DNA from: Candidatus Staskawiczbacteria bacterium
GTDB lineage: Bacteria; Patescibacteriota; Minisyncoccia; Minisyncoccales; Staskawiczbacteraceae
Assembly: GCA_026395175.1 (NCBI GenBank)
Contig: JAPLZF010000015.1
Coordinates: forward strand, 21,066 to 85,065
Length of the DNA stretch: 64,000 bases
Reading direction: 5' to 3'
In this document: one piece after another, positions 1 through 64,000 of the stretch
Layout of the letters: every line of letters begins with the position of its first letter
Numbering within the stretch: position 1 is the stretch's first letter
Notes under the pieces: generated by a model
Told to the model about the DNA's origin: nothing
What the model saw: the letters and a program-made list of their open reading frames with translations, nothing else
Databases searched by the model: none
Translations under genes and position numbers: made by a program

Positions 1-536
1 TAATTGAATGGCCCGTCAAATTCATTTCTATAATCAGGTGCGCCCCTCTCAATAAACGCAGGATGAGTTATCAAATAAACAAACGTACCGTCTTCCTTAA
101 GCACCCTATGAATTTCTTTAAAAGCTTGCTGCATCTCTCCTTTAGTTGGAGACATCATAAATACCAAATTTGCCATAGCCTTGTCTATCGACCCGTCTGG
201 TAAAAAAGACAACGTATTGTCTGGATTCGCCTGATATTCTACGCGTGAATCCGGGTCGGCCGCTCTAGCTAGATCAATCATCGATGGCGCTTTATCCACG
301 CCAATCACTTTTGCAGCACCCATTTGCTCTATCTTTCTCGCAAACCGACCGTTGCCGCAGCCATAATCTAAAATGGTCCTTCCCTCGACTTCTCCCATGC
401 CTCTTACTATTGCGGGAAAATTAATTGCTTCATTTGTTATATCTGCCGCCTCAAAATAGCTTTCGACGGTCTCGTTCCATTTTGCGCCCCTTCCTTCATC
501 GCCACTCTGTTCCGCTGGTTGTTCAAATTTTTTCAT
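1..536 (-). CDS. Class I SAM-dependent methyltransferase (C-terminal end lies outside window)
   Basis: Own minus-strand translation from the ATG at 534-536: MKKFEQPAEQSGDEGRGAKWNETVESYFEAADITNEAINFPAIVRGMGEVEGRTILDYGCGNGRFARKIEQMGAAKVIGVDKAPSMIDLAR... LDYGCGNG is the GxGxG SAM-binding motif I. The ORF runs off the window edge, so it is missing from the ORF track. Confidence 0.7.
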   Translation of the reverse strand, partial: MKKFEQPAEQSGDEGRGAKWNETVESYFEAADITNEAINFPAIVRGMGEVEGRTILDYGCGNGRFARKIEQMGAAKVIGVDKAPSMIDLARAADPDSRVEYQANPDNTLSFLPDGSIDKAMANLVFMMSPTKGEMQQAFKEIHRVLKEDGTFVYLITHPAFIERGAPDYRNEFDGPFN

Positions 537-553
537 TTTACTTTTTTAAATAT

Positions 554-1093
554 TTAGTCTTGAGAACCAAAAACCATTTGCACCGAAGAGTTAGTCTGCT
601 CCAAAGTATCTACATTAAATAATTGAGTTCCTTCCGTTTTAGTATATAACTCCTGTATAATCGGCGTCAATAATTGGACTTTTTGCGCTAACTTGCCTCC
701 TTCAATTTCTATCAGAAGTTCTCTTGTCGAAGATATATAAGGAGATCCTAACTGCTGGGATATGGCGCCTATAATATTATTTAATTTACTGTAAAGAACA
801 CCTAGCCGCCTGGCTATTTCTTCCTTATCTTCAATTAGGTTTTGATCAAATATTGCAGAATAAATAATTTTGTTTACCTGCGTATAATAATTGACGGATA
901 GTCGGTCTCCTTCATCATTCTCCCAAATAAACTCTTCAGAGTCCTTTTTTGCTTGAGGCATCCTTTTATACCCGTCGGGCGCCATTAAGACATCTAATCC
1001 CGAGGCAACATCAACAGGAAAATGTTCTGTTTTAACATCTTTTCCAAAGCCTATTCTAAATCGATTTTTTAGATTTTCTTTTATATTTGGCAT
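554..1093 (-). CDS. Hypothetical protein
   Basis: 179-aa ORF packed 17 nt upstream of the methyltransferase start. No motif recognised. Confidence 0.4.
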   Translation of the reverse strand: MPNIKENLKNRFRIGFGKDVKTEHFPVDVASGLDVLMAPDGYKRMPQAKKDSEEFIWENDEGDRLSVNYYTQVNKIIYSAIFDQNLIEDKEEIARRLGVLYSKLNNIIGAISQQLGSPYISSTRELLIEIEGGKLAQKVQLLTPIIQELYTKTEGTQLFNVDTLEQTNSSVQMVFGSQD

Positions 1094-1187
1094 ATATTTA
1101 TACTATAATAGAGTTTTGATTAGTATGCAATATGAGGTGGCGGCCTGCCTCTTGCAAACAAGAATCCCCTATGTTAATTTTAGTGTG

Positions 1188-1264
1188 GGGTAGGTAGCTC
1201 AAATTCTAGATACAGAGCGTCGGGCATTTCCCGGAGATTGTGGGTTCCAATCCCACCCTACCCC
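1188..1264 (+). tRNA. tRNA-like element with a non-canonical anticodon arm (possible degenerate tRNA or att-site remnant)
   Basis: Acceptor GGGTAGG/CCTACCC is a perfect 7 bp. T-arm is GTGGG-TTCCAAT-CCCAC. D stem is GCTC/GAGC but its loop is 14 nt. The anticodon-arm region TCGGG-CATTT-CCCGG folds with only a 5-nt loop, with no U33 and no readable anticodon. Confidence 0.4.
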
Positions 1265-1285
1265 ATCCTTTTTTAACAGATAACC

Positions 1286-1316
1286 AAAAGCGGTCTTTTT
1301 TGCAAGGCCGCTTTTT
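1286..1316. terminator. Bidirectional rho-independent terminator candidate
   Basis: Stem GCGGTC...GGCCGC flanked by an A-run upstream and a T-run downstream. It lies between the tRNA-like element (+) and the stop of the aminotransferase gene (-). Confidence 0.5.
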
Positions 1317-1348
1317 ATTAGTTAAATTTTAGTTTGCAAAACATTAAA

Positions 1349-2530
1349 CTATAAACATTTTTCCAATATATCCAATCCTTTTGCCACGGTTTTTCGATCA
1401 ATGTTCAATGCGGGAAATAAAACAAATATTTTATTATTAAGTTGGGAGAACAAAACGCCATTTTTTTGAGCTTTGGCTACAATCTTGTTTGCATACCCCA
1501 ACTGATCAAACTCAACTCCTATTGCCAATCCTTTTGCACGAATTTTAGCAGGAAACTTAAATTTCATTTGCGAAAGACGCTCAACAAAAAATTTACTCAT
1601 TTCGTTTGTATTTTTCTCTAGTTGCTTTTTGTGCTTCATAATATACTTAATATTTACTATCGCAGCTTCGGTGCTCAATGGATACCAACCGTAAGTCGAA
1701 TAAAAACTAAAATCAAACTCCATTGATTTTGCAACTTCTTCTGTTGTAATTGTTGCACCCAACCCGCCATATCCGCCAGTAATACTTTTTGCAAGACACA
1801 TAATATCTGGCTCTATCCCAAAATGTTCAGAGGCAAAAAGTTTTCCGGTCCGACCGAAACCAGTAGCGACTTCATCCATAATTAGTAGCGTGCCGTATTT
1901 CCTACATAAAAATTGGATGCGACTCATAAATTCTTTTGTGGGAATTTCCACGCCTAAACTACAAATTATGGGCTCCATGATGAGTGCGGCGATATCGCTT
2001 TGCTTCAATAACTCTTCGATTTGATCTGCCGCTTTCCCATCAAGCGGTGCTTTAATCTTGTGGCAGTCAGGCAAGAGATTCTTGTACCATCCACGAAAAT
2101 CAGAAGATCCGACACTCATCGCGCCAATTGAGTGCCCGTGATAGCTTCCCTCAATTGAAATAAACTTATACCTTTTCGTGTGCGACATTGCCGCTTGGAG
2201 TGCAATTTCTACCGCCTCAGTTCCGCCGGTAGCACGGAAACTTTTTTGCAATTTTCCCGGTGTAATTTTTGCTAAAAGTTCCGCTAATTCCACCCATGAT
2301 TTATATAGATATTCAGGCCTTACATAGTCAGGACCCTTATATTGACTAATTTTCTTTTTAATTTCTTTATTCCCCCATCCAATATTTCCAACACACCAAC
2401 CCATTAAAAAATCTACGTATTTCTTGCCCTTGGAATCAAATAAAAAATACCCTTCGGATTTTACGATTTCTAAATCCTCCGGCGGCAAATCTCGGGCAAG
2501 GAATTTTAAGTCTGTCTTTTTAGTCTTCAT
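1349..2530 (-). CDS. Class III pyridoxal-phosphate aminotransferase (BioA/ArgD/GSA-type)
   Basis: 393 aa. Contains DEVATGFGRTGKLFA and the PLP-lysine region CLAKSITGG, typical of class III aminotransferases. Substrate cannot be assigned from the sequence alone. Confidence 0.85.
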   Translation of the reverse strand: MKTKKTDLKFLARDLPPEDLEIVKSEGYFLFDSKGKKYVDFLMGWCVGNIGWGNKEIKKKISQYKGPDYVRPEYLYKSWVELAELLAKITPGKLQKSFRATGGTEAVEIALQAAMSHTKRYKFISIEGSYHGHSIGAMSVGSSDFRGWYKNLLPDCHKIKAPLDGKAADQIEELLKQSDIAALIMEPIICSLGVEIPTKEFMSRIQFLCRKYGTLLIMDEVATGFGRTGKLFASEHFGIEPDIMCLAKSITGGYGGLGATITTEEVAKSMEFDFSFYSTYGWYPLSTEAAIVNIKYIMKHKKQLEKNTNEMSKFFVERLSQMKFKFPAKIRAKGLAIGVEFDQLGYANKIVAKAQKNGVLFSQLNNKIFVLFPALNIDRKTVAKGLDILEKCL

Positions 2531-2695
2531 GATCTATTTTTTAATTTATTTTGCACCTTTTTAAACAAAAAAACAAGTTTATGCGGCCCGCACCCTCCAC
2601 CCTCCACATTTCTCTTGTAGACCAGCAAATACCCGTCTTTCCCTCAAACCCTTCACAAAACCCTTAAAAATTGCTCGAAGGCCGCTTGGGGCAGC

Positions 2696-3613
2696 CTACT
2701 TTCCCATTACTCTGCGGTAGATTTTTTGCAATGCCGGAGCGAATAGCTCCGTGTAAATCTTGCTACTGTCCACGCTGTTGTGGCCCATGAATTGTGCGAT
2801 CATTAAATCGTCGACTTCATTTTCCGCCAGCACTCTGCCAAACTTGTGCCTCAACGAGTGCGCGTTGAACGTGCTTTTCAACCCGGCTTGCTTGCTGTAT
2901 TTTCTCAACACCTCGCCTATTGCATCTATACTGCAACGCCTTGCTTCTGTCCCCTCTCCACAGACGCCGCCACGAACCGAGATAAACAATGCCTCTTTAT
3001 CTTCAATAGTTAGGTGCTCCAAAATTTTCTCTCGCTTTTTTAGCCACGTATTTAAATAGACTATTGTTGCTTCTCTAAAAAATATATTTCTAAATGGACT
3101 GGTCTTTGTGTGTTTTTCTGTTTTTATTGTTATGCGTTTGGTTTGGATATCAACATCTTGCACGTTCAGCGATAAAATCTCATTCAATCTCGCGCCGCTA
3201 TCATACAGCAAGCCAAGGATTGCCCGGTTCCTAATATGGTTGTGTCCGAATTTTGGAATGACATTTATAACTTTATAATAATCGCTTTCAGTTGCCACGC
3301 GTGGCATTACCCTTTCCGATTTTATCTTTGGCACAAGGGCCGGGTTTTCAACCTTCAGTCCCTTTAGCTGCCAGAAGTTCAGAAGATGCTTTATGGCCAA
3401 CGCCTGCTTTTCGCGAGTGCTGGCACTGTGGTTGAACACATAGCTTAAGTTCAGATATTCGCTAATATCTCTTTCTGTTACCTTCTCAATGTCTTTATTC
3501 TTCAAAAAGATTGCAAAATTGACCAACTGCCAGTGGTAATGGTACACCGTATTACCTTTTACTTGCGGTGATTTCCACCTTGTGAAGTCATTTATTGCAT
3601 CTTTTAGTTTCAT
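2696..3613 (-). CDS. Tyrosine-type site-specific recombinase/integrase (XerC/D-like)
   Basis: 305 aa. Has the N-terminal SAM-like domain and catalytic-region motifs ARLNEIL, HSLRHKFG and GHNSVDSSKIY (the R..HxxR..Y signature). Confidence 0.85.
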   Translation of the reverse strand: MKLKDAINDFTRWKSPQVKGNTVYHYHWQLVNFAIFLKNKDIEKVTERDISEYLNLSYVFNHSASTREKQALAIKHLLNFWQLKGLKVENPALVPKIKSERVMPRVATESDYYKVINVIPKFGHNHIRNRAILGLLYDSGARLNEILSLNVQDVDIQTKRITIKTEKHTKTSPFRNIFFREATIVYLNTWLKKREKILEHLTIEDKEALFISVRGGVCGEGTEARRCSIDAIGEVLRKYSKQAGLKSTFNAHSLRHKFGRVLAENEVDDLMIAQFMGHNSVDSSKIYTELFAPALQKIYRRVMGK

Positions 3614-3867
3614 AAAATAAAAACCGCCAGCTTTGACAGCGGCGGCGAAATTAATTTACTAATTTGAATCTTTTCCCAATCTTCTAAAAAGAAGCAGAAC
3701 TCCTCTAAGCAGCCACGTTGGCTGCTAATTCCATGCCAGATTTTTATATCTAATAACATAAACCACAAACGCCACTGGTTACAACGAGTGGCGCCATGGC
3801 GATTCCAGCCGGTTGCCCGACCGGGCGTATGCCGTTAGCTAACGGCAAGAGGAATTTACCCCTCTCA
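3614..3867 (-). ncRNA. Candidate structured leader or ncRNA between a promoter and an integrase-proximal terminator
   Basis: GC-rich with no ORF of 60 aa or more. Minus-strand reading shows serial hairpins: AGAGG/CCTCT, GCCGTT-AGCT-AACGGC, CCGGT/ACCGG, CGCCACT/AGTGGCG, AGCAGCCA/TGGCTGCT. It ends with CCGCC..GGCGG plus TTTTTATTTT right before the integrase ATG. Confidence 0.3.
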
Positions 3868-3873
3868 CCGCCT

Positions 3874-3900
3874 ATTATACCACTTTTGTAACCGTGTCAA
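3874..3900 (-). promoter_or_regulatory. Sigma70-like promoter (TTGACA-N15-TGgTATAAT) reading toward the integrase
   Basis: Minus strand reads GTTGACACGGTTACAAAAGTGGTATAATAGG. The -35 is at 3895-3900 and the -10 at 3874-3879, with an extended TG. Confidence 0.45.
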
Positions 3901-4073
3901 CGAAGTTTTGCGCTTCATGGCACGCCCTTGCGGGAAATGGTGAATTATTGATTAATTTTCTCCTATGCCTCATATTGCCAGACCCTGTTGAGGAAGTCAA
4001 GCCCAGTCGCTCCCTGCAATAAAAAACCCGTTGAAGTTATCTCGGGGTTACGCGAGCGATGTAAATCGCTTTG

Positions 4074-4973
4074 TTATTTCTTGCGACGAAAGAACAGCCC
4101 GCCAGCTGTCACGGCGCCAATCATCATGGCCATCGTTGACGGTTCAGGGACGGTGTAAATAAAACCGTGTCCATTTTGAAACCCTGCATCACCATATTGA
4201 CCAACGATATTGTCGCCAGATATGCCATATGCGGCTGTCCACATTGCTCCTGGCGCGTTAAGGGTGGTCCAATCAGTTCCATCATAAAGGCAACCGTGGT
4301 AGCCAGAAAGATCCATGTAGAAACCAACCACGTTCTTACCATCAACGCCGAATAGGAGTGTGCCACCGGAATGTCCCGGCATATCAAGATTTTCCCAAGT
4401 TGTCCCGTCGTAGAGGAAACCGTGATCGCCATTGGGGCCACCCGATTCCCATCCGACCATGTTGTTGCCGGAAATTCCTCGTAGGTATGTGTTAGTCGCC
4501 CCAGGATAATCAAGAGTGGCCCAGCTCGTTCCATCGTAGAAAAAACCGTGACTGTAGTTTCCAGAAACATCGGTATAAGTTCCGACGATGTTGTTACCGG
4601 AAACTCCATTCGGCGATAAGTTATACGCACCGGGCATATTAAGGGTAGTCCAGGTTGTCCCGTTGTAGAGAAAACCGTGCCAGTTACCGGTAGAACTGTC
4701 GTGGTACTGACCAACGATATTGTTGCCGTTTATACCCAGTCCGTCATCACTGATACCATTTGCACCGGGCATATTAAAGGTAGCCCAGGTTGTCCCGTTG
4801 TAGAGAAAACCAAGACCGGCAGGAGAAGACCAACCAACAACATTGCTACCAGAAATGCCCCTCGGGAAAGTGTAACTCTCTCCAGGCATATCGATGGTAG
4901 TCCAAGTTTCCGCCATCGCACTGCTCACGCAAACAGACATCGCCACCAAACAAACCGCAATCAACCGTTTCAT
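4074..4973 (-). CDS. PEP-CTERM-anchored secreted protein with HAF-like extracellular repeats
   Basis: Likely start is MKRLIAVCLVAMSVCVSSAMA (signal peptide), preceded by GAAAGGAG. It has about 8 tandem ~45-aa repeats of the form G(I/V)SGNNIVG..(D)..G..HGFLYDGTTWTTLN.PGA. The C-terminus VPEPSTMAMMIGAVTAGGLFFRRKK has the PEP motif, a TM helix and a basic tail. G+C is visibly higher than in the flanks. Confidence 0.75.
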   Translation of the reverse strand: MKRLIAVCLVAMSVCVSSAMAETWTTIDMPGESYTFPRGISGSNVVGWSSPAGLGFLYNGTTWATFNMPGANGISDDGLGINGNNIVGQYHDSSTGNWHGFLYNGTTWTTLNMPGAYNLSPNGVSGNNIVGTYTDVSGNYSHGFFYDGTSWATLDYPGATNTYLRGISGNNMVGWESGGPNGDHGFLYDGTTWENLDMPGHSGGTLLFGVDGKNVVGFYMDLSGYHGCLYDGTDWTTLNAPGAMWTAAYGISGDNIVGQYGDAGFQNGHGFIYTVPEPSTMAMMIGAVTAGGLFFRRKK

Positions 4974-5097
4974 CGCTATTCTCCTTTCAAAGTTCACTTT
5001 CCACGATTCCCTCGTGAATTGGGTTACCGAAATTGGTAATACTTATCATTACCATAATTGCCTAATTATGTCAACGCAAGCGAAACCGCCTCAAAAA

Positions 5098-6072
5098 TCA
5101 AGCCACCGTAGCCACTTCTTTAAGATTATTATACAACTTTAATCTGGCAGATAAATCGTTCTCTTGCTTGCCTAAATTTTTACAATAATCCTCAGCCAGT
5201 TTTAAAAATCTGTTCAAACCGTATCTTTTTATTATTATAATTTCGAACAAGGTTAGGGTGTAAGAAACAACGAAAGAAAGATTATGACTAAACCCTTTTA
5301 TTTTATCATCTGGAGCATCGGTGATAAAAATTTCAACATCTTTGTAATTAGATTTTATTCTTAGCCTATATAAAAAATCCAAAATTGTTGTATACCCGGG
5401 ATCGTAATCCTTTTTTAATTTTTTCGCCATACCTAATTCTTTTTGCTTTTTATTTGTTTTTTGCGGCTTAAAATCTTCTATCATATTAATATGTTCAGCC
5501 TTTAAACAAGTAGAAATCATATCAACGGATCTAACTCCGCCACGACTTAAACTATTCACGAGTTTAACGTCGATAGGAAAATTGATAGGAGAAAATTCGT
5601 GCCTCAGCGTACCCTTATAGGCAAAAGACCATGGTTCAATCACGCCAATTTTCTCTACCAAAAAAGTGTTTAATTTCTTTATGCAACCGCTATGAGATTC
5701 TTGTGTTGATTTATCAATTAAAAATCCTAATGCTTCTCCGACTGAATACACAGCATAATAAGATTGTATGGGCTTCCAATGATTATTTATTTTTAATAGC
5801 TCTATATTTTCGTTATCGTTCATACTTGATAAAAATTCTGTATTCCACCCAATATATAAAAATCTTTTTATTATGTTTTCATCAATACTGCCTGATAATT
5901 TATTAATAACTAATTTTTCCCATAAAAAATTTACAAACTGATCCTTGCCGCCATATTTTCCTTCAATGAATCTCCTAAAACACTTAAAATAATTTTGGTA
6001 AACATCAAACTTAATTTCTGGTTCAGTCGACGGCACACCAAATTCTTTATAGTTATAAGTTATCGTATTCAT
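5098..6072 (-). CDS. Hypothetical protein (possible YaaC/Abi-like helical protein; unassigned)
   Basis: 324-aa soluble ORF next to the R-M locus. The only weak cue is the LYRLRIKSNYKD segment. No confident motif. Confidence 0.4.
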   Translation of the reverse strand: MNTITYNYKEFGVPSTEPEIKFDVYQNYFKCFRRFIEGKYGGKDQFVNFLWEKLVINKLSGSIDENIIKRFLYIGWNTEFLSSMNDNENIELLKINNHWKPIQSYYAVYSVGEALGFLIDKSTQESHSGCIKKLNTFLVEKIGVIEPWSFAYKGTLRHEFSPINFPIDVKLVNSLSRGGVRSVDMISTCLKAEHINMIEDFKPQKTNKKQKELGMAKKLKKDYDPGYTTILDFLYRLRIKSNYKDVEIFITDAPDDKIKGFSHNLSFVVSYTLTLFEIIIIKRYGLNRFLKLAEDYCKNLGKQENDLSARLKLYNNLKEVATVA

Positions 6073-6086
6073 TATTCTGTTTTATA

Positions 6087-6917
6087 TCACCAGCAGATAT
6101 TAACGTTTGTTTTAATTTGTTTTTGCAGATACGCTTCGGCGTCATATATGCCGCCAACCTGGTCGATCAGTCCATTGTCTTTTGCCATTTGGCCGGGCAT
6201 TGCGGCTCCATTGGCCAATGCAGTAACTTTGGCTGTATCCAAGTGTCTATTTTCAGAAACGTATTTGATAAAATCGTCGTAGCTGATTTTTAAATTTCTC
6301 ATAAACATCTGCTGAGCTTCTGGAGTCAGGGGTGCGTCCGGGTTGCCGGCATCCTTAAACTGCCCTTCGTTTAATTGGTAAAAAGTTAACCCGTCGTTTG
6401 TGTTTTTATCATAATTCCCGACATAAGACATTGTAACTCCTATGTCGCCAACGTCCGACTCGGCCGCGGCGATAATGTGCTTAGCGCCCGTTGAAGCCAA
6501 ATAAGCCGCTGAATCCCCTTCCTGCCTGATCAAAGCCACTGTGGGCTTGCTTGAATGCTTCAGGGCCTCCATTATCTCCCATCCGGCAACCGGCTGACCC
6601 CCGTTTGAATCCACCTCTAATAGTATCGCCTTTATTGAATTATCCTTATTAGCCTTTTCAATCGCTGCAGTTATTTCTTCCGATGATGAAATGTCCTTGC
6701 TTGATTGCCCAGTACTGTCGCTTGCATAATTTCGGTAAGTGTATAAATTTCCCTGGAGCTTGATCCCTTTAACGTTGCAGCTGCCAATGGCCGGTAAAAT
6801 GTGCAATTGGCTATATAAAAAATATAATTGAATTAAAAAAACTGTGGCCAGCAAGCCGAGCCCAATAAAATAAACCTTCTTGTCTGTTAATATCTTTATT
6901 ATTTTTTCTTTATTCAT
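6087..6917 (-). CDS. sppA: Signal peptide peptidase SppA-type serine protease (S49 family, 36K type)
   Basis: N-terminal TM helix followed by a ClpP/crotonase-like core: ILLEVDSNGGQPVAGWEI...VALIRQEGDSAAYLASTGAKHIIAAAESDVGDIGV. Confidence 0.75.
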   Translation of the reverse strand: MNKEKIIKILTDKKVYFIGLGLLATVFLIQLYFLYSQLHILPAIGSCNVKGIKLQGNLYTYRNYASDSTGQSSKDISSSEEITAAIEKANKDNSIKAILLEVDSNGGQPVAGWEIMEALKHSSKPTVALIRQEGDSAAYLASTGAKHIIAAAESDVGDIGVTMSYVGNYDKNTNDGLTFYQLNEGQFKDAGNPDAPLTPEAQQMFMRNLKISYDDFIKYVSENRHLDTAKVTALANGAAMPGQMAKDNGLIDQVGGIYDAEAYLQKQIKTNVNICW

Positions 6918-6959
6918 TTATTAAATTATTTCTTAATTAATTTTTTAATAAAAAATCAG

Positions 6960-7430
6960 TCATACTTCAGGAATAATATCTTTTGGCAAGACAGATTTTT
7001 GTAATTCCTTAAGCCTATCTAACGGAATCATTTTAGCACCAGTCCGGTCGATTTTTAAATTATTTAATGCCTCCCAAACGCGTTGAATGTCTCCATTATA
7101 AATAGATTTGTATTCGCCACTTTCTCGGTCAATTTGAAATACCATTAATAAGCCATCTGCAAAACCATCTTCTGGCGGTTCCTTTAGGTACGTGCCATCT
7201 CCACTGGTTGCTTTTATCTGCACATTTCTGCCGTTATAAGTGCCGTCCCAATCATGACGACCCACATCATGTAATTCGATCTGATAAAAAACTCCTGCTA
7301 TCACTTCTCCAATGTCGCCAACCATTCGACCATCCGGAGTAAATTTACGCATTCCGCCAGAAAGCTTAGACAGGTCTCTACAAGAATGAAATACATTTTT
7401 TACTGCAGATGTAAATTCTGCCTTTTCCAT
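6960..7430 (-). CDS. Small PD-(D/E)xK-like nuclease-fold candidate downstream of res
   Basis: 156 aa, 18 nt downstream of the res stop. The GDIGEVIAG....VQIKAT spacing resembles a D..(E/Q)xK restriction-endonuclease-like core. Tentative. Confidence 0.4.
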   Translation of the reverse strand: MEKAEFTSAVKNVFHSCRDLSKLSGGMRKFTPDGRMVGDIGEVIAGVFYQIELHDVGRHDWDGTYNGRNVQIKATSGDGTYLKEPPEDGFADGLLMVFQIDRESGEYKSIYNGDIQRVWEALNNLKIDRTGAKMIPLDRLKELQKSVLPKDIIPEV

Positions 7431-7448
7431 AATATTATTTTTTATTCA

Positions 7449-10433
7449 TTAATTAATTTTTCTAAATAAATCACCTAGTTTCAACACGCTTCTATTTTCC
7501 AGCCAACTTATATCTTTTTTATCAAGTTGTGGGTTCTCTTGAATGAACAAATATCGCCATTCTTCTTTATTAGGGTCAGCTTCGGTAAGCATTGAGGCAT
7601 ATTTTTCTCCGCGTTCTTTCTTGGCTTTATCTCTATCATCCATCCTGCCCTTTACCTCAATTATATAATTTACAATCCTTCCACCTTCGTCGGTTTTTGC
7701 AATAAAATCTGGAAAATAATTTACATAAAATCCTTGCCACAAATATTCAAAGTTATAGCCAACGCCCTGCTGGTGATTATATAGCCACCCCGTAATATCT
7801 TCACATCCATCCAAAAGTTGTGCAACTCTTAATTCATCGTTGTTTCCCATACATTGTTTGTCGAATCCAGATTTTTCAGGATTTTCTAAAACATTTTCAA
7901 AAATTGCTTGATACGGCTCGACTCCTCGGCTTTCTTTTATTTCGTACTTATCAGTTGCTGGTTTTTCATGGGAACGCAAACTATTGATAAACTTAATCAA
8001 TTCCTGCTTAACCAAGGCCATCACATCATCATTGAAAACATTCTTTTTTACAATTTTATCTGTTTTCTCATCAACAAAATCAAGACGTAATGACATACCA
8101 ATTGGTAAAGCAAACGCTTTTTTCTCTAAAAATCTTTTTACCACATCTAAAACACGCAACTTATCAGAATATGATAAACGCAACTCGTTCAAAATTGGCT
8201 TAACATAACCAGAAATCAATAATCTATCTAAACCAAAGTAGCTTGATGATTGTTCAAATTCAAACTCAAGCCCTTTTTCAATATCCTTTTCAAACTGCGT
8301 TTTAATTTTTAGTTTATCAGCTGATTCTATCCACTTAAATTTTTTCGATAATTCTGGCAAATCAGATTCTTTAAAATTGTCGTGCCAGGTTTTAATATTT
8401 TCCACGAGGCCCAGAAATTTTACCATTCTAACATTTCTTTTTTTTCTTTCTTCAACGTCAGACAAAGGATTTACAACTGTATAAACCGCCGGTTCTTTTT
8501 CTCCAGCATCCACTTCGTCCATAATGTCATCGATCTCGTCGATGATGGCCTTAAAAGAAGGATGTTCAATGATATATAAATTTTCTGGTTTAGAAGAAAA
8601 CGCACCATCATCATCCATTTCTGGTTGATGCATTTTTCTTAAACCACGTCCCAAAGTTTGTTCTGCCAGTGTTCTTGAGTCACATGGCCGAAGGGGGACA
8701 ATTGTTTTAACGTTTCTCACATCCCAGCCTTCTTTAAGCATCAACACGGCCACAATAACATTGTAAGGGTTTTCAATGGATTCACCTTTTAATTGCGGAT
8801 CCTCAATATAATCCTTATCTATCGAGTGAACCAATTTTCTGATTTTCTCCCAATCCTTATCATTGTTTAATTCTTTTTGGCCGATATGAATTTGGATAAC
8901 AGTTGATTTTCCATTTTTAACAAAAAGCGTTTTCTTTGTCTCTACATCGTAAAATCCTTTTACGGGAAGATTATCATTTTCTAAATCTTTTCCTTCATCA
9001 TCAATTTCCTGATATTTCAAATAATTAAATATCTGTGTGGCTTCCTTTTTGTCATTACACAATATAAAAAGTATTTGCTTGCGCTTATCTCCCTCGTCAT
9101 CAAATAACTTTTGGTTTTCCTGCCATCGCTTTATACCCGTACGCAATAAATTTTCGTACATCTCCCAAGCGCATAATTTCTCTTTATTGATTATGCCTCG
9201 CGTTTCTTCACCCTCGTATACTTTTACTTTTTCTAGTTTTGGCATTTTAATAATGCCGTCCTTCTTCGCCTCTCCAAGAGAATATAAGTCAACTGTATGC
9301 TTAAATAAATCCATCCAACGAAATCTTATTTCTTCTTTATCTTTTTTTGTCCCTTTATGAGATCCTTTCTCTTCAAAAAGGGTAGCCGATAAATCAACCT
9401 GTAACGCAACGCCACATAAATCATCCACGTTTCTGATGGAACGGATCCAGCCAAGCTCTTCTTTTATCTGTTCTTCTTTAACGCCGATCTCTTTTAAATT
9501 TTTAATTTTCTTTTCGTATTCCTTGTGCTTTTCTTCATCGTGAACATGATGGGCTTCATCATTGATAATTAAAACATTTTTTGAATTTTTGAAAGAATCT
9601 ACGAGTGTACGCTTTTGATTTTCTAACTTTTTGGGCATCGCTGATTCAAAAAGCGACAATTCTTTGGCTAACTTTTGTGTTTTTACCTCAGAATCATTAT
9701 TTTCTGATTCGCGATAAAGTTTGTGAATGTTTGTTACTACAAGCGCGCCTTCTTCCGATTTCAGTTCGCTTGGCACGGTTGCTGGTGAATATACTTTTAA
9801 ATTCCAACATCTATCCAGTTCTTTCGGAATAATTGGATCGCTGTGAAAAATGTCCGGTCTGTCATCAGACGGCGCAAAATCTTCTAATAATCTATCTAAT
9901 ACAAAAAGATTCGGCGCAATGAGTAAAAAATGTTTTCCTATGCCTAAATGTTTCTCACCTTCAATTGCCGCGTTCAAATAACTCCAAGCAAAAATTAAAC
10001 TCATAATTTTTGTTTTACCCGAACCAGTTGCCAGTTGTGCGCCGAGTTTCGTCCACGAATCGCGTTGCGGAGTAATCATATCTATCCCAATTATTTTAGA
10101 AATGTCCTCGCGCCTGCGAATACCGCATACCTCATAAAGATAAATAAATGTCTCTATCGTCCGTCTTTGATGTGGCCAATATTTAAAACGAAAACTTTTT
10201 CCGTCTTTTCCTTTTAATTCATGCGGAAAAGACCGAAACCAATGGCGTAAAAGCAATTCCGTTGTTTCCGATATTTCTTTTTCAAATGACAATACCGGCT
10301 TATATTTTGCTGGTTCTTTAGGATATGGCACTTTAGCGCTTTGTAACGGAAATCCGCGCCACGCATCTACGCGTTCGCGGATTTTTTGGATAACTATTTT
10401 CTGCGGAGGTAATTTTTTGTCCTGCTCACTCAT
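7449..10433 (-). CDS. res: Type III restriction enzyme, Res subunit (SF2 helicase plus C-terminal endonuclease)
   Basis: 994 aa. Walker A is LATGSGKT and the DEAH box is IINDEAHHV. Helicase motif VI is QTLGRGLR. The C-terminal PD..EVK nuclease motif is FPDFIAK...YIIEVKG. It starts 1 nt after mod. Confidence 0.85.
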   Translation of the reverse strand: MSEQDKKLPPQKIVIQKIRERVDAWRGFPLQSAKVPYPKEPAKYKPVLSFEKEISETTELLLRHWFRSFPHELKGKDGKSFRFKYWPHQRRTIETFIYLYEVCGIRRREDISKIIGIDMITPQRDSWTKLGAQLATGSGKTKIMSLIFAWSYLNAAIEGEKHLGIGKHFLLIAPNLFVLDRLLEDFAPSDDRPDIFHSDPIIPKELDRCWNLKVYSPATVPSELKSEEGALVVTNIHKLYRESENNDSEVKTQKLAKELSLFESAMPKKLENQKRTLVDSFKNSKNVLIINDEAHHVHDEEKHKEYEKKIKNLKEIGVKEEQIKEELGWIRSIRNVDDLCGVALQVDLSATLFEEKGSHKGTKKDKEEIRFRWMDLFKHTVDLYSLGEAKKDGIIKMPKLEKVKVYEGEETRGIINKEKLCAWEMYENLLRTGIKRWQENQKLFDDEGDKRKQILFILCNDKKEATQIFNYLKYQEIDDEGKDLENDNLPVKGFYDVETKKTLFVKNGKSTVIQIHIGQKELNNDKDWEKIRKLVHSIDKDYIEDPQLKGESIENPYNVIVAVLMLKEGWDVRNVKTIVPLRPCDSRTLAEQTLGRGLRKMHQPEMDDDGAFSSKPENLYIIEHPSFKAIIDEIDDIMDEVDAGEKEPAVYTVVNPLSDVEERKKRNVRMVKFLGLVENIKTWHDNFKESDLPELSKKFKWIESADKLKIKTQFEKDIEKGLEFEFEQSSSYFGLDRLLISGYVKPILNELRLSYSDKLRVLDVVKRFLEKKAFALPIGMSLRLDFVDEKTDKIVKKNVFNDDVMALVKQELIKFINSLRSHEKPATDKYEIKESRGVEPYQAIFENVLENPEKSGFDKQCMGNNDELRVAQLLDGCEDITGWLYNHQQGVGYNFEYLWQGFYVNYFPDFIAKTDEGGRIVNYIIEVKGRMDDRDKAKKERGEKYASMLTEADPNKEEWRYLFIQENPQLDKKDISWLENRSVLKLGDLFRKIN

Positions 10434-10434
10434 A

Positions 10435-12534
10435 TTATTTTTTAATAACTACTTTTGTTGTTACAATCCCATCGTTTCCAAAAACATCCGTTACTTTGAC
10501 GGCTATTGTATATTCACCAGCTTTTTCGTATGTATGAAATGCTTTAAATACCAAATCTTCAACCATCTTCTTGCCATTTCTTTTTCTAAACGATTGCCAT
10601 TCGTTTTCAAACACAAATTCTTTTAAATTATCTTTTAAACTTTCGTAATCCCAATCCACCGCCCAAAAATCCACAAAACTTTGCCAACTTTTTTCTTTCT
10701 CTAACCATTTTTTAAGTTCATTTCGACGTTCCGGATTCTGACTTTCTAAAAAACTTTCCGCATCAACTTCCAATCCGGCAAGCTCTATCATCGCTTCTTT
10801 GCTGTCATTAACTTTGTGGATTTTTACTGTAAGCGGTGAGAAAAATGCGATATTAGGCATTTCGCTTATCTTTTCTGGATTTTTAACTCCGCTCTTGATA
10901 AATTCTAATCTCTTTTTTACTTCATCAATGGCGCTGGCCGGTATGATCCGCGCCGTAACCTGTACGCCATATTTTTCTTTGGCTTTCTCTATCGCATTGT
11001 TCAGGTGCGCGGTAAAATCCGCCGAAAGCACATAACACTTTTTAAAATCTGTGTCTTTTACTTCTTTAGCAATTGCGTCTATCTGTTCACCGACAATCGG
11101 CGCCGACAAAGGTCCGACATGAATCCAGCTTCCGCGTTTTTTTCCGTGTAGAAGTTTAGAGTATGGTGCATATTCTCCGCCAAAAAGTTCAATAATTGCT
11201 TGCCGATATGAGTCGGCTTGCGCGCCAACTTGCACTGCATCCCATTTTACTCCACGCTGATAATAACCCATGTTCTCTACCGTAAACGGCCTGACTTTAT
11301 AAACGCCGGTGTTCTTTTCCGGTTTTGACTGACCGTTAAGCTCAATTAATCTTTTTCGCGCTGTATGAATAGCAAATTTTGAATTATCAATACCAATCCA
11401 TGTACATTTTAATTCTTCTGCCAATTGCTCTGCGACCACACATGTAGTTCCTGAGCCAATAAATGCATCTAAAATAATACCATTCTGGGGGCATGACACT
11501 TTGATTATTCTTCTTAATAATTCGAGAGGTTTTTGAGTGGGATAACCGGAGAATTCATCATAAGCAAAACTTTCTCGAATGATAGGGATATCATCCCAAA
11601 TATCTTTAATTAAACTACCCTTATTGAAATCTACTGCCACATCATCGCCCTTTGGATCTTTCCCATTTTCTTTAGTAAATCTCTGAGTAGCTTTTCGTAA
11701 TTCTGAAAGTTCATTATTTTCTTTAAGAGTTTTAAATAAAATTTGATTATTTTCGTTTATATATTTTCCAAATCTACCACGCACAGATTCTGTTATACCT
11801 TCTTTTCTTGCCTGAATATATGGATCATTAGTTTTTGAATAGAACAAAATATCTGCATGATATTTAACATAACTTCCTTTAGCCCCAGTTAGACCTTTTC
11901 CACCATACGTCCAGATTATGTTATTAACAAAATTTGAGTAGTCAAATATTTCATCCATAAGAACTTTAATATAATGCGAGGTGTGCCAATCTAAATGCAC
12001 ATAAATTGAGCCCGTAGGTGATAGAAGTTCTTTCATTAATTCCAACCGTTCGCGCATCATTTGAAGAAATGAATCCAGTCCGTTTTGCCAAGTGTCTTTG
12101 TAGGCAATAGTTTCAATAATCGTTGGCTCTTTTACTGACATCACGCCCTCTTCCTCATCTACTTCAATATCAATAGTGTTTTGTGTCACAAAATCATCTT
12201 GCACCATAAACGGCGGATCAATGTATATGAGGTCAATTTTGTTACGATACTTATACTCACCACTCACCGGATCTTTTTCATCTAGTAAAGTTTTCAGCGC
12301 CACAAGATTATCATTAGTCCAAATCAGCCGATTTTTTGGAAAGTCAGCCGACTTGGTAATTTTTTTCTGTAACTCACCTTTGGCAAAAAGTGTATCCTCG
12401 TCTTTTTTCTCTGCCTTTGACGGATACACGATTTCAATTACTTGCGTCGGTACCGCCTCCACTAACGTTTTCTTATCCATCCCGTCATAGGCCAGTATCG
12501 GCTTCTTCTTTTTTAATTCAATTTCTTTTTTCAT
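10435..12534 (-). CDS. mod: Type III R-M Mod subunit (beta-class N6/N4 DNA methyltransferase) with a C-terminal PKD-like domain
   Basis: 699 aa. Motif IV (IYIDPPF) precedes motif I (DAFIGSGTT), which is the beta-class order. The C-terminal ~90 aa read WDWDY...FHTYEKAGEYTIAVKVTDVFGNDGIVTTKVVI, a PKD-type signature. Confidence 0.85.
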   Translation of the reverse strand: MKKEIELKKKKPILAYDGMDKKTLVEAVPTQVIEIVYPSKAEKKDEDTLFAKGELQKKITKSADFPKNRLIWTNDNLVALKTLLDEKDPVSGEYKYRNKIDLIYIDPPFMVQDDFVTQNTIDIEVDEEEGVMSVKEPTIIETIAYKDTWQNGLDSFLQMMRERLELMKELLSPTGSIYVHLDWHTSHYIKVLMDEIFDYSNFVNNIIWTYGGKGLTGAKGSYVKYHADILFYSKTNDPYIQARKEGITESVRGRFGKYINENNQILFKTLKENNELSELRKATQRFTKENGKDPKGDDVAVDFNKGSLIKDIWDDIPIIRESFAYDEFSGYPTQKPLELLRRIIKVSCPQNGIILDAFIGSGTTCVVAEQLAEELKCTWIGIDNSKFAIHTARKRLIELNGQSKPEKNTGVYKVRPFTVENMGYYQRGVKWDAVQVGAQADSYRQAIIELFGGEYAPYSKLLHGKKRGSWIHVGPLSAPIVGEQIDAIAKEVKDTDFKKCYVLSADFTAHLNNAIEKAKEKYGVQVTARIIPASAIDEVKKRLEFIKSGVKNPEKISEMPNIAFFSPLTVKIHKVNDSKEAMIELAGLEVDAESFLESQNPERRNELKKWLEKEKSWQSFVDFWAVDWDYESLKDNLKEFVFENEWQSFRKRNGKKMVEDLVFKAFHTYEKAGEYTIAVKVTDVFGNDGIVTTKVVIKK

Positions 12535-12632
12535 ATTTTTAATTTATTTAACCACAAATCAGACATTTTTTCAAATTTCTAAAACAAAAATGCCGGTACA
12601 TTTAAGCCGGTTGTTTTTGTTAAAAATTATCG

Positions 12633-13016
12633 TTAAGCTAAAATTTTCTCACCGCTTTCTTCCCGAACTTTTATGTCGTCCTTATTCAAAAAATTAACAT
12701 GCACGACCGGAGCGACTAATTCCGGATCTTCTGCTTGTCTTGGTGGGCCGTCTATGTAATTCCAAATCTGTTTTATCATTTGTTCGTTGCCATCGACTAC
12801 GGCCTGTTTTAAAATTCTATTAATCAAGAGCTCTAAATATGACTTCTGCTGGCCCTCCGGAATCTCCTGCAGTTTCTTTTTTATTTCCGCTGTAATCGAA
12901 ACTGACCCGGATGGCCTGCCGTTTGGGTTGCCCGACTGGCCTTTCTTAAAAAGCCACGGTTTTATCTGTTTTTCATCTGTTATATCAGTTGTTTTTATCG
13001 AATTTGACTGCTCCAT
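12633..13016 (-). CDS. Phage-associated small protein (DUF5681-like, GQSGNPNGRP motif)
   Basis: 127 aa. FKKGQSGNPNGRPSGS is the hallmark stretch I associate with DUF5681 proteins found near phage terminase or replication modules. Confidence 0.5.
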   Translation of the reverse strand: MEQSNSIKTTDITDEKQIKPWLFKKGQSGNPNGRPSGSVSITAEIKKKLQEIPEGQQKSYLELLINRILKQAVVDGNEQMIKQIWNYIDGPPRQAEDPELVAPVVHVNFLNKDDIKVREESGEKILA

Positions 13017-13083
13017 AGATTTACCCCACTCGACACCAGATCTCTTGTCTAGGGCCCTTGTGGTTGCTCAAAATCCCCGTATT

Positions 13084-14502
13084 TTATGCTTTTTTGGCCT
13101 TTATGCCCGTAAACCTCTCAAACCTCGCTAATATCACCTCCGCATATAATGGCGACAATTCAATCGCTCGACACTTTCTTTTCATTATTTCGCTGGCTAT
13201 TATTGTTGATCCCGATCCGCCGAAGGGTTCCATAACTATTCCATTTCTTGGAGAAAGTATTTTAACGTATGGCACGAGCACCGGAATTGGCTTTGTGCCG
13301 AAAATCAAATTCTGTCCGGACTGAGAAGCTGAATCTGTTGCGTGCGTTACGTGGTCGCCCATCACCCAAAATTTTGTACCCTTGTCTTTATTCCAATCCG
13401 GTTTTCCCTGTTTTGCATAAAGCGATACCTCGTAAGTGTCGATTAACTTCTGTGCTTTGTTTTCCAAATATTCTCTGAATCCATCTTCGTCAATTTCGTT
13501 ATTTACTCCATCACCGGCAACCGGAGCAACATCAAATCTGTTGAAGAATTTGTATTTTGCCGAGAAGCCCTGTGTTCGGTTTGGCGTGTGCCAGATTACC
13601 ATGTTTTGGATTGCCCAATACTTTCCTATGGCTCCCCAAAGGTCGGGAGTGTTTCTCCAGTTCTCGAATACCATGACATTTGAGCCTTTTTCATTTTTGA
13701 ATTGGTTTGCTATTGAAAGCCATTCGTCAAATTCAGGAACGCCGCCGGCTTGCACAACACCTTCGTATTTTCTGTTGCCCTTGTAGCCGAATCCCTTTCC
13801 TTCCCTGTCTGTTTCGCCAACGCTTTCGTATTCCCTTTCAGCTTTTATTTTCCAACCGTCTTTTGTTTTCACTTTTCTGACTCTTTTTTTACAGTAGGCC
13901 AGCCGATACGGCGGATCTGTGAACATAAAATCAAATCTTTCGTTGCCCAGTAATTTTTTCCACGCTTTCGTATCCGTTGCATTGCCCACGACCAGCTTAT
14001 GCTCGCCTAACTGCCACAAATCTCCAGGCTTTACTCCATGAAGTTTTTGTATCGCTTTTTCTGTTTCTTTTGCCAAGTCAAAATCATCTGCTTTTTCCAG
14101 TCCGAAAATATTGTCCAACTCATTTTCATTGAAGCCAAACTCTTTTAACAAATCTTCGTCGAAGTTGGCCAGCTCGTCAAAATTCCATTCGCCCGTGTTT
14201 TTATTGCTTCTCAGATTGTATTCCTTAAATTCCGCCTCGGTTAATTTTCTGTTTGGCACGCGAACATCAATCTCCTCCTGACCACGGCCGAGCAACTGCA
14301 TAATCTTTAATCGCTGATGGCCGGCAATAATTTTGTTGTCTGTGTCGATTGCCGGAATCTCGACTAAATCAAATTTTGAAACGCTCTTTTTCAAATCCTC
14401 CAGTTGCTTGTCGTTCATGATCCTAGGATTGCCTTCAAAAGGCACAAGATCCTTCACTTTTCTTTTCTCTGTATGCCAAGCTAATTTTTTTGTTGTTTTC
14501 AT
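13084..14502 (-). CDS. ParB-like nuclease domain fused to an N6/N4 DNA methyltransferase (phage-type orphan MTase)
   Basis: 472 aa. The N-terminus has a ParB/Srx fold motif (NPRIMNDKQLEDLKKSV...IAGHQRL). It is followed by FTDPPY (motif IV) and a C-terminal EPFGGSGST (motif I). Confidence 0.8.
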   Translation of the reverse strand: MKTTKKLAWHTEKRKVKDLVPFEGNPRIMNDKQLEDLKKSVSKFDLVEIPAIDTDNKIIAGHQRLKIMQLLGRGQEEIDVRVPNRKLTEAEFKEYNLRSNKNTGEWNFDELANFDEDLLKEFGFNENELDNIFGLEKADDFDLAKETEKAIQKLHGVKPGDLWQLGEHKLVVGNATDTKAWKKLLGNERFDFMFTDPPYRLAYCKKRVRKVKTKDGWKIKAEREYESVGETDREGKGFGYKGNRKYEGVVQAGGVPEFDEWLSIANQFKNEKGSNVMVFENWRNTPDLWGAIGKYWAIQNMVIWHTPNRTQGFSAKYKFFNRFDVAPVAGDGVNNEIDEDGFREYLENKAQKLIDTYEVSLYAKQGKPDWNKDKGTKFWVMGDHVTHATDSASQSGQNLIFGTKPIPVLVPYVKILSPRNGIVMEPFGGSGSTIIASEIMKRKCRAIELSPLYAEVILARFERFTGIKAKKA

Positions 14503-14504
14503 AT

Positions 14505-14648
14505 TTAATCTTTTTTAGCCAATAGCCTCGTTAATGTTAAAACTATGGCGCCGGCAAAAGCAACAGCCCAGATGTAATCGACCACCCAGCCGAGGCAGTA
14601 AAAGAAAGCAAAAAAAGCATTTGTTAAAATTTCATTTGTTGTAATCAT
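14505..14648 (-). CDS. Small hydrophobic protein (47 aa)
   Basis: Own translation: MITTNEILTNAFFAFFYCLGWVVDYIWAVAFAGAIVLTLTRLLAKKD. The start overlaps the upstream stop as ATGA, and the gene ends 3 nt before the ParB-MTase ATG. Confidence 0.3.
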   Translation of the reverse strand: MITTNEILTNAFFAFFYCLGWVVDYIWAVAFAGAIVLTLTRLLAKKD

Positions 14649-14803
14649 AAGTCAGAGGGCTTTGAGGGATAATCTTTCCGGCGAAACCAGAAGATGATTG
14701 CGTCCTCAATACCTGTAAAAAGTAAGAATAGAGCATGAAAAAGAAAGGGGTAAAAAAATACCATCCCTAAAAACTCACTGACACTGGAATTTAAAAAAGT
14801 CAT
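14645..14803 (-). CDS. Small hydrophobic protein (52 aa)
   Basis: Own translation: MTFLNSSVSEFLGMVFFYPFLFHALFLLFTGIEDAIIFWFRRKDYPSKPSDL. ATGA overlaps at both ends. Confidence 0.3.
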   Translation of the reverse strand: MTFLNSSVSEFLGMVFFYPFLFHALFLLFTGIEDAIIFWFRRKDYPSKPSDL

Positions 14804-15069
14804 ATCTTTTGGTCGCTGTCTTGCTTATTGAAATTCCAAAGGAATTTTACAACAAGCCCGACAAAGAAAATTAGTAAAAAGGTTAAAATCAAAACTTGCC
14901 CGTAATCTAACTGCTTTGAAATCCAGAATGTTCCTGCTCCTGTTATTTGCTCTGTTGCCCCACCGGTTCCTATCGATCCGTCACAGGTCATCTGCGTAAA
15001 AGCAAACGGGTCGTTTTTGCCCGGCGGATTTCCTAAATAATTTACTGGCTGTGAAAGTGTGCAATTCAT
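14800..15069 (-). CDS. Small membrane-anchored protein (89 aa, C-terminal TM)
   Basis: ORF track. The TM segment is VLILTFLLIFFVGLVVKFLW. It is part of the ATGA-coupled chain. Confidence 0.35.
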   Translation of the reverse strand: MNCTLSQPVNYLGNPPGKNDPFAFTQMTCDGSIGTGGATEQITGAGTFWISKQLDYGQVLILTFLLIFFVGLVVKFLWNFNKQDSDQKI

Positions 15070-15152
15070 TGTATTATTGAAATGAAAAAAATGAATAATA
15101 TTATCGCGGCTGATAGTCCGTCAATGAAACCAACAAAAAATTCGTAAGTCAT
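15066..15152 (-). CDS. Mini-ORF (28 aa, hydrophobic)
   Basis: Own translation: MTYEFFVGFIDGLSAAIILFIFFISIIQ. ATGA-coupled on both sides. Very short, so speculative. Confidence 0.2.
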   Translation of the reverse strand: MTYEFFVGFIDGLSAAIILFIFFISIIQ

Positions 15153-15316
15153 TTGAATTTTTGAGAGTGTCCTCGTTTTTTTAATGTTAAGTCTATGATC
15201 ACGTATTTTCCTTTGCGGTAATCAACAAAGTACTTCCTTTCATCCGACTGCCCCATTTTGAACCTACGCTTGCCATTTTTCAATCGTCTGTCAAAGAATG
15301 TGCGAAAGCTTTTCAT
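15149..15316 (-). CDS. Small basic protein (55 aa)
   Basis: Own translation: MKSFRTFFDRRLKNGKRRFKMGQSDERKYFVDYRKGKYVIIDLTLKKRGHSQKFK. ATGA-coupled to the next ORF. Confidence 0.3.
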   Translation of the reverse strand: MKSFRTFFDRRLKNGKRRFKMGQSDERKYFVDYRKGKYVIIDLTLKKRGHSQKFK

Positions 15317-15330
15317 AAGTCAAGGCGAAA

Positions 15331-15594
15331 TCACAATTTTTTCGTAATTTGATATTTTGGTCGACCTTTTTTCTGCAAAAATTTGTCTAGTGTTTCATTG
15401 GCTCGCGTTGCTGCGATCCTCAGTTTTTCCTCTTCAGTAACCAATCCCATGGCCAGGGCTTTGTCCAAACCCTCTAATTCTTTTTTCTTAAATAAATTAA
15501 ATAATTTCATGGCGTCATCTTTGTTTGTTATTGGTATGTGTATCATGTTCTTTTTTCTGTTTTTTCGCGCGACCTTTAAACTTTTCCCAGGCAT
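15331..15594 (-). CDS. Small lysine-rich helical protein (87 aa)
   Basis: ORF track. A competing 58-aa ORF (MSNRNQPRVYWDENRQCYYITFFEDTKCDEIVDAWEKF..., 15515-15691) overlaps it in another frame, so only one of the two may be real. Confidence 0.3.
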   Translation of the reverse strand: MPGKSLKVARKNRKKNMIHIPITNKDDAMKLFNLFKKKELEGLDKALAMGLVTEEEKLRIAATRANETLDKFLQKKGRPKYQITKKL

Positions 15595-16046
15595 CTACTA
15601 TCTCATCACATTTCGTGTCCTCAAAAAATGTGATGTAGTAGCACTGCCTATTCTCGTCCCAATAAACTCTTGGTTGATTTCTGTTTGACATATTTTTTAT
15701 TTTTTTAATTTTTTTGCCGGATTTTTCTACTATTCTTGTTTTTTTGAAAAACCCCGAATAATATAAATCCCTTTGTCCTGCTTAAACAGGTCTTCCGCGA
15801 GCGTTGAGTTTTTGAAAACTCGCCCGCAGAAGTCCCTAAATCCCTTTGCTCGCGACCCATTCAGCGCGCGAGAACTGGCTAATTTTGGCTTGATTTAACT
15901 TGAAAACTATACTATGATAGTCCGAAAGCCGTCCCGAATGACCACAAGAGGCGGCTTTTCTTTTACATTGCAAAAATCAATTTAACTTCCAACAATGTCT
16001 GTCTGCCGTGTAATTTCTATCTTCACTCACGGCTCGCAGAATTCTC

Positions 16047-16136
16047 TTTCGGCTAGTTGTCGGCGGGCTTGAATGCCCGTTTTTTGCGTCCTCGTGGGAC
16101 AATATCGGGCAAAGCCGCGCCGACAACTAGCCGAAA
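16047..16136. repeat. Perfect 19-bp inverted repeat with a 52-nt spacer
   Basis: TTTCGGCTAGTTGTCGGCG (16047-16065) pairs with CGCCGACAACTAGCCGAAA (16118-16136). The right arm covers the stop codon of the 388-aa gene. The spacer contains the inner hairpin GGGCTTGAATGCCC. Confidence 0.8.
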
Positions 16137-17293
16137 AACGGAATGAACTTGAATATCGTTCTAATTATGAAAATCCCTAACATCACGATTATTAGGAACT
16201 CAAAAAACTGGATTAAGGGAAATCCTCCAAAAAAGATGTTGATTTTATCTAGGTATGCCTGCGTTGTCGGGAAGATAAGGCCGATCTGGTTGCCCTTTGC
16301 GTAAGATGTATCGGCATTGAAATATCTGAGTGTTTGATTCGCGAATTCGTAGGCGTTGGTAAATATGGGTTCAAAAAATCCTTCTATTGAGTCGGCGAAA
16401 TCAGAAGGGGCGGAATATCCGCCTGCGGAGTTTTGCGTGTACCAAGTGTTCCAATTGGTAAAATTATAAGGTTCGGAATTACCGGAAATATTGGCAATTA
16501 AGGCGTATGTCGGGCTGGGCGTTAAATCTACATAAGTGTTAGCGTCTTGCTCTTGCTCGGCTGCTAAATCCCAAGTTCCGTTTTCCGTAATGCCAAACGA
16601 GGAAAAAGGTATAGAAAAGTTGCCGCTTGAACCCGATAAAGTTATTGAATAAACATTTGAATTAAATCCATTGTTTGGATTTCTTAATTTAATGTGTAAA
16701 TATCCATATCCATAAAACCCTTGTGTAAGCGCGGCATAACTGCCGACAATGTTTGTGTTGTTGCTTGTAATAGTAGTGCCACTTGCAGGCGTAGATATAG
16801 TGAGTGTCGGCGATGTAGGCGGCAAAGAGCAGTCGCCCATATGTGCCGTTGTGCCGTCCCAGTAAAAAATGCAGTAAGACGGCGTCCAATTATTGTATTG
16901 CGGACAACCAGGAGCATTTGCGAGAACATAATTACCCGTAGGTTGCCCTGCTAATTCTGTGTGCATTGCTACGTGTTGTCCGCACCTGCCTTGAAAGTTT
17001 TCGTAATAACCATTTAACCCGCTGACATAATCCAAAGACGGCTGATTATGCGAGGGATAATATCCTTGAAAAAAAGCATATAAAGCAGTGTATGTGCAGT
17101 CCGAACCACCACTGGCAGGAACGAAAACATCACCTGAAAAATATGCCGCGAAAGAGCCAGAAACCGACGCCCCATACATTTGAGGATAATAAAGATAATA
17201 TGTTGTGGCGGCGTGGGAAACGCCGGCTACCGAAAAAGAAACACAACAAAGGGTGAATATAGCGATCAGTTTTAGTGTTTTAGTGACTGTCAT
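16127..17293 (-). CDS. Secreted Cys-containing protein with a C-terminal membrane anchor (g3p-like architecture)
   Basis: 388 aa. Signal peptide is MTVTKTLKLIAIFTLCCVSFSVAGVSHA. The N-terminal half contains Cys, with S/T/N/G-rich segments. The C-terminal hydrophobic anchor is FLIIVMLGIFIIRTIFKFIPFFG. Confidence 0.5.
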   Translation of the reverse strand: MTVTKTLKLIAIFTLCCVSFSVAGVSHAATTYYLYYPQMYGASVSGSFAAYFSGDVFVPASGGSDCTYTALYAFFQGYYPSHNQPSLDYVSGLNGYYENFQGRCGQHVAMHTELAGQPTGNYVLANAPGCPQYNNWTPSYCIFYWDGTTAHMGDCSLPPTSPTLTISTPASGTTITSNNTNIVGSYAALTQGFYGYGYLHIKLRNPNNGFNSNVYSITLSGSSGNFSIPFSSFGITENGTWDLAAEQEQDANTYVDLTPSPTYALIANISGNSEPYNFTNWNTWYTQNSAGGYSAPSDFADSIEGFFEPIFTNAYEFANQTLRYFNADTSYAKGNQIGLIFPTTQAYLDKINIFFGGFPLIQFFEFLIIVMLGIFIIRTIFKFIPFFG

Positions 17294-17295
17294 AG

Positions 17296-17598
17296 TTAAA
17301 AATCAACGAGGCGGCGGAATATAAAAATTAAAATCATTATTGCTAGTCCGGCACCGCATGCGTACTCAATAACCGAGAAATATGGAATTGCGTTAAACAC
17401 TGCCATTATGTTGTTGGGAAAAACCCAGCTCACAGCAGTTGCCGGCGGAGTGCTTGCTATACCGTCAAAAAAGCCCTTTGCGAAATTAAAGAGCCCTGTC
17501 AGCGGCGCGAACAAGTATCCAAACAAAGATCCGATATTTGAAAAAATATATCGGGCTACATTGAAGCAGTCAAAGGCAATATGCAATATATCGTCCAT
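17296..17598 (-). CDS. Polytopic small membrane protein (100 aa; g6p-like size and hydrophobicity)
   Basis: ORF track. It has 2-3 hydrophobic segments and stops 3 nt before the 388-aa gene start. Confidence 0.45.
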   Translation of the reverse strand: MDDILHIAFDCFNVARYIFSNIGSLFGYLFAPLTGLFNFAKGFFDGIASTPPATAVSWVFPNNIMAVFNAIPYFSVIEYACGAGLAIMILIFIFRRLVDF

Positions 17599-17604
17599 GG
17601 GTTT

Positions 17605-17760
17605 TTAATGTCCTCTTATCGCAGAAACTATGGCGTAGAAAACAATCAGCCCAATGCCTATGCCGATGATTATCGTGAGTAGCGGAGTTAAATCAGTAAT
17701 CAAACCCGTGATGTTCGACATCATGGTGTTTGTCATATCGGAAGTCCAAGTTAAAAACAT
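17605..17760 (-). CDS. Coat-protein-like small hydrophobic protein, paralog 3 (51 aa)
   Basis: Own translation: MFLTWTSDMTNTMMSNITGLITDLTPLLTIIIGIGIGLIVFYAIVSAIRGH. It shares the pattern N(I/V)(T/S)G.I.DL.P.LTI..G..IG with the 17777-17950 ORF. Below the ORF-track length cutoff. Confidence 0.45.
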   Translation of the reverse strand: MFLTWTSDMTNTMMSNITGLITDLTPLLTIIIGIGIGLIVFYAIVSAIRGH

Positions 17761-17776
17761 AGAAGTATAATTTTAA

Positions 17777-17950
17777 TCATTGTGGCCGGTCATGTCGCCA
17801 ACTGATAACTGCGGAAATCACTGCCTCTAGAATAAAAAATCCGATTACGACGCCAAGCAATATCGTCAAAAAAGGCCATAGATCATTAATGATCCCGCTG
17901 ATGTTTGCCGTGACATTGCTGAAAGCCGTTGTTGGTAGCGAAACAATCAT
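17777..17950 (-). CDS. Coat-protein-like small hydrophobic protein, paralog 2 (57 aa)
   Basis: Start moved to MIVSLPTTAFSNVTANISGIINDLWPFLTILLGVVIGFFILEAVISAVISWRHDRPQ. The upstream 15 codons in the ORF track only translate a GC hairpin. Confidence 0.45.
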   Translation of the reverse strand: MIVSLPTTAFSNVTANISGIINDLWPFLTILLGVVIGFFILEAVISAVISWRHDRPQ

Positions 17951-17964
17951 AGTTTGTTGCCGGC

Positions 17965-17992
17965 GCCGGGCCCGCCTCTCAACGGGCCCGGC
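17965..17992 (-). terminator. Strong GC hairpin just after the first coat-like gene
   Basis: GCCGGGCCCG-cctctcaa-CGGGCCCGGC, a perfect 10-bp stem, lies between the stop at 18005 and the next start at 17950. No U-run follows, so it may act as an attenuator or processing site instead. Confidence 0.4.
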
Positions 17993-18004
17993 CACCGTTC
18001 GCTT

Positions 18005-18238
18005 TTAGTGTTTAGGAATCAAAGCGATAACCTTGCGGATAATATAGAAGCCCATTGGGATACCGATTGCCAAGGCAACCAACACCCAGACATCTGTCAT
18101 TATCTGGCTGGCGTTTCCAGTCAAATCCGCAACTGCGGTTGAGGGCAGAGTGATTAACTCACCGGCCGCAAAGGTTGAAAGGGCTAACCCAAACAAACCT
18201 GTTGCGACTGCACCTGCACCGACCGCAAACTTTTTCAT
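18005..18238 (-). CDS. Major-coat-protein-like small protein, paralog 1 (signal peptide plus ~53-aa mature part)
   Basis: From the internal Met: MKKFAVGAGAVATGLFGLALSTFA / AGELITLPSTAVADLTGNASQIMTDVWVLVALAIGIPMGFYIIRKVIALIPKH. This gives a signal peptide, an amphipathic N-terminus, one TM and a basic C-terminus, like the inovirus g8p layout. Confidence 0.5.
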   Translation of the reverse strand: MKKFAVGAGAVATGLFGLALSTFAAGELITLPSTAVADLTGNASQIMTDVWVLVALAIGIPMGFYIIRKVIALIPKH

Positions 18239-18320
18239 TGTGGAAAACATTAAACTACGAGGACAATGATTTTTAATTTTTCGACCTTTATACAACAAAA
18301 ATTTGTTGTTACTTTGTGGT

Positions 18321-18354
18321 AAAACAAAAGTCCGATGTCTTGCGACATCGGACT
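18321..18354 (-). terminator. Rho-independent terminator of gap
   Basis: Perfect 11-bp stem AGTCCGATGTC-ttgc-GACATCGGACT, followed on the minus strand by TTTTGTTTT, 24 nt after the gap stop. Confidence 0.75.
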
Positions 18355-18377
18355 AATACACTTTTATTTTTTTTGGC

Positions 18378-19379
18378 CTAGAGTTTCTTACCCACGAACT
18401 CTGCAAATTCAGCCAATCGACAACTGTACCCCCATTCATTGTCGTACCAGCCAACAACTTTCACCAGGTTGTCTTTTACCATTGTTTCCTCAACGTCAAC
18501 AATAGACGAATAAGTGTCTCCCTTAAAATCCATTGAAACCAACGGCTCTTCTTCAACCCGCAAAATTCCTTTGAAATTTTTTGATGAGGCTGCTTTTCTA
18601 AATGCTTCGTTTACTTCATCTTTTGTTGTTGGTTTTTTTACTTCAACAATTAAATCTAACAAAGAAACAACTGGGGTTGGAACACGCACTGCAATTCCAT
18701 CAAGCTTTCCGTTTAATTCCGGAATCATTTTGCCAATTGCTTTTGCCGCCCCGGTTGAAGTTGGAATTATGTTTAACGCGGCAGCCCTGGCACGCCTTAA
18801 ATCTTTATGTGGCAGGTCAAGAATTTTTTGGTCGTTTGTATAGCTGTGAACTGTTGTCATAAATCCTTTTTCAATGGAAAATGCATCGTTTAAAACCTTG
18901 GCAATTGGAGCCAGGCAATTTGTGGTGCAGGAACCCATGTCCATTATATCATTTTTTGCAGGGTCAAATGTGTCTGCGTTAACTCCCAAAACAAACCCAG
19001 GCAAATCTTTGCAGGGAGCCGAAACAATAACTTTTTTTGCTCCGGCTTTAATGTGTTTTCTGGCTCCGGAGTCGTCTGTAAATAATCCTGTGCACTCTAA
19101 AACAATATCAACTCCCATTTTTGCCCATGGCAATTTTTCAGGGTCTTTTTCTGCCAAAACCAAAAATTTATTTTTTCCAACTGAAATAGAATTCTCGTCT
19201 GCAAAAATTTCTTTTCCGTAATTTCCGTAGTTTGAGTCGTATTTTAAAAGATGAGCCAGAGTTTTATTGTCTGTCAAATCATTTATTGCCACAACTTCCA
19301 AATTATATTTTCCAAAATCAATAATTTTGAAAACTTGCCGGCCAATTCGGCCAAAACCATTTATTGCAACTTTTGTCAT
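18378..19379 (-). CDS. gap: Glyceraldehyde-3-phosphate dehydrogenase, type I
   Basis: 333 aa. Contains INGFGRIGR (NAD binding) and the active-site SCTTNCLAP, with a [10 protein letters not shown]-terminus. Confidence 0.95.
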
Positions 19380-19388
19380 ACTTTTGAT

Positions 19389-19455
19389 TTACCCAGTTAA
19401 ATAATTTTGCCCTGCAAAATTAAAATCTTCTGGATTTTATTTAACAGGGTGAATT
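19389..19455. repeat. Nested-palindrome repeat, copy 1 (between the gap start and the grx stop)
   Basis: TTTACCCAGTTAAAT-AATTTTGCCCTGCAAAATT-AAAATCTTCTGGATTTT-ATTTAACAGGGTGAAT. This is terminal inverted repeats enclosing two hairpins. The right end encodes the grx C-terminus ...IHPVK plus its stop. Confidence 0.8.
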
Positions 19456-19676
19456 TTTAATAATTTATCTATTTTTTCTTTATCAAAACCAATTATAATT
19501 TCTCCGTCTATGTCAACAACCGGCACTCCCATTTGGCCGGAATCTTTTATCATTTTTTGCAATTGTTTTTCATCTTTCGATATGTCAATATCCTCGAATT
19601 CAATATTGTTTTTTTTGAAATATCCTTTCAAAGTTTTGCAATAAACACAGGTTGGTGTGGAGTATATTTTGTTCAT
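19437..19676 (-). CDS. Glutaredoxin/NrdH-like small redoxin
   Basis: 79 aa. Has the CVYC (CxxC) motif in MNKIYSTPTCVYCKTLK and a GVPVV motif typical of the glutaredoxin fold. Confidence 0.8.
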   Translation of the reverse strand: MNKIYSTPTCVYCKTLKGYFKKNNIEFEDIDISKDEKQLQKMIKDSGQMGVPVVDIDGEIIIGFDKEKIDKLLKIHPVK

Positions 19677-19677
19677 A

Positions 19678-20754
19678 TTATTGGGCAGGAGCGCAGTTGG
19701 CGCCGGTAGAGCCGGAATTTCCCGAGGCCGAACCAGATGAGCTGTACATTGCCGAAAAAGATGATGCAGCTGCGGTTGTGTTTAATTTTGTGGAGCAGAA
19801 GCTTGGTTTTGTTGTAAAACCGGCGCACGCCATTGATTTGACTCCGTCTGAAGACCTGCCTCCATAACCTGTTTCGTCAATTACAACTCCGTTTAAAATT
19901 AAAGTTGGCGAACCCTGAACATCATATTTTGTCGCCAAAGCAAAATCTTTTTGGGCATAAGCTATTCCTTTGCTCGGGTCTGAAGCGCAGGAATTTAATT
20001 TTGCTGAATCCACACCGGTGGAAGTTTCGCATCCTGCCGTGTCCCCTGTTTTCATTTGGCAGGAAACATAATTCCAATATTTTGCCGGCTGTTCTTCCCT
20101 AATGCAAATTTGCCTTAAATTTTCTGTTGCCTCTGCATCGCCGTGCATTGAAACCAACTTGTTGCCGGAAACAGAACCAATATATCTGACTTTTATATAT
20201 TGAGCCAAAGCCGGTAAATTTTTGACTGCATCAGCCATTGCTCTCTGCATTTGCAGGCCATAAGGGCATCGCGCCACAACAAAGGCTTCCAGCATTGGAT
20301 TTGCTGTTTTTGTAACAGACGCGGTTGGCTGGTTTGAGCCCGTGTCTGTGTTTGCGCTTGCATTTTCTGATGTAGAGGCGCTAGTTTTTTTTGGGCTCAT
20401 ATCAAAAGCCTGCGGAAATAATAATTTTCCATCTTTTGTGGCGTATGAATCAAATTCTGTTGTTCCAATTTTTATTTTTACTTTAACCAATCCCGATGCT
20501 TCGGAAACACTTACCAATGAAGCCGGCGTTGCTGCCAACTGATTGTCATTGATATATTTTATGGCTTGTTCCCCAATTTGTTTGTCTGAATAACCAAAAA
20601 TGCTTGAAATAGAAAAGCTGTGATTTTGATTGGCATAAATCAATCCACCGGTTATTATAATTGCAATTATTGCGATACAGACAAGAATAGTATTCCTATT
20701 CATTTTTTTCAGCTTGTTTATCAGCGAGCTGAATATGTTTTTAAAATTATACAT
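19678..20754 (-). CDS. Membrane-anchored DsbA-like thioredoxin-fold protein
   Basis: 358 aa. N-terminal TM, S/T-rich linker, then a DsbA-like region: VVARCPYGLQ...QGSPTLILNG. It has a single-Cys CPYG rather than CxxC, so the activity is uncertain. Confidence 0.55.
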   Translation of the reverse strand: MYNFKNIFSSLINKLKKMNRNTILVCIAIIAIIITGGLIYANQNHSFSISSIFGYSDKQIGEQAIKYINDNQLAATPASLVSVSEASGLVKVKIKIGTTEFDSYATKDGKLLFPQAFDMSPKKTSASTSENASANTDTGSNQPTASVTKTANPMLEAFVVARCPYGLQMQRAMADAVKNLPALAQYIKVRYIGSVSGNKLVSMHGDAEATENLRQICIREEQPAKYWNYVSCQMKTGDTAGCETSTGVDSAKLNSCASDPSKGIAYAQKDFALATKYDVQGSPTLILNGVVIDETGYGGRSSDGVKSMACAGFTTKPSFCSTKLNTTAAASSFSAMYSSSGSASGNSGSTGANCAPAQ

Positions 20755-20808
20755 ATTTTTTATTTTAATAATATTTTAATAATAGTTTATTATATTACAT
20801 TATAATTT

Positions 20809-21405
20809 TTATGCAAACTTTGTATATTTATTTCCGTCAAAATCATATTTAATCAAAGCGCCAAAGGGCAATTCCAAGTCAATAATTTTTTCGTCATCAA
20901 TACCTTCGGCATATTTTACAATTGCCCGCAAACTGTTATGACTGGCAACAACTAAAATATTTTTTCCGGCTTTCAAATCTTTTTCAATGTATTCCTTAAA
21001 AAATGGGACTGCTCTTTTATACACATTTTCCAAAGATTCTCCCCCCGGCGGAGCCACATTCCAGCTTCTTCTCCACAAATGTACTTTTTCCTCACCATAT
21101 TTTTCAATTGTTTCCTCTTTATTCAAGCCCTGCAACTCACCATAATTTCTTTCGTCCAGCGCTTTATCAATAACTATCGGTAAATCTTTTGCGCCTAAAT
21201 TATTTAAAATCAACGAAACGGTTTCCTTATTTCTAATCAACGGCGAAGTATAAATTTTATCTATTTTTTCGCCAGACAATTTTTCGGCAATTCTTTTGGC
21301 ACTCTCAATTCCCTCCTCGCACAACGGCACATCTGTCCAGCCAGTAAATCTATTTTCTAGGTTCCACTGCGATTTTAAATGCCTTAATAAAAATAATTTT
21401 GCCAT
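20809..21405 (-). CDS. gpmA: Histidine-phosphatase family protein, 2,3-BPG-dependent phosphoglycerate-mutase-like
   Basis: 198 aa. LLRHLKSQWNLENRFTGWTDVPL matches the dPGM RHGxSxWN..NRFTGW motif, and a second His region SHNSLRA is present. It is shorter than typical GpmA. Confidence 0.75.
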   Translation of the reverse strand: MAKLFLLRHLKSQWNLENRFTGWTDVPLCEEGIESAKRIAEKLSGEKIDKIYTSPLIRNKETVSLILNNLGAKDLPIVIDKALDERNYGELQGLNKEETIEKYGEEKVHLWRRSWNVAPPGGESLENVYKRAVPFFKEYIEKDLKAGKNILVVASHNSLRAIVKYAEGIDDEKIIDLELPFGALIKYDFDGNKYTKFA

Positions 21406-21415
21406 ATAAAATGTA

Positions 21416-21505
21416 GCGAGGCAATAAACTTTTTGTAGGCCCAGGTCGACTTGCCCGAAGAGGCAAAGCGAGTTCCTGCTTGCCGAAAAAAGTTTGTTGT
21501 CGAGC
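21416..21505. repeat. GC-richer imperfect palindromic intergenic element
   Basis: Outer arms are GCGAGGCAATAAACTTTTT and AAAAAAGTTTGTTGTCGAGCG (imperfect). Inner hairpins are TTGCC-cgaaga-GGCAA and GGCAAAGC..GCTTGCC. It fills the eno-gpmA spacer. Confidence 0.5.
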
Positions 21506-21507
21506 GA

Positions 21508-22734
21508 TTATTTAAGTTCTTTTTCTATTTCTAATAATCTTTGATATTTTACCATTCTTTCTTCTTTTGCAGGAGAACCGGCCTTCAAAAAGTCTGCCCC
21601 CAACCCAACTGCCAAGTCTGCAATAAAATTGTCCATAGTCTCACCACTGCGATGCGATACAATTGTTTTCCATCCATAAGATTTTGCTAAATTACAAGCC
21701 TCTATTGTTTCAGAAACCGTCCCAATTTGATTTAATTTTAAAATAACTCCATTGCAAGCCAATTTATTATGCGCCTCTTTTATTCTTTTAATATTTGTTG
21801 TTGTCAGGTCGTCTCCAACAATAGTAATTTTTTCGCCTAATTGTCGCACAATAGATTCAAAACCTTGCCAATCTTCTTGTGAAAATGGATCTTCAATGGA
21901 AATTATGTCAAATCTTTTTACTAAATCCTCATAAAATTCCAAAAGTTCTGTTCTTGCCAATTCCCTGCCGTCTATTTTATATTTTCCATCCTTATAAAAT
22001 TCCGAAGCCGCGCAATCTAAAGCAAATTTTACATCTGTTTCGCCATCAACTGCATTTTTCAACAAATAAAGCGCTTGTTCAATGTTTGAAATTGGAGGAG
22101 CAAATCCCCCTTCATCTCCCAAATCCAAATTTTCTTTTCCAAAATTTTTCTCAATATTTTCTTTTAAATTATTAAATATTTTGTTGCACGAAATCAAACT
22201 TTCTGCAAAAGAATTTTTATCAGGAATAACCATAAATTCCTGAATTGCCAATTTGTCCACCCCTCGACTGTCGCTCGGGGTCCTTCGGACATGCGCCCCG
22301 CCATTCAAAATATTAAACATCGCCATCGGAAGTCGGTGGGACGTCCGACGTCCCACCGCTAACTCTGAAATGTGTTGATATAAGGGAATTTTTTTAGAGG
22401 CGGCACCCGCTCGGCAAACTGCCAAAGAAACAGCTAAAATTGCATTGGCTCCCAGCTTTGACTTGTTTTCAGTTCCGTCTAATTCAATTAAAAGGTTGTC
22501 TATTGCCTTTTGATTTAATACGTCCTGGCCCTTTAATTTTGGTGCAATAATTTCATTTACGTTTTTAATTGCCTGCTGAACTTCAACAACAGCTGCTTCA
22601 TTTACTCCAGTAGAAGCACCACTTGGCACAGAATCAACAAATATTCCCTTATCTGTTTCCAGCTCAACTTCAATAGTCGGATTCCCTCGTGAATCCTTAA
22701 TCTCCCTCGCAACTATGCTTTTTATTTTACTCAT
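21508..22734 (-). CDS. eno: Enolase (phosphopyruvate hydratase)
   Basis: 408 aa. Contains AREIKDSRGNPTIEVE, SGASTG, DDLTTTN, SHRSGET and LLEIE. It also carries two GC-rich palindromic in-frame segments (see findings). Confidence 0.95.
   Translation of the reverse strand: MSKIKSIVAREIKDSRGNPTIEVELETDKGIFVDSVPSGASTGVNEAAVVEVQQAIKNVNEIIAPKLKGQDVLNQKAIDNLLIELDGTENKSKLGANAILAVSLAVCRAGAASKKIPLYQHISELAVGRRTSHRLPMAMFNILNGGAHVRRTPSDSRGVDKLAIQEFMVIPDKNSFAESLISCNKIFNNLKENIEKNFGKENLDLGDEGGFAPPISNIEQALYLLKNAVDGETDVKFALDCAASEFYKDGKYKIDGRELARTELLEFYEDLVKRFDIISIEDPFSQEDWQGFESIVRQLGEKITIVGDDLTTTNIKRIKEAHNKLACNGVILKLNQIGTVSETIEACNLAKSYGWKTIVSHRSGETMDNFIADLAVGLGADFLKAGSPAKEERMVKYQRLLEIEKELK
22258..22303. repeat. 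GC-rich in-frame insert in eno (encodes ..HVRRTPSDSRGVD..)
   Basis: CCACCCCTCGACTGTCGCTCGGGGTCCTTCGGACATGCGCCCCGCC. E. coli enolase reads GGEHADNNVDIQEF here, so this copy is about 9 aa longer. Confidence 0.6.
22335..22359. repeat. Perfect 12-1-12 palindrome inside eno (encodes ..GRRTSHRL..)
   Basis: CGGTGGGACGTC-C-GACGTCCCACCG. It is GC-rich in an AT-rich gene and lies in a variable enolase loop. Confidence 0.7.
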
Positions 22735-23687
22735 TTGCTATTACTATTTAATTTTCGCAAATAATCGTAGGCGGCAAGAGCGGTTTTACATCCTTCGCCG
22801 GCTGCCGTAACAATTTGTTTGTATGGTCCGGAATTATTGTCGCCGGCGGCAAAAAGTCCCGGGGTTTTTGTGGCAAATGTTTCATTTTCAACAACAATTT
22901 CATCTCTTTTTGTAAAATCAACCAATCCTTTCGCCAAAGCTGTGGCTGGCTGGTGTCCAATTTCTATAAAAACTCCTTCTACTTGCAGAGTTTTTACCTG
23001 CCCTGAGCCTGTCGAAGGGTCTTTTGAAACATTGTCTTCGTAAACCAGCGAGTTTACAAAATTTTCTCCCTTAATTTCTTTTACAACAGCATTTGTAATA
23101 ATTTCAATTTTGCCGGATTCTTTGGCGTCTTTTTGATTTATTTCATCTGCTTTTATATCCGGTCCAAATTCTAAAACATAAATTTTTGTAGCGTAATTTG
23201 TCATAAATAAAGCAGCTTCCATCCCAGCGTTTCCTCCGCCAATTACTGCTATTGTTTTATTTCTAAATATTGGACCGTCGCAAGTAACGCAATAACTTAT
23301 TCCTTTGCCTATAAATTCTTTTTCGCCAACAGCTTCCAACGGCCTTGGATCCACTCCTGTTGCAATAATAACAGACTTACTTTCAAGTTTTTCATTATCC
23401 GTAGTTATAATTGTAAAAATGTCGTTGTTTTTTTCTATTTTTTCTGCCTCTGAAAATTTTACTTCAACAGATTCTTGTTTTTCTAAATGTTCAACAAATT
23501 TATCTATAAGCTCCATTCCAGAGATTCTTTCAAAACCCGGATAATTGCAAACTTCTGTGGCTTTTTTTGCCGTTTGCCCGCCAAACTCTTTTGTGATTAA
23601 AAGCGTTTTCATTTTTTGACGGCCGGCATAAATTCCGGCTGTAATTCCAGCCGGTCCGCCTCCAATAATAATCAGGTCGTAAATCAT
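22731..23687 (-). CDS. trxB: Thioredoxin-disulfide reductase
   Basis: 318 aa. Contains IIGGGPAG, the redox-active CVTCDG and VIGGGNAGMEAA (NADPH site). It overlaps the eno start by 4 nt. Confidence 0.9.
   Translation of the reverse strand: MIYDLIIIGGGPAGITAGIYAGRQKMKTLLITKEFGGQTAKKATEVCNYPGFERISGMELIDKFVEHLEKQESVEVKFSEAEKIEKNNDIFTIITTDNEKLESKSVIIATGVDPRPLEAVGEKEFIGKGISYCVTCDGPIFRNKTIAVIGGGNAGMEAALFMTNYATKIYVLEFGPDIKADEINQKDAKESGKIEIITNAVVKEIKGENFVNSLVYEDNVSKDPSTGSGQVKTLQVEGVFIEIGHQPATALAKGLVDFTKRDEIVVENETFATKTPGLFAAGDNNSGPYKQIVTAAGEGCKTALAAYDYLRKLNSNSK
22996..23021. repeat. Short GC-rich repeat, copy in trxB (encodes DPSTGSGQV)
   Basis: Plus strand is ACCTGCCCTGAGCCTGTCGAAGGGTC. The coding sense is CCCTTCGACAGGCTCAGGGCAGGTAAAA. 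Confidence 0.7.
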
Positions 23688-24562
23688 TTTATGGTTTTTA
23701 AGTATTCTTTTAATTCTTTGTTAAATCTTGGGTCTTTCAACGCCAGAAAGAAAAAAGATTTTAACCATTTCAATTTATCTCCGCATTCCAGCCACTCGCC
23801 TTTCAATTCGCATCCGTAAATTGTTTTTCCTTCCAGAAGCATTTTGTCAAAAACTTCAGCCAAAATTATTTCTCCTTTTTTAGACGGAGTCGCTTTTTTC
23901 AAATATTTAAAAACTTCCGGAGTTAAAAAAAATTTTAAAACAAATAACAAATTATACGGAATTTACGAAGGCTCGGGCTTTTCTATAATTTTTTTGATTT
24001 TGTATAAATTATTGGCAATTTTTTCAACAGCAACAACTCCATAAGCCGGCACTTTTTCCCTTGGCAATTGTTTTAAAGCCAGCACCGGAGCATTGCAAGT
24101 CTTGAAAACATTTATAAGCTGGGCAATTGCAGGCTCTTCTGCATAAACAACGTCATCTCCAAAAGAAACAGCAACGGGCTCTCCATTTGTCTGTTTTGCT
24201 GCCTGCAAAAGGGCATGACCGTCGCCAAGCGGTTCTTTCTGCACGGCATAAGAAAAAGTAATTCCGGCAAACATTTCTTCAAGGTCTTTCAATTCTTTCA
24301 GGGCATTGTCTCTTTTTCTTTTTACCAGTAATTTTTCAAGCTCGGGAGATTTCTTAAAATAATTCTGAATATTTTTCTGCCCGGGACTGACAACAAAAAT
24401 TACTTCCTTAATTCCGGACTTTTTAACTTCTTCCAAAATATATTGGATGACCGGCTTGTCAACCAAAGGAAAAAAATCCTTAGGCACGGCCCGCGACAGC
24501 GGCAAAAACCTGGTGCCTAATCCCGCAACCGGAATAATAACTTTTTTTATATCTTCTGACAT
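23684..24562 (-). pseudogene. galU: UTP-glucose-1-phosphate uridylyltransferase (GalU-type) interrupted by one in-frame TAA
   Basis: The N-terminal part (23963-24562) carries PVAGLGTRFLP and VEKP-type IIEKPEPS. TAA at 23963-23965 is in the same frame as the C-terminal part (23684-23950; LTPEVF...GEI.LAEV...ECGDKLKW). Read-through gives EKPEPS*IPYNLLFVLKFFLTPEVF. Confidence 0.7.
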
Positions 24563-24574
24563 AATTTTTAATTG

Positions 24575-26305
24575 TTAACTTTTAAATTTAACTTTTCTTA
24601 AAAACGCTGGTATTTCCCATTCTTTTTCCTGCGCCAATCTCTTTTTTTCTAAAAGTTCTTCGGCTTCTTTGATTTCCAAACCGCTTCTCCTTATTGTTTT
24701 TTTAATTGAAGATGATGCTTCAACAACATCTAGTCTTCTTTGTTCTAAAACCGGAATACCCGGAGAGCGCTCGGGAACAGGAACCTCAAACACAGGAATA
24801 ATGGAAACCTGCTTTTCCTTCTTTTTTACCGACTTTTTATTTTTTACCCGTTCGACTCCGCTCAGGGCAGGTTTTTTCGCTTTTGGTTTTGCTTCTTTTT
24901 TGATTATTTTTTCAACAGGCTCTGGCTTAACTAATTTTGCGGGTTCTATTTTCTCCTCAATTATTTTTTCTTCGGCTTGCCCGCCGGTCATCAAAATTGT
25001 GGTTTTTATTTTGTTTTTCAGCTTTGAATCTTTTGAAATTCCAAAAATAATTTTTGCTTTAGGATTTTGGTTAGATATGTGGCTGCTGATTTTTTCCACT
25101 TCAAACATTGAAAGATTTTCAGAACCCACAATATTGAACAAAATCTTTTCCGCTTTCAAATTGCTGTTCTGCAAAAGAGGATTTTTAAAAATATTTTCGC
25201 AGGTTTTTTCCACTCTGTTTTTGCCTTGCTGTTCAATGGTGTTTAAAAATGCCGAATTTCCCCTGCCTTTTAAAATTGTCCGCAAATCGGCAAAATCAAT
25301 ATTTATAATTCCCGGATTGTAAATTAGGTCTATTAAGCTTTCCAAAGATTCAATCAGGCTTTTATTGACGGTTGAAAAAGCATTTGTAATTGGCGTTGAT
25401 TCGTCAATAATTTTAAAAATTTTCTCATTGGGAATCACCAGAGAAACATTTAACGATTGGCGTAAAGATTTTAAGGCATTCAAAGCTATGCGCTGTTTGT
25501 TTTTGCCTTCAAATTTAAATGGCATTGTAAATATGCCAAAAGTAATTCCGCCAAAATCTTTTGCGGCTTCCGCAAAAACCTGCGTGGCTCCAGAGCCCAA
25601 TCCTCCTCCCAAAGAAGCCACAAAAATTATTATGTCTTGGTTTTCAAAAAATGCGCCAATTTTTTCTTTGGCCGACTCGGCCGCTTGTTTTGCCAGCTCA
25701 ACATTAACTCCGGTTCCCAAGCCGTGAGTCATTTCCTCGCCAAACCAGAAATATTTTATTCCGGATTTCTTTTTTAATGCCCGAATGTCGGTGTCGGCAA
25801 TAACAAAAGTTGCCTTTTCCAAGGACCTGCCAATTTCAGAAACAATTGAGCCACCTCCCCCGCCAATTCCAATAACTTTAATTTTTGCCTTAAACAAAGA
25901 CTCTGCCGGAAACTCTGTTATTTGAGGTTTTGGAGAGGCTTTTCTTGCCCTGTTAAATAATTTCGGCTTTGCCGAAATTCCCGCTTTGCGGGATTTAACA
26001 GGGTGAACTTTTTTAATAATTAACTTTTTTACAAGTTTTTTTGTTTTTACAGGCTTACGCTTTACTATTTTTTTTATTATCTTTTTAGGTTTTACAGCCT
26101 TTTTTATTGCCTTTCTTGCCCTGTTAAATAATTTCGGCTTTGCCGAAATTCCCGCTTTGCGGGATTTAACAGGGTGAACTTTTTTGACAATTTTTTTCTT
26201 ATTTAAAATCTTCCTGCGTTTTGCGGGCTTCTTTTTTTTTATTATATTTTTTTTCCCTCGCCTCGCCGAAGCTTTACGCGAAGGCGGGTTCTTTTTCTTT
26301 GGCAT
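24575..26305 (-). CDS. ftsZ: Cell division GTPase FtsZ with a long lysine-rich repeat-containing N-terminal extension
   Basis: Tubulin/FtsZ motifs are VIGIGGGGGSIV and ASLGGGLGSGATQV. The preferred start is MPKKKNPP (26305), which has a TATAAT 6 nt upstream. The ORF track extends to 26344. Confidence 0.9.
   Translation of the reverse strand: MPKKKNPPSRKASARRGKKNIIKKKKPAKRRKILNKKKIVKKVHPVKSRKAGISAKPKLFNRARKAIKKAVKPKKIIKKIVKRKPVKTKKLVKKLIIKKVHPVKSRKAGISAKPKLFNRARKASPKPQITEFPAESLFKAKIKVIGIGGGGGSIVSEIGRSLEKATFVIADTDIRALKKKSGIKYFWFGEEMTHGLGTGVNVELAKQAAESAKEKIGAFFENQDIIIFVASLGGGLGSGATQVFAEAAKDFGGITFGIFTMPFKFEGKNKQRIALNALKSLRQSLNVSLVIPNEKIFKIIDESTPITNAFSTVNKSLIESLESLIDLIYNPGIINIDFADLRTILKGRGNSAFLNTIEQQGKNRVEKTCENIFKNPLLQNSNLKAEKILFNIVGSENLSMFEVEKISSHISNQNPKAKIIFGISKDSKLKNKIKTTILMTGGQAEEKIIEEKIEPAKLVKPEPVEKIIKKEAKPKAKKPALSGVERVKNKKSVKKKEKQVSIIPVFEVPVPERSPGIPVLEQRRLDVVEASSSIKKTIRRSGLEIKEAEELLEKKRLAQEKEWEIPAFLRKVKFKS
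25944..26008. repeat. Nested-palindrome repeat, copy 2 (inside ftsZ coding sequence)
   Basis: CTTGCCCTGTTAAAT-AATTTCGGCTTTGCCGAAATT-CCCGCTTTGCGGG-ATTTAACAGGGTGAAC. It is translated in frame as VHPVKSRKAGISAKPKLFNRARKA. Confidence 0.85.
26115..26179. repeat. Nested-palindrome repeat, copy 3 (inside ftsZ, 171 nt from copy 2)
   Basis: The 65 nt are identical to copy 2. A 171-nt (57-codon) tandem duplication keeps the frame. Confidence 0.85.
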
Positions 26306-26472
26306 TATATTATTATATGTTAACTGCTTATAAAATAAAATCAAGAGTTGACAAAAATTATAAAAAAAAGAGGCCAGCTAATGCGTGATGCACCAACTGA
26401 CCTTTATGTTTCTTATCGGCTCAGAGAGCCATTTAGACGAAGGGTTGCATTGCCTTCATCAATTTGTCCCAG

Positions 26473-27048
26473 TCATCCTTGGGTTTCCATGACACGTTGC
26501 CTCGGGCAATGTCGTCGGCAACCGCCGGGTCGTCTGAGGTTAATCAGCTCCTCTGTTGTTGAAAAATTGTTGCAGACATCCTCCACAATGGCATAGCGCA
26601 AACCTTTTTCCACGCTATGCCTGCCGAAAACCAGCTTCGACTTCTCGCGGGCACTTTCTGTTGCCAGCGCAGTAACTTTCTTCTCGGCCTTAATCACATT
26701 GTTGTCCGTAATCATACCCAATGCGGTTGCCAAGGAATATCCGCCAATTGGCGCTCCGCAGAGAACATCAATATCTGCGATATCGATAATACTTTCGGCC
26801 TTCGTTGCCAGGCATCGCGCGAAAAACAGCAAAACATTGGGATGGATTTCGGCCATGGCAAAGTTTGCGTAAGTTTCGCCAACCCATTGCAATTGCAGTC
26901 CATTTGGCCCTTGATACTTGCCGGCATAACCAACCAGCGGGCCCATTCGTTCTCCGGTTCCTTCACTGATTGGACAGTCATAAAACCCGCCACACCGGCG
27001 CAGAGTTTCAAGGTGTCTTTCCTCCGCGATTTCGACATGTCTTATCAT
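26473..27048 (-). CDS. Type I phosphoribosyltransferase, OPRTase (PyrE)-like; possible frameshift near the 3' end
   Basis: 191 aa with a PRPP-binding loop YAIVEDVCNNFSTT. The tail PGGCRRHCPRQRVMETQG looks out of frame. The +1 frame from ~26520 reads AVADDIARGNVSWKPKDDWDKLMKAMQPFV and stops at 26433. Visibly GC-rich. Confidence 0.65.
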   Translation of the reverse strand: MIRHVEIAEERHLETLRRCGGFYDCPISEGTGERMGPLVGYAGKYQGPNGLQLQWVGETYANFAMAEIHPNVLLFFARCLATKAESIIDIADIDVLCGAPIGGYSLATALGMITDNNVIKAEKKVTALATESAREKSKLVFGRHSVEKGLRYAIVEDVCNNFSTTEELINLRRPGGCRRHCPRQRVMETQG

Positions 27049-27086
27049 AATCGTGTTTTCCTTTCTTGGTTATGGTTGTCGAATAT

Positions 27087-27860
27087 TTAAGACAGAGCTG
27101 CTTGTATTTCGTCGGCGATACGTTTCGCCGCATCGACCGGCGAACCCACCGACTCGGGCGGTTTAGTGATGGGCCGCCCAATGACAAGATAATCCGCGCC
27201 TGCTTTGATAGCTTCCCCAGGAGTCATAACGCGCTTCTGATCGTCTGTGGAAGCCCATTCCGGCCGAACGCCAGGTGTGACTATCAGCAGGTCGTCAAGT
27301 TCGTGGTTCTCACGCAGAAGAACCAGTTCCTGCGGCGAGCAGATGATGCCGCTTGCACCCGCCTTCTTGAGCATCTTGGCAAAATATAACACTTTCTTGC
27401 CAGGCACGTCCCCGAAGATTGAATCGCGGCATTCTTCCTCGCCTATGGAGGTCAATACGGTGACGCCCAAGACTTGAGAAAGGCCACGGTTGGCGACTGC
27501 CGCCTCGATTGCCTTCAATCCGGCCGACGCGTGCACATTGAAAAACTTGACGCCCATGCTCGACACCGCTAGCGAGGCTTTACCGACTGTGTTGGGAATA
27601 TCCGCGAGCTTTGTATCCAGAAACTCGTGCGCGCCGCTGATACTCTTCATCAAATTTCGGAAAAAGCGCAGTGCCCCAATGGCGTCTGCGTTCTCTTCCA
27701 CCAACAAGCTGGCCATGATGGAGTATATTAGCTCCAACCCTATCTTGAACATTCCCACGTGTCCCGTGAGCTTGTCCACTAGCTTCTGTGCCTCTTGCGC
27801 GCTTGAAACATCAAGCGGCAGGATAATCCTATCTTTTGGATCCACATCCTTCTGTCTCAT
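27087..27860 (-). CDS. pyrF: Orotidine-5'-phosphate decarboxylase
   Basis: 257 aa. Contains ILPLDV, FKIGLEL, DTKLADIPNTV and LVIGRPI, which are OMPdecase motifs. The strong SD TAAGGAGGAG sits 6 nt upstream. Visibly GC-rich. Confidence 0.85.
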   Translation of the reverse strand: MRQKDVDPKDRIILPLDVSSAQEAQKLVDKLTGHVGMFKIGLELIYSIMASLLVEENADAIGALRFFRNLMKSISGAHEFLDTKLADIPNTVGKASLAVSSMGVKFFNVHASAGLKAIEAAVANRGLSQVLGVTVLTSIGEEECRDSIFGDVPGKKVLYFAKMLKKAGASGIICSPQELVLLRENHELDDLLIVTPGVRPEWASTDDQKRVMTPGEAIKAGADYLVIGRPITKPPESVGSPVDAAKRIADEIQAALS

Positions 27861-27944
27861 GAAAACTCCTCCTTAAATGTGAACGAACTGCTAGTCAGCG
27901 CGCGGGGAACCCCACGCTACAAACTGACCTTTTAATTACTTTAA

Positions 27945-27970
27945 CAAAAAAAAACGAGCTGTCAACTCGT
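27945..27970 (-). terminator. Rho-independent terminator after the response-regulator gene
   Basis: The minus strand reads ACGAG-ttgacag-CTCGT followed by T9. Confidence 0.55.
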
Positions 27971-27997
27971 TTTGAAATTTTTGCGCGCTTTTCTATT

Positions 27998-28381
27998 TTA
28001 TGCCTTTACGCCCAGCCTTTCTTTTACTATGCCGACAATTTGGTCAATGTGCAAATCGGACTTTATAATGTAATCTGTTTCTTTCACTATTTCCACCGCT
28101 TCGCCAATATGCCCGGCGTCTTTTAAATTAGTCAAAAATATAATATGCAAGTTGATGCCTTTTTCCTTCAGCTTTTTTGCCATTGTTATGCCGTCCATTT
28201 TGGGCAGTAAAATATCTAAAAGAACCAAATCTGGCTTCTCTTCTTCAGCCATTTTTAATCCTTCTTCGCCGTCTTGGGCAAAAACCACAAAAAATCCTTC
28301 TTTGTCAAAACTCTGCCTGAGAATCCAAAGGAATTCTTTGTCGTCTTCCACAATTAATATTTTTTTGTTTGATTTCTCCAT
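27998..28381 (-). CDS. Single-domain response regulator (CheY-like receiver)
   Basis: 127 aa. Has KILIVEDD, the phospho-acceptor context DLVLLDILLPKMDG, and a conserved Lys region. No output domain. Confidence 0.85.
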   Translation of the reverse strand: MEKSNKKILIVEDDKEFLWILRQSFDKEGFFVVFAQDGEEGLKMAEEEKPDLVLLDILLPKMDGITMAKKLKEKGINLHIIFLTNLKDAGHIGEAVEIVKETDYIIKSDLHIDQIVGIVKERLGVKA

Positions 28382-28446
28382 ATTACTTTATTTTATACCC
28401 ACAAACGCAAGAATACCAGTCAAGCTCCATAAGTTATGCACAGGCG

Positions 28447-30066
28447 CTAATTCCTTGGCAATTCTATGTAAAAAGTCGAGCCCTTGCCTTCGCCTGCAGA
28501 TTCCACCCAAATTTTTCCGTTGTGCGCCTTGATAATCTGGCTGGCAAGATATAAGCCAATTCCCCTGCCCATGGTAAAACTTTTTTTAGATTCAGATGTT
28601 CTTTCAAAAATATTGTCAAAAAGTTTTGGCAGTCTTTCTTTTGAAATGCCCATTCCGGTATCTTTAATTTCAATTTTCACTTTTTGGCTTTCAACTTTCA
28701 AACTCATTGCCACTTCTCCTTTTTCGGTATATTTTACCGCGTTGTCAAAAATATTAACCAAAGCCGCTTTCAATTTTGACTCGTCGGCTCTTATAATGCA
28801 ATCCCCTTCGGGCTTTTCCAATTTCAAATGAATTCCTTTTGCTTCTGCTTCAAGTTTTATGTCTCCGACAACTTCTTCCAAAATTGGCGGCAAATTAACG
28901 CCGTCTTTCAAAGAAATCACCTGCTTGCCCAGCTGGAATTGCGTAACATCTAAAAAATCATTTACCATTTTAATCAGGCTGGTTGTGGACGCCTCAAATT
29001 TTTCTATAACCTCTCTGATTTTTGGCGGCACTTTGCCAAACGCCCCGCTCAACAGCAAATCGGAATACCCGCGCATTGAAGTAAGCGGAGTCCTCAAATG
29101 ATGCTGAATTGTCATCAAAAACTGGTTTTTAACATTGTCCAGCTCCGCCAACTCCGCATTGGCCTTTTTCTCAACATCATACGCCCGCTTAATCTCCTCC
29201 GCCATCTTCTCCATTTTCTCTTTCTGCTCAACTTCTTTTATAACACTGCGAATAAGCAACACCCCAAAAAACACCACAAAAAATAAAATAACTCCATTAA
29301 ATATAATATCTTGAAATGTTACTGACCAAAAAGTTCTTGCCATTAATACTAACCATAATGCAAAAGTTAATAATTCTGTAGCAATTATACGAACATTGAA
29401 AAGGTGGTGTTTGGTTATTGCATATCCTGTAAAACCGACAAAGAATATAAAACAGGGGGCATCAAGCAATGTAAAACTATAGATATTAAAAAAGATTGGC
29501 ATTATCAAGCTAAAAACTGTTGCAAAACCAGAATACAGAAGCATCCCGCACAAGATATAATTTAATTGAGTTCTTCTCGAAAAATCAGATACTTTTTCAG
29601 CTGCTCTCTGATTGTAATAAATTAGCCATGCAAAAAAAACAATGTAGCTCGCAAGATAAAAAGTGTATATCATGAAAAGCGGGCCGAGTGTTCCTTCATA
29701 ACCCAACATAGATAATCCTCTTATTTCTTTTACTATCAAACCATCCATAAAAGCAATTACGAAAAAAATTAAACCCGATCCAAAAAATAAAAAATAAAGC
29801 CATTTCTTAATATGAAAATTACAAATTTCAAATATCCAAAGACTCGCTGCAAGTGGTATCAAAACAGCAAATGCATAAGAACATCTTAAAATAAACAATG
29901 CTGGGAAAAATCTAAATATAAAATCAAAAAAAATCTGCACAGAAACTACAAGACAAAATATTCCAAAATAAATATTAAGTTTTGCCTTGGGATTGCTTCT
30001 CCATACTAATATGCCAATTAATGAGTTTAACACTCCCGACAAAAATATAATCCAATCTACATTCAT
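28447..30066 (-). CDS. Sensor histidine kinase with a multi-TM N-terminal sensor
   Basis: 539 aa with about 7 TM helices. The H-box is FLMTIQHHLRTPLTSM, the N-box is NIFDNAVKYT, and the G-boxes are DTGMGI and GRGIGL. Confidence 0.85.
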   Translation of the reverse strand: MNVDWIIFLSGVLNSLIGILVWRSNPKAKLNIYFGIFCLVVSVQIFFDFIFRFFPALFILRCSYAFAVLIPLAASLWIFEICNFHIKKWLYFLFFGSGLIFFVIAFMDGLIVKEIRGLSMLGYEGTLGPLFMIYTFYLASYIVFFAWLIYYNQRAAEKVSDFSRRTQLNYILCGMLLYSGFATVFSLIMPIFFNIYSFTLLDAPCFIFFVGFTGYAITKHHLFNVRIIATELLTFALWLVLMARTFWSVTFQDIIFNGVILFFVVFFGVLLIRSVIKEVEQKEKMEKMAEEIKRAYDVEKKANAELAELDNVKNQFLMTIQHHLRTPLTSMRGYSDLLLSGAFGKVPPKIREVIEKFEASTTSLIKMVNDFLDVTQFQLGKQVISLKDGVNLPPILEEVVGDIKLEAEAKGIHLKLEKPEGDCIIRADESKLKAALVNIFDNAVKYTEKGEVAMSLKVESQKVKIEIKDTGMGISKERLPKLFDNIFERTSESKKSFTMGRGIGLYLASQIIKAHNGKIWVESAGEGKGSTFYIELPRN

Positions 30067-30070
30067 AAAT

Positions 30071-31135
30071 TTATATTGATGTTATTGATAAAAAATTTTT
30101 ATATAAAATATTTGAAATAATATTTTCTTTTTGTTCTCCATTTCTAACACTTTCCAAGGCCAAATAAATAAAAGCTAAATTGTATGCTATCCTATTATAT
30201 AGTGCATCTGATCCAAATACAATTTTTTGACTGGGAATAAATTGCAAAGTATTTCTTATGAAAGATGGTGAAACGCCTGCTGTATCAAAATAAATATTAT
30301 TAAACTTTTTAGCAATTATCTTCATCAACTTATAATCAGGATTTATAATTCCAAAGTGACCTAAATGTGCTATTACTATCGGAATATTATAATTCTCAAA
30401 AAGTTCGCTTTTACCATTGATATCGCAAAAATTTCTGAGCATGGCATTCATACGACTTCTAGGAATGTTTCCTTTATACTTTGGATCGGTAAAATCTGTG
30501 TAAAGAGAAACGCCGCCATGGAATAAAAGATATAAATGTTCTTTCTCTGCAAATTTATATATGTGATGTAATTTTTCTCCTAATTCTGGTGAATTTTGGC
30601 TTGGCTGTGGTTTAAAGTTTTGTAAATTTGGATGAAGTTTTATCCCGACAATTTTATATTTTTCTTTAATATTTGTTAAATAATTATCAATTTCTTCTGT
30701 TCTAATATTATGGATATCGACAGACCCTAATGCAATTAATCTATCTGATAAAAATTTTTCTCCTATTATTTCTGTTGGAAGCCAAGGAGCCACAGGTAGC
30801 ATCACAGCAGAATCTACAAATGATAAATCCATTTCATCTAAAATTCTCTTCTCTGCAATGCTCATACAATTATTTTTAATTATTTTATTTATCTCTTTGG
30901 GTAATAATTTATAAAATAATTTTGAACCAACTTGAGCTATCTTGCCATAATTAAATTTTTCGAGGACGCCAGGAACCAGATAATCTGCTTTTGCATATTC
31001 ATTTTTTACATCTGTATAATGAACAACTCCCATTACATCCAAAGGATGGACGTGCGTATCTATGATTCGTAAGCCTGTATTTTTTTTCAGCTCTGAAATC
31101 TTCGAAAGAATTGAAACAACCTTCTGTTTATTCAT
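30071..31135 (-). CDS. Amidohydrolase-family metal-dependent hydrolase (TIM barrel)
   Basis: Has IDTHVHP near the N-terminus and later His/Asp positions (FHGG, AHLGH, GSDA). The start was moved to MNKQKVV (31135), which has TGGTATAAT 6 nt upstream. The 32 upstream codons in the ORF track translate a promoter and repeat. Confidence 0.6.
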   Translation of the reverse strand: MNKQKVVSILSKISELKKNTGLRIIDTHVHPLDVMGVVHYTDVKNEYAKADYLVPGVLEKFNYGKIAQVGSKLFYKLLPKEINKIIKNNCMSIAEKRILDEMDLSFVDSAVMLPVAPWLPTEIIGEKFLSDRLIALGSVDIHNIRTEEIDNYLTNIKEKYKIVGIKLHPNLQNFKPQPSQNSPELGEKLHHIYKFAEKEHLYLLFHGGVSLYTDFTDPKYKGNIPRSRMNAMLRNFCDINGKSELFENYNIPIVIAHLGHFGIINPDYKLMKIIAKKFNNIYFDTAGVSPSFIRNTLQFIPSQKIVFGSDALYNRIAYNLAFIYLALESVRNGEQKENIISNILYKNFLSITSI

Positions 31136-31185
31136 TTTTCTATTATACCACAAAAATAAAAACGGGACACAACCAAAAACCCGAC

Positions 31186-31210
31186 CAACTCGGGTTAATT
31201 GGTTAGAAAT
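31186..31210. repeat. 25-nt conserved box, copy 1 (upstream of the amidohydrolase promoter)
   Basis: CAACTCGGGTTAATTGGTTAGAAAT is identical to 40565-40589. Confidence 0.8.
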
Positions 31211-31329
31211 GATGGCTGTCCTAATTTTCATTTTCTTGACCCCATTTTCTGCAAAAGCAAACCTCTTCTTATAGGCGATGAAGATGATAAAATTATCTTT
31301 TTCATTATAATATTAAAATTATTATTTTT

Positions 31330-31902
31330 TTAAGGACATGTATCTACGTCTTTAAGTCTAGGATATAGAATAACATCTCTAATATTATCTCTACATAGAC
31401 TCCATGTTATAAAACGCTCTATCCCTAAACCGAAACCAGATGTTGTTTGATAGTTTGGAATTTTTCTTAAATTTATATACCACTCGTAAGGCTTACGATC
31501 TATTTTTTGTCTTGATAGCGAATCTATCATTTCTTTAGCATTGTCTTGTCTTTGCCCTGATCCGACAACTTCCCCGCCAAAAGAATTTTTTATTATCGGA
31601 GGAAAAATAAGATCGGCGTTTATGGTTTTATTAAAATCTAAGGGATCCGGCTTCTGATAAAATGCCACTGTATCGCGATCATATTTTTTAATCCAAAAAG
31701 GCGCCTTGAAATTAAAAATTTCTGCTGGTTTAACTCCAGGACAATTTATAAGTCTTAACAATTTTTTTGTTGAAACTGAAAATAGCATGGTTATACCTTT
31801 ACCCCTATATTCAGACGGAACATCAATAACAAAATCTCTCAATCTAATTTTCTCCCGTATCTTGTAATTGATAGAACTCTCGTCGATTGATAATTCTTTC
31901 AT
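31330..31902 (-). CDS. Truncated class II aaRS-like protein (AsnRS/AspRS C-terminal catalytic part only)
   Basis: 190 aa. GGEVVGSGQRQDN...YEWYINLRK...TSGFGLGIERFITW...NIRDVILYPR matches the motif 3 region of AsnRS/AspRS. There is no anticodon-binding domain and no motif 1 or 2. Confidence 0.6.
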   Translation of the reverse strand: MKELSIDESSINYKIREKIRLRDFVIDVPSEYRGKGITMLFSVSTKKLLRLINCPGVKPAEIFNFKAPFWIKKYDRDTVAFYQKPDPLDFNKTINADLIFPPIIKNSFGGEVVGSGQRQDNAKEMIDSLSRQKIDRKPYEWYINLRKIPNYQTTSGFGLGIERFITWSLCRDNIRDVILYPRLKDVDTCP

Positions 31903-31952
31903 TTTTTTATTATACCATAAACTATCACAAAACAGCTCCTGACCCGTTTATA

Positions 31953-32453
31953 TTAATGAATCTGGGGCCGCTGAGCCTCAAATACTTTTTTATCGTAATT
32001 CCACCCCACCGTTATATCATCTGAAACACCTTTCCCATTATCAGTAAGAAGATACAAAACAAAATTATCACTTTTGATACTGACAAATTTATATCCGTAA
32101 AACTTATCTTTCACTATTTCCTGATCTTTACCTTTGGTGTTGAAAAAACCATCGCTATTTATTTTGTAAATGACGATTTTTTTTCCATCTACTTCCTTCG
32201 TTATATACAACGAAGTAAATACATCTTTATTAAGATAAGTTACATACGCATCTCCAAGAATTGAACCGTCTGGAGTTTTAAGCGTGCTTACTAGAGTTAT
32301 ATCGCTTTTATTAAAAGTTATTTTTTTATGCGTATCGATGCGTTGGACCAAATAAAGCAAAGCAGTAATAACAATTAAAGCTACTACTAATATGGAAATA
32401 AATTTAATTATTGTTTTAGTCATATAAGTTATCATTGAGTGATTTTTTGCCAA
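31953..32453 (-). CDS. Membrane-anchored immunity-protein candidate for the NlpC/P60 toxin
   Basis: 166 aa with an N-terminal TM. It lies immediately downstream of, and overlapping, the orphan Rhs-CT gene. No motif recognised. Confidence 0.4.
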   Translation of the reverse strand: MAKNHSMITYMTKTIIKFISILVVALIVITALLYLVQRIDTHKKITFNKSDITLVSTLKTPDGSILGDAYVTYLNKDVFTSLYITKEVDGKKIVIYKINSDGFFNTKGKDQEIVKDKFYGYKFVSIKSDNFVLYLLTDNGKGVSDDITVGWNYDKKVFEAQRPQIH

Positions 32454-33445
32454 TCTAATTGTCTGTGATAGATAGATCCTCCTTGTTTGTAAGTGTAATC
32501 ATCTTGGTAATTGGTTGGAGTTAATAGCACTCCTGTATCGGGATTTAATGGATTAACCATTGAACCATTGCCAACATTAGTTGTTACGTGATCTATTCTA
32601 CCATCTGAGGTGTAATCATAAAATGTCACCGTGCCCCTACTCCTACTATCTGATGAAACTGAATAATTTCTATATAAGTCATCCGCACCGCGATCTCCAA
32701 AGTTCGGATTTGCACTTTGTCTAATACCATAGATAACTGCCCCAGAACAATCAACAGAATCAGGTCCGTTGGCTCCCCACACATAAGGTTTTCCAACAAG
32801 TTTCTCTTCAATTGCAGCATATTTGCCATTATAATATTGTGTCGTTTGGATTTTTGGCGACTGATGAGATGAATAAGAAGGTTGTGCAATTGATATACTA
32901 CTTGGACTCTTATTTTGCAAATGGTTCGGAGATATACTGCCATCGCCTCCGCCAATTACAGTTGACAGTAATGATTTCCACGCAGATACAAGAGAACTAA
33001 TAATAGAAACCAACGATGATGCTCGACCACTCGGATCACTCCGATTGATAGGGTTGTCATTCGCGTATGAGTAACTATTCAAAGCTTGCGGGTTTGCCAA
33101 AAGCGTTTGCTGGTCTTGTCCAGTAAGTTGTTTTATTTGATTTTCATCGCCAATCGCGAGAGCGACCGGGTCTTCGCTTGTGAATCTTGCCAGCGCGGAG
33201 TTGTAGTATCTTGCGTTGAGGTAATTTAATCCTGTGTCGGCGTCAAACTCCTGTCCAATGTATTTCCTCTGCTCTGAAAAGGCAGAGGACCCTGAGCCCG
33301 TCGAAGGGTGCGTATCAATTCTAATTGCTCCAAATGGGAAGTAATCTAAAGTTTCAGCAATAGTGCCGGCGGAGTCGGTCATCACGCTGGATGAGTTAAG
33401 ATTTTCTGCGTGGTTATAATATATTTTAGCATTAATTCCTATCAT
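32432..33445 (-). CDS. Orphan Rhs C-terminal cassette: Rhs core end plus NlpC/P60 peptidoglycan hydrolase toxin domain
   Basis: AKIYYN..LNSSSVMTDSAG...DYFPFG...QRKYIGQEFDADTGLNYLNARYYNSALARF.SEDP parallels the main Rhs. The C-terminus GKPYVWGANGPDSVDCSGAVIYG has the NlpC/P60 catalytic Cys. The start is set to MIGIN (33445), 6 nt after TGGTATAAT. Confidence 0.75.
   Translation of the reverse strand: MIGINAKIYYNHAENLNSSSVMTDSAGTIAETLDYFPFGAIRIDTHPSTGSGSSAFSEQRKYIGQEFDADTGLNYLNARYYNSALARFTSEDPVALAIGDENQIKQLTGQDQQTLLANPQALNSYSYANDNPINRSDPSGRASSLVSIISSLVSAWKSLLSTVIGGGDGSISPNHLQNKSPSSISIAQPSYSSHQSPKIQTTQYYNGKYAAIEEKLVGKPYVWGANGPDSVDCSGAVIYGIRQSANPNFGDRGADDLYRNYSVSSDSRSRGTVTFYDYTSDGRIDHVTTNVGNGSMVNPLNPDTGVLLTPTNYQDDYTYKQGGSIYHRQLDWQKITQ
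33193..33266. repeat. 74-bp segment identical to 34721-34794 (Rhs core-end recombination substrate)
   Basis: AATCTTGCCAGCGCGGAGTTGTAGTATCTTGCGTTGAGGTAATTTAATCCTGTGTCGGCGTCAAACTCCTGTCC occurs in both copies, and the flanks are homologous but diverged. Confidence 0.85.
33288..33310. repeat. Short GC-rich repeat, copy in the orphan Rhs cassette (encodes HPSTGSGS)
   Basis: GGACCCTGAGCCCGTCGAAGGGTG. It is absent from the paralogous position of the main Rhs, which reads DNKTSSFTEQRKY. Confidence 0.7.
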
Positions 33446-33489
33446 AAAACAATTATACCACACAGCGACTAATTATCACAAAAAGGCTC

Positions 33490-33951
33490 CTACCCCCTTT
33501 TATGACTTTTTTCATTTCTATTTTGCTTGTATATTTGATTTAATTGGTAATCATCCAGATTTTTTATTTCTTCAAGGATTTTTTCTATCCTTTCTTTGTA
33601 TTGTTCGGGAAATGCAACAATAAAAGTTTGTATTAAATCTTTATCTTTAGTGTACGGATTTGAATGAGAGATATCATTAAGTATTTTCAACAATATAAGC
33701 ACGTCTTTATCTCCAAGGTTAGGGACGTCTTCATGATAAATAACAAAATGTTTATTTGATAACCAGCTAAAATCCGATAACAATTCATCGAAATAATCCC
33801 AATTATCACAAAAATTTCCAGGAAATTTAAAAACATCTGCATAGCTCTGTAATAGCTCTTTTTTAGAAGCTATGCCGGTGGGAATAATACCCACATAGGC
33901 ATCTGGATTTTTATTGAAATCTTCAAGTTTTCCGAATTTAATGTTTACCAT
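33490..33951 (-). CDS. Barstar-like RNase inhibitor (immunity protein)
   Basis: 153 aa directly downstream of the Rhs toxin. FCDNWDYFDELLSD resembles the barstar NLDALWDCLTG helix region. Confidence 0.65.
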   Translation of the reverse strand: MVNIKFGKLEDFNKNPDAYVGIIPTGIASKKELLQSYADVFKFPGNFCDNWDYFDELLSDFSWLSNKHFVIYHEDVPNLGDKDVLILLKILNDISHSNPYTKDKDLIQTFIVAFPEQYKERIEKILEEIKNLDDYQLNQIYKQNRNEKSHKRG

Positions 33952-33955
33952 ATAT

Positions 33956-36900
33956 TTAGCGTTTAATTGTAGTTATACTTTGGTAATGGTCTGATGTATA
34001 ATACATATCGCCGTTTTTAGTGCCCACTAACATTCTTTCTGCTGTATTGGATGGTGCTCCAGAATTATTTACCGGATATTCTAAATATTGATTCCCGTTA
34101 TTGTAATTTAATTGTGAATGACCTTCGGCATTTCGATAAAATTCAGTTAATCCTGTGTTTTTATTAATTTTAGGTCCTATCTTTCCAGATTCTATCGCGT
34201 CAACAGTCGGCTGAAGATTAACCTTGCCTTGATATATACTCTTTCCAAACTGTTTTACGCTAGTGTCTATTTCTAAACTATTCTCTGCCGACAATGTCTT
34301 ACCTAACCCGCCTAATAATTTAGCTGTTGTTCCAGCTCCAATCCATCCACCCAACATTTCTCCAGAATTGTAATCAAACTGGTCTTTACTAATCTTCCCA
34401 GAAACACAATCTTGATAGTTTTTATATGATCCATAAACTGTCGCCGCACCTGCCATAGAAACCACGCCCACTCCAATACCTGTAGCAATTGCAGCAGGAA
34501 TCTCTATTGGTAAGGCTGTGATAGCACCAGCAACTAATACAGTTACAGCACCTGCATACACAACACCCCTTGCAGATCCTTGCACAAAAGTTTTCCAGCT
34601 TTGTCCTGTCGGATCGCTTAATGTTATCGGGTTGTTGCGTGAATAGCTGTAATAATTGAGTTGTTGCGGGTCGGCGAGAAACTTTTCGGGGTTGTCTCGT
34701 GATGCTGAATCTTCGGAGATAAATCTTGCCAGCGCGGAGTTGTAGTATCTTGCGTTGAGGTAATTTAATCCTGTGTCGGCGTCAAACTCCTGTCCGATGT
34801 ATTTTCTCTGTTCTGTGAAAGAACTTGTTTTGTTGTCTATGCGGATTGCGCCGAATGGGAAATAATCCATTGTTTCTGCCAGCGCACCAGCCGAGTCAGT
34901 CATCACGCTGGAAGAATTGAGCGAGTCGGTTGCGTTGTAGTAAATCTTGGCAACTGCTCCTGTTCCATTTATTGTAGCAATATTTTGGTTATTTGCAAAG
35001 ATGTGCTTTACAATAGATGTTGGGTTTTGGGTGGTTGGTGTTAGATATGAAGCGTTATAGTTTTGTGTTGGGTAATATGTCGAGCTCGCAAGCGAAGATC
35101 CTAAACCTGGCGAAGGATTAGTTGTAATTTTAATTCTCTGGCCGTTTGCGTCGTAGGCGTAAGTTGTGGTTGTGTTGGCAGAAATGTTTGTGGCAGAAAC
35201 AAGCCGGTTGTTGTAATCATAAGTGTACGAATTTATTCCGTCGCTTGTGATATTTCCATTTTGGTCGTACTGAAAATTATTAGTTCCCGGGTCGCCGATG
35301 GTAAAAGTTTTTGGCGAATTAGAAAGCAAAAAGTTTGCTCCGCCGGCGGAATCTATGCCGTAAATGTAAATCGTGTGCGGTTTGCCGTCTTGGTATTTTG
35401 CCGGAATTGAATAAATAAAGCGGTGGTTTCCGGTGTAAGCCGGAAAAACTTTTGTAACATCTGGGCTTGCGGTGTTGGCGGAAACTCGAGAAAGAAATGT
35501 TCCTGTTCCTATTGCGCCGTCTATGTAAATATCAACAGAAATTGATGTGTTTGGAACATCTGGGTCGGCTGTCCAGCCATAAGCTATCCAGCCGGCATAA
35601 GTGGTGCTCATAACGCCGTCAATGTATCCAACAGGAACGCGGTTTGAAGCCAAAATTATTTTGGCAATCGGCTCGGCAGATTTGCCGACCACAACTGTTT
35701 GCGAATTAGTTTTGGTTGCAGAAGTTTTTGTGACAGCGTCTGGATTTGCGTAAGAAGAACCTGCGTTATTTAAATTTCCTTTGTAATCGTAAGTTGTTGT
35801 TGTGTCGTTTAATTTTTGAGACAGCATATTTCCCAAAGCGTCGTAAGTAAAACTCTGAGTGTATGCTTGCTGGCCCGAGGCAACATTTGTTGCAGTTGAC
35901 GAAAGCAAGCGATACAAATCGTCATAAGTGTAAGCAACTGTCTTTTTAGAATCAGTGGCTGAATTGTCAACAAACTGAATAATATTGCCTACGTTGTCAT
36001 AGATATAAGCAAGATTTTGCAGTTGCGTTCCTGTGGCGGTGTTTGTAATTTTGTTTGCCAGCCGGTAAAGCTTTGCAGAATCGTAAGTGTTGGTGGAAAT
36101 TGCGCCATTGGCAAAACTTTCTGTAGTAATTTGCTCAAGCGGCGAATAATCAAAGTTTGAGATTACATTAGCAAACGCTGTGTCAGTTGATTCTTTTTTT
36201 TGTATCTGGTCAAGAAGACCGGCTGGATTGTAAATGTTTTTAATTTGCGAATTGTCAGGATTTATAATTAAAATTTGGTTTCCTTGGCGGTCAAAATTGT
36301 ACTGGGTTATGAAAGTTTTTGTGTCAATTATTTTTGTGTCTTTGGTTATGTTTCCCAAAGATGAATATTCATATTGCTCGGTTTGCTGAGCAGAAACGCT
36401 TTTGCACAAAAGTCCTTTTCCGTTTGGACAAGCGTCGTAAATAAAAGTTGCCTCCACGCCGGCTTTGCCGGCATAATCTTCGCTGGTTTTTCTGTTTAGA
36501 GCGTCAAAATTATAATTAATTGTCTGATTTTTCGCGTCAGTCAAACTGATTAAATTTCCAACATTGTCATAAGTGTAATTCCAAACACCAAAAACAGAAT
36601 CCGTAGGATTGTGCAAATCTTCTGCGATTAATTTTCTGTCCAAACCGTCGTAAGAAAAATTTCTGACATTTCCCAAAGCATCTGTGATGTTGATTAAGTC
36701 AGAAAGGCCGTTATACGAATAATAAGTGGAATAAATATTTGAAGCATTGTGTTCGCCAACTTGAATTAAATTCCCATAAGCGTCTTCATAAAAGTCTTTT
36801 GTTTTTCCGTTGGCATCGGTAACGGAAGTTTTCCAATTGTTGTAAGCTGTGATTGTCGCGCCAACAGAATTTATTGATGACACGGCGCGGTTTAATGCAT

Positions 36901-39900
36901 CATATGCGTAGCTTGTGTAAAGCGTAAAATCTTGGGTTGGCAAAGTCCTGCCAAAGCTGTTTGAAAAATATGGCAAAGATTCTTTCTGCAATTGTCCAAG
37001 ATTATTGTAAATATAATCTTTTGTCTCAAAATTATTATTCTCCGCAGATTTTTTTGTTTGGATAATTCTGCCTAATCCATCGTAATAATTATAACTATTA
37101 ACAGCCGTAGAAGAATCTAAATAATCAGTTTGCTGAACGCTCAAAGCACCAGAAGTGTCGGTGTAAATATAAAATGTTTTTTGAACCAATGTTGCCGGAT
37201 TTGCTTGGTCGGGCTGTTCTGTTTTTAAAATTCTTCCGAAGCCGTCGTAAGTGTTTTTAAAAACATTTCCGTTGGCATCTGTGGTTTGCGCAATTTTTCC
37301 GTTGGCGTAATTGTAAATATATTGCGTTGTCTGGCTTAAAGCATTGGTAATTATTGCCGGATAAAGATTATAGCTGTCGTAAGAAAAATTAGTTGCGTTT
37401 CCATTGGCATCTTTGCTTTGAGAAACAAGCCCATAATTATTGTAAACTTTTTGCGAGCTGGCGTAATTTGAATTATTTATCCAATCCTCTTCTTTTGTCT
37501 GGTTTCCCAAACTGACGCTGCCCAATGGCAGATTGTCGTAATAATATCGGCTTTCTTTGATTTTATTATTATTTTGTCCGCTGACAATTATGCCAGACGG
37601 ATAACCAACAACATTGCCACCGGCAGCGTAACTGATGTTAGTGATATATTTGTCATTGCCAACATCTGTGAAGCTTCCGTCATTATTTGCCAAAACTTGT
37701 CCCCATTCTATTTTTTGAGTTTGGTTGCCGTTGCTATTGTCATAGCTATAACTTTCTGTTTTGTCTTTGTGATTTATTGTTCCGTCATAATCTTCTTTTG
37801 TTGCTTGAATTAATTTTGCAAATCCGGCGCTGCCTGCCAAGTTATAACTATCCCATTTGTTTATATTCACCTGATAAAGTTTGCCGGAATTGTCATATTG
37901 CTCTGTCCTGTAAGCTTTTCCTATTTTAAAATAATTGTCCTGATATTGCCCGCGGGATGAATCGTTTCCTGAGCCGGTATTGTAAAAAGTTTTTGTCACA
38001 TTTTGCGCGCTATCAATTTGGTCTATTTCCGCAAAACCGGCAAGATTCCTGTCGAAAGGCCCTTTGTAATAATATGTCCCGCCAAAATACTGGTAATTTT
38101 CCGAAGAAACAATATTATTTACAGGATCTGTGGCATTAATTTTAGAAACAGTTTGAACCGACAAAGGCAATTTTGGATTGGGCAAATTGCCCAAACTATT
38201 GTTGTAAAGAGTTGACGGGGCATAAGAAATATTTATTGTTTCTCCGGTGTTTAACGTAATTGAATTCAACAAGTCATTGCCGGCTGGACTGAGAACCAAG
38301 TTGCTTGTTTGCTGAAAATATATTTCATTAGGGTTGTCGCCGGAAAAATTTCCGAGCGCAAATAATTTGCCGGCGTATGCGCTGCCTCCAACAGAAAAAT
38401 TATAAGGCAAGCTGACATCAAAAGGCTCAGCCCAGCCTTTGCCTGTGTTTAGAAATACTCTTTGAGCTGTAACCGTTTGGCCTGGCAGCGGCTGATATGG
38501 AATGCTGTCAACAACTTGCGTGTTGCTTGTGGCTTGAACCAAATCCACCAAGCCGTCGCCGTTGTAATCAATTACCCTTACTCCGAGTTCATGATTGCCA
38601 CCATAACCGGCGCCTTGGATATAATCACGAAATGAAAATAATGTTGGCGGAGCATAGTTGTCGCTTAAATAAAAATTTCCCAAACCGTCGCCCAGCCAAG
38701 TTTTTTGGACAGTTTCGTCATATGGATAATTATTTACTTCCTGATACTGATATTGCCCAATTTCATGATAACTGGCAATTATATCCAAAATTCCATCGCC
38801 ATTTACATCTGTGGAAATTATTCCGGCTACCGAATTGCCGTCTGCGTTTGGAAAATAAATTTTGTTGGATCCGGTTGAATTATAAGTGTATTCCGGCGGA
38901 CTATAACTTTTTTTCACAAAACTACTGCCGGTGTTTGAATAGTAAGCAGAATCTACGCTGGTGCCGGCAAAAAAATCCGGCAAGCCGTCGCCATTTATAT
39001 CAAAAAAATTAGCGTTGGGAAAAGATCCGTTAGTGCAAATTGAACCAATGCCGGGAATTTTAAACTGCCACGAAAAATCTTGGTTCCAGCCCGAACCTGT
39101 ATTTATAAATATTGCCGGTCCTTGGCAAGGAATAATTAAATCCGGCAAGCCGTCGCCGTTTATATCTGTAAAAAAATGAGTTGTTTGTAGAAAAGATGGA
39201 GAAGCAGAAACAAATATTGCCGGCGGCTGGTAAGATGGAGATTCTGTCCATCCGTTTTTTCCATTATTCAAGTAAGCTTTCTGCAGGACAAAACCGGACG
39301 ATGAATAAGAAATTAAAACATCGGTTAATCCGTCGCCGTTTAAATCCGCAAATTCGGCGTAGTCGGAAAATTGCTTAATGTCTGAAGGCAAGTCATAAGT
39401 TGTTTTGCCCGCGTATAAATCATTGGCATAATTAAAACTTGTTTTTGGCTTTGCAATTATATTCCCGCCGGCGGTTTTTCCTGATTCTGTTATGCTTTGA
39501 AGAATTGAACGGCTGCCGTTGCTTCCTGTCTCATAAGCTAAATCATATTTATTAACCCAATTTCCGCTTGCAGAAGCTGTTATTTGGCTTATGCGATAAT
39601 TAGTTGTTGCCAAAAATCCAGCGCCGTAGCTTGCGGTGTTGTCGGCTCTTGCCTCGGTTGCAAAACTAACTTCAAAAATTCCGCCGGTGTTTCCGTTGCC
39701 GGTGTATCTTATTGCCAAAGGATAAATTTGACCCGCGTCTTTAAAATAAGAATAAGAAATATAATTATTGTTGGCGTCTCTCACTTCCTGCAGCATCCAT
39801 TTGTAAACATTGCCAGGATTTTGCGGGTCGTTTTGCTGAGACGCGCTGTTATAACCAAACTTGTATTGCGTGCCGTCTTTGGCAACCACCAGCCATTGAT

Positions 39901-40510
39901 TGTTTGAAAAAGTATATTTGTTAAAACTGCCGTTTTCTGTTCTGGCAACAAAAGATGAACTATCAACAGTTGAAAGTTCACCGTCAAGCGAAGAATAAAA
40001 ATAATTTGAACTATACAGCGAATCTGTTCCGGTTTTATTCAACCGCTGAATATAAGGAATGTTCAGCTCCCAACCGTAGCCAAAAATGCCGGCTTGCTCA
40101 TTTTGACTGCTGTTATACGACAATGCAATATCGGGCTGTAAATTATTCCTGCCCGGAGGAATGGAAATTGGATAACTATAATTCAAAGCTCCTGTGTTTT
40201 TGTCTATTTCCGGCAGTTTTTGAGTCATCGAAGAAACAGAAGCTGGCGGTTGCGCTGGATTGCTCTGGTCTAAAGCTTTGCTCTCTGCAGTTTGGTCGGA
40301 CGGCGTAACTGCTTGGATGTTACTTTGCAAAGCATCGGCTGGCACCCCATCAGCCATCGGCGTGGTTGTGTCTAATGCCGGCACCGGCAAGACTGGCGTA
40401 TCTGAAGTGTCAGAAACAAAAACATCGTCTGATGTTTCGGCAAACGCAGGGGCAATTGGCGTTATTAAAAATGCAAAGATTAAAAAAGTTGCTGTAATCT
40501 TATAAGCCAT
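33956..40510 (-). CDS. Rhs/YD-repeat polymorphic toxin (SpvB-like N-terminus, FG-GAP/VCBS repeats, YD shell, barnase-like RNase C-terminus)
   Basis: The start is set to MAYKITATFLIFAFLITPIAPAFA (signal peptide). The SpvB-like motif is ALNYSYPISIPPGRNNLQPDIALSYNS..GYGWELN. There are four D.NGDG(L)(T/P/V)D repeats and dozens of YD repeats (Y.YD..G). The core end is DYFPFG..RYYNSALARF. A hydrophobic pre-toxin segment follows. The C-terminus FYRNAEGHS..YLEYPV..ERMLVG..GDMYYTSDHYQSITTIKR parallels barnase ..FSNREGKLP..WREADI..DRILYS..LIYKTTDHYQTFTKIR. Confidence 0.9.
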   Translation of the reverse strand: MAYKITATFLIFAFLITPIAPAFAETSDDVFVSDTSDTPVLPVPALDTTTPMADGVPADALQSNIQAVTPSDQTAESKALDQSNPAQPPASVSSMTQKLPEIDKNTGALNYSYPISIPPGRNNLQPDIALSYNSSQNEQAGIFGYGWELNIPYIQRLNKTGTDSLYSSNYFYSSLDGELSTVDSSSFVARTENGSFNKYTFSNNQWLVVAKDGTQYKFGYNSASQQNDPQNPGNVYKWMLQEVRDANNNYISYSYFKDAGQIYPLAIRYTGNGNTGGIFEVSFATEARADNTASYGAGFLATTNYRISQITASASGNWVNKYDLAYETGSNGSRSILQSITESGKTAGGNIIAKPKTSFNYANDLYAGKTTYDLPSDIKQFSDYAEFADLNGDGLTDVLISYSSSGFVLQKAYLNNGKNGWTESPSYQPPAIFVSASPSFLQTTHFFTDINGDGLPDLIIPCQGPAIFINTGSGWNQDFSWQFKIPGIGSICTNGSFPNANFFDINGDGLPDFFAGTSVDSAYYSNTGSSFVKKSYSPPEYTYNSTGSNKIYFPNADGNSVAGIISTDVNGDGILDIIASYHEIGQYQYQEVNNYPYDETVQKTWLGDGLGNFYLSDNYAPPTLFSFRDYIQGAGYGGNHELGVRVIDYNGDGLVDLVQATSNTQVVDSIPYQPLPGQTVTAQRVFLNTGKGWAEPFDVSLPYNFSVGGSAYAGKLFALGNFSGDNPNEIYFQQTSNLVLSPAGNDLLNSITLNTGETINISYAPSTLYNNSLGNLPNPKLPLSVQTVSKINATDPVNNIVSSENYQYFGGTYYYKGPFDRNLAGFAEIDQIDSAQNVTKTFYNTGSGNDSSRGQYQDNYFKIGKAYRTEQYDNSGKLYQVNINKWDSYNLAGSAGFAKLIQATKEDYDGTINHKDKTESYSYDNSNGNQTQKIEWGQVLANNDGSFTDVGNDKYITNISYAAGGNVVGYPSGIIVSGQNNNKIKESRYYYDNLPLGSVSLGNQTKEEDWINNSNYASSQKVYNNYGLVSQSKDANGNATNFSYDSYNLYPAIITNALSQTTQYIYNYANGKIAQTTDANGNVFKNTYDGFGRILKTEQPDQANPATLVQKTFYIYTDTSGALSVQQTDYLDSSTAVNSYNYYDGLGRIIQTKKSAENNNFETKDYIYNNLGQLQKESLPYFSNSFGRTLPTQDFTLYTSYAYDALNRAVSSINSVGATITAYNNWKTSVTDANGKTKDFYEDAYGNLIQVGEHNASNIYSTYYSYNGLSDLINITDALGNVRNFSYDGLDRKLIAEDLHNPTDSVFGVWNYTYDNVGNLISLTDAKNQTINYNFDALNRKTSEDYAGKAGVEATFIYDACPNGKGLLCKSVSAQQTEQYEYSSLGNITKDTKIIDTKTFITQYNFDRQGNQILIINPDNSQIKNIYNPAGLLDQIQKKESTDTAFANVISNFDYSPLEQITTESFANGAISTNTYDSAKLYRLANKITNTATGTQLQNLAYIYDNVGNIIQFVDNSATDSKKTVAYTYDDLYRLLSSTATNVASGQQAYTQSFTYDALGNMLSQKLNDTTTTYDYKGNLNNAGSSYANPDAVTKTSATKTNSQTVVVGKSAEPIAKIILASNRVPVGYIDGVMSTTYAGWIAYGWTADPDVPNTSISVDIYIDGAIGTGTFLSRVSANTASPDVTKVFPAYTGNHRFIYSIPAKYQDGKPHTIYIYGIDSAGGANFLLSNSPKTFTIGDPGTNNFQYDQNGNITSDGINSYTYDYNNRLVSATNISANTTTTYAYDANGQRIKITTNPSPGLGSSLASSTYYPTQNYNASYLTPTTQNPTSIVKHIFANNQNIATINGTGAVAKIYYNATDSLNSSSVMTDSAGALAETMDYFPFGAIRIDNKTSSFTEQRKYIGQEFDADTGLNYLNARYYNSALARFISEDSASRDNPEKFLADPQQLNYYSYSRNNPITLSDPTGQSWKTFVQGSARGVVYAGAVTVLVAGAITALPIEIPAAIATGIGVGVVSMAGAATVYGSYKNYQDCVSGKISKDQFDYNSGEMLGGWIGAGTTAKLLGGLGKTLSAENSLEIDTSVKQFGKSIYQGKVNLQPTVDAIESGKIGPKINKNTGLTEFYRNAEGHSQLNYNNGNQYLEYPVNNSGAPSNTAERMLVGTKNGDMYYTSDHYQSITTIKR
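34721..34794. repeat. 74-bp segment identical to 33193-33266
   Basis: See 33193-33266. Confidence 0.85.
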
Positions 40511-40517
40511 ATGTTTG

Positions 40518-40546
40518 ATAATGGCACAATCGTCTTGCAATGTCAA
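40518..40546 (-). promoter_or_regulatory. Promoter of the large Rhs gene (TTGACA-N17-CATTAT), apparently leaderless
   Basis: The minus strand reads TTGACATTGCAAGACGATTGTGCCATTATCAAACATATG. The -10 ends 7 nt before the ATG at 40510. Confidence 0.5.
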
Positions 40547-40564
40547 ATATTTTAAAAAACCTCT

Positions 40565-40589
40565 CAACTCGGGTTAATTGGTTAGAAAT
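40565..40589. repeat. 25-nt conserved box, copy 2 (upstream of the Rhs promoter)
   Basis: CAACTCGGGTTAATTGGTTAGAAAT is identical to 31186-31210. Confidence 0.8.
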
Positions 40590-40612
40590 TACGCATGACT
40601 ATATTTACGCTT

Positions 40613-41155
40613 CTATTTTATATTACAACTTTCAACTTGGGCTGTTTTTATGTCCTCGTTTGTTTGAGTAATTTTAATGCTATCAAGCATTCTTTTAATA
40701 AGAGTTTCTTGGGCTGAGGAAAAATAAAGAAAATTATAGTATGCAAACCTGACTATACGATTACCCATAGGAATATCATAAAAATCAACTGACTTATAAT
40801 CTCCAGAACCATTAAGATGATTAATGCTGGCGTTATAACCGTTAAAAGTAGTATCTGACCAATCAGGTTCTAAGGGATCCAAATAAGAAAAACCTACGCT
40901 AAAAAAATTATTTTTATCACTCATTTTTATCTTCATCGACAGTTCATTTTTGGTAGAAGTGTTTATAAATGAATTAGGATAATACACCTGGAACATCGCA
41001 TTTCCGCTTTTTACTTGTAGACAATTAGATAATTTTTCTTGTTGCTGGATAACAGGATTTTTTTTATGTTGAGGAAAAAAAATAAACAAACATCCTACAA
41101 ATAATAACATTGCCACTATTAAAAATAAAAATCTAAATATTTTTTGGTCAAGCAT
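40613..41155 (-). CDS. Membrane-anchored immunity-protein candidate for the CHAP toxin
   Basis: 180 aa with an N-terminal TM (FLFLIVAMLLFVGCLFIFF). It starts 7 nt after the stop of the Rhs-CHAP gene. Confidence 0.4.
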   Translation of the reverse strand: MLDQKIFRFLFLIVAMLLFVGCLFIFFPQHKKNPVIQQQEKLSNCLQVKSGNAMFQVYYPNSFINTSTKNELSMKIKMSDKNNFFSVGFSYLDPLEPDWSDTTFNGYNASINHLNGSGDYKSVDFYDIPMGNRIVRFAYYNFLYFSSAQETLIKRMLDSIKITQTNEDIKTAQVESCNIK

Positions 41156-41162
41156 ATATTCT

Positions 41163-42509
41163 TTATTTACTAATTGATTTTTTTGGTTGCAGAGCGCCTA
41201 AGCCGGGCCAATTAAAAGTCGCCGGAATGGATTGCTGGCTCGAGTAGCGGGTCCAAGAATCAACGTGAATTGGGCTATTTTTTGAACGGTCAGAAACAGT
41301 GTAACCACCATCTTTGTTTTGAGTAAAATTTTGAGCGAACAATGCCTTATCAGGTCTTGCATTCTGTTCTAATGTATAAATTGTCCCGCCATTATTATAC
41401 GCATTAGCTACCACTTCTACAATTGTTCCCACATGACCATAGCTCTGGTCATCGCTTGTCCATGTCATAAGGTCATTTTCTTGAGGCAACACAGAACTGC
41501 CATTTTTATAAACCGCCATCGAACCGGAATTTTTATTATTCTCCATCACTCTATTGACTTCCTTTTGATTGCCATAATTAATTGCACCCTCTTTTCCTAT
41601 TCCAGAAATGTTTATATCATATTGAGCCTTATAAAATTTTTGAACAAAAGTAGTACATTGCTGAAAATTATTTTCATCAAGAGGTCCGTATTCTCCACGG
41701 CTATTTACGTTCACACCTCTATAACTGGCTATTGCTTCCCCATAACTATAACCATAAATCCCTCCTAATGGTAAATACGGCTGTATTTCTGAAACTTTCT
41801 TGCCACTTGGATCGCTCAAAGTTATTGGATTATTCTGAGCGTAGCTATAAAGATTCAGCTGTTGCGGGTCGGCAAGGAACTTTTCAGGGTTATCTCTTGA
41901 TACTGGGTCTTCTGACAAAAACTTTGCTATACTGCTATTGTAATACCTTGCATTGAGATAGTCCAACCCTGTGGATGAATCGAAGTCCTGACCGAGGAAT
42001 TTCTTTTGTTGCGGGTTTTGACCTGTTGCTGTGTTGTCTAATCTGATTTGCCCGAAAGGAAAATAGTCAATTGTTTCTGCGGGTTTGTTGTCTATCGATA
42101 GAACATTTGTAATACTGCCTTGGTGGTCTGTTAAGACCGGCTGGAGAACAGCTGTTTGACCGGTTCCGCTGATTGTGGCAACCAATGTTCCGTTGGCATT
42201 AACATACTTTGTGATTTTTTCTGGAGATTTGTTGCCTTTGGAGTCGGTTGTATATGAAACGCTGTAATCTTTTGAGGGGTAATAGGTGGTTTCCGAACTG
42301 CCATCTGAATTTTGGACAACCATTTTTATTCGCTGACCTTGCGGGTCGTATGAGTAAGTTGTGACTGCGCCGGTGGATGTGTTTGTGGCAGAGGTAAGGC
42401 GATTGTTATAGTCATAGGTGTAAGTGGTGGCGAGCGCGGGCGCTATTGGCTGCAATGCAAAAATGAGAGCAAACGCCGCCACAATCATTTTGCGCAAAAC
42501 TTTACCCAT
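41163..42509 (-). CDS. Short secreted Rhs-repeat protein with a C-terminal CHAP amidase/peptidase toxin domain
   Basis: 448 aa with a signal peptide. YTYDYNNRLTSATN..YSYDPQGQRIK are YD repeats. The core end is DYFPFG...RYYNSSIAKFLSEDP. The CHAP-like Cys is in QQCTTFVQKFY and the His in YGHVGTIVEV. Confidence 0.75.
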   Translation of the reverse strand: MGKVLRKMIVAAFALIFALQPIAPALATTYTYDYNNRLTSATNTSTGAVTTYSYDPQGQRIKMVVQNSDGSSETTYYPSKDYSVSYTTDSKGNKSPEKITKYVNANGTLVATISGTGQTAVLQPVLTDHQGSITNVLSIDNKPAETIDYFPFGQIRLDNTATGQNPQQKKFLGQDFDSSTGLDYLNARYYNSSIAKFLSEDPVSRDNPEKFLADPQQLNLYSYAQNNPITLSDPSGKKVSEIQPYLPLGGIYGYSYGEAIASYRGVNVNSRGEYGPLDENNFQQCTTFVQKFYKAQYDINISGIGKEGAINYGNQKEVNRVMENNKNSGSMAVYKNGSSVLPQENDLMTWTSDDQSYGHVGTIVEVVANAYNNGGTIYTLEQNARPDKALFAQNFTQNKDGGYTVSDRSKNSPIHVDSWTRYSSQQSIPATFNWPGLGALQPKKSISK

Positions 42510-42556
42510 ATGTTTTTACCCTGTCAAACTCGATAACTAAAATTATTTTTTATACC

Positions 42557-43771
42557 TTAAAATTTAATTTTCTTCCTGATTTCTACAAGTGTATCAACTA
42601 AATAATCTATTTGTTCAAAAGTGTGGTCGCAGGTTAAAGTTGTTCTCAGCCTTGCTTGTTTTTGAGGAACAGCCGGCCATCGGGCTGCCGGAATAAATAT
42701 ATTTCTTTCCAGCAATAAGTTGCTCGCTTGCATTGCTTTTTTTTCGTCTCCGATAATAATTGGCATTATTTGAGTGTTGGAAGCGCCTGTATTAAAATTC
42801 AATTCTTTTAATTTGCCCCTCAAATATTCGGCGTTCTCAAGCAATTTTTTCCTGCGCCAAGGCTCTTTTTCCGCAATTTCAATGGCTTTTATTAACCCGT
42901 AAACAACCGGCGGAGCAATGGGAGCTGTAAAAATAAAAGAATCTGAAGCAATTTTTAAATAATCAATTAATATTTTTCTTCCCACAATAAATCCGCCGAC
43001 TCCGCCAAATGATTTTGTAAAAGTTCCCATGACAACGTCAACTTTGTTTTCAAGTCCAAAATAATCTTCCAATCCCCTGCCATTTTTTCCCAGAATTCCG
43101 GTTGCATGCGCGTCATCTAAATATACCAGCGCATTGTATTTTTTTGCCAAGTCCAAAATATCAGGCAAAGGCGCAGTATCACCGTCCATGCTGAAAACTC
43201 CGTCGGTAACTATCATTTTTCTGGCTTTAACCGGATATTTGCTTAATTTATTTTTCAAGTCGCCAACATCAGTATGTTTATAAATTTCTTTTTGAGCTCC
43301 GGAAAGCCTAATCCCGGCTATAATGCTTGCATGGTTATATTCATCGCTGAATATAATAGTATCTTTTTCCCTTTCAATTTTTCCGCCCAAAAGACTTTTT
43401 ATCGAAGGCTTAAAAACATTTGCTATTGCCGGTATGGCGCCGGAATTAGCCATATACCCGGACACAAAAGATATTCCAGCCTCGCGATGTTTGAATTCGG
43501 CTATCTTTTTTTCCAATTGCTGATGTATTTCAATATTGCCGGTAAGCAATCTGGCGCTTCCATTTCCAATTCCCCATTTTTTTACGCCTTCAACAGCGGC
43601 CGCCACCACTCTTTCGTCATGCATTAGGCCAAGATAATTGTTTGTGGCAAACAATAAAACTTTTTTACCATTTACAATGGTTTCTGGAGCATGTGGAGAC
43701 GACACCACCGGCGACTCCGGATAAAGGCCGAACTTTTTTATATAATTTAACGCTTTTTCTATTCTTTTCAT
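42557..43771 (-). CDS. Alpha-oxoamine synthase family PLP enzyme (BioF/KBL/serine-palmitoyltransferase-like)
   Basis: 404 aa. Contains NNYLGL, DEYNHASII, SMDGD, DDAHATG and the PLP lysine in GTFTKSFG. Confidence 0.85.
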   Translation of the reverse strand: MKRIEKALNYIKKFGLYPESPVVSSPHAPETIVNGKKVLLFATNNYLGLMHDERVVAAAVEGVKKWGIGNGSARLLTGNIEIHQQLEKKIAEFKHREAGISFVSGYMANSGAIPAIANVFKPSIKSLLGGKIEREKDTIIFSDEYNHASIIAGIRLSGAQKEIYKHTDVGDLKNKLSKYPVKARKMIVTDGVFSMDGDTAPLPDILDLAKKYNALVYLDDAHATGILGKNGRGLEDYFGLENKVDVVMGTFTKSFGGVGGFIVGRKILIDYLKIASDSFIFTAPIAPPVVYGLIKAIEIAEKEPWRRKKLLENAEYLRGKLKELNFNTGASNTQIMPIIIGDEKKAMQASNLLLERNIFIPAARWPAVPQKQARLRTTLTCDHTFEQIDYLVDTLVEIRKKIKF

Positions 43772-43784
43772 TTTATTTTATTTT

Positions 43785-46745
43785 TTAATAGCTCCAGCTC
43801 AAATCGCCTTTATTCGTCGTAATTTTGATAATTTTCAGACCGCTTAATGATTTTAATATTTTGCCTGAGGAATCCTTGCCAATCAAGCTTGTATTTTTGC
43901 CGTCATAAACCGCTAAAACATTATATTCTTTCTTGGATTTTGCATATTGGGAAAGCATTTTCAAATTTTTATTTTTATCATAAAGCCACAAAAATGCCAT
44001 TTGGTTTTTGCTGATGTCAACGGAAACTCCATTATATTTTATTGCCTTAATTTCAGCCGACATTAAAATTTTTCGGTTTTTGCTTTTCAAATCAATTTCT
44101 GTTGTGTTGCCGGCATGATCTGTCAAAATAATCACGTCGTCTTTGTCAGAAATTGAATCAGAACTTTCCGCCGGGTAAAATTTTAAATCTTTTATGCCTG
44201 GGTCAAATTGGATTACTGCTTCCGGCGCTGTTTTATCTATTGTAAAAGTTATGGTTTTTTCCTGTTCGTTATTTCCCGCCTTGTCGGTTGAAAAAAATAT
44301 TATTGAGTGTTTTCCTTCTTTTGAAACTGGAATTACGGCTGTGTCGTCGGATATTTTCTGCCAACCTGCGTCATCCAAATTATATTCCATATCCAAAACG
44401 CCCGAAGAATCATCTGTTGCTTTGATATTTGCATTGACATTACTTCTATAAAAACCGGGCTGGCCAATTGCGCCGGTTAAAGTTGCTGTTGAAACCGGCG
44501 GCAATAAATCTTCAGAGGCAGAACTATCAAGAGTTGCCGACGGCAAAATAATTTCAGGCGAATTATTTAAAGAAAGCGTTGTTGAGTTGTCGGCAGGGCT
44601 GATATTAATTTGGCCTTCAAGCTCTGCTGTAACCGACAAGTTGCTGAATACTTCTGTTTTTGCAATTTGGCTGTTGCTTATATCCTGATTTTTTATTGTG
44701 AAAGTTCCTGCGCCTGTTCCCTGCAAATTTATGTTGTAAACTTGACCGTTATCCTGCGGAAGATAAACAAATTTGTGTTCGCCTAAAATTTCAAAATCGG
44801 CATTTGGAATTTCGTTTATAATGCTTCCGTCGTCTGCCAAGCCTAATTTATTTCCATTTTGGTCTGTCACAAAAATATTTACCGGGCTAAAAACAGAAAT
44901 TGCTTTTCCATTTAAACCGCACTTTAAAACATCCTGAGTTATCAAATCCTGGCCATTGTCTTGGCTTGTCGGAAGATTACTGCCGGAAACTAAATTTACA
45001 ATTTCCTGACGAATTCCATTTTCGCTTGGCATTTTTCCGTGGTCGGAAACCAAAGCATAATATTTATTATTCTGGTTAATTGGCAAATTTGTAGCGCTTT
45101 CCAAAGGAACTGTGTTGTCGCCGGGAACCAAAGGCAAAGCTCCATATTGCAAGCTATAACTTGTTTCCTCGCCTCCAAACATATTTTTGTCTTTTCTTTC
45201 CACAACTTGCGCCAAAGTTCCTGCCCTGCATCCGTCTATGGCATAAAGCTCAACTCCAGCTGTTCTTAAATCGTAATTGTCAAAATTTTGCGTATGCAAA
45301 TTTTCAGCATTGGCAAGCCCCAAAGCGTTTAAAGAATGCTCGCCGGTTAAAAAACTTTCCGATTCTTCATAATTCAAATCTTTTTCTGAATAAGTTAAAT
45401 TGTAAATGTCCTGATTTATTGTTTTTATAAAACTGCCTTTTTCGCTATAATATTGCCGGCTGGGAAGCAAGTCGTAGCTGGCGGGCATGTTTGCAGAAAT
45501 CTTTTTTATTTCCTGGTCGTTCAGCCCCAAAACTCCAAAATTGTCTCCCTGCAATAAAACTTTTACTGCTTTTGGAGCGCCGGTATTCGGCACGCCCACA
45601 AAAACAGCTTTTCCAATGTGATTATCTGTTGGATTATCCATTGCATATTTTTTGACAATCAAACCGCCCATGCTGTGGGCAACAACATCAACTTTGTCGC
45701 TACCGGTCTGTGCCATAATATCCTGAATTTTTGTCGCCAGCAAATCTGCATTAGTTTTTCCATCGGCAAATTTTCCTGACACCCCATACCGCCAATCATA
45801 AGGAAAAGTAAACAAATTTTCATTCTCTGCATATCCCTGCCCCTTAAATTCATTAATAAGCCCATCTGTGTAATCATAGTTAACTAAGCCGAAAGCAGTT
45901 TCTATTTTTTTAATAACATCACTCGCATAAACTCCATTATCCGCTGATGTTAAATCTTGGTTAAATCCTAGCGGATCCATAAAATTATCGCCAATATTTG
46001 TTAACATTCTTTCTATATCTAGCCATAATAATTCATCCCCATTTTTCATTTCTGTTCCAACTAATCCCGGCACAATCAAAACCGGATTTTTTGTTTTAAC
46101 ATTAATTAAATTTTCTTGTATGGCATCAAAATAAGCAACCCCGTCTGTAACGCTCATCCTTACAGTGTTCAGTCCTGTTGTCCAATTGGCCATTCCAGAA
46201 ACCCAGCTTGTCCATGCTCCGCCATTAATATTATATCTGACTTTATGGTCAGAGCTTCTCCATTGTATTTGCAGAGCATACCAAGAATCTGAAGAAAACC
46301 CTGGTCCAAAATTAACATACGAAGCGCTGTCGCCGTTAAAATATCTGAAAAAACTTAAATTATTCTTCATAGACGCCACAACAACAGCGCCCTCTTTCAG
46401 CTGGACTTCCACTTGAGGATTGGTGGTTCCTCCAACAACTCTCCGCATATAAATAGTAATTAATCCATTATTCAAAGTTTTGCCGGATTTTTCTGCGAAA
46501 AAAGAACCCGGGTAGGGTTCGTATATTTTCATAGCTTTTGTCCCTTCAAAAACGGTATAATTTTCAACTATCACATTCGGCGAACTGGCATACCATGAAC
46601 CCTGCCCTTTCAAAGACCCATTATTAATGTAATCATTGAAATTATCAGTAAATATGGTTGCCGCATCGGCGCTGTTGCAAAAAATAAAAAATCCAAAAAA
46701 ACTGAATATTATTACGCCAATAAAAATTCCAATTTTATTTTTCAT
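43785..46745 (-). CDS. Large secreted alpha/beta-hydrolase lipase (LCAT/PGAP1-like) with an N-terminal LamG-like domain and C-terminal Ig-like domains
   Basis: 986 aa with a signal/TM at the N-terminus. PVLIVPGLVGTEM is an LCAT-type start, and the nucleophile elbow is VDVVAHSMGGLIV. The C-terminal beta-rich region is unassigned. Confidence 0.6.
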   Translation of the reverse strand: MKNKIGIFIGVIIFSFFGFFIFCNSADAATIFTDNFNDYINNGSLKGQGSWYASSPNVIVENYTVFEGTKAMKIYEPYPGSFFAEKSGKTLNNGLITIYMRRVVGGTTNPQVEVQLKEGAVVVASMKNNLSFFRYFNGDSASYVNFGPGFSSDSWYALQIQWRSSDHKVRYNINGGAWTSWVSGMANWTTGLNTVRMSVTDGVAYFDAIQENLINVKTKNPVLIVPGLVGTEMKNGDELLWLDIERMLTNIGDNFMDPLGFNQDLTSADNGVYASDVIKKIETAFGLVNYDYTDGLINEFKGQGYAENENLFTFPYDWRYGVSGKFADGKTNADLLATKIQDIMAQTGSDKVDVVAHSMGGLIVKKYAMDNPTDNHIGKAVFVGVPNTGAPKAVKVLLQGDNFGVLGLNDQEIKKISANMPASYDLLPSRQYYSEKGSFIKTINQDIYNLTYSEKDLNYEESESFLTGEHSLNALGLANAENLHTQNFDNYDLRTAGVELYAIDGCRAGTLAQVVERKDKNMFGGEETSYSLQYGALPLVPGDNTVPLESATNLPINQNNKYYALVSDHGKMPSENGIRQEIVNLVSGSNLPTSQDNGQDLITQDVLKCGLNGKAISVFSPVNIFVTDQNGNKLGLADDGSIINEIPNADFEILGEHKFVYLPQDNGQVYNINLQGTGAGTFTIKNQDISNSQIAKTEVFSNLSVTAELEGQINISPADNSTTLSLNNSPEIILPSATLDSSASEDLLPPVSTATLTGAIGQPGFYRSNVNANIKATDDSSGVLDMEYNLDDAGWQKISDDTAVIPVSKEGKHSIIFFSTDKAGNNEQEKTITFTIDKTAPEAVIQFDPGIKDLKFYPAESSDSISDKDDVIILTDHAGNTTEIDLKSKNRKILMSAEIKAIKYNGVSVDISKNQMAFLWLYDKNKNLKMLSQYAKSKKEYNVLAVYDGKNTSLIGKDSSGKILKSLSGLKIIKITTNKGDLSWSY

Positions 46746-46752
46746 AAAAATT

Positions 46753-47091
46753 TTAGAAAAAGTTAATTCGGCTCATCGAATATGATAAACATAAACTTAA
46801 TACCAACACTAACAATATTATCACCAATACTATATCTAAAGCATATTTTAATATAGTATTAATTTTTGCATCTTTTTTGTTTAGCAAATAAATAATCCCC
46901 GAAATACCAATAATTTCTATAATAATCACCAAGAAAGCTATCATCGGTTCGTCAGTAAAATATTTTATATTTTTATAAATTGGTAAAAAAGATATTTTAA
47001 ATATTTTTATGAGATTACCCCATAAAATTTCTGGGACGGCAAACATTGCCATAAAAATCCAAAGCCATATTTTTTGTATTTTTGTCATCAT
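46753..47091 (-). CDS. Small polytopic membrane protein
   Basis: 112 aa with 3 hydrophobic segments. Confidence 0.35.
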   Translation of the reverse strand: MMTKIQKIWLWIFMAMFAVPEILWGNLIKIFKISFLPIYKNIKYFTDEPMIAFLVIIIEIIGISGIIYLLNKKDAKINTILKYALDIVLVIILLVLVLSLCLSYSMSRINFF

Positions 47092-47160
47092 ATTTTTAAC
47101 TTCGCTTATTCCAATATTCTCAAGAACACTGGAATATCCAAAGTGCGATTAATTTTAATA

Positions 47161-47511
47161 TTATTCTTTATATTGTTCTCTTATTTTAGACCAACAAAAA
47201 ATAATTATACAGGATAAAATATACAGATAAATAATTTCAAAAAAACCAAATACAAAAATCCAAACGTTGCCTTCTTGTAAAAAATTAAAATGCTTTAGAA
47301 TAGGAGCGAACATACTTAAGAAAAAATAAACGGGTCCGACTAAAATAATGATAAAAAGCACTGACCCAGATGAACCATTACATCCCCAACTAAACATACA
47401 ATCCATGACAAATGAAAGATACCAAAATATTGTAATTATAGTAGAAATTAATAAAATAATAGCAAAAATAATCTTTTTCTTTGAAGGCGTTAAAATTTCT
47501 AATATATTCAT
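47161..47511 (-). CDS. Small polytopic membrane protein
   Basis: 116 aa with 3-4 hydrophobic segments. Confidence 0.35.
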   Translation of the reverse strand: MNILEILTPSKKKIIFAIILLISTIITIFWYLSFVMDCMFSWGCNGSSGSVLFIIILVGPVYFFLSMFAPILKHFNFLQEGNVWIFVFGFFEIIYLYILSCIIIFCWSKIREQYKE

Positions 47512-47575
47512 ATTGTTTAATTATACACCTTCTCATCTAAACAAAAAACCTTGTCAAACTTTTGGCTGTGGATAA

Positions 47576-47611
47576 CTTTCGGTTTTCTTTCGGTTTTTAT
47601 ATTGTTATAAT
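47576..47611 (+). promoter_or_regulatory. Promoter region of the LexA-Dam gene: tandem 11-nt direct repeats over the -35, then TATAAT
   Basis: CTTTCGGTTTT occurs twice (47576-47586 and 47587-47597). TATAAT is at 47606-47611, 27 nt before the ATG. TATTG-N11-CAATA brackets the -10. Confidence 0.4.
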
Positions 47612-47638
47612 AAAGCAATAAAAATAATTTTCAAAGAA

Positions 47639-49180
47639 ATGCTAACAAAAAAACAAACCCAAACATTAGACTATATCAAAAAATACATAGAAGAAAAAAA
47701 CTATTCCCCCACGCTTGAAGAGATAAGAGACAATTTTGGTCTCTCCTCGGTTTCCACCATACACGAACACGTGCAAACTCTTAAAGAAAAGGGATATTTA
47801 GAAAAAATAGAAAATCAACCAAGGTCAATCGAATTATCCCAAAACAAAAAATTTGAATTGTTAGAAATCCCTCTGCTTGGGATTATCGCTGCCGGACAAC
47901 CCATAGAGGCGATTGAAATTCCAGAAGAAACAATAACTATACCAAAAAATGACGTTGGAAAATTTGGAAAATTTTATGCCTTGAAAGTTCGAGGAGACAG
48001 CATGATAGACGAAGGAATTTTCGACGGCGATATAGTTGTGCTCAGAGAACAAAAAATTGCTGAAGACGGCCAAACCGTTGTTGCAATTATTGACGACAAC
48101 CAAGCAACGCTTAAAAAAATATATCGGGAGAAAAATAAATTTCGTTTGCAACCGGCAAATCAAAATCTTTTACCATTTTTCAGAACTAATGTGGAAATTC
48201 GCGGTGTAGTTGTAAAAGTTATACGAAACCTTGAAATCAACAGAGAAAATACACTAGAAAACAGGAAAAAAGTATTTTTAGAAAGAATAAGAAGCAAAAA
48301 TCCAGACAGTTCTAATAAATACAAAAGAGTCGTTGAATCGCCGATAAGATACGCTGGCGGAAAAAGTTTAGGAGTTGGATTTGTTGCAGAACTTTTACCA
48401 GATAATATAAATAGGATAATATCGCCATTTTTTGGCGGAGGATCAATTGAAATCGCTTTCAACAAATATCTTGGACTAGAGGTTGTCGGATATGATATTT
48501 TTGATATTTTGGTCAATTATTGGAATATCCAAATAAACAAGCCAAAAGCATTATTCAAAAGATTGTCAGAATTAGAGCCAAACGAAAAAACCTACAAAGA
48601 TATAAAAGAAAGATTGAAAAAACATTGGAAGAAAGAAAAAAAGATGGCTCCGATGGACTTAGCTGTTCATTATTATTTTAATCATAATCTATCATATGGC
48701 CCTGGATTTTTAGGCTGGCCATCTAGTATTTACCTTAAAAAAGAACGATATGAAACAACCATTGAGAAAGTCCGCGATTTTTCTGTTAACAATTTTGAAG
48801 TTAAATGCGCCAGCTTTGAAGAAGCTTTTGAAAAATACCCAAATGATTTTTTCTATTGCGACCCGCCATATTTGCTGGGCCATGACTCAAAAATGTTTAG
48901 AGGAATTTATCCAATGAGAAATATTCCTGTCCATCATAATGGATTTCCTCACGAAAAATTATTAGATTTACTAAAAAAACACAAAGGTGGCTTTGTGCTT
49001 TCTTACAACAATTGCCAAACTATAAGAGATTGGTATAAAGATTACAAACATTATTTCCCAACGTGGCAATATACAATGGGACAAGGAGAAACTAGAATAG
49101 GTAAAAACAGGATAGAAAACGGAGACAACCACATAAAACATTCCCACGAAATAATTATCTTCTGCCCTCCAGCAATTTAA
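47639..49180 (+). CDS. Fusion protein: full-length LexA (wHTH plus S24 self-cleaving domain) joined to a Dam-family (D12 class) N6-adenine DNA methyltransferase
   Basis: One uninterrupted 513-aa ORF. The LexA part has LTKKQ..LDYIKKYI..SPTLEEI, the cleavage site IIAAGQP, the catalytic Ser in VRGDSM, the Lys in QATLKKI, and ends ..RGVVVKVIRNL. A basic linker of about 35 aa follows. The MTase part has SPIRYAGGK, PFFGGGS (motif I) and FYCDPPY (motif IV). Confidence 0.85.
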   Translation: MLTKKQTQTLDYIKKYIEEKNYSPTLEEIRDNFGLSSVSTIHEHVQTLKEKGYLEKIENQPRSIELSQNKKFELLEIPLLGIIAAGQPIEAIEIPEETITIPKNDVGKFGKFYALKVRGDSMIDEGIFDGDIVVLREQKIAEDGQTVVAIIDDNQATLKKIYREKNKFRLQPANQNLLPFFRTNVEIRGVVVKVIRNLEINRENTLENRKKVFLERIRSKNPDSSNKYKRVVESPIRYAGGKSLGVGFVAELLPDNINRIISPFFGGGSIEIAFNKYLGLEVVGYDIFDILVNYWNIQINKPKALFKRLSELEPNEKTYKDIKERLKKHWKKEKKMAPMDLAVHYYFNHNLSYGPGFLGWPSSIYLKKERYETTIEKVRDFSVNNFEVKCASFEEAFEKYPNDFFYCDPPYLLGHDSKMFRGIYPMRNIPVHHNGFPHEKLLDLLKKHKGGFVLSYNNCQTIRDWYKDYKHYFPTWQYTMGQGETRIGKNRIENGDNHIKHSHEIIIFCPPAI

Positions 49181-49776
49181 ACTTTTTTAGATTTTTTCTT
49201 AGCTTTTTTAGCATTTTGAACACGATATTTTTCATAACTTTTCCGGACCCATTCTGGCCAACGATAACCGGCTCCCCTCCCTCTGCTTTGGAAATGCCAA
49301 TCTGGATATTTATGTTCAACAGAAAAATAGTCCTCATTACATTTTTCTTCCATCTCTTTATATGCGACAACAAATCCTTTTTCACTCCCAAAAAGTCCTT
49401 TGATTTCTGTTTTTATTTCTTTTGAAACTATCACATAAAATTCTACCTTTTTACCTTCGTCAAGTTCTTTTTTAATAAGAAGATGGATACCGAAACTTCT
49501 GATGCTTGGACCACCTTGCATAGCTCCTTGATAAAAATTCATGGTAGATTTTATTCCCCCTTTTCCTTGAGATCCCCCAATTTTCTTTATTATCTTATTA
49601 ATTACAATAATGTATACAAATCCAACTCTTTTTCTTAAAATTTTATTATCTAATTTTTGTCCATTTTCATCGAAAATATTTTCGATATAATTAAATTTAA
49701 TAAAATTTTTAGGATGTATCGGCTCTAAAACAACATCTGCAACCTTAAAACACGTTTTGACTTCTTTAATATTCAT
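49177..49776 (-). CDS. GIY-YIG/T5orf172-like nuclease candidate, convergent with the LexA-Dam gene
   Basis: 199 aa. RVGFVYIIVINKIIKKIGGSQ fits G-(I/V)-Y ..~10.. (Y/K)-I-G. An acidic cluster (KEMEEKCNEDY) lies downstream, and the C-terminal tail is basic. The stop overlaps the LexA-Dam stop region by 4 nt. Confidence 0.45.
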   Translation of the reverse strand: MNIKEVKTCFKVADVVLEPIHPKNFIKFNYIENIFDENGQKLDNKILRKRVGFVYIIVINKIIKKIGGSQGKGGIKSTMNFYQGAMQGGPSIRSFGIHLLIKKELDEGKKVEFYVIVSKEIKTEIKGLFGSEKGFVVAYKEMEEKCNEDYFSVEHKYPDWHFQSRGRGAGYRWPEWVRKSYEKYRVQNAKKAKKKSKKV

Positions 49777-49793
49777 AAATTTATAAATTAATA

Positions 49794-51530
49794 TTAGTTA
49801 TACATCGATTCGATGGATTTTTTGTAGTGGGTTTCAATAATGTGCCTGCGGAATTTTAAAGTGGCTGTGAGCTCTTCCCTTTCCTGTGAAAATTCCTGCG
49901 GCAAAAGCCTGAAATTTCTTATTTTTTCAAAATCGTGCAAGTTAGGATTTATTTTTTCATCAATTCTTTTCTGAAAAATATCCAGCAGAACACGGCTTTT
50001 TATCAGCTTGTCGTGTTCCTGCAAAGACAAATTATTCTGCTTGAAATACATTTCAATTTCCTGCCAGTCGGGAACAATCAAAGCGGAAATAAATTTTCTG
50101 CTGTTTCCAATAATTATTGCCTGAGAAATAAAGCGGTCGTTATTCAACAAATTTTCAACGGGCTCGGGCCAAACATTTTTGCCTCCGGAAGTCACAATCA
50201 TTTCCTTTGCCCTGCCGATTATTGTCAAAAACCCCTGCTTGTCGATAAAGCCCAAGTCGCCGGTGCAAAACCATCCTTCTTTGTCAAAACATATTTTTGC
50301 CTCATTTTTTCCTCTGAAATATTCCTGAAAAACATTCGGGCCTTTCACCAAAATTTCCTTGTCGTCAGCAATTTTAACTTTTACGCCGGGAATTATCTTG
50401 CCCACCGTGCCAAATTTAAAATCAAATTCCCGGTTTGTGGAAATTACCGGCGAAGTTTCCGTCAAGCCATATCCTTCCAAAATCATAATTCCAATTTTTG
50501 AAAAAAATCCGGCGATGTTCTCGTTCAAAGACGCTCCGCCAGAAATGGCAAGCCGAAGTTTTCCGCCCAATTGACGCCTTACTTTTTTGAAAACCGCAAA
50601 ATCGGCTATTTTGTATCTTAATGTGTTTTTTTTCTGCTTTAACGCCCATTTGAAAATTCTTTTTTGGAAATCAGGCGAGCTGTTTATCTTGTCCCAAATA
50701 GCATCATGGAATTTTTCAAAAACGCGCGGAACCGAAATAATCACAGTCGGCTTCACTTCTTTCAAGTTAGCCGGCAGTTGTTTTGTATTTTCCGCGTAGG
50801 CTATTGTGGCGCCGTAACATATTGGCACATAATAGCCAATTGTCCTTTCCAAAACATGCGACAACGGCAGAAAAGACAAAAAAACATCATTTTCCTTCAC
50901 CGGAACAATTTCATTTATCGCCTCCACGTTGCTCAAAAAATTTCTGTGCGACAAAATTACGCCTTTGGGTTTTCCGGTGGTGCCGGAGGTATAAATAATC
51001 GAACAGCAGTCATCGGGGTCCAAAAATATTTTTTCAAATTTGTTATTTTGATTCTGGGAAAATATGGCTTTCCAGCTGATGACTTTACCGGTTAAATTTT
51101 CTTTTTGCGTGGCAGACAAGCTTTCCATAATAATAATTTTTTCAAGATGCTTTAAATATTTCTGCCCCAATAATACTTTGTTTAGAAGCTCGCTGTTTGA
51201 AACAATGAGAATTTTTGCCCGAGAATGGTTCAAAACATTACAAACCGCTTTCGGAGTAAAAGTTGCATGCAGGGGCACAACAACAGCTCCAACCGCCATA
51301 ATCGACAAGTCAGAAATTGCCCACTCGGACCTGTTCTCCGATAAAATTGCCACCCTGTCGCCCTTGTTCACTCCGAGAGCTGAAAGGCACGAACTGAAAA
51401 TTTCCACTTTTTTTGAAACTTCTTTGTAGGCAATCGGAAAATAAACTCCCTGTTTTTTGTATAAAAAAGCCGGCTTGTTGGGATGCTTTTCTGCGGTTTC
51501 AAAAAAAACTTCGGGAATTGCCTTATACAT
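49794..51530 (-). CDS. Long-chain fatty acid-CoA ligase (AMP-forming, ANL superfamily)
   Basis: The AMP-binding motif is IIYTSGTTGKPKGV, with later GYGLTE and GDLG motifs. The start is moved to MYKAIPEVFFE (51530) to remove the overlap with the upstream gene. Confidence 0.85.
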   Translation of the reverse strand: MYKAIPEVFFETAEKHPNKPAFLYKKQGVYFPIAYKEVSKKVEIFSSCLSALGVNKGDRVAILSENRSEWAISDLSIMAVGAVVVPLHATFTPKAVCNVLNHSRAKILIVSNSELLNKVLLGQKYLKHLEKIIIMESLSATQKENLTGKVISWKAIFSQNQNNKFEKIFLDPDDCCSIIYTSGTTGKPKGVILSHRNFLSNVEAINEIVPVKENDVFLSFLPLSHVLERTIGYYVPICYGATIAYAENTKQLPANLKEVKPTVIISVPRVFEKFHDAIWDKINSSPDFQKRIFKWALKQKKNTLRYKIADFAVFKKVRRQLGGKLRLAISGGASLNENIAGFFSKIGIMILEGYGLTETSPVISTNREFDFKFGTVGKIIPGVKVKIADDKEILVKGPNVFQEYFRGKNEAKICFDKEGWFCTGDLGFIDKQGFLTIIGRAKEMIVTSGGKNVWPEPVENLLNNDRFISQAIIIGNSRKFISALIVPDWQEIEMYFKQNNLSLQEHDKLIKSRVLLDIFQKRIDEKINPNLHDFEKIRNFRLLPQEFSQEREELTATLKFRRHIIETHYKKSIESMYN

Positions 51531-51534
51531 AAAT

Positions 51535-52329
51535 TTAATGCTTAGAATATTTTTCAACCTCGCCGATAAAATCAAATATTTTTTTGAACAATTCCAATCT
51601 GTGCTCGTCGACGGTCATTACATGATAATGGCTTTGAAGCCAATAAATTTTTTTGAAGGAAGAATCCAAATGCTCATAAATATATGTTGCGCTTTTGGGA
51701 TGGATTACCGGGTCGGAATCTGAATGAGCCACAAGCGCCGGAATTTTTATTTTATTCAAATTGGGAATTGTTTCGTTTTTTACAAAGCTGAAAAACTGGC
51801 GCAAATTTTTGCTGGGAATCACAGGATAAGTCACCTCATCCATCATGTCAATATAATCTGTTTTATAAACCCGGGGCGGCTTGTGATAATATTTTTTAAA
51901 CAATCCATAAGTGTAAAGCCTGCAAAGCAAAAACTTTTGATATCTTAAAAAAATCGGCGCGCCCAAAGTTATAATTCCTTCCTGCTCGTTGCCAGTTTTT
52001 TTTATCAGCCAAAATCCCAAATTAGAGCCGAAAGAATCTCCTATTATAAAAATTTTTTCAGATATTTTTTTCAGTTCCAGATAAGCGTCCATGGCAGATT
52101 TGGTCCAATCTTTTGGCGAAGATTTCATAAAATCTTCCGGAGAAGTTCCATGTCCGGCTATTAAGGGAGCCAGCACATTGAATCCCCTGTCGGCCATAAA
52201 AACGCTCAATTCCCTGAATTCAGCCGGAGTGCTGGAAAATCCGTGGAGCATTAAAACTCCTGTTTTTGATTTTTTATTTATAAAAATTTCTTCTGCTCCT
52301 TTCATTTTTGATTTTTTATATAATTTCAA
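51535..52329 (-). CDS. Alpha/beta hydrolase (carboxylesterase/monoacylglycerol-lipase-like)
   Basis: 264 aa. HGF is the oxyanion region, the nucleophile elbow is GDSFGS, and a C-terminal His lies in SHYHVMT. Confidence 0.75.
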   Translation of the reverse strand: MKLYKKSKMKGAEEIFINKKSKTGVLMLHGFSSTPAEFRELSVFMADRGFNVLAPLIAGHGTSPEDFMKSSPKDWTKSAMDAYLELKKISEKIFIIGDSFGSNLGFWLIKKTGNEQEGIITLGAPIFLRYQKFLLCRLYTYGLFKKYYHKPPRVYKTDYIDMMDEVTYPVIPSKNLRQFFSFVKNETIPNLNKIKIPALVAHSDSDPVIHPKSATYIYEHLDSSFKKIYWLQSHYHVMTVDEHRLELFKKIFDFIGEVEKYSKH

Positions 52330-52534
52330 TTATTTTATTTCTGGAAGAATATCCGGAAACAATTTTAATTTTTGAAGATGCTGTTTTAAAATATACTGCC
52401 AAAGCATTCCTTATTGCCTCATTTGCTTTTCCTTTAAGCGGCGGTTCTTTTACAGACACCACATAATTATTTTCATCTATTTTTTCAACTTTTTCCTCTC
52501 TAGCGCATGGTTTTGCTTTAACAAATATTTTCAT
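52316..52534 (-). CDS. DUF167 (YggU-like) small protein
   Basis: MKIFVKAKPCAREEKVEKID...VSVKEPPLKGKANEAIRNALAVYF is the YggU-family pattern. An internal Met was chosen as the start. Confidence 0.65.
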   Translation of the reverse strand: MKIFVKAKPCAREEKVEKIDENNYVVSVKEPPLKGKANEAIRNALAVYFKTASSKIKIVSGYSSRNKIIEII

Positions 52535-52550
52535 AGTTTGTTGCCGAGCG

Positions 52551-53849
52551 TTAAACAATAACAGCTTCTCCTTCGCCAATTAAAGCGACTTCCCTGCCCT
52601 GCACCAAAATTGCCTGGCCGTCTGTTAAAATTTTCAATTTTTTTGCCCTTTTTCTTGGATTTTTTATCTGCTGTTTTATAGTTTCTGCATTTTCCGGCTG
52701 GTAGTGGACAAAAATATCAAACCCTACAAGATTTAATCCTTTCAAATTTTTCAAGCCAACCATATTTTTATCCCCGTTTTTCCAACCGGCTGTTTTTATT
52801 GTTTTGCCCGCCACTATGCTTCCAGCTGACGCGCCAATATAAACCTTGCCCCATTTCAATAATTTTCTTATCACTTTTTCAAAATTGCATTCCCGCATTG
52901 ATTTTAATAAATAAAAAGTATTGCCTCCTTCAACAAAAATAATATCTTTCAGTTCCAGCAATTTCATAACTTCTGATTCTGTTTTTCCGTCAATGTCCAC
53001 TTCCTCAACATTGAAACCCAATTCGTCCCGCATAATATTCCAATCTTTTTTCAAATAATCCAAATTTTCTTCCGGCTTTGCGGCGGTTGTAATGAAAGCA
53101 ACAGTCACGTCGTAAGCTGGCTTCTGCAATAATTTTATTATCTCATTTTTCATTTGCATTCCGTTGGAAGTCAAAAGCAGAGTTTTTGCCATATTATGCC
53201 TTACAATTCCTTTAATCAGCCCAACTAAATAATAAATCAAAGCCAAAAATATCAATAATGCTCCAATTGCCGCAACTCCGCCAATTCCGAAAGGCGTAAG
53301 AAAAAATTGCAAAACAGATGTTTTGAAAAATGATATTTTTAATAATGGCAATTGCCAATAAATATTCAAAATAGACAAAGCATCAAAAGATTCTGTTTTG
53401 CCGACAGCCAAAACATATTTGCCAGAATTATTTTTTGAAAAAACTTCTATTTTATATTTTCCTGCCGGCAATTTTTCATCAAGCTCCGGGCCTTTCAAAT
53501 AATAATCTCTGCCGAACGGCTCATAAAATTCCTGCCATGCAAATGAGTTTCCGTCTAGAGAAAATATTTTTTTATCCTGGCTGTCAAAAACATCCGCAAA
53601 ATATCTAGAGTCTTTGTTTTCAGGATTGGGAACCAAAAGATTTATGTATAAATCAAAATCTTTACTGGAATCAATAAAATAATCTCGCGGTTGCCCTTTT
53701 AACTCATCATAAAATGCCTGAGAAATTTCTGGATTATTTATTTTTACATCTCCTGACTGCAAATAAATAATTCTCGGCTGATGAGCCGAAACGTTCCCAG
53801 CTGTTGCTAAAAACAAAAAAATTACGAGGAAAAAAATTAGTTTTTTCAT
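52551..53849 (-). CDS. Membrane protein: secreted N-terminal domain, TM helices, and a cytoplasmic S51 (peptidase E-like) domain
   Basis: 432 aa with a signal peptide. The N-terminal domain is unassigned (AHQPRIIYL...). There are 2 TM helices. The C-terminus has FVEGGNTFYLL and YIGASAGS, which are peptidase E/S51 motifs. Confidence 0.55.
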   Translation of the reverse strand: MKKLIFFLVIFLFLATAGNVSAHQPRIIYLQSGDVKINNPEISQAFYDELKGQPRDYFIDSSKDFDLYINLLVPNPENKDSRYFADVFDSQDKKIFSLDGNSFAWQEFYEPFGRDYYLKGPELDEKLPAGKYKIEVFSKNNSGKYVLAVGKTESFDALSILNIYWQLPLLKISFFKTSVLQFFLTPFGIGGVAAIGALLIFLALIYYLVGLIKGIVRHNMAKTLLLTSNGMQMKNEIIKLLQKPAYDVTVAFITTAAKPEENLDYLKKDWNIMRDELGFNVEEVDIDGKTESEVMKLLELKDIIFVEGGNTFYLLKSMRECNFEKVIRKLLKWGKVYIGASAGSIVAGKTIKTAGWKNGDKNMVGLKNLKGLNLVGFDIFVHYQPENAETIKQQIKNPRKRAKKLKILTDGQAILVQGREVALIGEGEAVIV

Positions 53850-53853
53850 TGAA

Positions 53854-54639
53854 CTATCTTTTATGGCTACAGCTACAAGCTCCGCAATCCATGCCGCATT
53901 CGCAACAATGGAAGCAAAGATACGGACGGCATTCGCATTTATCTTTTTGGCTCATTTGCCTGTGACATTTTTTGCACGTTACAGCAATTTTTGCTTCGTT
54001 TTTTATTGCTTCTCTTAAGCTTTCTTCCTCTTCCAACAACACAGCATTTTTGTCATTTTTATAAATCGGGCCGTGGCCCGGAATAATCCAGTCTGCCATT
54101 TTCATAACCATTTCCCTGCTTTCCTTTAATCTTTCAGGATTTGAAGCGAAAGCGTCATCGCGCGGGTCTCTGGGATAATTCTCTTTCCAAAAAACATCTC
54201 CGCAAATTGCGACAACTCCGGGGTGCCTGCTTTCGGGCTCAGTAGTAACCAAAAGCGTAATTCCGGTGTAATCGTGTCCGGGAGTGTGCAAAATCTGTAT
54301 GTTACTTGTAAATTTTTCAGGCCAAGCATCAACAGTCTGTTTATTCCACAAACCGAAATATTCCAAAGTTTTGGCATGGGGAAACATCCCAATATTCCTA
54401 TAATGGTCTATGTGCGAATGCGTAATGCAAACAACATTAACATCTTGGACTGTTAAATTTTCTTTTTTTAAAGCGTCAACTAAAATCTGCTGGTTATCCA
54501 AAACTCCGGGGTCAACCACCATCACAATATCGCCGTCGCGAACTAATGAAATAGTGGGCCTGGTTTTTTCTTCGCCCATTCCAATTACAGAATCAGCGTT
54601 GGTATAGCCTTCAATTAAAATTTTAACTTCTGCCGCCAT
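53854..54639 (-). CDS. Metallo-beta-lactamase-fold hydrolase with a Cys-rich C-terminal tail
   Basis: HSHIDHYRN is the HxHxDH motif. A later His lies in TPGHDY, with a later Asp region in CGDVF. The last ~40 aa are TCKKCHRQMSQKDKCECRPYLCFHCCECGMDCGACSCSHKR (14 Cys). Confidence 0.8.
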   Translation of the reverse strand: MAAEVKILIEGYTNADSVIGMGEEKTRPTISLVRDGDIVMVVDPGVLDNQQILVDALKKENLTVQDVNVVCITHSHIDHYRNIGMFPHAKTLEYFGLWNKQTVDAWPEKFTSNIQILHTPGHDYTGITLLVTTEPESRHPGVVAICGDVFWKENYPRDPRDDAFASNPERLKESREMVMKMADWIIPGHGPIYKNDKNAVLLEEEESLREAIKNEAKIAVTCKKCHRQMSQKDKCECRPYLCFHCCECGMDCGACSCSHKR

Positions 54640-54651
54640 ATTTTTTTCATA

Positions 54652-55200
54652 TTAAATATTTGCTATCCAAATGAAATAATTTAAAATTCCGGCGAACGAA
54701 ACCCACAGAATATATGGAAGCAACAAATAAGCCGCGGTTTTAGAAACTCTGTAAAAATTAATAATCGTATAAATTATTGCAACCCAAAGCATCAGCAGTT
54801 CAAAAAAAGCAACTCCGGGCGAATGCATTCCAAAAAATATTACTGACCACAAAATATTAAGGACAAGCTGAACCGCAAAAATTATAATAATGTTTGCTTT
54901 CTGCCACTTGCCTGATAAAAATTTTTGCGACAATTTATTCCATGGCTTTCTGCCTTTAAAATTAATTTTGTTATTCACAAGAAACCTTTCAGACCAGACC
55001 AGATACAGAGAAATTCCCATTAAAACAAATATAACCGTCCACACCGGGCCGAAAATCCAATTTGGCGGGTTAAACCCCGGCTTATTCAAACTTTGGTACC
55101 AATTGTTTATTTCGGGCGTTGTAAAACCGGCTCCGACAGCTCCGGCCAATTCGCAAATAATTATACTTACTAAAAATTTGTATAAATTATTGTATTTCAT
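54652..55200 (-). CDS. tspO: TspO/MBR tryptophan-rich sensory protein
   Basis: 182 aa with 5 TM helices. It is Trp-rich, with motifs W(Y)QSLNKP.FNPPNWIFGPVWTVIF and ..LLPYILWVSFA. Confidence 0.85.
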   Translation of the reverse strand: MKYNNLYKFLVSIIICELAGAVGAGFTTPEINNWYQSLNKPGFNPPNWIFGPVWTVIFVLMGISLYLVWSERFLVNNKINFKGRKPWNKLSQKFLSGKWQKANIIIIFAVQLVLNILWSVIFFGMHSPGVAFFELLMLWVAIIYTIINFYRVSKTAAYLLLPYILWVSFAGILNYFIWIANI

Positions 55201-55228
55201 TTTATTATTTGCAGCAGTTCGATAATTC

Positions 55229-55606
55229 TCACTGCTTGCAGTCTTGCGGACACTCTTTTAAAGTTTCCGGACAGATGCAGCTTAAATTATTAGCATCGCA
55301 GTTTGGATCTGTTTTTTGGCAGACGCCGTCTCCGCATTTATCCACACAAATGCTTAACGAGCCTCCCCCGTTTTCTCCCTGAGCTTGTATTTGAACCTGC
55401 GGAGCAGAAATTATTGCATTATCTTGACCGGCAGAACTATTTTCTGGCGTTTGTTCTGTCTGCGTTTGCGCTCCGCCTGCAGAATTCTGCGTTTTAATTC
55501 CAGAATTGCCGGTATATTTATAAATTGCAAAACCAGCCAATAAAATAACAACAACCAATGCAATCAAAATTATCAAAACTTTTTTATCTAATTTAGAGAA
55601 TATCAT
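55229..55606 (-). CDS. Small secreted or anchored Cys-rich protein
   Basis: 125 aa with an N-terminal TM/signal and a low-complexity Q/A/G linker. The C-terminal 8-Cys module is CVDKCGDGVCQ..DPNCD..LSCICP..CPQDC. Upstream is the promoter TAGACA-N17-TATAAT (55641-55646 and 55618-55623). Confidence 0.4.
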   Translation of the reverse strand: MIFSKLDKKVLIILIALVVVILLAGFAIYKYTGNSGIKTQNSAGGAQTQTEQTPENSSAGQDNAIISAPQVQIQAQGENGGGSLSICVDKCGDGVCQKTDPNCDANNLSCICPETLKECPQDCKQ

Positions 55607-55646
55607 ATTTTTTATTTATTATAAGCCAAAATTTATTTTATGTCTA

Positions 55647-55711
55647 TTCACCCTGTCAAATAATTTTGCCAAAGTCAAAATTAGCGCAAAGCGCTATTTG
55701 ACAGGGTAAAC
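55647..55711. repeat. Nested-palindrome repeat, copy 4 (overlaps the metK stop)
   Basis: TTCACCCTGTCAAAT-AATTTTGCCAAAGTCAAAATT-AGCGCAAAGCGCT-ATTTGACAGGGTAAAC. The right end supplies the metK C-terminus ..VYPVK and its stop. Confidence 0.8.
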
Positions 55712-56752
55712 TTTTTCCCATGGAAGATTTTCTTTTCCAAAATGACCGTATGCCGAGGTCTGCAAATATATGGGTTTTCGCAGGTCTAATCTTTCAATTA
55801 TTGCTTGAGGCTTGAAATCAAAATTCTTTTTTACAATTTCAGACAAATCTTCTCCTTTTTCATTTTGCGCGGAAACCATTAAAGGTTCTGCCCTGCCAAT
55901 TGCATAAGCCACAGAAACCAGACATTGTTTGGCAAATCCGTTTGCCACCAAATTTTTTGCCACAAACCTTGCCATATAAGCTGCAGACCTATCAACTTTG
56001 CTTGGGTCTTTTCCGGAAAATGCGCCACCACCGTGAGGAATCAGCCCGCAATAGGTATCAACCATAATTTTTCTGCCGGTTAACCCTGCATCTGCTTCAA
56101 AACCGTCGGCGCCAATTACAAACCTGCCGGTGGGGTTTACTAAAATTTCTATATCAGAAATATCTCCAATAATCGGTTTTATCAGTTTTTCCGTCAGAGT
56201 ATTTTTTATTTCTTCGTTGCTCACAGAATCGGCATGCTGGGTGCTAATTAAAACAGTTTTTATTTTGTCCTCAAAAACAGTAATTTGCGTTTTGCCGTCC
56301 GGTTTTATCCACTTAACCTCCCCGCTTTTTCTTAAATTTTCCAAACCTTTTGCCAACGCATGGACTTTTACAATTGAAACCGGTAAAAATTCCGGAGTTT
56401 CGTCGGTGGCGTATCCATACATAATTCCCTGGTCGCCTGCTCCGCCCGTATCAACACCCATGGCAATATCCGTTGACTGCTTGATAATTCCAATTGTTGT
56501 CACAAAATCCTGTTCAAACCCAATATCTTTATAAACTTTTTTTACAATTCCCTCTGCATTAAATTCTGCTTTTGTTGTCACTTCTCCGCCAATAATCAGC
56601 ATCCCATGATTTCCAAATGTTTCAATGCCGGCTCTTGTATTTGGGTCTTGCCTCAAGCACTCGTCTAATATGGCGTCTGAAAATTGGTCGCACATTTTAT
56701 CCGGATGTCCGGATGTTACGCTTTCTACTGTGTACGTTTTTGGTGTAAACAT
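55694..56752 (-). CDS. metK: S-adenosylmethionine synthetase
   Basis: 352 aa. Contains SGHPDKMCDQ, GAGDQG, DTYCG..HGGGAFSGKDPSKVDRSAAY. It is somewhat short compared with the ~385-aa typical MetK. Confidence 0.9.
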   Translation of the reverse strand: MFTPKTYTVESVTSGHPDKMCDQFSDAILDECLRQDPNTRAGIETFGNHGMLIIGGEVTTKAEFNAEGIVKKVYKDIGFEQDFVTTIGIIKQSTDIAMGVDTGGAGDQGIMYGYATDETPEFLPVSIVKVHALAKGLENLRKSGEVKWIKPDGKTQITVFEDKIKTVLISTQHADSVSNEEIKNTLTEKLIKPIIGDISDIEILVNPTGRFVIGADGFEADAGLTGRKIMVDTYCGLIPHGGGAFSGKDPSKVDRSAAYMARFVAKNLVANGFAKQCLVSVAYAIGRAEPLMVSAQNEKGEDLSEIVKKNFDFKPQAIIERLDLRKPIYLQTSAYGHFGKENLPWEKVYPVK

Positions 56753-56776
56753 TTTTTTTATTTTTAATAATACTTG

Positions 56777-56848
56777 TGGGCGCGGAAGGAATCGGACCTT
56801 CGACCTCTGTCTTATCAGGACAGCGTTCTACCACTGAACTACGCGCCC
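56777..56848 (-). tRNA. tRNA-Ile (anticodon GAU)
   Basis: The minus strand reads GGGCGCG-TA-GTTC-AGTGGTA-GAAC-G-CTGTC-CTGATAA-GACAG-AGGTC-GAAGG-TCCGATT-CCTTC-CGCGCCC-A. This is a canonical cloverleaf with anticodon loop CU-GAU-AA. CCA is not encoded. Confidence 0.9.
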
Positions 56849-56894
56849 ATATTATTTAAGATTTTACCAAAAAAATCGACACATTGCAAATGCA

Positions 56895-57333
56895 AACAAA
56901 AAAAGAAGCGGGTCTGTATTTGGTTTCAGACCCGCCTATGAGATGTGTTTTCGGGACATAACCAGCCTAAGCTGGTTGGCTAGCAAGACCGCCCGTTGCT
57001 GTCGGCCTCCTGTTTCTTTTTGGCATTACAGGCTGTCGCTGTCATCTCTTTGCGGGATATCGTCCCGTGGCGAAAAAAAGTGGAAAAGAGCAAAACGGAA
57101 CAGTTGGCAGAGGAGATTTGTATGCAAGGTTGTTCGGCACCAGAGAACTGGGGGAGGCTCTCTATACCTCGCACGCATTTACCTATCCCGCGATAGGCTC
57201 GTAGGGCATTGCACCCTAACGAAATCTCACAATCGAAGCTGGACGATTACACTATGATACGTACAGAGCATTCTCCTCGCGTAATAGATTATGCTGCTGT
57301 GCGTTGTGGGAGTGCTCTGCCAACTGTCCGAAT
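56895..57333 (-). ncRNA. Unclassified GC-rich structured RNA candidate (~380-nt core plus terminator)
   Basis: It has its own promoter (57340-57368) and terminator (GCGGGTCTG..CAGACCCGC plus T-run, 56895-56935). The 5' UUCGGAC (57326-57332) can pair with 3' GUCCCGAA (56950-56957). A perfect 13-bp long-range helix joins 57315-57327 and 57100-57112. There are several local hairpins, such as AACCAGC-uuag-GCUGGUU. No convincing ORF or SD is present. Confidence 0.45.
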
Positions 57334-57339
57334 GGTTTG

Positions 57340-57368
57340 ATGATAGCAAAGTTAACAGATTATGTCAA
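57340..57368 (-). promoter_or_regulatory. Promoter TTGACA-N17-TATCAT directly after the gatA stop
   Basis: The minus strand reads CTATTGACATAATCTGTTAACTTTGCTATCATCAAACC. Confidence 0.5.
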
Positions 57369-57371
57369 TAG

Positions 57372-58799
57372 TTACGACTCCATCTGCGAGGCTATGCTCA
57401 ATATCTTGTTTTCCTGAAAATGATTTCCGATAATCTGCAAACCAACCGGTAAGCCACCGACTTTTCCGGCTGGCAAAGACAATGCCGGCAAACCTGCCAA
57501 GTTTACAGAAATTGTATAAATATCCATTAAATAGTTTGCCAAAGGATCATCTGTTTTCTCTCCAATTTTAATTGCCGGCACCGGTGAAACCGGGCAAAAT
57601 ATTAAATCTACCTTTTCAAAGGCTTTTGCAAAATCCTGTTTTATCAATTGCCTGACCTCCTGAGCTTTTTTATAATATGCGTCATAATATCCGGACGACA
57701 AAGCATAAGTTCCAATAAGAATTCTTCTTTTGACTTCAGGACCTAATCCTTTCCCTCTGCTTTTTAAATAAACATCTAATAAGTTACCATCTTGTTCTGA
57801 CAATCCATATCTTATTCCATCGAACCTGGCCAAGTTAGCTGAAGCTTCGCAGGGAACTATAATATAATAACAAGCCAAAGCAAATTCTGCATTGGGCAAA
57901 CTTATTTCTTTAATTTCAGCCCCGGCTTCTTTTGCTTTTTTAATTGCATCTTTTACTATTTTTTCAACTTCCGGGTCCAATCCTTTTACCTGTCCTGAGC
58001 CGTGTCGAAGGGCAAAATATTCTTTTGGAACTCCAATTTTTAAACCTTTTAAATTTATGTCAGATTCCTCGAATTTATAATCAACAGAAGTTGCATCTTT
58101 TGAATCTTTTCCACAAATTGCTTCAAAAATAATTTTGCAATCCTCAACATTTTTTGCCATCGGTCCAATTTGGTCTAAAGATGATGCATGAGCAATTAGT
58201 CCATACCTTGAAACCGCTCCATAGGTTGGTTTTAAGCCCACAATACCGCAATTAGAAGATGGCATCCTAATTGAGCCTCCTGTATCAGATCCTAAGGCAT
58301 AGCAGGCCTCATTTGCCGCCACAGCAGCTCCAGGGCCCGAAGAACTGCCTCCGGCAACTCTTGTCTTGTCGTGCGGATTTTTTGTTGCGCCAAATGCAGA
58401 ATTTTCTCCGCTTCCTCCCATTGTAAATTCATCTGTATTTCCTTTTCCTAAAATCACAGCTCCCGCTTCCTTTAATTTTTTTACAACAGTTGCATCATAC
58501 GGGGCTACATAATTTTCTAAAATTTTTGAGGCTGCTGTACATTTTTGCCCTTCAACCATTATTGCATCTTTTATTGCGCAAGGAATTCCGCAAAGAATTG
58601 AAAATTCTCCTGTTTTTATTTTTTCATCAGCTTTTCTTGCTTCTTCTAACGCTAAATCCTCTGTAATTGACAAATAAGCATTCAAATCGCTTTTCTTAAT
58701 TTTTTCCAAATAAGCCTTTGTCAAATCAACAGAAGTAAAATCTTTATTTTTTAATCCCTCGTGCGCCTGTTTAATTGTAAGTTCGGTTAAATCCTGCAT
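57372..58799 (-). CDS. gatA: Glutamyl-tRNA(Gln)/aspartyl-tRNA(Asn) amidotransferase subunit A
   Basis: 475 aa. The amidase signature is GGSSSGPGAAVA..GSDTGGSIR. It overlaps the gatC stop by 1 nt. Confidence 0.9.
   Translation of the reverse strand: MQDLTELTIKQAHEGLKNKDFTSVDLTKAYLEKIKKSDLNAYLSITEDLALEEARKADEKIKTGEFSILCGIPCAIKDAIMVEGQKCTAASKILENYVAPYDATVVKKLKEAGAVILGKGNTDEFTMGGSGENSAFGATKNPHDKTRVAGGSSSGPGAAVAANEACYALGSDTGGSIRMPSSNCGIVGLKPTYGAVSRYGLIAHASSLDQIGPMAKNVEDCKIIFEAICGKDSKDATSVDYKFEESDINLKGLKIGVPKEYFALRHGSGQVKGLDPEVEKIVKDAIKKAKEAGAEIKEISLPNAEFALACYYIIVPCEASANLARFDGIRYGLSEQDGNLLDVYLKSRGKGLGPEVKRRILIGTYALSSGYYDAYYKKAQEVRQLIKQDFAKAFEKVDLIFCPVSPVPAIKIGEKTDDPLANYLMDIYTISVNLAGLPALSLPAGKVGGLPVGLQIIGNHFQENKILSIASQMES
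57988..58013. repeat. Short GC-rich repeat, copy in gatA (encodes ALRHGSGQV)
   Basis: Plus strand is ACCTGTCCTGAGCCGTGTCGAAGGGC. The coding sense is GCCCTTCGACACGGCTCAGGACAGGTAAAA. Confidence 0.7.
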
Positions 58800-59089
58800 T
58801 ATAAAATAGTTTTAACTTTAATGTAGCCGTCTTTTTTATCCGGCGATGCTTCAATTATTCCACTAGCAATATCACTTCTCTCTACTTCGTCCTTTCGCAA
58901 ACCGCCACTACACGTTTTTTGCTCGAGCAAAATTTGTGCAGTTTCCGGTTTTGGAGCCTTCTTAAGCAAATCAAAATAATCCAAAATTGCCGACAGGTCT
59001 TTCTGCATTTTTTCTATTTCATTTTCAGTCAATTCAAGACGTGCTAGCTTCGCGATGTGCTCAACCTCCTGTTTAGATATCATAATCAA
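58799..59089 (-). CDS. gatC: Amidotransferase subunit C
   Basis: 96 aa. VEHIAKLARLELTENEIEKMQKDLSAILDYFDLL is the classic GatC N-terminus. Confidence 0.8.
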   Translation of the reverse strand: MIMISKQEVEHIAKLARLELTENEIEKMQKDLSAILDYFDLLKKAPKPETAQILLEQKTCSGGLRKDEVERSDIASGIIEASPDKKDGYIKVKTIL

Positions 59090-59100
59090 TTTTGCTATAT

Positions 59101-59170
59101 GTTCACCCGGTCAAATAAAATCCTTCGGATTTTAATTTTGGCAAAGCCAAAATTATTTGACTGGGTAGAC
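59101..59170. repeat. Nested-palindrome repeat, copy 5 (upstream of gatC)
   Basis: GTTCACCCGGTCAAAT-AAAATCCTTCGGATTTT-AATTTTGGCAAAGCCAAAATT-ATTTGACTGGGTAGAC. The hairpin order is inverted relative to copy 4. Confidence 0.8.
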
Positions 59171-59225
59171 CTCTTCTTTAGAAATCATTAAATTATAATA
59201 ACAGATTTTTTTGCCAATGAAAAGA

Positions 59226-59254
59226 TTGACATAAACAATTTTATATCCTATTAT
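59226..59254 (+). promoter_or_regulatory. Plus-strand promoter TTGACA-N17-TATTAT reading into the GC-rich cassette
   Basis: TTGACATAAACAATTTTATATCCTATTAT. The -35 is at 59226-59231 and the -10 at 59249-59254. Confidence 0.5.
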
Positions 59255-59334
59255 TATTTATCACGAAGTTTTAACCGAACCTTCACAACTGGGCGCTACT
59301 GCCCTGCGAAAGCTAAACGTAGCAGGAGGAACAT

Positions 59335-59616
59335 ATGGACGACAAGCCGTACATTCCAAATTGGATGAAGAAGTACATGCCGGGCTTTTGCATGGCAACG
59401 ATAATCCTTGGCGCTGTAACAGTGTGTTGCCTTGTCGGCGTAATGGAGTACCAGATGAGCCAGCCAAGCGGGCTTCGACAGATGCCTCCGGTGTGGCTTC
59501 TGTGCATGTGCGGGGTCGCATTACTCTTCGCTATGGTTACCCTAACCGCCATTGCATTCTGCGAGTTTCGCCGGTACAAGATGCGGGACACGACATCCAC
59601 AAACGCTTCTCTGTGA
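59335..59616 (+). CDS. Small two-TM membrane protein (93 aa) in the GC-rich cassette
   Basis: AGGAGG lies 5 nt upstream of the ATG. Two hydrophobic helices (FCMATIILGAVTVCCLVGV and VWLLCMCGVALLFAMVTLTAIAF) have basic flanks. Confidence 0.45.
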   Translation: MDDKPYIPNWMKKYMPGFCMATIILGAVTVCCLVGVMEYQMSQPSGLRQMPPVWLLCMCGVALLFAMVTLTAIAFCEFRRYKMRDTTSTNASL

Positions 59617-59660
59617 ATTTAACCCGTCGTGAGGTTAGCGGCACAACAAAGGAGACAAGG

Positions 59661-59849
59661 ATGAAGCAAAAGCATCAACACACGCTCAAAGACGGAAAAG
59701 GGCAACGTTCATGCGGGGTAACACTTTGCGGTAATATAAACCCCAGCGTCACGGTCCGGTGTAATCTGACACAAAAACACCATGGTCCATGTCGGAATAC
59801 TCTTTACCCCGAAGCCGGAACGTGGACAAACAGGAGATATCCTGACTGA
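59661..59849 (+). CDS. Small Cys/His-rich protein (62 aa) in the GC-rich cassette
   Basis: AAGGAG lies 7 nt upstream. The protein is MKQKHQHTLKDGKGQRSCGVTLCGNINPSVTVRCNLTQKHHGPCRN..., whose C..C / C..C spacing suggests a zinc ribbon. It is the internal start of ORF-track entry 59361-59849. Confidence 0.35.
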   Translation: MKQKHQHTLKDGKGQRSCGVTLCGNINPSVTVRCNLTQKHHGPCRNTLYPEAGTWTNRRYPD

Positions 59850-59879
59850 CATCGGGTTCTCGCTTCGGCGAGGACAATA

Positions 59880-59921
59880 GGCTGTCGTGCGAATTCATTT
59901 TCGCTCGACGGCTCTTTTTTT
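59880..59921 (+). terminator. Rho-independent terminator closing the GC-rich cassette
   Basis: Imperfect stem GGCTGTCGTGCGAA..TTCGCTCGACGGCTC followed by T7. Confidence 0.5.
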
Positions 59922-60027
59922 GCATTTTTTCAAGTTAACATTATATTAACCTAATTTCTTTTGGTTATCATATGATAACCAAATAAAAATATCCCGCGAA
60001 ACGGGATACCTTATTATTTAAAATTGG

Positions 60028-61101
60028 CTATGTGTAGGCTTCGCCTTCTTCGTCTTTAGACATTACTTCTGCCAAGGTTTCAATATTCTCCAACGCAATG
60101 CCAGCTCCCCTTACAACCGATGTCAAAGGGTCGTCAATTATTTTGCACGGCATTTTTGTTTCTTTAGAAATTAAAACATCAAGTCCTCGCAATAAACTGC
60201 CTCCGCCCGCTAAATAAATTCCGTTTGTCATCACGTCTGCCAATAATTCCGGCGGAGTTTCTTCAATTGTTACTTTAATTGCCGCAATAATTTGCTTTAC
60301 CGAGCGGTCTAAAGCGCGTTGCACGTCATCATTAAAAATTACAACTTCTTCGGGCAGGCCTGTCACCAAATTCCTGCCACGCATTGCCATTTCATTTTTT
60401 TCTTTCAAAGGCATTGCCGAGCCAATATTTATTTTAATCAATTCTGCGGTTCTTTCACCAATCAAAAGTTTATATTCTTTTTGCGCAAATTGTATAATAT
60501 CATCATTTAATTTATCTCCGGCAATTCTCAAACTGCGAAATGCCACAATTCCTCCCAAAGAAATGACAGCTACTTCTGTTGTGCCTCCGCCAATGTCAAC
60601 AATAAAATTTCCTCCGGCATCCTGAATTGCTAATTTTGCTCCAATTGCAGAAGCCAAAGGTTCTTCAATCAAAAAAACGGTTCTGGCTCCGGCATTTTTT
60701 GCCGCGTCTCTGACTGCCTTTCTTTCAACTTCTGTAACTCCGCAAGGGATTCCAATAATTACTCTTGGCATATTGGCAATTCCAAATATTTTTTTAGCGG
60801 AAGCTGCTGCTTTTTCAATAAAATATTTCAGCATTTGCTCGGTTACTTCAAAGTCAGAAATGACTCCATTAACCAACGGCCTTGTAGCAGAAATATAACT
60901 CGGTGTTTTGCCCACCATTTTTTTGGCTTCCTCTCCAATAGCCAAAATTTGGCCTGTTTTATTATTTACAGCCACCACCGACGGCTCGTTTATAATTATT
61001 CCCCTGTCTTTTACATAAACCAAAGAATTTGCAGTGCCCAAATCAATTGCCATGTCCACAGACAAAAATGAAAAAATCTTGTTTAATGTTCTTCTCGGCA
61101 T
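60028..61101 (-). CDS. mreB: Rod-shape-determining actin homolog MreB
   Basis: 357 aa. Contains AIDLGTANSLVYV, VIGIPCGVTEVERKA, DIGGGTTEVAVISLGG and YLAGGGSLLRGLD. Confidence 0.9.
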   Translation of the reverse strand: MPRRTLNKIFSFLSVDMAIDLGTANSLVYVKDRGIIINEPSVVAVNNKTGQILAIGEEAKKMVGKTPSYISATRPLVNGVISDFEVTEQMLKYFIEKAAASAKKIFGIANMPRVIIGIPCGVTEVERKAVRDAAKNAGARTVFLIEEPLASAIGAKLAIQDAGGNFIVDIGGGTTEVAVISLGGIVAFRSLRIAGDKLNDDIIQFAQKEYKLLIGERTAELIKINIGSAMPLKEKNEMAMRGRNLVTGLPEEVVIFNDDVQRALDRSVKQIIAAIKVTIEETPPELLADVMTNGIYLAGGGSLLRGLDVLISKETKMPCKIIDDPLTSVVRGAGIALENIETLAEVMSKDEEGEAYT

Positions 61102-62339
61102 TATTTTAATGTTTTTATTAAATCTTTAATTTTGACTAACTTCACTGCACTCTTGCTCCTTTCTTTCAACTCAACTGAATTTTTCGCCAATGTTTTTTCT
61201 GAAATGACAACTCTATATGGAATTCCAATCAAGTCGGCTTCTGCAAATTTTTCTCCGGCCGACTTGTCCTGCCTATCATCATATAATACTTGAATATTAT
61301 TTTTTTGCAATTCTTGATAAATTTTTTCAGCTGTGGTTTTAACTTTCCCCTCGCCAATAGAAATCAAATGAACTAAAAATGGAGCAACATCTTTTGGCCA
61401 AATGATTCCTTTGTCATCATGGCCTGCCTCAACAATACCAGCCATTGCCCTGCCCAATCCAATTCCATAGCATCCCATTATTACAGATTTTTCTGTTCCG
61501 TCTTTATCGCGAAATTTTAAATCAAAAGGAGCTGAATATTTTGTTCCCAGCTTAAAAATATTCCCCACTTCAACTGCTTTTTTCTCTTCAAAATTATTGG
61601 AGCCACATTTTGGACAAGCTAAAGTTTCTGCTTTTATTTCTTTATTAACCGCTGTTTTACATTTTTGGCAAATATAAATTGTGTCTTCTCCGACGTCTGT
61701 AACCATTTGGAATTCATGAGAATATTTAGAAAATGTTCCGCCGGAAGCTAATGTCAAATAAGTTTGTTTTCCAATTCCCAATTCTTTAAATACATTAAAG
61801 TAAACTTTTATCATTTTATCATAATATTTGTCTAAATCCTCCTGGCTTGTGTGAAAAGAATACAAATCCTTCATCAAAAATTCTCTTGTTCTTAAAAGCC
61901 CCGACTTTGCCCTTAATTCATTCCTGAATTTATTCTGAATTTGAAAAACATAAATTGGCAAATCTTTATATGATAAAATAACTTTTTTAACCAAAGGAGA
62001 AACAATTTCCTCGTGTGTTGCCGCCAAAGCAATATCTTTGTCGCCTGCTCCTTTCAACTTAAAAAGTATGTCTAAGTCTGTCCACCTTCCGCTTTTTTCC
62101 CAATTTTCTTTTGGATTTAAAGAAGGCATTAAAATTTCTTGTCCGCCGGCAGACTCCATATTTTTCCTAATTATATTTTCAATATTTTTTAAAACTTTAA
62201 ATCCCAAAGGCAAAAAGCTGTAAACCCCAGCCATAAGCTGGTCTATAAATCCAGCTCTCGTTAGTAGATCGTGTGAAATAGATTCCACATCAGAGGACTT
62301 TTCTTTAATTGTTTTATAAAAAAGTTTTGATTGAAGCAT
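61101..62339 (-). CDS. proS: Prolyl-tRNA synthetase, short form lacking the INS editing domain, with a Cys4 insert
   Basis: 412 aa. The bacterial-type N-terminus is MLQSKLFYKTIKE...SHDLLTRAGFIDQL. Motif 2 is the FRNELR region. CQKCK...CPKCGS sits where INS would be. A class II anticodon-binding C-terminus is present. Confidence 0.85.
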   Translation of the reverse strand: MLQSKLFYKTIKEKSSDVESISHDLLTRAGFIDQLMAGVYSFLPLGFKVLKNIENIIRKNMESAGGQEILMPSLNPKENWEKSGRWTDLDILFKLKGAGDKDIALAATHEEIVSPLVKKVILSYKDLPIYVFQIQNKFRNELRAKSGLLRTREFLMKDLYSFHTSQEDLDKYYDKMIKVYFNVFKELGIGKQTYLTLASGGTFSKYSHEFQMVTDVGEDTIYICQKCKTAVNKEIKAETLACPKCGSNNFEEKKAVEVGNIFKLGTKYSAPFDLKFRDKDGTEKSVIMGCYGIGLGRAMAGIVEAGHDDKGIIWPKDVAPFLVHLISIGEGKVKTTAEKIYQELQKNNIQVLYDDRQDKSAGEKFAEADLIGIPYRVVISEKTLAKNSVELKERSKSAVKLVKIKDLIKTLK

Positions 62340-62350
62340 ATTTTTAAAAA

Positions 62351-62887
62351 TTAATTTTTATTTTCCTCGGCTAGTTTCTTTAATGATTCTTCAATTTCTA
62401 TTGAATATTTCGGCTTTCTAGGTTTGTATTTAGATATAATCCAAACACCAAACAGCCTAAGCAAATAAATCAAAAGTAATGAGGAAATAAAAAGAAAAGC
62501 TGGTCCAAACTGCCCGCTGAATAATAATGCCAAAATTGCGGTAAAAAATACTCCTAGGCCCATAAATAAAACTCCGACAAATATACCAATTAATCCCCAC
62601 AAAGAGTATGTGATATAAAAACATTCAAACCAAAGTAGTGCACCACCAATAAATGTGCCAATAATAATACCATTGCCAGTAAAATTTCTAAATCGAGGAA
62701 TTATAGATAAAAATATCAATAACCAAACTATGCCCCAAACGAAAGATGACACATTTTCTAAAAATGGATAAATAATTTCAAATAATTTAGCTCCTCCGAT
62801 AATTAGTAATCCAAAACCGATGATTACCAAAATAAAAACACCTATTCCCAATATACTGTATAACGAATCTTTAATTTTGTTTATCAT
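62351..62887 (-). CDS. Polytopic membrane protein
   Basis: 178 aa with 5 hydrophobic segments and a charged C-terminal tail. Confidence 0.4.
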   Translation of the reverse strand: MINKIKDSLYSILGIGVFILVIIGFGLLIIGGAKLFEIIYPFLENVSSFVWGIVWLLIFLSIIPRFRNFTGNGIIIGTFIGGALLWFECFYITYSLWGLIGIFVGVLFMGLGVFFTAILALLFSGQFGPAFLFISSLLLIYLLRLFGVWIISKYKPRKPKYSIEIEESLKKLAEENKN

Positions 62888-63182
62888 ATTTTTTAAATAA
62901 AAATATTAAAAATAAAATAGCAGAAACAATATCGATTAGTTGCCATGTATTTTTTTGAAGATAAAAAGGAATTATTGGATTGAATAAAACTGCCATTATA
63001 CCAAAAATCCACACCTCATTATTCTTTTTATCTTTATAGGCGTTGTAAGCCGTGTAACCAGCGACTATCATAACAACCCACCTTAATAATTGATAATAAC
63101 TGTAAGGATTATTAGCCAATGCTCCAAAAAGAAATACTATTGCTATAATTTTAAACCAATTTTGTTTTATAAAATTTTTCAT
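62871..63182 (-). CDS. Small membrane protein
   Basis: 103 aa with 3 TM helices and a YYQLLRWVVMIVAG motif. Confidence 0.4.
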   Translation of the reverse strand: MKNFIKQNWFKIIAIVFLFGALANNPYSYYQLLRWVVMIVAGYTAYNAYKDKKNNEVWIFGIMAVLFNPIIPFYLQKNTWQLIDIVSAILFLIFLFKKYDKQN

Positions 63183-63187
63183 AAATT

Positions 63188-63439
63188 TTAAAATTTTATT
63201 TTGAAAGGATTAACTGTTCCTTTCTTGCCTGTAAATGGATTTATATTTCCCTTTGTGGAAAAATTATCAAATTTAGTTTTATTCGGAGTTGTTTTGTAAT
63301 GGGGCATGACATATGTTCCTGTGCTTTTCCTCACATATCCCCTCACTCTTGCAATTCTAGCATCAGCAAAACCAGAAATGCCCAAAAGCAAAACTAATGA
63401 AATTAAAATCGTTGTTATTATTTTAAAATATTTTTTCAT
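63188..63439 (-). CDS. Small secreted basic protein
   Basis: 83 aa with a signal peptide (ILISLVLLLGISGFADA), then a K/R/T/P-rich part. Confidence 0.35.
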   Translation of the reverse strand: MKKYFKIITTILISLVLLLGISGFADARIARVRGYVRKSTGTYVMPHYKTTPNKTKFDNFSTKGNINPFTGKKGTVNPFKIKF

Positions 63440-63468
63440 AATTTATTTTTGATTATTTATGTTTTTTA

Positions 63469-63747
63469 CTATTCCAATGTTCTCAAGAACTTAAGAATAG
63501 CCAATCCCCTAATAGTAATTTTATGACGCACCAAATGACCTTCGTAACGTTTTATGACAAACCCCGCTGTCGCCAACCTTTTAATATGCTCGGATATGGT
63601 TTTAAAATTAACATCTAATTTTTTAGAAATAGATTCCAGCGATAATTCAGGATTTGCTTTTAGCAATTCTAAAATCTCAATGCGACGATGGTTTGCAACG
63701 CCCTTTACAATTCTTTCCAGTTGATAATAACTTTTATCTGTGGTCAT
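63469..63747 (-). CDS. ArsR/SmtB-family winged-helix transcriptional regulator
   Basis: 92 aa. VANHRRIEILELLKANPELSLESISKKLDVNFKTISEHIKRL is the ArsR HTH pattern. Confidence 0.75.
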   Translation of the reverse strand: MTTDKSYYQLERIVKGVANHRRIEILELLKANPELSLESISKKLDVNFKTISEHIKRLATAGFVIKRYEGHLVRHKITIRGLAILKFLRTLE

Positions 63748-63832
63748 AAAATTATTATATTATTATATCACACCAAATACTTATTCCAAACTTCTTGAGA
63801 ACTTTGGAATAGCATGTCCCTCTTTGTTTTTT

Positions 63833-64000
63833 TTACTTTTGTAATGATGATTTTAAAAAGTCTGTAAAACGCGGAATGTCGAATTTTATTGTAATAAAAA
63901 GCGACAAACAAATTAATATTGCAAAAAATACCAGTGTAATCCCCTGCTCAACTTTTACCGAAACAGGTTTGCCTTTTATTTTTTCAATCAACAAAAAAAC
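63833..64000 (-). CDS. C-terminal end of a membrane protein (N-terminus outside window)
   Basis: Own translation: VFLLIEKIKGKPVSVKVEQGITLVFFAILICLSLFITIKFDIPRFTDFLKSSLQK, then stop. Open to the window edge. Confidence 0.3.
   Translation of the reverse strand, partial: VFLLIEKIKGKPVSVKVEQGITLVFFAILICLSLFITIKFDIPRFTDFLKSSLQK

Follow-up and report, generated by a model that had tools for sequence, protein, structure and literature searches.

The locus lies within a 64-kb stretch of DNA (the window) from a Candidatus Staskawiczbacteria MAG, a Patescibacterium, and comprises one giant Rhs gene, one short shell-less Rhs gene (mini-Rhs) and one orphan cassette, each followed by a candidate antidote gene and all encoded on the minus strand (Table 1). 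All three modules matched the Rhs-associated core TIGR03696 above its curated cut-off and carry within this core a DPxG motif, the kind that marks aspartyl autoproteolysis; tblastn returned exactly these three core-ends from the window. Pfam matches, TIGR03696 and the minus-strand ORF coordinates confirm the original prediction of three Rhs modules ending in RNase, NlpC/P60 and CHAP domains, and the catalytic residues are present in all three tips. The CHAP and NLPC_P60 matches also agree with the proposal that two of the three tips would be directed at peptidoglycan. The toxin-then-immunity gene order holds in every module, the immunity functions being candidates. The modules are not all alike, in that the main and mini genes encode a signal peptide and the orphan does not. 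Neighbouring genes encode a secreted LCAT-type lipase, an alpha-oxoamine synthase, an acyl-CoA synthetase and a hydrolase.

Table 1. Features of the locus, with positions in the window.
Feature	Position	Strand	Description and evidence
53-nt repeat copy B	31175..31227	minus	terminator-like hairpin
166-aa protein (NCBI: 156 aa)	31953..32453	minus	N-terminal helix and eight-strand beta domain; AF2 model
Orphan module	32432..33463	minus	core-end fragment and 198-aa tip with NlpC/P60; Pfam, TIGR03696
Barstar-family gene (candidate immunity), 153 aa	33490..33951	minus	Pfam Barstar, E 8e-12
Main Rhs, 2184 aa	33956..40510	minus	Pfam, TIGR03696, sequence matches to solved structures
Barnase/RNase Sa-type (N1/T1) RNase domain	33959..34261	minus	Pfam; catalytic Glu, Arg, His kept
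Hydrophobic pre-toxin module, aa 1970-2074	34289..34603	minus	two TM-like helices, conserved motif
74-nt block in main core-end	34722..34795	minus	identical to 33183-33256 in orphan
Inserted beta-rich domain, ~aa 1610-1745	35276..35683	minus	all-beta model, pLDDT 44
FG-GAP beta-propeller region	38411..39358	minus	DxNGDG blades; repeat family D2, five copies
Promoter-like site	40518-40546		between copy A and main Rhs start; consensus match
53-nt repeat copy A	40554..40606	minus	24-nt perfect core; just upstream of promoter-like site and main Rhs start
180-aa protein	40613..41155	minus	one N-terminal hydrophobic helix; candidate immunity to CHAP tip
Mini-Rhs, 448 aa	41163..42509	minus	signal peptide, Rhs core-end, CHAP tip; Pfam, TIGR03696

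The main Rhs protein is a TcB-TcC-like fusion in a single chain. Its N-terminal half consists of a signal peptide (aa 1-24, AFA/ET), an acidic/Pro-rich linker, an SpvB/TcB-like N-terminus (Pfam SpvB, E 4e-14), an FG-GAP propeller (FG-GAP_3, E 3e-17) and TcdB_toxin_midN (E 1e-13); a YD shell (RHS_repeat, E 6e-26), an inserted beta-rich domain, the Rhs core ending in PITLSDPTG (aa 1961-1969) and a 215-aa tip with a Ribonuclease match (PF00545, E 1e-6) make up the C-terminal half. Pfam, alignment and hydropathy bore out the SpvB-like N-terminus, YD shell, hydrophobic pre-toxin segment and barnase-like end described earlier, while the count of four DxNGDG repeats had to be corrected to five clear blades and a degenerate sixth. 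The closest solved relatives by sequence are YenB (E 7e-7 over the first 1000 aa) and TcdB1 for the N-terminal half, and the T6SS effectors RhsA of P. protegens (7q97, core-end, E 5e-15) and Tse5 (8cp6, E 1e-7) for the C-terminal half. The inserted domain sits in the shell directly upstream of the start of mini-Rhs homology and had no match in Pfam, PDB or relatives; it is a candidate surface or receptor-binding domain. Relatives carry, between YD shell and core-end, Big_2, I-set, Ig_Rha78A_N or Laminin_G_3 domains, and these variable lectin or Ig insertions in the shell set them apart from the Tc BC cocoon.

In the main tip, a hydrophobic two-helix module precedes a barnase/RNase Sa-type RNase, whose Glu, Arg and His align to RNase Sa3 (E 1.5e-5). 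A P..IP turn connects the two TM-like helices, followed by the motif Y.NYQ...SG.ISKDQFDYN.G.LLGG (Y.NYQ...SGQISKDQFDYNSG.LLGG). Conserved copies occur in P0152, P0153 and P0114, with four different C-terminal domains behind the module. Like the pre-toxin domains PT-TG (PF14449) and glycine-zipper 2TM, it sits between processing site and toxin and pairs with different toxins; it differs from them in having its own motif, no Pfam family match and only four instances found. With a 19-residue Kyte-Doolittle mean of at least 1.6 as criterion, TM-like segments were found in RNase- or tRNase-bearing tips (the window main Rhs, orphan 1 of related locus L013 and P0092); the module of the window main Rhs is also present in P0152, and P0115 has a hydrophobic stretch, judged by eye. 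None of the CHAP and NlpC/P60 tips examined had such a segment (hydropathy maxima 0.25-1.41). A rule that cytoplasmic toxins come with a TM module is nevertheless not absolute: in the L016 main Rhs, the colicin-E5 tip contains no more than a weak Gly-rich segment.

The gene that starts 5 nt past the main Rhs stop had been called barstar-like, and its Pfam match agrees. Family membership supports its product as the probable immunity protein to the RNase tip. The pair resembles barnase-barstar and RNase Sa-barstar in the N1/T1-family fold signature, the catalytic Glu, Arg and His and the adjoining inhibitor gene; it differs in that the RNase forms the end of a 2184-aa Rhs protein, behind the two-helix module, and that the Barstar homologue has a C-terminal extension of ~55 aa. 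This homologue lacks a signal peptide, in contrast to the N-terminal anchor of both hydrolase-linked proteins.

The mini-Rhs protein carries the same kind of signal peptide as the main protein (aa 1-27, ALA/TT), only the final ~200 aa of the core (aa 28-236, terminus PITLSDPSG) and a 212-aa tip, in which the CHAP domain (aa 281-383, nt 41361-41669; Pfam E 1.6e-9, plus RHS_repeat) retains QC...GHVG...EQN. Folding or self-cleavage of this core fragment may fail without a shell. An exhaustive search showed that the architecture recurs in many cluster representatives, with signal-peptide-like N-termini and varied tips in 23 of 88 short Rhs-core representatives (50% identity clusters). The 180-aa protein gene starts 8 nt past the mini-Rhs stop, and its product is predicted to have one N-terminal hydrophobic helix, in agreement with its earlier description as a TM protein. 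It had no Pfam match and no homologue but itself among 5.8 billion proteins; its candidate role as immunity to the CHAP tip is therefore based on position, together with predicted membrane anchoring. In L016, a 177-aa positional analogue, with no sequence similarity to it, follows a CHAP mini-Rhs.

The orphan begins mid-repeat, 26 nt past the Barstar-family gene stop. The predicted module stands, but its start moves from the ATG at 33445 to a GTG at 33463, from which the frame is open. Its core-end terminates in PINRSDPSG, and in the NlpC/P60 domain (nt 32531-32794; NLPC_P60, E 1e-10) the Cys of DCSG and the His align to 7cfl (E 2.6e-13). Because it lacks a signal peptide, the orphan is not exportable in its present form. 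Its 166-aa partner has one N-terminal hydrophobic helix, in line with its earlier description as a TM protein, and is probably 156 aa long, as annotated by NCBI; the AF2 model (pLDDT 76) has a helix (residues 3-41) and then eight strands, with no structural match among known immunity proteins. In L019-L021 and in L022, two independent metagenomic contig sets, a homologue of this protein follows a homologous NlpC/P60 tip at a distance of 4 nt, despite differing cores. This conserved linkage suggests the protein as candidate immunity to the NlpC/P60 tip.

Main and orphan core-ends share a perfect 74-nt direct repeat (spacing 1539 nt), which in the main gene encodes ...GQEFDADTGLNYLNARYYNSALARF. 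Identity between the two drops abruptly after the block, and downstream of this point the main gene is closer to the mini-Rhs than to the orphan. Unitigs from other samples end at the 74-nt blocks, and the repeat could be a substrate for tip switching. Purifying selection acts on the core-ends (dN/dS 0.14-0.22, the orphan-main value being 0.14, at saturated dS of ~1.8-1.9). Two copies of a 53-nt repeat flank the 9.4-kb main-Rhs block; promoter-like sites such as the one beside copy A are consensus matches only, with 63 found versus 40.5 expected.

A comparison among relatives revealed Rhs proteins of the same type (39-51% identity) in related MAGs, at syntenic sites adjoining an acyl-CoA synthetase (61-77% identical) and with different tips. 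L007 has one orphan and L013 three, including a PT-TG+RNase orphan with a Barstar gene after it. The tips, at 198-224 aa, are similar in size to TcC HVRs, mostly 201-400 aa (PMC7861908).

We propose that the main protein would be exported by Sec, fold its cocoon outside the cell and hold the cleaved tip inside, as family knowledge suggests, and reach target cells via the inserted surface domain, the propeller or both. The released hydrophobic module might then insert in the target membrane and carry the RNase to the cytoplasm, where, in the producer, the Barstar homologue would neutralise it. After secretion and self-cleavage, the CHAP tip could attack exposed peptidoglycan with no need to cross a membrane, and both membrane-anchored proteins would shield the producer's own wall. 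The orphan may represent a stored cassette, which recombination across the 74-nt block could move into the main gene, at the cost of 1539 bp comprising the RNase tip and the Barstar gene. Until then, the orphan's immunity gene might protect against kin carrying the NlpC/P60 tip.

The locus shares with Rhs/YD systems a YD shell, a TIGR03696 core with PxxxxDPxG and a variable C-terminal toxin, as well as the directly downstream cognate immunity gene and the downstream core-end/toxin/immunity cassette of systems such as enterobacterial Rhs, including an identical, recombination-competent block common to the main gene. Its export signal, an N-terminal Sec signal peptide, is that of Bacillus subtilis WapA, a Sec-dependent monoderm example of these toxins. 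It differs in its TcB-like N-terminal half, its lineage, the extra shell-less copy with a signal peptide, the pre-toxin module outside Pfam, and the lack of PAAR/VgrG linkage and wall-binding repeats. Compared with T6SS Rhs effectors, export would be by Sec, and the 64-kb window holds no TcA, PAAR, prePAAR, VgrG, T6SS or other secretion-system gene, as the original prediction had noted for T6SS and a Tc A-component; a TcA-like or other delivery partner may lie in the rest of the genome. Tse5 likewise has a hydrophobic, membrane-active tip, but here the hydrophobic segment precedes the RNase and is not itself the toxin.

The main protein has the SpvB, propeller, TcdB_toxin_midN, RHS-repeat and aspartyl-protease core arrangement of TcdB2-TccC3 and YenB-YenC, but in a single polypeptide, and TcdB_toxin_midC was not detected. 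On the ground of this arrangement and of its matches to YenB and TcdB1, it could be the BC component of a classical ABC toxin against eukaryotic cells, with TcA encoded elsewhere. We regard this as very improbable: no TcA-size ORF was found in the window or in 17-29 kb of L007, L008, L009 and L016, and the protein bears a Sec signal peptide, which to our knowledge classical Tc subunits lack. The RNase tip with its adjacent Barstar-family gene and the sibling peptidoglycan hydrolases argue for bacterial targets, and the tips appear antibacterial. It is also improbable, if less so, that mini-Rhs and orphan are non-functional debris of deletions or displacements at a rearrangement hotspot, with only the main Rhs and its partner active. 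The orphan's truncated start and missing signal peptide would fit, as would the mini-Rhs, which lacks the usual shell around its tip and has a signal peptide matching those of full-length relatives, as an internal deletion predicts. Both frames are intact, however, under the purifying selection described; the 23 signal-peptide mini-Rhs representatives differ in junctions and tips, that of L016 has its own downstream partner gene, and the orphan retains its recombination handle and conserved partner.

The hydrolase modules could instead be episymbiotic tools that open a host's wall for attachment or nutrient uptake, the membrane proteins merely guarding the producer's wall during secretion. The patescibacterial lineage, wall hydrolases in two of three tips, the recurrence of CHAP mini-Rhs genes in related loci and the neighbouring lipid-type enzyme genes, which fit host-lipid scavenging, favour this reading, which we consider possible though unlikely. 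Against it, RNase, tRNase, lipase-like and hydrolase tips are swapped on one scaffold, a signature of interbacterial toxin diversification, and cognate proteins travel with the tips as cassettes; the lineage has no known host, and no result here links this locus with contact to a host. The presence of dedicated immunity genes is easier to reconcile with antagonism against bacteria or kin than with a tool for host entry.

Beyond the first reading, our analysis adds the 74-nt repeat, the recurrence of mini-Rhs, the conserved two-helix pre-toxin module and the variable shell insertions in relatives. The locus belongs to a common type of bacterial weapon locus and is mildly unusual only in its host lineage and a few design details. 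Our data point to a chromosomal Rhs/YD polymorphic toxin-immunity locus in Candidatus Staskawiczbacteria that probably serves antagonism against walled bacteria.

For the features examined, the locus conforms to the definition of an Rhs polymorphic toxin system, and its original description and reading hold. Six ORFs form a co-directional run on the minus strand, in which three toxin modules (mini-Rhs, main Rhs and an orphan module) are each followed directly by a candidate immunity gene. The Rhs-associated core model TIGR03696 scored 62-72 bits in all three modules (curated cut-off 32.5 bits), and each carries a putative PxxxxDPxG processing motif (PITLSDPTG, PITLSDPSG and PINRSDPSG). A tblastn search of the 64-kb window returned exactly three core-ends, that is, the last part of the Rhs core up to DPxG, and these belong to the same modules. 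In a three-way alignment of the core-ends, the aspartate columns of the candidate motif D..TGL.YL.ARYY....RF.S.D were invariant. Pfam RHS_repeat matched the main Rhs (E 6e-26) and the mini-Rhs (E 1e-6).

Coordinates of the toxin locus and of the sequences around it, on the forward strand of the window
Feature	Position	Strand	Size or remark
Mini-Rhs	41163-42509	-	448 aa
Signal peptide of the mini-Rhs	42429-42509		
Membrane-anchored protein after the mini-Rhs	40613-41155	-	180 aa
Main Rhs	33956-40510	-	2184 aa
Signal peptide of the main Rhs	40439-40510		
Barstar-family protein	33490-33951	-	153 aa
Orphan module	32432-33463	-	343 aa
Membrane-anchored protein after the orphan	31953-32453	-	166 aa; NCBI annotation 156 aa
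74-nt block, main copy	34722-34795		
74-nt block, orphan copy	33183-33256		
Promoter-like site, main Rhs	40518-40546	-	
Promoter-like site, orphan	33452-33481	-	
53-nt repeat, first copy	31175-31227		terminator-like hairpin
53-nt repeat, second copy	40554-40606		
AsnRS-like ORF	31330-31902	-	190 aa
Lipid-handling cluster, first part	42557-46745	-	
Lipid-handling cluster, second part	49794-52329	-	
Acyl-CoA synthetase	49794-51575	-	
Alpha/beta hydrolase	51535-52329	-	
LexA-methyltransferase ORF	47639-49180	+	513 aa
Mobile-looking patch	2696-14502	-	

The main Rhs, whose frame would be 2203 aa long with an upstream TTG as start, has the predicted build: Pfam assigned SpvB, four scored FG-GAP_3 stretches, TcdB_toxin_midN, RHS_repeat and a C-terminal Ribonuclease (PF00545). 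The DxNGDG propeller blades are present as described, although their number is not four, since we counted five clear blades and a degenerate sixth. The N-terminal 1000 aa match the TcB subunits YenB (E 7e-7) and TcdB1 (E 8e-5), while the core-end matches the T6SS effector RhsA (7q97, E 5e-15) and the shell matches Tse5. Because of these matches, we regard the main Rhs as a natural single-chain TcB-TcC-like fusion.

All three warheads named in the original prediction were recovered, with Pfam scores above the cut-offs and with the expected Cys/His or Glu/Arg/His residues in place. The last ~100 aa of the main Rhs align to RNase Sa3 (1mgr, E 1.5e-5), including the putative catalytic Glu (YLEY), Arg (AERML) and His (SDHY), and score 29.7 bits against PF00545 (cut-off 24). 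The orphan tip, meaning the variable C-terminal part after DPxG, scores 42 bits against NlpC/P60 PF00877 (cut-off 23) and aligns to the Clostridioides wall hydrolase 7cfl (E 2.6e-13); the predicted catalytic Cys (DCSG) and His (DHV) coincide with the template, with Asn in place of its His at the third position. The mini-Rhs tip scores 38.6 bits against CHAP PF05257 (cut-off 26) and keeps the QC...GHVG...EQN signature, of which QC and GHVG align to the CHAP domain of trypanothione synthetase in a weak match (E 0.05). Behind homologous cores we found RNase, colicin-E5 tRNase, CHAP, NlpC/P60, alpha/beta-hydrolase-like and phospholipase-like tips as well as other types without assignment. Tip length nevertheless varies little despite these unrelated enzymes: 198-224 aa in the window and the related loci L007, L008 and L009, 177-226 aa in 25 of the 26 full-length homologues of an exhaustive search (the 31-aa value of the 26th probably reflects a mis-picked motif), and 147-221 aa in 23 mini-Rhs proteins with a signal peptide. 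This near-constant size fits a limit on cargo volume combined with free exchange of tips between scaffolds.

Support for the proposed immunity genes differs among the three. The partner of the RNase belongs to the Barstar family (Pfam, E 8e-12, 45.4 bits; cut-off 23.4), has no signal peptide, and is weakly similar to a Barstar gene that follows an orphan with a PT-TG region and an RNase in locus L013. The 166-aa partner of the NlpC/P60 module has four homologues. The gene in front of the homologue can be seen in two contexts (L019-L021 and L022), and in both the homologue begins 4 nt past an Rhs core-end with the same NlpC/P60 tip. Overall identity there is 40-43% and visibly higher over the hydrolase domain, and since the linkage was kept while the L019 core diverged much more than its tip, toxin and partner travel as one cassette. 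An AlphaFold2 model of the 166-aa protein (pLDDT 76) predicts an N-terminal helix and an eight-strand beta domain, for which no PDB match was found; two homologues (P0155 and P0156) carry the beta ectodomain twice in tandem on a single membrane anchor. For the 180-aa protein, the homology search returned only the protein itself, no Pfam or NCBIfam family matched, and no similarity to the 166-aa protein was seen, nor to the positional analogue that the 180-aa protein has in L016, a non-homologous 177-aa anchored protein after a CHAP mini-Rhs; support for an immunity role is limited to its position and anchor. Both proteins had been read as TM proteins, and each has a single N-terminal hydrophobic helix. 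With the RNase partner predicted to be cytoplasmic and both hydrolase partners predicted to be membrane-anchored, the arrangement is that expected if each blocks its toxin at the site of action.

The core-ends themselves point to exchange of cassettes at this locus. Judged by their divergence, the window core-ends are old and constrained (main versus orphan, dS 1.85 and dN/dS 0.14; main versus mini, dS 1.90 and dN/dS 0.22). Main and orphan nevertheless share a perfect block of 74 nt in direct orientation, 1539 nt apart. Upstream of it their identity is ~75-80% by eye, and it collapses right after ...GCAAGATT (ARF). Past the block, the main Rhs resembles the mini-Rhs (SRDNPEKFLADPQQLN), while the orphan continues with an alternative, longer linker, ALAIGDENQIKQLTGQDQQTLLANPQALN, also present in the homologues P0004, P0005 and P0026. 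Because the resemblance switches from orphan to mini at this point, the main gene is a mosaic with its breakpoint at the 74-nt block. An identity of this length should suffice for RecA-type recombination. Such recombination across the block would remove the RNase tip along with the Barstar-family gene, joining the shell to the NlpC/P60 tip. Unitigs of other samples break at the 74-nt blocks, and contig L001, which spans the main copy, confirms the parental arrangement. A pattern for the recombinant junction, built with an assumed N-run length, had no match in public JGI contigs; since a parental 41-mer control had no match either, the strain not being in that collection, the search was uninformative. 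L007 and L013 have orphan cassettes too. Both the main Rhs (ATG at 40510) and the orphan (ATG at 33445) have a promoter-like site with an extended -10 element, identified as a consensus match only, that ends 6-7 nt before the ATG. The sites hint that transcripts are leaderless and that the orphan and its immunity pair are expressed independently.

Residues 1970-2074 of the main Rhs form a hydrophobic pre-toxin module of two TM-like helices around a P..IP turn, followed by the motif Y.NYQ...SG.ISKDQFDYN.G.LLGG. It has no Pfam match and recurs in three other proteins: P0152, one of the orphans in L013, where a diverged RNase comes after it; P0153; and P0114, which is a mini-Rhs with a signal peptide. 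The C-terminal domain behind it differs each time and similarity ends with the module; no identity was found for the tails of P0153 and P0114. Among the collected tips, TM-like segments occur in the nuclease-bearing ones and in none of the CHAP or NlpC/P60 tips: besides the module itself, the segment is the PT-TG region in the first L013 orphan, P0092 has a weak glycine-zipper-2TM match before colicin E5 (E 0.016, below Pfam's cut-off), and P0115 shows, by eye, a hydrophobic stretch before its RNase. The colicin-E5 tip of the L016 main Rhs, with a Gly-rich segment only, is a partial exception. We infer that the module may help the RNase to cross the cytoplasmic membrane of the target.

Directly before the last ~200 aa of the main Rhs core, we found a beta-rich insert of ~135 aa without a Pfam or PDB sequence match and without a counterpart in related loci. 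A single-sequence AlphaFold2 model was all-beta, unreliable (pLDDT 44) and too poor for a structure search. In full-length relatives, the place between YD shell and core-end is taken by other domains of adhesin or lectin type, namely Big_2 and I-set in L007, Big_2 in P0009, Ig_Rha78A_N in P0087 and two Laminin_G_3 stretches in P0055; the shortest, P0075, has none. This region is, we infer, a preferred site for surface or targeting domains, which could replace the receptor-binding role of TcA. Unitigs of three independent sequencing runs all stop at 35607, inside the insert, and the next contig begins at 35330, a pattern suggesting that, in natural populations, the insert domain varies between strains or contains a repeat.

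The mini-Rhs is a recurrent form. An exhaustive HMMER search retrieved many proteins of 300-550 aa whose match to the 448-aa mini-Rhs starts at the signal peptide and is lost after the core-end, and a heuristic found a signal-peptide-like N-terminus in 23 of 88 short cluster representatives with the core motif. Their tips include CHAP (P0005, P0013, P0014, P0015 and P0019), alpha/beta-hydrolase-like (P0070, by similarity to the L008 tip), colicin E5 (P0092) and the hydrophobic pre-toxin module with a domain without assignment (P0114); several further representatives have tips without an assigned type. The junction between signal peptide and core varies and ~60-330 aa of core are kept, while the signal peptide (e.g. 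KLTIVALVFLFLFQPLAPVFA) is nearly the same in the full-length proteins of L007, L009 and L010 and in P0009 and P0022. The most parsimonious account is that full-length genes lost their shell by internal deletion more than once and that the shortened forms were then retained. Exact-protein look-ups of P0005 and P0154 returned no record. The Rhs signal peptides are unusually conserved (LVFLFxFQPxAPVFA|Q) in full-length and mini proteins otherwise only ~45% identical (both window copies, L007, L009, L010, P0003, P0009, P0022 and P0025), which may reflect simply shared ancestry or a specialised sorting signal.

The Candidatus Staskawiczbacteria lineage belongs to the Parcubacteria group of Patescibacteria, and NCBI lists the 180-aa and 166-aa proteins in a Candidatus Staskawiczbacteria MAG (hypothetical protein NTY81_02510 and NTY81_02490, respectively), on a contig of 87.5 kb. 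Several sequencing runs contain unitigs 100% identical to the window. When one genome per species was scanned, the same Rhs type turned up in other Patescibacteria MAGs at 39-51% identity (three H43 bins, a Saccharibacterium and another Staskawiczbacterium), and a Saprospiraceae MAG gave one weak match (29%). In L007 and L011, the genes immediately upstream of Rhs encode an acyl-CoA synthetase and an alpha/beta hydrolase, which are 61-77% and 46-61% identical, respectively, to the window genes. These flank identities imply that the Rhs site is chromosomal and syntenic and that Rhs evolves faster than its flanks; comparison with relatives gives the same Rhs type at the same site with other tips. 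Because synthetase and hydrolase abut Rhs in L007 and L011, the window has ~9 kb of additional genes, the mini-Rhs pair among them. The remaining window genes are housekeeping (FtsZ, enolase, GAPDH, MreB, a GatA-like amidase and tRNA ligases) apart from a restriction-modification/integrase patch. A prophage or plasmid origin was rejected in view of the housekeeping flanks, the syntenic site in relatives and unremarkable GC.

Several further features surround the locus. A lipid-handling cluster flanks it, comprising a 986-aa secreted LCAT-type lipase, an alpha-oxoamine synthase resembling BioF, Kbl and serine palmitoyltransferase, and the acyl-CoA synthetase and hydrolase. The sole plus-strand gene in its neighbourhood encodes a complete LexA (DNA-binding domain and S24 peptidase) fused to a Dam-type D12 N6-adenine methyltransferase, a 38%-identical piece of which lies downstream of the L007 Rhs locus. 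Directly downstream of the orphan cassette lies an ORF whose match to asparagine-tRNA ligase/AsnA-type class II synthetases is confined to their C-terminal ~120 residues; it could be what is left of a truncated gene or a small paralogue. Two copies of a 53-nt direct repeat (77% identical, 24-nt perfect core TTTCTAACCAATTAACCCGAGTTG), the only occurrences in the window against 0.01 expected by chance, bracket a 9.4-kb block from the main Rhs to this fragment. The core is absent from all fetched loci, and the repeat could be a shared terminator or the footprint of an insertion of the block. The mobile-looking patch encodes a tyrosine integrase, a PEP-CTERM-tailed 307-aa protein, an S49 peptidase, DUF6998 and DUF5681 proteins, a ResIII helicase-like 994-aa protein and two N6/N4 DNA methylases, and probably includes a restriction-modification island.

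These data allow the locus to be placed among known systems. The pairing of the RNase tip with its partner corresponds to barnase/RNase Sa (N1/T1) and barstar in family profile, predicted catalytic residues and partner. The chassis resembles the BC part of Tc toxins in its TcB-type N-terminal half (SpvB, beta-propeller, TcdB_toxin_midN), but TcdB_toxin_midC (PF12255) was not found in the main Rhs at E <= 0.01, and an adjacent TcA is missing: no TcA-sized ORF was seen in the window, where the largest besides the main Rhs encode 994 aa (helicase-like) and 986 aa (the lipase), or in the ORF listings of L007, L008, L009 and L016. Unlike T6SS Rhs effectors, the main Rhs has no PAAR match in Pfam, and none of 47 scanned window ORFs is a T6SS gene; no TcA, PAAR, T6SS, T7SS or T4SS component was found in the window, in line with the original remark that neither T6SS nor TcA is in view. 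With regard to WapA-type toxins, the main Rhs has a signal-peptide-like N-terminus, MAYKITATFLIFAFLITPIAPAFA|ETSDD with an AXA site (AFA|E), recognized by heuristic only and followed by an acidic, Pro/Thr-rich linker; no wall-binding domain was detected by Pfam. Functionally closest are the Sec-dependent Rhs toxins of monoderms (WapA), here on a Tc-like BC chassis.

It is conceivable, if rather doubtful, that Patescibacteria have a self-contained, TcA-independent mode of Rhs delivery. A Sec-exported single-chain BC cocoon with a shell-inserted targeting domain, namely the unclassified beta domain in the window and lectin or Ig domains in relatives, would be combined with a two-helix pre-toxin module that moves nuclease tips across the target membrane unaided, and with shell-less mini-Rhs proteins (signal peptide, 80-260 aa of core and ~200-aa tip) as minimal self-cleaving secreted toxins. 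In such a TcA-independent delivery, the two-helix module may be a previously undescribed element. Comparative-genomic surveys of polymorphic toxins already list the TcdB/TcaC-type architecture. A large Tc survey deliberately left out Rhs proteins not encoded beside TcA or TcB (PMC7861908), and in the literature on Rhs in Patescibacteria we found nothing beyond a one-sentence mention, in passing, that a rhizosphere Saccharibacterium has a 2487-aa Rhs/YD toxin and an immunity gene next to it (PMC6031116). What the locus adds are leads rather than demonstrated mechanisms, namely the setting in the candidate phyla radiation (CPR), a visible handle for recombination, mini-Rhs proteins that recur, inserts in the shell and a pre-toxin module that has no classification so far.

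CPR bacteria, with their tiny genomes, are believed to live on other microbes, and to our knowledge little is known of how they fight or breach their neighbours. With apparently no TcA or T6SS near it, the locus offers a simple setting for studying Rhs cargo release and RNase membrane crossing without a dedicated injector, a question that applies to WapA-type toxins too, and both the pre-toxin module and the mini-Rhs class are small, cloneable parts. Here, one CPR lineage gives ~10 kb to Rhs toxins that diversify and have matched candidate immunity genes, and related MAGs keep this arsenal at a conserved site in the chromosome.

Follow-up and report, generated by a model that had tools for sequence, protein, structure and literature searches.

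In a stretch of DNA of 64 kb from a Candidatus Staskawiczbacteria bacterium (64,000 nucleotides; hereafter the window), we found a gene that joins a complete LexA to an adenine DNA methyltransferase (MTase), and a restriction endonuclease (REase) gene that converges on it. This pair is probably a type II restriction-modification (R-M) system whose MTase carries an N-terminal CPR-LexA paralog as a built-in controller, which represses its own gene and is relieved of that repression when DNA damage triggers its self-cleavage.

The fusion gene and its domains

The preliminary description of this DNA had reported a single 513-aa open reading frame (ORF), which was confirmed as uninterrupted (Table 1), and had called it the only large plus-strand gene; indeed, no other plus-strand ORF of at least 180 aa lies outside longer minus-strand ORFs. 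Two shorter plus-strand ORFs, 24669..25322 and 49935..50501, are nested in minus-strand ORFs. Whereas stand-alone LexA proteins have ~200 aa, the fusion is extended by its C-terminal MTase. The LexA hallmarks claimed earlier (winged helix-turn-helix (wHTH), Ala85-Gly86, Ser121 and Lys159) were all present, in agreement with the Pfam matches and with the NCBIfam lexA equivalog TIGR00498, which scored 189.8 bits (cutoff 110.95) over residues 2-198 and was matched at model positions 4-202 of 203, that is, over its full length. In a PDB search, in which the LexA matches spanned residues 2-198, the closest solved structure was LexA of T. maritima (3k2z, E 6e-32). The predicted recognition helix of the wHTH is S-T-I-H-E-H (residues ~39-44). 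The D12-class MTase motifs FFGGGS and DPPY were likewise found as claimed, and Pfam PF02086 MethyltransfD12 (123.5 bits, residues 238-480) and PADLOC MTase_II matched this part of the protein.

The ~35-aa basic linker proposed between the two parts did not hold up. Residues ~207-237 (KK.FL..I.SKNP.S.N.YKR) are the conserved N-terminus of the MTase family, and because they also occur in stand-alone MTase homologs they are not a linker; the true LexA/MTase junction lies at residues ~197-206. The AF2 model of the fusion has hinges at residues 69-72 and 197-202, the second of low confidence, and in this model they indicate a modular arrangement of the domains.

Table 1. Positions of the features within the window
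Feature	Position	Strand	Basis or remark
Low-GC island	46750..49790		GC 0.23-0.35, flanks 0.38-0.41; two small membrane ORFs and the R-M pair
DnaA-box 10-mer TGTGGATAAC (reverse complement TTATCCACA)	47567..47576	+	Perfect consensus; abuts the operator
Candidate operator, direct repeat TTTCGGT-TTTC-TTTCGGT, 11-bp period	47577..47594	+	Covers the -35 region and spacer
Putative extended -10 element TGTTATAAT	47603..47611	+	Read off the sequence
LexA-MTase fusion gene	47639..49180	+	513 aa plus stop codon; single uninterrupted ORF
LexA winged-HTH DNA-binding domain, residues 2-62	47642..47824	+	Pfam PF01726 LexA_DNA_bind, 62.3 bits
S24 autopeptidase and dimerisation domain, residues 78-192	47870..48214	+	Pfam PF00717 Peptidase_S24, 92 bits
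Scissile bond Ala85-Gly86	47891-47896	+	Read off the sequence
Ser121 nucleophile	47999-48001	+	Read off the sequence
Lys159 general base	48113-48115	+	Read off the sequence
D12-class (alpha-group) N6-adenine DNA MTase, residues 207-507	48257..49159	+	PADLOC MTase_II PDLC03281, 1e-119
AdoMet motif FxGxG (FFGGGS)	48428-48445	+	Read off the sequence
Catalytic DPPY of the MTase	48860-48871	+	Read off the sequence
Type II REase, GIY-YIG fold, 199 aa	49177..49776	-	Convergent; 4-nt overlap with the 3' end of the fusion

Conservation and spread of the fusion

A frameshift or stop lost in assembly had been raised as a concern, and two genes joined by a sequencing error, or by annotation, could be suspected because relatives do have unfused LexA-then-MTase gene pairs with 4-nt overlaps and because the exact protein of the window was not among the database matches listed. 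Against this, the same continuous architecture is conserved in at least 120 protein clusters (508-538 aa, 62-85% identity), all of them from Patescibacteria; three independent read-set assemblies (Logan L001-L003) contain the identical 513-aa fused gene; and in an alignment of 30 D12 fusions the sequence conservation runs across the LexA/MTase junction. For these reasons we rejected an artefactual origin, the probability of which is negligible, and regard the fusion as genuine.

In the 30 D12 fusions, Gly86, Ser121 and Lys159 of the LexA part and F264-G266-G267-G268 and D408-P409-P410-Y411 of the MTase part are invariant, and Ala85 shows conservation of at least 90%. In 47 other fusions, whose mean column identity is only 14% overall, the corresponding Ala-Gly, Ser and Lys do not vary either. 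By these alignments, the LexA module is complete and under strong constraint. Stand-alone MTase homologs with 57-69% identity were found in SAR11, DPANN archaea and CPR. A rough NJ tree, too crude for counting fusion events, gave two fusion subclades with a few stand-alone MTases interleaved.

The low-GC island was probably acquired horizontally, as judged from its composition profile and from the occurrence of the two-gene module of fusion and REase in unrelated neighbourhoods of other genomes. A phage origin of the module was rejected, close relatives being present on only ~3 of 2.9 million viral contigs.

The convergent gene encodes a GIY-YIG restriction endonuclease

The 199-aa ORF is 100% identical to an NCBI protein named type II restriction endonuclease [Ca. 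Staskawiczbacteria], and its homologs carry the same NCBI name. A single-sequence PDB search returned T4 EndoII alone, and weakly, so that the relationship to R.Hpy188I was reached only by profile and fold searches. The sole matches of a profile HMM in the PDB were T4 EndoII and R.Hpy188I, and with the AF2 model (pLDDT 90.4) the only Foldseek matches at E<1e-4 were the same two enzymes, 2wsh (T4 EndoII) and 3oqg/3or3 (R.Hpy188I), at probability 1.0. The Pfam GIY-YIG models gave no match to the protein. Its motif is VY55-x9-K65-I-G67, and in the HMM alignment the residue pattern agrees with the K-I-G variant of the Hpy188I type; the homologs all have Y55, K65, G67, E112 and E143, with R93 conserved in at least 90%. 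The ORF, which had been described as a GIY-YIG-like nuclease from its motif, is thus a GIY-YIG type II REase and a distant relative of R.Hpy188I.

The 4-nt convergent overlap with the fusion, noted earlier, was borne out, and 17 nt separate the REase gene from its upstream gene in the window. When we looked for co-conservation of this ORF with the MTase of the fusion, most fused loci, and many unfused ones (SAR11, DPANN, CPR), proved to have a REase homolog that converges on the MTase. By adjacency and by co-conservation across genomes, the MTase and the convergent REase are predicted to form a type II R-M system.

A predicted operator and a DnaA box at the fusion promoter

The region 47576-47611, which had been flagged for EMSA, holds a conserved predicted operator that overlaps the promoter, and this supports the idea of autoregulation. 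The operator repeat has no second match in the window. An exact 7-mer repeat with a period of 11 was found at 19 of 27 LexA loci and at none of 51 controls, with at most one case for any other period, and at a loose threshold the period-11 repeat was present at all 25 loci carrying a fusion gene. The promoter elements were inferred by alignment with homologous loci, in which TTGACT-N17-TATAAT or TGnTATAAT stands at the same position relative to the repeat. A generic sigma-70 and terminator scan yielded 14 sites where 10.6 were expected; it did no better than on shuffled sequence and was uninformative in this AT-rich DNA. The gene thus has a wHTH at the N-terminus of an MTase and a predicted operator over the promoter of that MTase. 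Upstream of the REase gene, a LexA operator was found in 0 of 17 loci.

The sequence of the operator repeat co-varies with the LexA recognition helix. A helix xH[E/Q]H was accompanied by TTTCGG(T/G) in 13/13 genome loci and in the metagenomic loci in which the helix region was seen, AH[F/Y]H pairs with TTTC(T/G)A(T/A), HKH with TTTCGCT, and HHH with GTTCTA. This correlation is drawn from related sequences and comprises ~4-5 independent switch types, which recur across different MTase partners. The full grammar of box plus double repeat was present at 31 of 33 LexA loci in metagenomes and at 3 of 47 others; as for further regulon members with box and operator, the search gave one orphan site only.

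The DnaA box lies at about -52 to -43 from the inferred transcription start and is the sole exact copy of the 10-mer in the window. When at most one mismatch is allowed, the 10-mer precedes 24 of 27 LexA-clade genes and none of 51 stand-alone MTase genes. As the main reading, we rejected the 10-mer as part of the LexA operator because it is invariant while helix and repeat vary, because its orientation and its distance to the repeat vary, and because in other bacteria the same 10-mer forms oriC-like DnaA-box clusters and occurs in a dnaA promoter.

A clade of LexA modules associated with R-M systems

The nearest relatives of the LexA domain of the fusion are themselves N-terminal modules on MTases in 47 of 47 representatives, with N6_N4 (31), Eco57I/N6_Mtase (about 7), D12 (5) and C5 (3) MTases as partners. 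Five of six unfused relatives are also attached to R-M genes: LexA genes stand at the head of R-M operons, LexA-DpnI-family operons are among them, and Vsr/Dcm operons are LexA-headed as well. The alignments and gene neighbourhoods suggest that the fusion is one member of a large clade of LexA modules dedicated to R-M, fused or unfused, on four MTase families. The preliminary description had missed this wider clade. We found no description of LexA-MTase fusions in the literature searched, and the proposed LexA-borne control of restriction systems is widespread and apparently undescribed.

One close unfused relative (L292), 51-58% identical, is flanked by uvrB and uvrA and shares the direct-repeat operator grammar, so that the direct repeat is probably the general LexA box of the lineage. 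Given this location and grammar, the modules may cross-talk with the host SOS regulator or even be identical to it. If the fusion were the global SOS repressor of the organism, a true LexA ortholog with an MTase incidentally attached, repair genes would be its main targets and the R-M linkage would be secondary. Both its passing of the TIGR00498 equivalog (189.8 bits, cutoff 111) and the relative at uvrB/uvrA fit this. However, the operator occurs once in the window, at the promoter of the fusion itself; all fused relatives, and five of the six unfused ones, are attached to R-M genes; one contig (L021) has two adjacent LexA-MTase fusions with different recognition helices; in L033 a distinct gene for an S24 LexA-like protein lies 2 kb away from the fusion; and in metagenomes the box and double repeat adjoin LexA-clade genes, not repair genes. 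We therefore consider it unlikely that the fusion is the global repressor.

Tentatively, we take as a serious possibility that Patescibacteria have a dedicated clade of LexA paralogs serving as portable R-M controllers, with their own operators, that sense breaks and replication status. Such controllers would serve MTases of every major family, joined to them by fusion or by translational coupling, and would head DpnI-type and Vsr/Dcm operons; co-evolving direct-repeat operators would insulate R-M systems that share a genome; and the DnaA box usually found beside the operator would let the promoter integrate RecA-sensed breaks with replication status.

Proposed mechanism of self-cleavage and derepression

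In the proposed mechanism, the fusion would dimerise through its S24 domain, bind the repeat and repress its own promoter, so that promoter output would be set directly by the concentration of the MTase; the same autorepression logic is known from SsoII and EcoRII, whose MTases bear an HTH at the N-terminus. When RecA-ssDNA filaments form, as a result of DNA damage, of stalled forks or of double-strand breaks that the cognate REase introduces where sites are under-methylated, the S24 domain would cut Ala85-Gly86. This cut would free the wHTH and leave the S24-MTase part whole. In E. coli LexA a ClpX degron is exposed after cleavage, and the freed wHTH would end in a new ...IAA C-terminus resembling it. 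The promoter would then be derepressed and more MTase made. Transcriptional read-through into the overlapping REase gene might in addition dampen REase expression, as there is no terminator between the two genes, and the adjacent DnaA box may, speculatively, tie promoter activity to the state of replication. Overall, DNA damage would trigger a rise in protective methylation, in a self-restriction feedback or 'restriction alleviation' circuit. No recA gene was found in the window.

LexA dimerises through its S24 C-terminal domain, and the module could accordingly be a constitutive autorepressor and dimerisation device, comparable to the HTH of M.SsoII or M.EcoRII, with neither physiological self-cleavage nor SOS wiring. 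MTase-borne HTH autorepression does work without cleavage (PMC3874152). This is rather unlikely here, since the Ala-Gly site, the Ser and the Lys are conserved both in the 30 D12 fusions and in the 47 highly divergent ones, across four MTase families, and a role in dimerisation alone would not call for conservation of the scissile bond or of the catalytic dyad.

The preliminary description had instead proposed a defence or addiction switch triggered by damage or phage, in which cleavage would inactivate or destabilise the MTase and the then dominant REase would kill the damaged or infected cell. The fragments of E. coli LexA are degraded by ClpXP and Lon after cleavage, and the S24-MTase fragment could be degraded in the same way; R-M systems can also act as addiction modules (PMC3874152). 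Nothing in our analysis favoured such a switch, and we hold it to be very unlikely. The cut at 85/86 leaves the entire MTase (from ~residue 207) on a folded S24 domain, derepression would replenish it, and a methylated chromosome would not be attacked quickly once the MTase falls. The REase gene carries a LexA operator at none of the 17 loci, and the LexA-DpnI-family operons do not fit a model based on loss of the MTase. Because the cut would remove only the DNA-binding domain and the operator is at the MTase promoter only, the simplest consequence of cleavage is more MTase, which would be protective and not killing. What stands of the earlier interpretation is thus the conserved LexA-MTase fusion, the nuclease fold and the candidate operator, which supports autoregulation; the linker and the defence or addiction switch do not.

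Among the known anti-phage defences of CPR bacteria, R-M systems are the main one, and the protective circuit proposed here bears on how they spare hosts with minimal repair capacity. If it is true, it provides a direct molecular link from chromosome breaks to the balance of methylation and restriction, through a LexA in the protective methylase. We know of no such link described for type II systems, and a self-restriction feedback ('autoimmunity sensing') circuit of this kind would be the first described there. The clade also supplies naturally occurring, orthogonal pairs of LexA and operator, in which the bases of the operator go with the residues of the helix; it exemplifies the repeated recruitment of a global stress regulator as a cassette-borne controller; and it is a testable case of a DnaA box and a LexA box together at one promoter.

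Comparison with known systems

In M.SsoII/M.Ecl18kI, M.EcoRII and M.ScrFIA, an N-terminal HTH represses the promoter of its own MTase (PMC3874152). The SsoII-type enzymes share with the fusion an N-terminal DNA-binding domain and, as predicted for the fusion, an operator over the MTase promoter and a feedback of MTase level on transcription, and the LexA module would be a new form of this already known MTase-borne R-M autoregulation. They differ in having a simple Xre-like HTH without protease, whereas the fusion has a LexA wHTH and an S24 domain with intact site and Ser/Lys dyad, which would add a potential RecA-sensed off-switch. The operator here is a direct repeat with an 11-bp period, accompanied by an invariant DnaA-box-like site. 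In SsoII-type systems the M and R genes are divergent and their promoters compete; here the two genes are convergent with overlapping 3' ends, and promoter competition of the Ecl18kI type is therefore inapplicable.

With canonical LexA (TIGR00498; E. coli, B. subtilis and T. maritima 3k2z), the fusion shares the domain order, the positions of Ala-Gly, Ser and Lys, and presumed autoregulation. The alphaproteobacterial LexA box is GTTC-N7-GTTC; the 11-bp-period direct repeat resembles it, and two of the loci (L013 and L020) literally have this sequence. Unlike canonical LexA, the module forms one polypeptide with a DNA MTase or is coupled to one in translation; its operator was seen only at its own promoter, with no repair-gene regulon detected in the window or in the metagenomic loci; and a single contig can hold more than one copy, each with its own specificity, as in L021.

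The C proteins C.PvuII, C.AhdI and C.Esp1396I are also small, dedicated transcription factors that set the timing and the balance of M and R expression and travel with the R-M module, and the unfused LexA genes heading R-M operons (L089, L091 and L294) are their positional analogues. C proteins, however, are Xre-type HTH dimers that act from C-boxes as activators or repressors of a C-R operon, with neither protease nor damage input, whereas here the M gene bears the regulator and no operator was found at the R gene. We found no separate Xre-type C gene at the R-M pair, and the REase gene has no conserved upstream element.

CapH/CapP of CBASS and the S24 repressors CI and SetR of prophages and ICEs are cases in which a repressor is proteolytically inactivated on DNA damage. 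They resemble the present system in that a defence or mobile cassette stands under a damage-inactivated repressor, but they are separate repressor or protease proteins that control effector expression; here the protective (antitoxin-like) enzyme itself contains the cleavable repressor, and derepression would favour protection over attack.

The Hpy188I system (PDB 3oqg, 3or3) has, like the present one, a GIY-YIG REase with Lys in place of the second Tyr (K-I-G) and a paired adenine MTase; it has no LexA module. R.Hpy188I was the only REase among the significant structural matches of our REase, while the sequence similarity between the two is marginal (profile E about 0.02, 18-21% identity). The Hpy188I site TCNGA was not depleted in five sets of host DNA. 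When palindrome avoidance in these sets was used to look for the recognition site, many palindromes were depleted, GATC, GGCC and CTAG among them. GTAC was the only A-containing 4-mer depleted in all five.

The LexA–methyltransferase fusion and its domains

The fusion protein carries a LexA DNA-binding domain, an S24 peptidase domain and a D12-class methyltransferase (MTase) domain in one reading frame (Table). It matched the NCBIfam lexA equivalog model end to end (189.8 bits; cutoff 111), and residues 207-507 matched the PADLOC type II MTase model (1e-119). For residues 2-198 the closest solved structures were LexA proteins (T. maritima and E. coli); the C-terminal half came closest to adenine MTases (7m6b, DpnM). 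The hallmark residues listed in the preliminary description (Ala85-Gly86, Ser121, Lys159, FFGGGS and DPPY) were found at the positions given. The 35-aa basic linker described there actually belongs to the MTase, as the N-terminus conserved in this family: the segment KK.FL..I.SKNP.S.N.YKR is also present in stand-alone homologs, which themselves start at the equivalents of residues ~185-206. The LexA/MTase junction lies at about residues 197-206, and residues 69-72 and 197-202 form low-confidence hinges in the AlphaFold model.

Through a search of 5.8 billion proteins, we found the same three-domain architecture in at least 120 clusters whose proteins are 508-538 aa long (identity 62-85%, coverage 99-100%), assigned, where named, to Parcubacteria, Patescibacteria, Wolfebacteria and Giovannonibacteria. 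An identical 513-aa gene lies beside an identical REase gene in three independent read-set assemblies. In an alignment of 30 diverse fusion members, Gly86, Ser121, Lys159, the FxGxG motif and DPPY were invariant, and Ala85 was at least 90% conserved. The LexA–MTase fusion is genuine and widespread, and there is practically no chance that it is an assembly artefact. The window has 41 ORFs of 180 aa or longer, 38 of them minus-strand and three plus-strand; the fusion is the sole independent large plus-strand gene, the other two sitting inside longer minus-strand ORFs.

Table. Coordinates of features in the window, in the fusion protein and at four compared fusion loci
Feature	Location	Strand	Description
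2203-aa ORF	33956-40567	-	
LCAT-like protein	43785-46745	-	secreted, 986 aa
Small membrane-protein ORFs	46753-47511	-	112 and 116 aa
DnaA-box-like 10-mer	47567-47576		TGTGGATAAC(TT); beside repeat; sole exact copy in window
Candidate operator	47577-47594		TTTCGGT-TTTC-TTTCGGT
Putative extended -10	47603-47611		TGTTATAAT; downstream of repeat
LexA–MTase fusion ORF	47639-49180	+	513 aa, no interruption
LexA_DNA_bind (Pfam)	fusion residues 2-62		
Peptidase_S24 (Pfam)	fusion residues 78-192		
MethyltransfD12 (Pfam)	fusion residues 238-480		
REase ORF	49177-49776	-	199 aa, convergent
tRNA-Ile(GAT)	56776-56848	-	
Replacement convergent ORF	L009:5545-6333		
Replacement convergent ORF	L018:4081-4854		
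Replacement convergent ORF	L023:5531-6373		
Replacement convergent ORF	L021:1447-2241		

The convergent gene encodes a restriction endonuclease

The stop codons of the fusion and REase ORFs overlap inside the sequence TTTAAA. The REase is 100% identical to the NCBI entry 'type II restriction endonuclease [Ca. Staskawiczbacteria]', and its homologs in Campylobacter and Helicobacter (42-45% identical) are annotated as type II REases. It had no Pfam match. Among informative solved proteins, a profile of 39 homologs matched only the GIY-YIG nucleases T4 EndoII (E value 0.013) and R.Hpy188I (0.018). The AlphaFold model was confident (pLDDT 90.4), and Foldseek returned the same two proteins as its sole significant matches (E 3e-6 to 3e-5, probability 1.0). 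Y55, K65, G67, E112 and E143 are invariant and R93 is at least 90% conserved, in agreement with the Hpy188I-type 'K-I-G' variant of the GIY-YIG motif. The partner gene of the fusion encodes a restriction endonuclease.

At four fusion loci, the GIY-YIG REase gives way to a convergent ORF of 257-280 aa that is unrelated to it (Table). This ORF has the pattern MS(T/S)EKA.EVK..GH..E.EFA... and no Pfam match; presumably it is a different REase that works with the same MTase.

The LexA clade is predominantly associated with R-M genes

When the LexA domain alone was used to query 1.8 billion 50%-identity representatives, the closest relatives (45-66% identical) were nearly all N-termini of 393-890-aa proteins, and ordinary LexAs of ~200 aa turned up only at 51% identity or below. 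All 47 long representatives examined contained LexA_DNA_bind and S24, with the Ala-Gly site, Ser and Lys invariant at an overall column identity of just 14%. Their MTase partners were N6_N4_Mtase (31), Eco57I/N6_Mtase (about 7), D12 (5) and C5 cytosine DNA_methylase (3).

A Ca. Portnoybacteria locus (L021, PFWG01000025, 1-5436) has two adjacent fusions of different MTase classes, each with its own convergent gene. The first, of D12 type, is cut off where the contig ends and has a convergent ORF of 264 aa; the second (617 aa) joins LexA to N6_Mtase/Eco57I, with a convergent ORF of 323 aa. The recognition helix is HKH in the second and, as inferred from the apparent full-length counterpart P0030, HHH in the first; this difference suggests insulation between the co-resident systems.

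Unfused members of the clade were also found. At L089 (1-3843) and L091, the LexA gene overlaps the start of a gamma-class MTase gene and the REase is convergent (DraIII family in L091). The L294 operon (3501-6457) runs from LexA (198 aa) through Vsr to a C5 cytosine MTase, with a convergent 282-aa ORF. At L090 (4001-5412) and L293 (3501-4914), a 211-aa LexA-clade gene is followed directly by a DpnI-family (methyl-directed) REase gene and there is no MTase; a simple model of M/R balance does not account for a cleavable LexA in control of a type IIM enzyme. The exception is L292 (Ca. Pacebacteria, 1-7630), where a 209-aa clade member, probably the host SOS LexA, is encoded between uvrB and uvrA and followed by a RhuM-family gene. 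From these partners and contexts, we therefore regard the clade as predominantly an R-M-associated controller, close kin of an apparent host SOS LexA.

The L089 genes adjoin SMODS+AGS_C and SLATT_4 (CBASS-like) genes as well as one of the GmrSD family, and together these make up a defence island. Two IMG/VR contigs classed as viral, L092 (3001-6328) and L093 (773-3128), carry LexA–MTase fusions; L092 also encodes a further MTase and has a convergent ORF of 359 aa. In both contigs, inverted TTTCGA(A/T) repeats lie downstream of the -10 element.

A direct repeat covers the promoters of LexA-clade genes

At a loose threshold, all 25 fusion genes examined had an 11-bp-period direct repeat upstream. 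When exact 7-mers with at least two G/C were required, period-11 repeats were found at 19 of the 27 LexA loci versus 0 of 51 stand-alone MTase loci, and other periods gave at most 1. The repeat covers the -35 region and spacer of the promoter, which reads TTGACT-TTCTATTCATTTTCTAT-TATACT in L014 and TTGACT-TTCTATTTATTTTCTAT-TATAAT, without a DnaA-like box, in L292. Since the L292 LexA promoter has the repeat, it is probably the LexA box of this lineage. Kinship with a host LexA would suit a fusion acting as a global SOS regulator; the candidate operator is the sole such site in the 64-kb window, and we consider that role distinctly unlikely. The operator was found at none of 17 REase upstream regions.

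The repeat core varies in step with the predicted recognition helix. Helix xH[E/Q]H is paired with TTTCGG(T/G) at 13 genome loci and at the metagenomic loci with the helix region printed, AH[F/Y]H with TTTC(T/G)A(T/A) at 10 fusion loci, L292, L293 and two viral contigs, HKH with TTTCGCT in L021b, and HHH with GTTCTA in L013. Because these pairings recur with different MTase partners, the sequence comparison argues that the wHTH reads the direct repeat.

A DnaA-box-like element accompanies the repeat

The 10-mer beside the repeat is a perfect DnaA-box consensus. With at most one mismatch, it was found at 24 of the 27 LexA loci versus 0 of the 51 controls, in orientations and positions relative to the repeat that differ between loci. 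A 17-mer of box and first repeat copy occurred in at least 120 metagenome contigs. Among 80 fetched loci, 33 had a LexA-clade ORF within 400 nt, and 31 of these had the second repeat copy, which was found in just 3 of the other 47, two of them at contig ends. The remaining 17-mer loci were DnaA-box clusters or a dnaA promoter in unrelated bacteria. As the second copy is nearly confined to LexA-clade loci, the full grammar (box plus double repeat) is specific to genes of the LexA clade. The 10-mer itself is probably a site for the host DnaA.

The LexA–DpnI-family genes of L090 and L293 have the same box plus repeat promoter, and an inverted box plus repeat unit lies upstream of the L294 operon. 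One complete box plus double-repeat operator without an adjacent LexA-like ORF (L180:5363-5390, contig GC 48%) may be a decayed remnant or an unrelated target. Extra TGTGGATAACTT copies distant from any LexA gene were found at L030:6952-6963 and L011:7926-7937; the former adjoins a region that holds a serine recombinase and an ORF resembling a replication initiator, which may be the origin of a mobile element.

Proposed regulation of the module

We propose that the fusion would dimerise via S24 and repress its own promoter. Such autorepression logic is documented for the N-terminal-HTH MTases EcoRII, SsoII/Ecl18kI and ScrFI (PMC3874152). It could also operate in an autorepressor independent of cleavage, which seems rather unlikely beside the conserved cleavage site, Ser and Lys. 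RecA filaments would trigger Ala85-Gly86 cleavage, freeing the wHTH and leaving S24-MTase intact; the promoter would be derepressed and the MTase would rise, and transcription running on into the overlapping convergent R gene may reduce REase expression. Autorepression with damage-triggered derepression is, in our judgement, the probable function of the fusion. REase breaks at unmethylated host sites would themselves produce the RecA signal, so the circuit would work as self-restriction feedback, a reading that we hold with less certainty. In type I systems restriction alleviation is linked to SOS, to which this feedback bears a conceptual likeness. A suicide or addiction switch, the latter also considered in the preliminary description, appears very improbable beside a circuit in which damage would raise the MTase.

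The component families and MTase-borne autoregulation are already known. An S24 self-cleaving LexA as R-M controller appears to be new. The same seems to hold for its repeated occurrence with four MTase families and in unfused operons, for the operator code of direct repeats and for the association with a DnaA box. A full-text literature search gave no description of LexA–MTase fusions, a 2017 Patescibacteria SOS-network paper being outside its scope.

Origin and genomic setting of the R-M pair

We found 457 MTase relatives in species-representative genomes. Among the best 80 of these 457 loci, 23 were full fusions, all in Patescibacteria-type MAGs; the others encoded the MTase by itself (aligned to residues ~200-513, 57-69% identity) and belonged to SAR11 Pelagibacteraceae, DPANN archaea, Altiarchaeum and other CPR. 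The convergent REase homolog is also kept at many stand-alone loci. The R-M pair predates the LexA fusion, and the D12 MTase/GIY-YIG REase pair is very broadly transferred. Genes flanking the module are wholly different from genome to genome, and in the window it sits within a low-GC island. Given the stand-alone pairs, differing flanks and low-GC island, the two-gene module is probably mobile and LexA was probably added to it in CPR. A rough tree contained two fusion subclades.

The same D12 MTase is common in SAR11 Pelagibacteraceae single-cell genomes (L040-L077) and in Nano-, Woese- and Pacearchaeota among the DPANN archaea (L031-L081), often with the same GIY-YIG REase alongside. The low-GC island of the window also holds the two small membrane-protein ORFs (Table), which are very AT-rich and conserved only in the near-identical Logan assemblies L001-L003.

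Follow-up and report, generated by a model that had tools for sequence, protein, structure and literature searches.

A candidate structured RNA beside tRNA-Ile(GAU) in Candidatus Staskawiczbacteria: a covarying duplex frame around unrelated interiors

What kind of element occupies the GC-rich segment between gatA and the gene for tRNA-Ile(GAU) in the DNA analysed here, a stretch of 64,000 nucleotides (nts) referred to as the window? Along the minus strand of the window, the order is mreB, a GC-rich gap, gatC, gatA, the element in question, tRNA-Ile(GAU), and metK (Table 1). The gap that separates mreB from gatC is a second GC-rich segment of this neighborhood. The nearest relatives of the window gatA belong to Candidatus Staskawiczbacteria (Patescibacteria/CPR). 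The genomes of this radiation are tiny, and to our knowledge almost none of their non-coding RNAs have been studied experimentally. A sequence-only reading of the window had expected gatB at this place and proposed an independent, highly structured RNA of about 380–440 nts and of unknown class. Measured from promoter to terminator, the unit has a body of ~435 nts with a GC content of 46–51%, compared to a window average of 38%, and the whole window RNA folds better than its shuffled counterparts (z = −4.6; none of 100 shuffles as good).

Table 1. Coordinates of the features of the locus within the window, in the order in which they are read along the minus strand; where smaller elements are named, their own positions are given in brackets.
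Feature	Coordinates	Strand	Basis
mreB	61101-60028	-	
gatC	59089-58799	-	
gatA	58799-57372	-	
Structured RNA unit, promoter to terminator	57368-56898	-	
Promoter: -35 TTGACA (57368-57363), N17, -10 TATCAT (57345-57340)	57340..57368	-	Consensus match
P1 5′ strand, GGACAGUUGGCAGAG	57315..57329	-	Sequence, reverse-complement match, covariation
Arms PA and PA2 of the predicted four-way junction	57231..57314	-	Constrained folds
Junction GU, then P2 5′ strand GAGAUUU (57228-57222)	57222..57230	-	Homologue comparison
Branched GC-rich subdomain inside P2, sequence not conserved	57120..57221	-	Folds
P2 3′ strand AAAUCUC (57119-57113) abutting P1 3′ strand CUCUGCC (57112-57106)	57097..57119	-	
P1 3′ extension, AACUGUUCC	57105-57097	-	
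3′ domain: pyrimidine-rich tail, hairpins, conserved hairpin GGUCUUGCUAGCC (56990-56978)	56937..57096	-	
Intrinsic terminator	56898..56936	-	Sequence reading and MFE fold
Separate tRNA promoter, TTGCAA-N17-TAAAAT	56861..56889	-	Consensus match
tRNA-Ile(GAU), constant neighbor of the structured RNA	56776..56848	-	Rfam, ARAGORN
metK	56752-55694	-	

The segment bears the transcription signals of a unit of its own, as the sequence-only reading had recognized. Its promoter lies directly 3′ of the gatA stop codon, matches 11 of the 12 consensus positions, and carries a TG ahead of the −10 element, placing the likely transcription start near position 57333. A comparable arrangement, TTGACA or TTGACT followed by N17 and TAnnAT, is located upstream of the homologues in L178, L179, L181, L187, L003, and L195. 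At the opposite end, a strong terminator is evident both in the sequence and in the MFE fold: a GC-rich stem of 9–10 bp, GGCGGGUCUG (56936–56927) paired with CAGACCCGC (56916–56908), closes a 10-nt loop and is followed by UUCUUUUUUU. An automatic scan missed this terminator because the maximum loop it allowed was 8 nts. The terminator stem exhibits compensatory changes in L194 and L186. Behind it, the tRNA has its own promoter, which is also found in L178, L179, L181, and L187, and L195 contains a similar TTGCAT...TAAAAT element 3′ of the terminator. A further leader element, AGYTCTTTAA, which we take to resemble the boxA consensus, occupies the same position after the promoter in L178, L181, L187, and L003, and is missing from the window, L179, L186, and L188.

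The transcript is not evidently translated. Open reading frames (ORFs) in the RNA region of the window are short and none has a Shine–Dalgarno sequence, in agreement with the sequence-only reading, which had seen no credible ORF or ribosome-binding site in this GC-rich body. That the unit encodes one or more small proteins is extremely improbable and already largely refuted: gene callers do predict ORFs, 80 and 83 residues long, across the homologous parts of L178 and L195, but peptide matches among the homologues are short (9–38 residues), are scattered over several frames and both strands, and reveal no conserved ORF. Such matches most simply track the conserved nucleotide frame described below.

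Does the transcript then belong to a known RNA family? In a scan of the whole window with Rfam 15 at the gathering score, only tRNA-Ile was detected, and even at E ≤ 10 the RNA region produced nothing but a chance, terminator-like suhB match. A complete homologue, L194, likewise gave only sub-threshold miRNA-hairpin matches to its leader hairpin P0 at E ≤ 10, and ten member loci contained only tRNAs and two SAM riboswitches. Because the tRNA and SAM models match in these loci, Rfam models evidently work in this clade. ARAGORN found tRNA-Ile and no tmRNA in the window. The sequence-only reading had placed the unit in the size range of RNase P RNA or tmRNA, had found the signature sequences of neither, and had recommended an Rfam scan; in these scans, no known family is matched. 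RNase P covariance models capture the conserved sequences of the P4 core, and none matches here at the gathering score or at E ≤ 10. In tmRNA, the 5′ and 3′ ends form a tRNA-like acceptor and T-arm and the molecule contains a tag reading frame; neither ARAGORN nor Rfam detects one. The rod-like 6S RNA consists of a closing stem, a central bubble, and a terminal stem; no Rfam match to it was obtained, and the folds predicted here are multi-branched junctions, not rods. RNAs associated with retrons, diversity-generating retroelements (DGR), or other reverse transcriptases (RT) are equally without a counterpart, as no reverse transcriptase domain is present in any locus gene table. One could still suppose a strongly diverged RNase P RNA, tmRNA, 6S RNA, or SRP RNA, given that the size range fits and that none of these RNAs was found in the window. 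This is very improbable: the searches at E ≤ 10 used permissive filters in a clade where Rfam models perform well, the interior of the RNA is unconserved, unlike the functional cores of those RNAs, and the RNA is absent in one relative, L192.

Homologues were sought among contigs encoding the closest GatA proteins and among the gatA loci of reference genomes. Searches of gatA neighborhoods yielded a first lead, a 17-nt identity in L003, and that locus on reading contained a related GC-rich RNA. In total, 13 homologous domains are present in 11 distinct Candidatus Staskawiczbacteria contigs, the window included: two each, in tandem, in L003 and L186, and one each in the window, L178, L179/L180, L181, L187, L188/L189, L190/L191, L194, and L195. 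When the RNA was compared by nhmmer and blastn with 80 reference-genome gatA loci, L003 was the sole match, and a covariance model (R1) found no additional member among 29 Patescibacteria loci; its match in L006 was an unrelated long palindrome. Blastn searches of phage and plasmid collections returned no match to the RNA. Candidates retrieved with single elements were discarded: the 93 viral-contig matches to GGACAGTTGGCAGAG, none with the partner strand, were read as chance or coding, and three metagenome-contig matches to GTGAGATTTCG-N(102–132)-ATCTCCTCTG were all unrelated and apparently coding sequence. Full-text searching of the literature turned up no account of such an RNA. Its distribution on a gatA tree covers one clade plus L003, with scattered absences. 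Each contig carries it at a single locus, and the 64-kb window contains no second copy.

The constant companion of the RNA is the tRNA gene, which is its immediate neighbor in 11 of 11 contigs. In L181, the RNA–tRNA pair is situated ~4.4 kb from gatA, after ftsX and tRNA-Gln; the RNA is thus linked to tRNA-Ile and not to gatA. L188 and L190 have the tRNA on the strand opposite to that of the RNA, and in L192/L193 gatA is followed directly by tRNA-Ile with no RNA between them. Given the arrangement in L192, the RNA is dispensable or movable. These comparisons also dispose of the expectation that gatB should stand here. Since gatB comes next after gatA in none of the relatives examined, gatCA being followed by something else in every one, its absence is the norm of this lineage; a reading of the segment as a gatB remnant was rejected on the same ground. 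Other genes at these loci encode TspO, a lactamase_B protein, and similar products besides gatCA and metK. No reverse transcriptase, transposase, or integrase gene appears among the neighbors in the locus gene tables, and the exception to this absence of mobility genes is a GIY-YIG ORF near the RNA in L186.

Alignment of the members at their conserved blocks reveals a common layout, consisting of the promoter, the boxA-like element where present, P0, P1, a variable interior, a tail, the 3′ domain where present, and the terminator. P0, found in the relatives, is a 20-bp leader hairpin formed by AACUGUCCGGAAAAUUGUCC and GGACAAUUUUCCGGACAGUU and capped by a variable loop. The window copy lacks P0; its promoter sits where the 5′ arm would be, and comparison with L003 shows a still recognizable remnant, ATCTGTTAACT. 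P1 is a long-range helix whose outer half doubles as the 3′ arm of P0 in the relatives. In the window, GACAGUUGGCAGAG (57328–57315) pairs perfectly with CUCUGCCAACUGUU (57112–57099) over 14 bp, and by our estimate the probability of a perfect 14-bp helix arising by chance in 450 nts is about 4 × 10^−4. The sequence-only reading had described 13 bp of this helix as closing a single domain of ~200 nts. The helix stands, perfect over 14 bp, covarying, and the hallmark of the family, whereas the single domain gives way to a P1 domain and a separate 3′ domain. Across members, the conserved duplex reads GGACAGUUGGCAGAG / CUCUGCCAACUGUYC, with GGCAGAG / CUCUGCC as its core, and the 3′ strand runs on as AACUGUCC. 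The shorter P2 (GAGAU / AUCUC) has a 3′ strand that abuts that of P1, so that P2 stacks on P1; its 5′ side forms part of a short motif, GUGAGAU (GUGAGAC in L181), common to the window, L181, L186a, L187, L194, and L003b.

All three helices, P0, P1, and P2, have been retained through compensatory changes, of the kind that the sequence-only reading had proposed to look for in relatives. MAFFT alignments of the whole RNA were unreliable in the interior, and block-wise mini-alignments of the true nucleotides, built by the authors around the proposed helices, were used in their place. Counted in this manner over 13 domains from one narrow, closely related clade in which most helix pairs never vary, P0 together with the P1 core had 95% of its alignment cells paired and 10 pairs changed on both sides, a result that none of 500 shuffles reached; P1 with its extension (and upper P0) had 92% of cells paired and 11 such pairs, again reached by none of 500; and P2 had 92% of cells paired and three such pairs, reached by eight of 500. 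Sliding the 3′ partner of P0 and P1 by 1–3 columns left only 25–53% of cells paired. L179 alone exhibits four consecutive P0 pairs swapped by compensatory changes. The conserved helices also contain 21 G•U cells compared to 7 A•C cells, an asymmetry which marks the strand of gatA as the one that folds and favors structure at the level of RNA over structure at the level of DNA.

This asymmetry bears on a reading of the unit as a DNA-level element, that is, a non-autonomous mobile element of the MITE or palindrome type or an inverted-repeat recombination site, of which RNA folding would be a by-product. Such an element would suit the conserved inverted repeats around an unrelated interior, the occurrence of AACUGUCC as a direct repeat at either end of the unit, the tandem arrangement in L003 and L186, and the variable presence among close relatives. 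MITE-type elements, however, typically occur as many dispersed copies per genome with interiors that are alike. Here, a single copy is found in 64 kb and a single locus per contig, the interiors are unrelated, and the site beside tRNA-Ile is constant across genomes. The conservation of promoter and terminator, the lack of a match in the phage, plasmid, and viral collections searched, and the neighbor genes, which include no transposase, integrase, or reverse transcriptase and only the GIY-YIG ORF of L186, likewise speak against it. Integron attC sites, which possess GTTRRRY / RYYYAAC core sites with an integron integrase nearby, are a poor fit as well: GTTGGCA and TGCCAAC each agree at five of seven core positions, and no integrase is encoded by the neighboring genes. 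A DNA-level element is on balance quite improbable.

Two further pairings proposed from the window alone did not survive comparison. The predicted 5′ end, UUCGGAC (57332–57326), had been paired with GUCCCGAA (56957–56950) just before the terminator; this pairing needs a bulged C, is absent from both the MFE and the centroid fold, and finds no equivalent in either of the two relatives that share the 3′ domain, L194 and L186. An alternative pairing thought to compete with P1, CAGAGCA (57319–57313) with UGCUCUG (57270–57264), is present in the sequence, but UGCUCUG folds locally and no conserved equivalent was seen. We estimate that chance alone should produce several 7-nt complements in a sequence of 450 nts.

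What comparison does back is a competition of the leader hairpin P0 with the outer half of P1, visible in the relatives alone, since P0 is no longer present in the window copy. The 3′ arm of P0 is also a possible partner of the AACUGUCC extension, so that a molecule can form either P0 or the long form of P1 but not both. In six members, the two alternative folds are calculated to lie within 0.2–4.6 kcal/mol of each other, a comparison that leaves out L187, L190, and L195, where a 1-nt deletion put the index out of register. Being exclusive and nearly isoenergetic in these models, the two folds suggest that the RNA can probably switch between them, and such switching would account for three strands being conserved in sequence with unusual strictness at the same time. 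Having no P0, the window copy would then be fixed in the long-P1 fold. As L179 for its part lacks the P1 extension, neither of the two folds appears indispensable.

A switch of this sort raises the prospect of a cis-acting leader, a switch or attenuator governing read-through into tRNA-Ile, or alternatively of a 3′ UTR element of gatCA. The exclusive and nearly isoenergetic helices, the terminator placed between RNA and tRNA, and the invariable adjacency of tRNA-Ile are what such a leader would predict. A riboswitch leader ordinarily consists of a conserved aptamer core and a terminator/antiterminator directly upstream of the gene it regulates. No Rfam match to a T-box or other riboswitch leader was obtained in this RNA, and SAM riboswitches in the same loci were detected normally; no conserved core of the ligand-binding type is visible. 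The downstream tRNA, moreover, is transcribed from its own promoter and is inverted in L188 and L190, and the RNA of L181 lies away from gatA. The switching helices are 100–250 nts from the terminator with no visible overlap, and the switch itself is not conserved, the window being without P0 and L179 without the extension. A cis-acting role of either form is therefore unlikely.

In contrast to the frame, the interiors differ from genome to genome. They range from 54 nts (L190) to 256 nts (L181), have GC contents of 45–55%, and exhibit no similarity between genomes above shuffled controls except for the short GUGAGAU motif, and all 12 domains tested fold better than mononucleotide shuffles (z from −4.6 to −7.3). 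Seven domains (the window, L178, L181, L186a, L187, L194, and L003b) open with an arm termed PA, usually beginning with YACUG, followed by PA2, GU, and P2, and are predicted to form a four-way junction. In the window, CACU (57314–57311) is predicted to pair with AGUG (57253–57250) to close the long PA hairpin, and AAUCG (57248–57244) with CGAUU (57235–57231) to form PA2; the same order of P1, PA starting with YACUG, a small PA2, GU, and P2 recurs in L181, L186a, L187, L194, and L003b. The other six domains share no interior motif. L003 and L186 each contain one domain of either interior type, in tandem.

The closest relative of the window illustrates how far interiors can differ. The window and L195 encode GatA proteins that are 91% identical, and the fourfold-degenerate sites of the two gatA genes are 64% identical, compared to 34% by chance; the two interiors, 202 and 102 nts long, are nonetheless unrelated (z = 0.2). 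One possibility is that insertion, deletion, or replacement renews the interior at a higher rate than synonymous sites change; the other is that an ancestral array had two units, of which the window and L195 retained different ones through differential loss. The tandem pairs of both types in L003 and L186 bear on the latter possibility. The arms, on this evidence, appear to behave like expansion segments.

Farther downstream, the pyrimidine-rich tail of the members contains ACAAUUU, and the 3′ domain of the window recurs in L194 and L186, with a mean column identity of 64%, and features the hairpin GGUYUUGCUARCC. Separately, a SAM riboswitch in L178 is interrupted by a similar closed-helix insert of about 267 nts, an arrangement which hints that inserts of this kind may be a general habit of these genomes.

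The succession of elements has a familiar ring. An rRNA operon contains a promoter, boxA, a long-range stem around 16S, and a spacer tRNA-Ile(GAU), and the order here of promoter, boxA-like element, hairpin, long-range stem, spacer, and tRNA-Ile(GAU) mirrors such a leader and spacer. The unit might accordingly be the relic of a broken rRNA operon, a promoter, boxA, and 16S processing stem left beside tRNA-Ile with no function of their own, except perhaps promoter activity. Unlinked rRNA genes are indeed common in Patescibacteria (bioRxiv 10.1101/705046), and L192 has kept its tRNA-Ile without the RNA. A relic is rather unlikely, however, when every copy maintains an interior of ~50% GC and strong folding in genomes streamlined at 35–40% GC, and when P0, P1, and P2 are held by compensatory changes. 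A terminator and a separate tRNA promoter come after the RNA, the tRNA of L188 and L190 points the other way, none of the relatives' loci examined contains an rRNA gene, and no rRNA fragment is detectable in the RNA region. Origin is a distinct matter from present function: the boxA-like element, the strong promoter, and the spacer-tRNA position together point to an origin related to the rRNA-operon leader and spacer, and by this analogy descent from an rRNA-operon leader is a reasonable possibility.

Weighed together, the comparisons favor, with moderate confidence, a gene for a structured, non-coding RNA that is transcribed on its own, belongs to an undescribed family, is confined in the present sample to a subclade of the Staskawiczbacteria, and is linked to tRNA-Ile(GAU). 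The independent, highly structured RNA of the sequence-only reading is thereby upheld, now with promoter, terminator, homologues, and compensatory changes in three helices behind it. Since those helices have been kept by compensatory changes, the RNA is very likely functional. It would be a stable RNA, produced from a transcription unit of the stable-RNA type, and its function would sit in the conserved duplex frame and not in the arms; the frame is presumably the functional part because it is conserved while the arms differ completely. The site of action would then be the duplex itself, made up of 14–16 bp of P1 and 5–7 bp of P2, to which P0 adds 20 bp in the relatives. We infer, purely from its form, that such a frame would most plausibly be bound or cut by a double-strand-specific factor, comparable to the RNase III stems that bracket rRNA in stable-RNA operons. 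A bolder proposal, of low probability, holds that the frame is a dedicated holder for GC-rich, self-folding inserts that are rapidly exchanged, which would amount to a cassette or expansion system operating at the RNA level in CPR bacteria, or else a processing site that releases fast-evolving small structured RNAs. If it is a holder, its inserts, of which the one in the L178 SAM riboswitch would be a further case, may be related to the rRNA insertions for which CPR are well known.

That a tiny CPR genome should keep an RNA of 300–450 nts under a consensus promoter makes this family of moderate to high interest for the RNA biology of the group, narrow as its known distribution is. A conserved frame around interiors that are unrelated even in close relatives is an unusual architecture. 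It offers a tractable case in which to follow how expansion segments are acquired by structured RNAs and lost again, and what becomes of the control elements of rRNA operons once the rRNA genes are unlinked. The covariance model, together with a locus marker (upstream of tRNA-Ile(GAU)), is available for wider searches. Were either the holder or the processing-site proposal true, the RNA would represent a new kind of element, not another orphan RNA motif.

Several known systems resemble this RNA in part. Its likeness to an rRNA leader and spacer resides in the strong promoter, the boxA-like AGYUCUUUAA a few tens of nts downstream in four relatives, the long-range duplex formed from strands 54–256 nts apart, and the tRNA-Ile(GAU) that follows; unlike in that system, what the stem surrounds is not 16S but a short core that is neither conserved nor rRNA, the tRNA is set apart by an intrinsic terminator and a promoter of its own and may be inverted, and the window is without the boxA-like element. 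The nut site of phage lambda has a similar order, with boxA directly after the promoter and a hairpin behind it, the place taken here by the conserved P0. P0, however, is a 20-bp stem with a variable loop, whereas the boxB hairpin is small, and we know of no N-like protein here. The large bacterial RNAs OLE, GOLLD, ROOL, raiA, and HEARO are, like this RNA, GC-rich, ORF-free, covarying, and transcribed from promoter to terminator, and were found as such in AT-rich genomes. They differ in that no Rfam match to them was obtained and in that they possess extensive conserved cores, whereas this RNA has three helices and very few conserved unpaired nucleotides. The intervening sequences and expansion segments of rRNA, such as those at helix 25 and helix 45 of 23S and the insertions in CPR rRNA, form the last comparison. 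Here the host is not rRNA, and excision would be hypothetical; as in those systems, variable, sporadic, and strongly folded inserts are mounted on a conserved helix, with length and sequence changing fast while the helix at the base is kept.

On the minus strand of the window, the tRNA-Ile-linked RNA, a structured RNA gene, is followed by tRNA-Ile(GAU) and metK. Just upstream of the real tRNA-Ile in the related contig L003 lies a partial tRNA-Ile-like pseudo-copy (10195-10260), while the relative L186 carries a GIY-YIG ORF of 66 residues (4943-5143) between the tRNA-Ile-linked RNA and tRNA-Ile. Together, the pseudo-copy and the GIY-YIG ORF suggest that the tRNA-Ile neighbourhood is prone to rearrangement. 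In the related contig L178, a 28-nt direct repeat, GATTCCTTCCACGCCCACTAAAAAAGTT, stands on either side of ~70 nt (3569-3596 and 3665-3692); its sequence is that of the tRNA-Ile 3′ end with some bases from downstream, and the pair looks like a scar from an element integrated at the tRNA 3′ end.

Further along the same contig, metK is preceded by a SAM riboswitch that seems to be split by a ~267-nt insert (3781-4047), which is closed by an inverted repeat, GTCATGAAACAAGATT / AATCTTGTATCATGAC. The insert matches no known intron or RNA family. The aptamer itself gives only a sub-threshold Rfam match (29.7 bits vs. a gathering score of 44.4), located mostly 3′ of the insert. Upstream of metK in L187 and in L192, a relative in which gatA is followed by tRNA-Ile and the RNA is missing, a SAM-I riboswitch scores above the gathering score. 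The window has only ~24 nt between tRNA-Ile and metK (56753-56776) and lacks a SAM riboswitch.

The tRNA also shares sequence with P0, the 20-bp leader hairpin that relatives retain in the tRNA-Ile-linked RNA and the window copy has lost. The base of P0, CUGUCC...GGACAG (e.g., L186 4121-4180), is identical to the anticodon-stem sequence CUGUC/GACAG of tRNA-Ile (window 56803-56820). Because the two do not co-vary in the related contig L179, this identity may have arisen by chance or may reflect a shared origin.

The gap between mreB and gatC is a second GC-rich stretch in the window, with a GC content of up to 55%, and is unrelated in sequence to the tRNA-Ile-linked RNA. Its flanks are kept in L179, L186, L188, L183, and L192, around a variable middle; the relatives L178, L181, L187, and L194 have no equivalent gap. 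The 93-residue ORF within it, which returned no match in a Pfam search, contains two hydrophobic stretches that look like membrane helices. Differing opposite-strand ATG starts follow strong Shine-Dalgarno sequences in L179 and L192, where only the starts were read, and gene calls place small opposite-strand ORFs at the locus in L183, L186, and L188. The locus looks like a variable small-protein site.

Features located in the window
Feature	Position	Strand	Remarks
Three tandem small ORFs	17600-18300	-	~50-80 residues each
2203-residue protein	33956-42509	-	
GC-rich gap	59230-59960		between mreB and gatC; no gene on gatC strand
93-residue ORF	59335-59616	+	on the other strand from gatC; strong AGGAGG Shine-Dalgarno
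Terminator-like hairpin	near 59885-59925		in mreB-gatC gap

A long palindrome in L006, another contig compared, is unrelated to the tRNA-Ile-linked RNA but resembles it in layout, with a conserved hairpin and variable content. The palindrome occurs in two copies (CCACCGTACTACAAATTCTCAAGCTTGAGAATTTGTAGTACGGTGG and a variant; 7940-7990 and 8551-8600), each preceded by the same direct repeat; the ~560 nt between them may hold a small ORF.

Elsewhere in the window, a CPR genome segment, lies a locus of the polymorphic-toxin type. Its 2203-residue protein joins SpvB, TcdB, FG-GAP, and RHS repeats to a ribonuclease domain at the C-terminus, and RHS and CHAP domains occur together in a second protein close by. 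Two overlapping ORFs in the tandem small-ORF region had no Pfam match. The tandem ORFs each end in a C-terminal hydrophobic helix and share a similar ...DLxPxL...G..IG... pattern, resembling pilin-like or filamentous-phage coat-like proteins.
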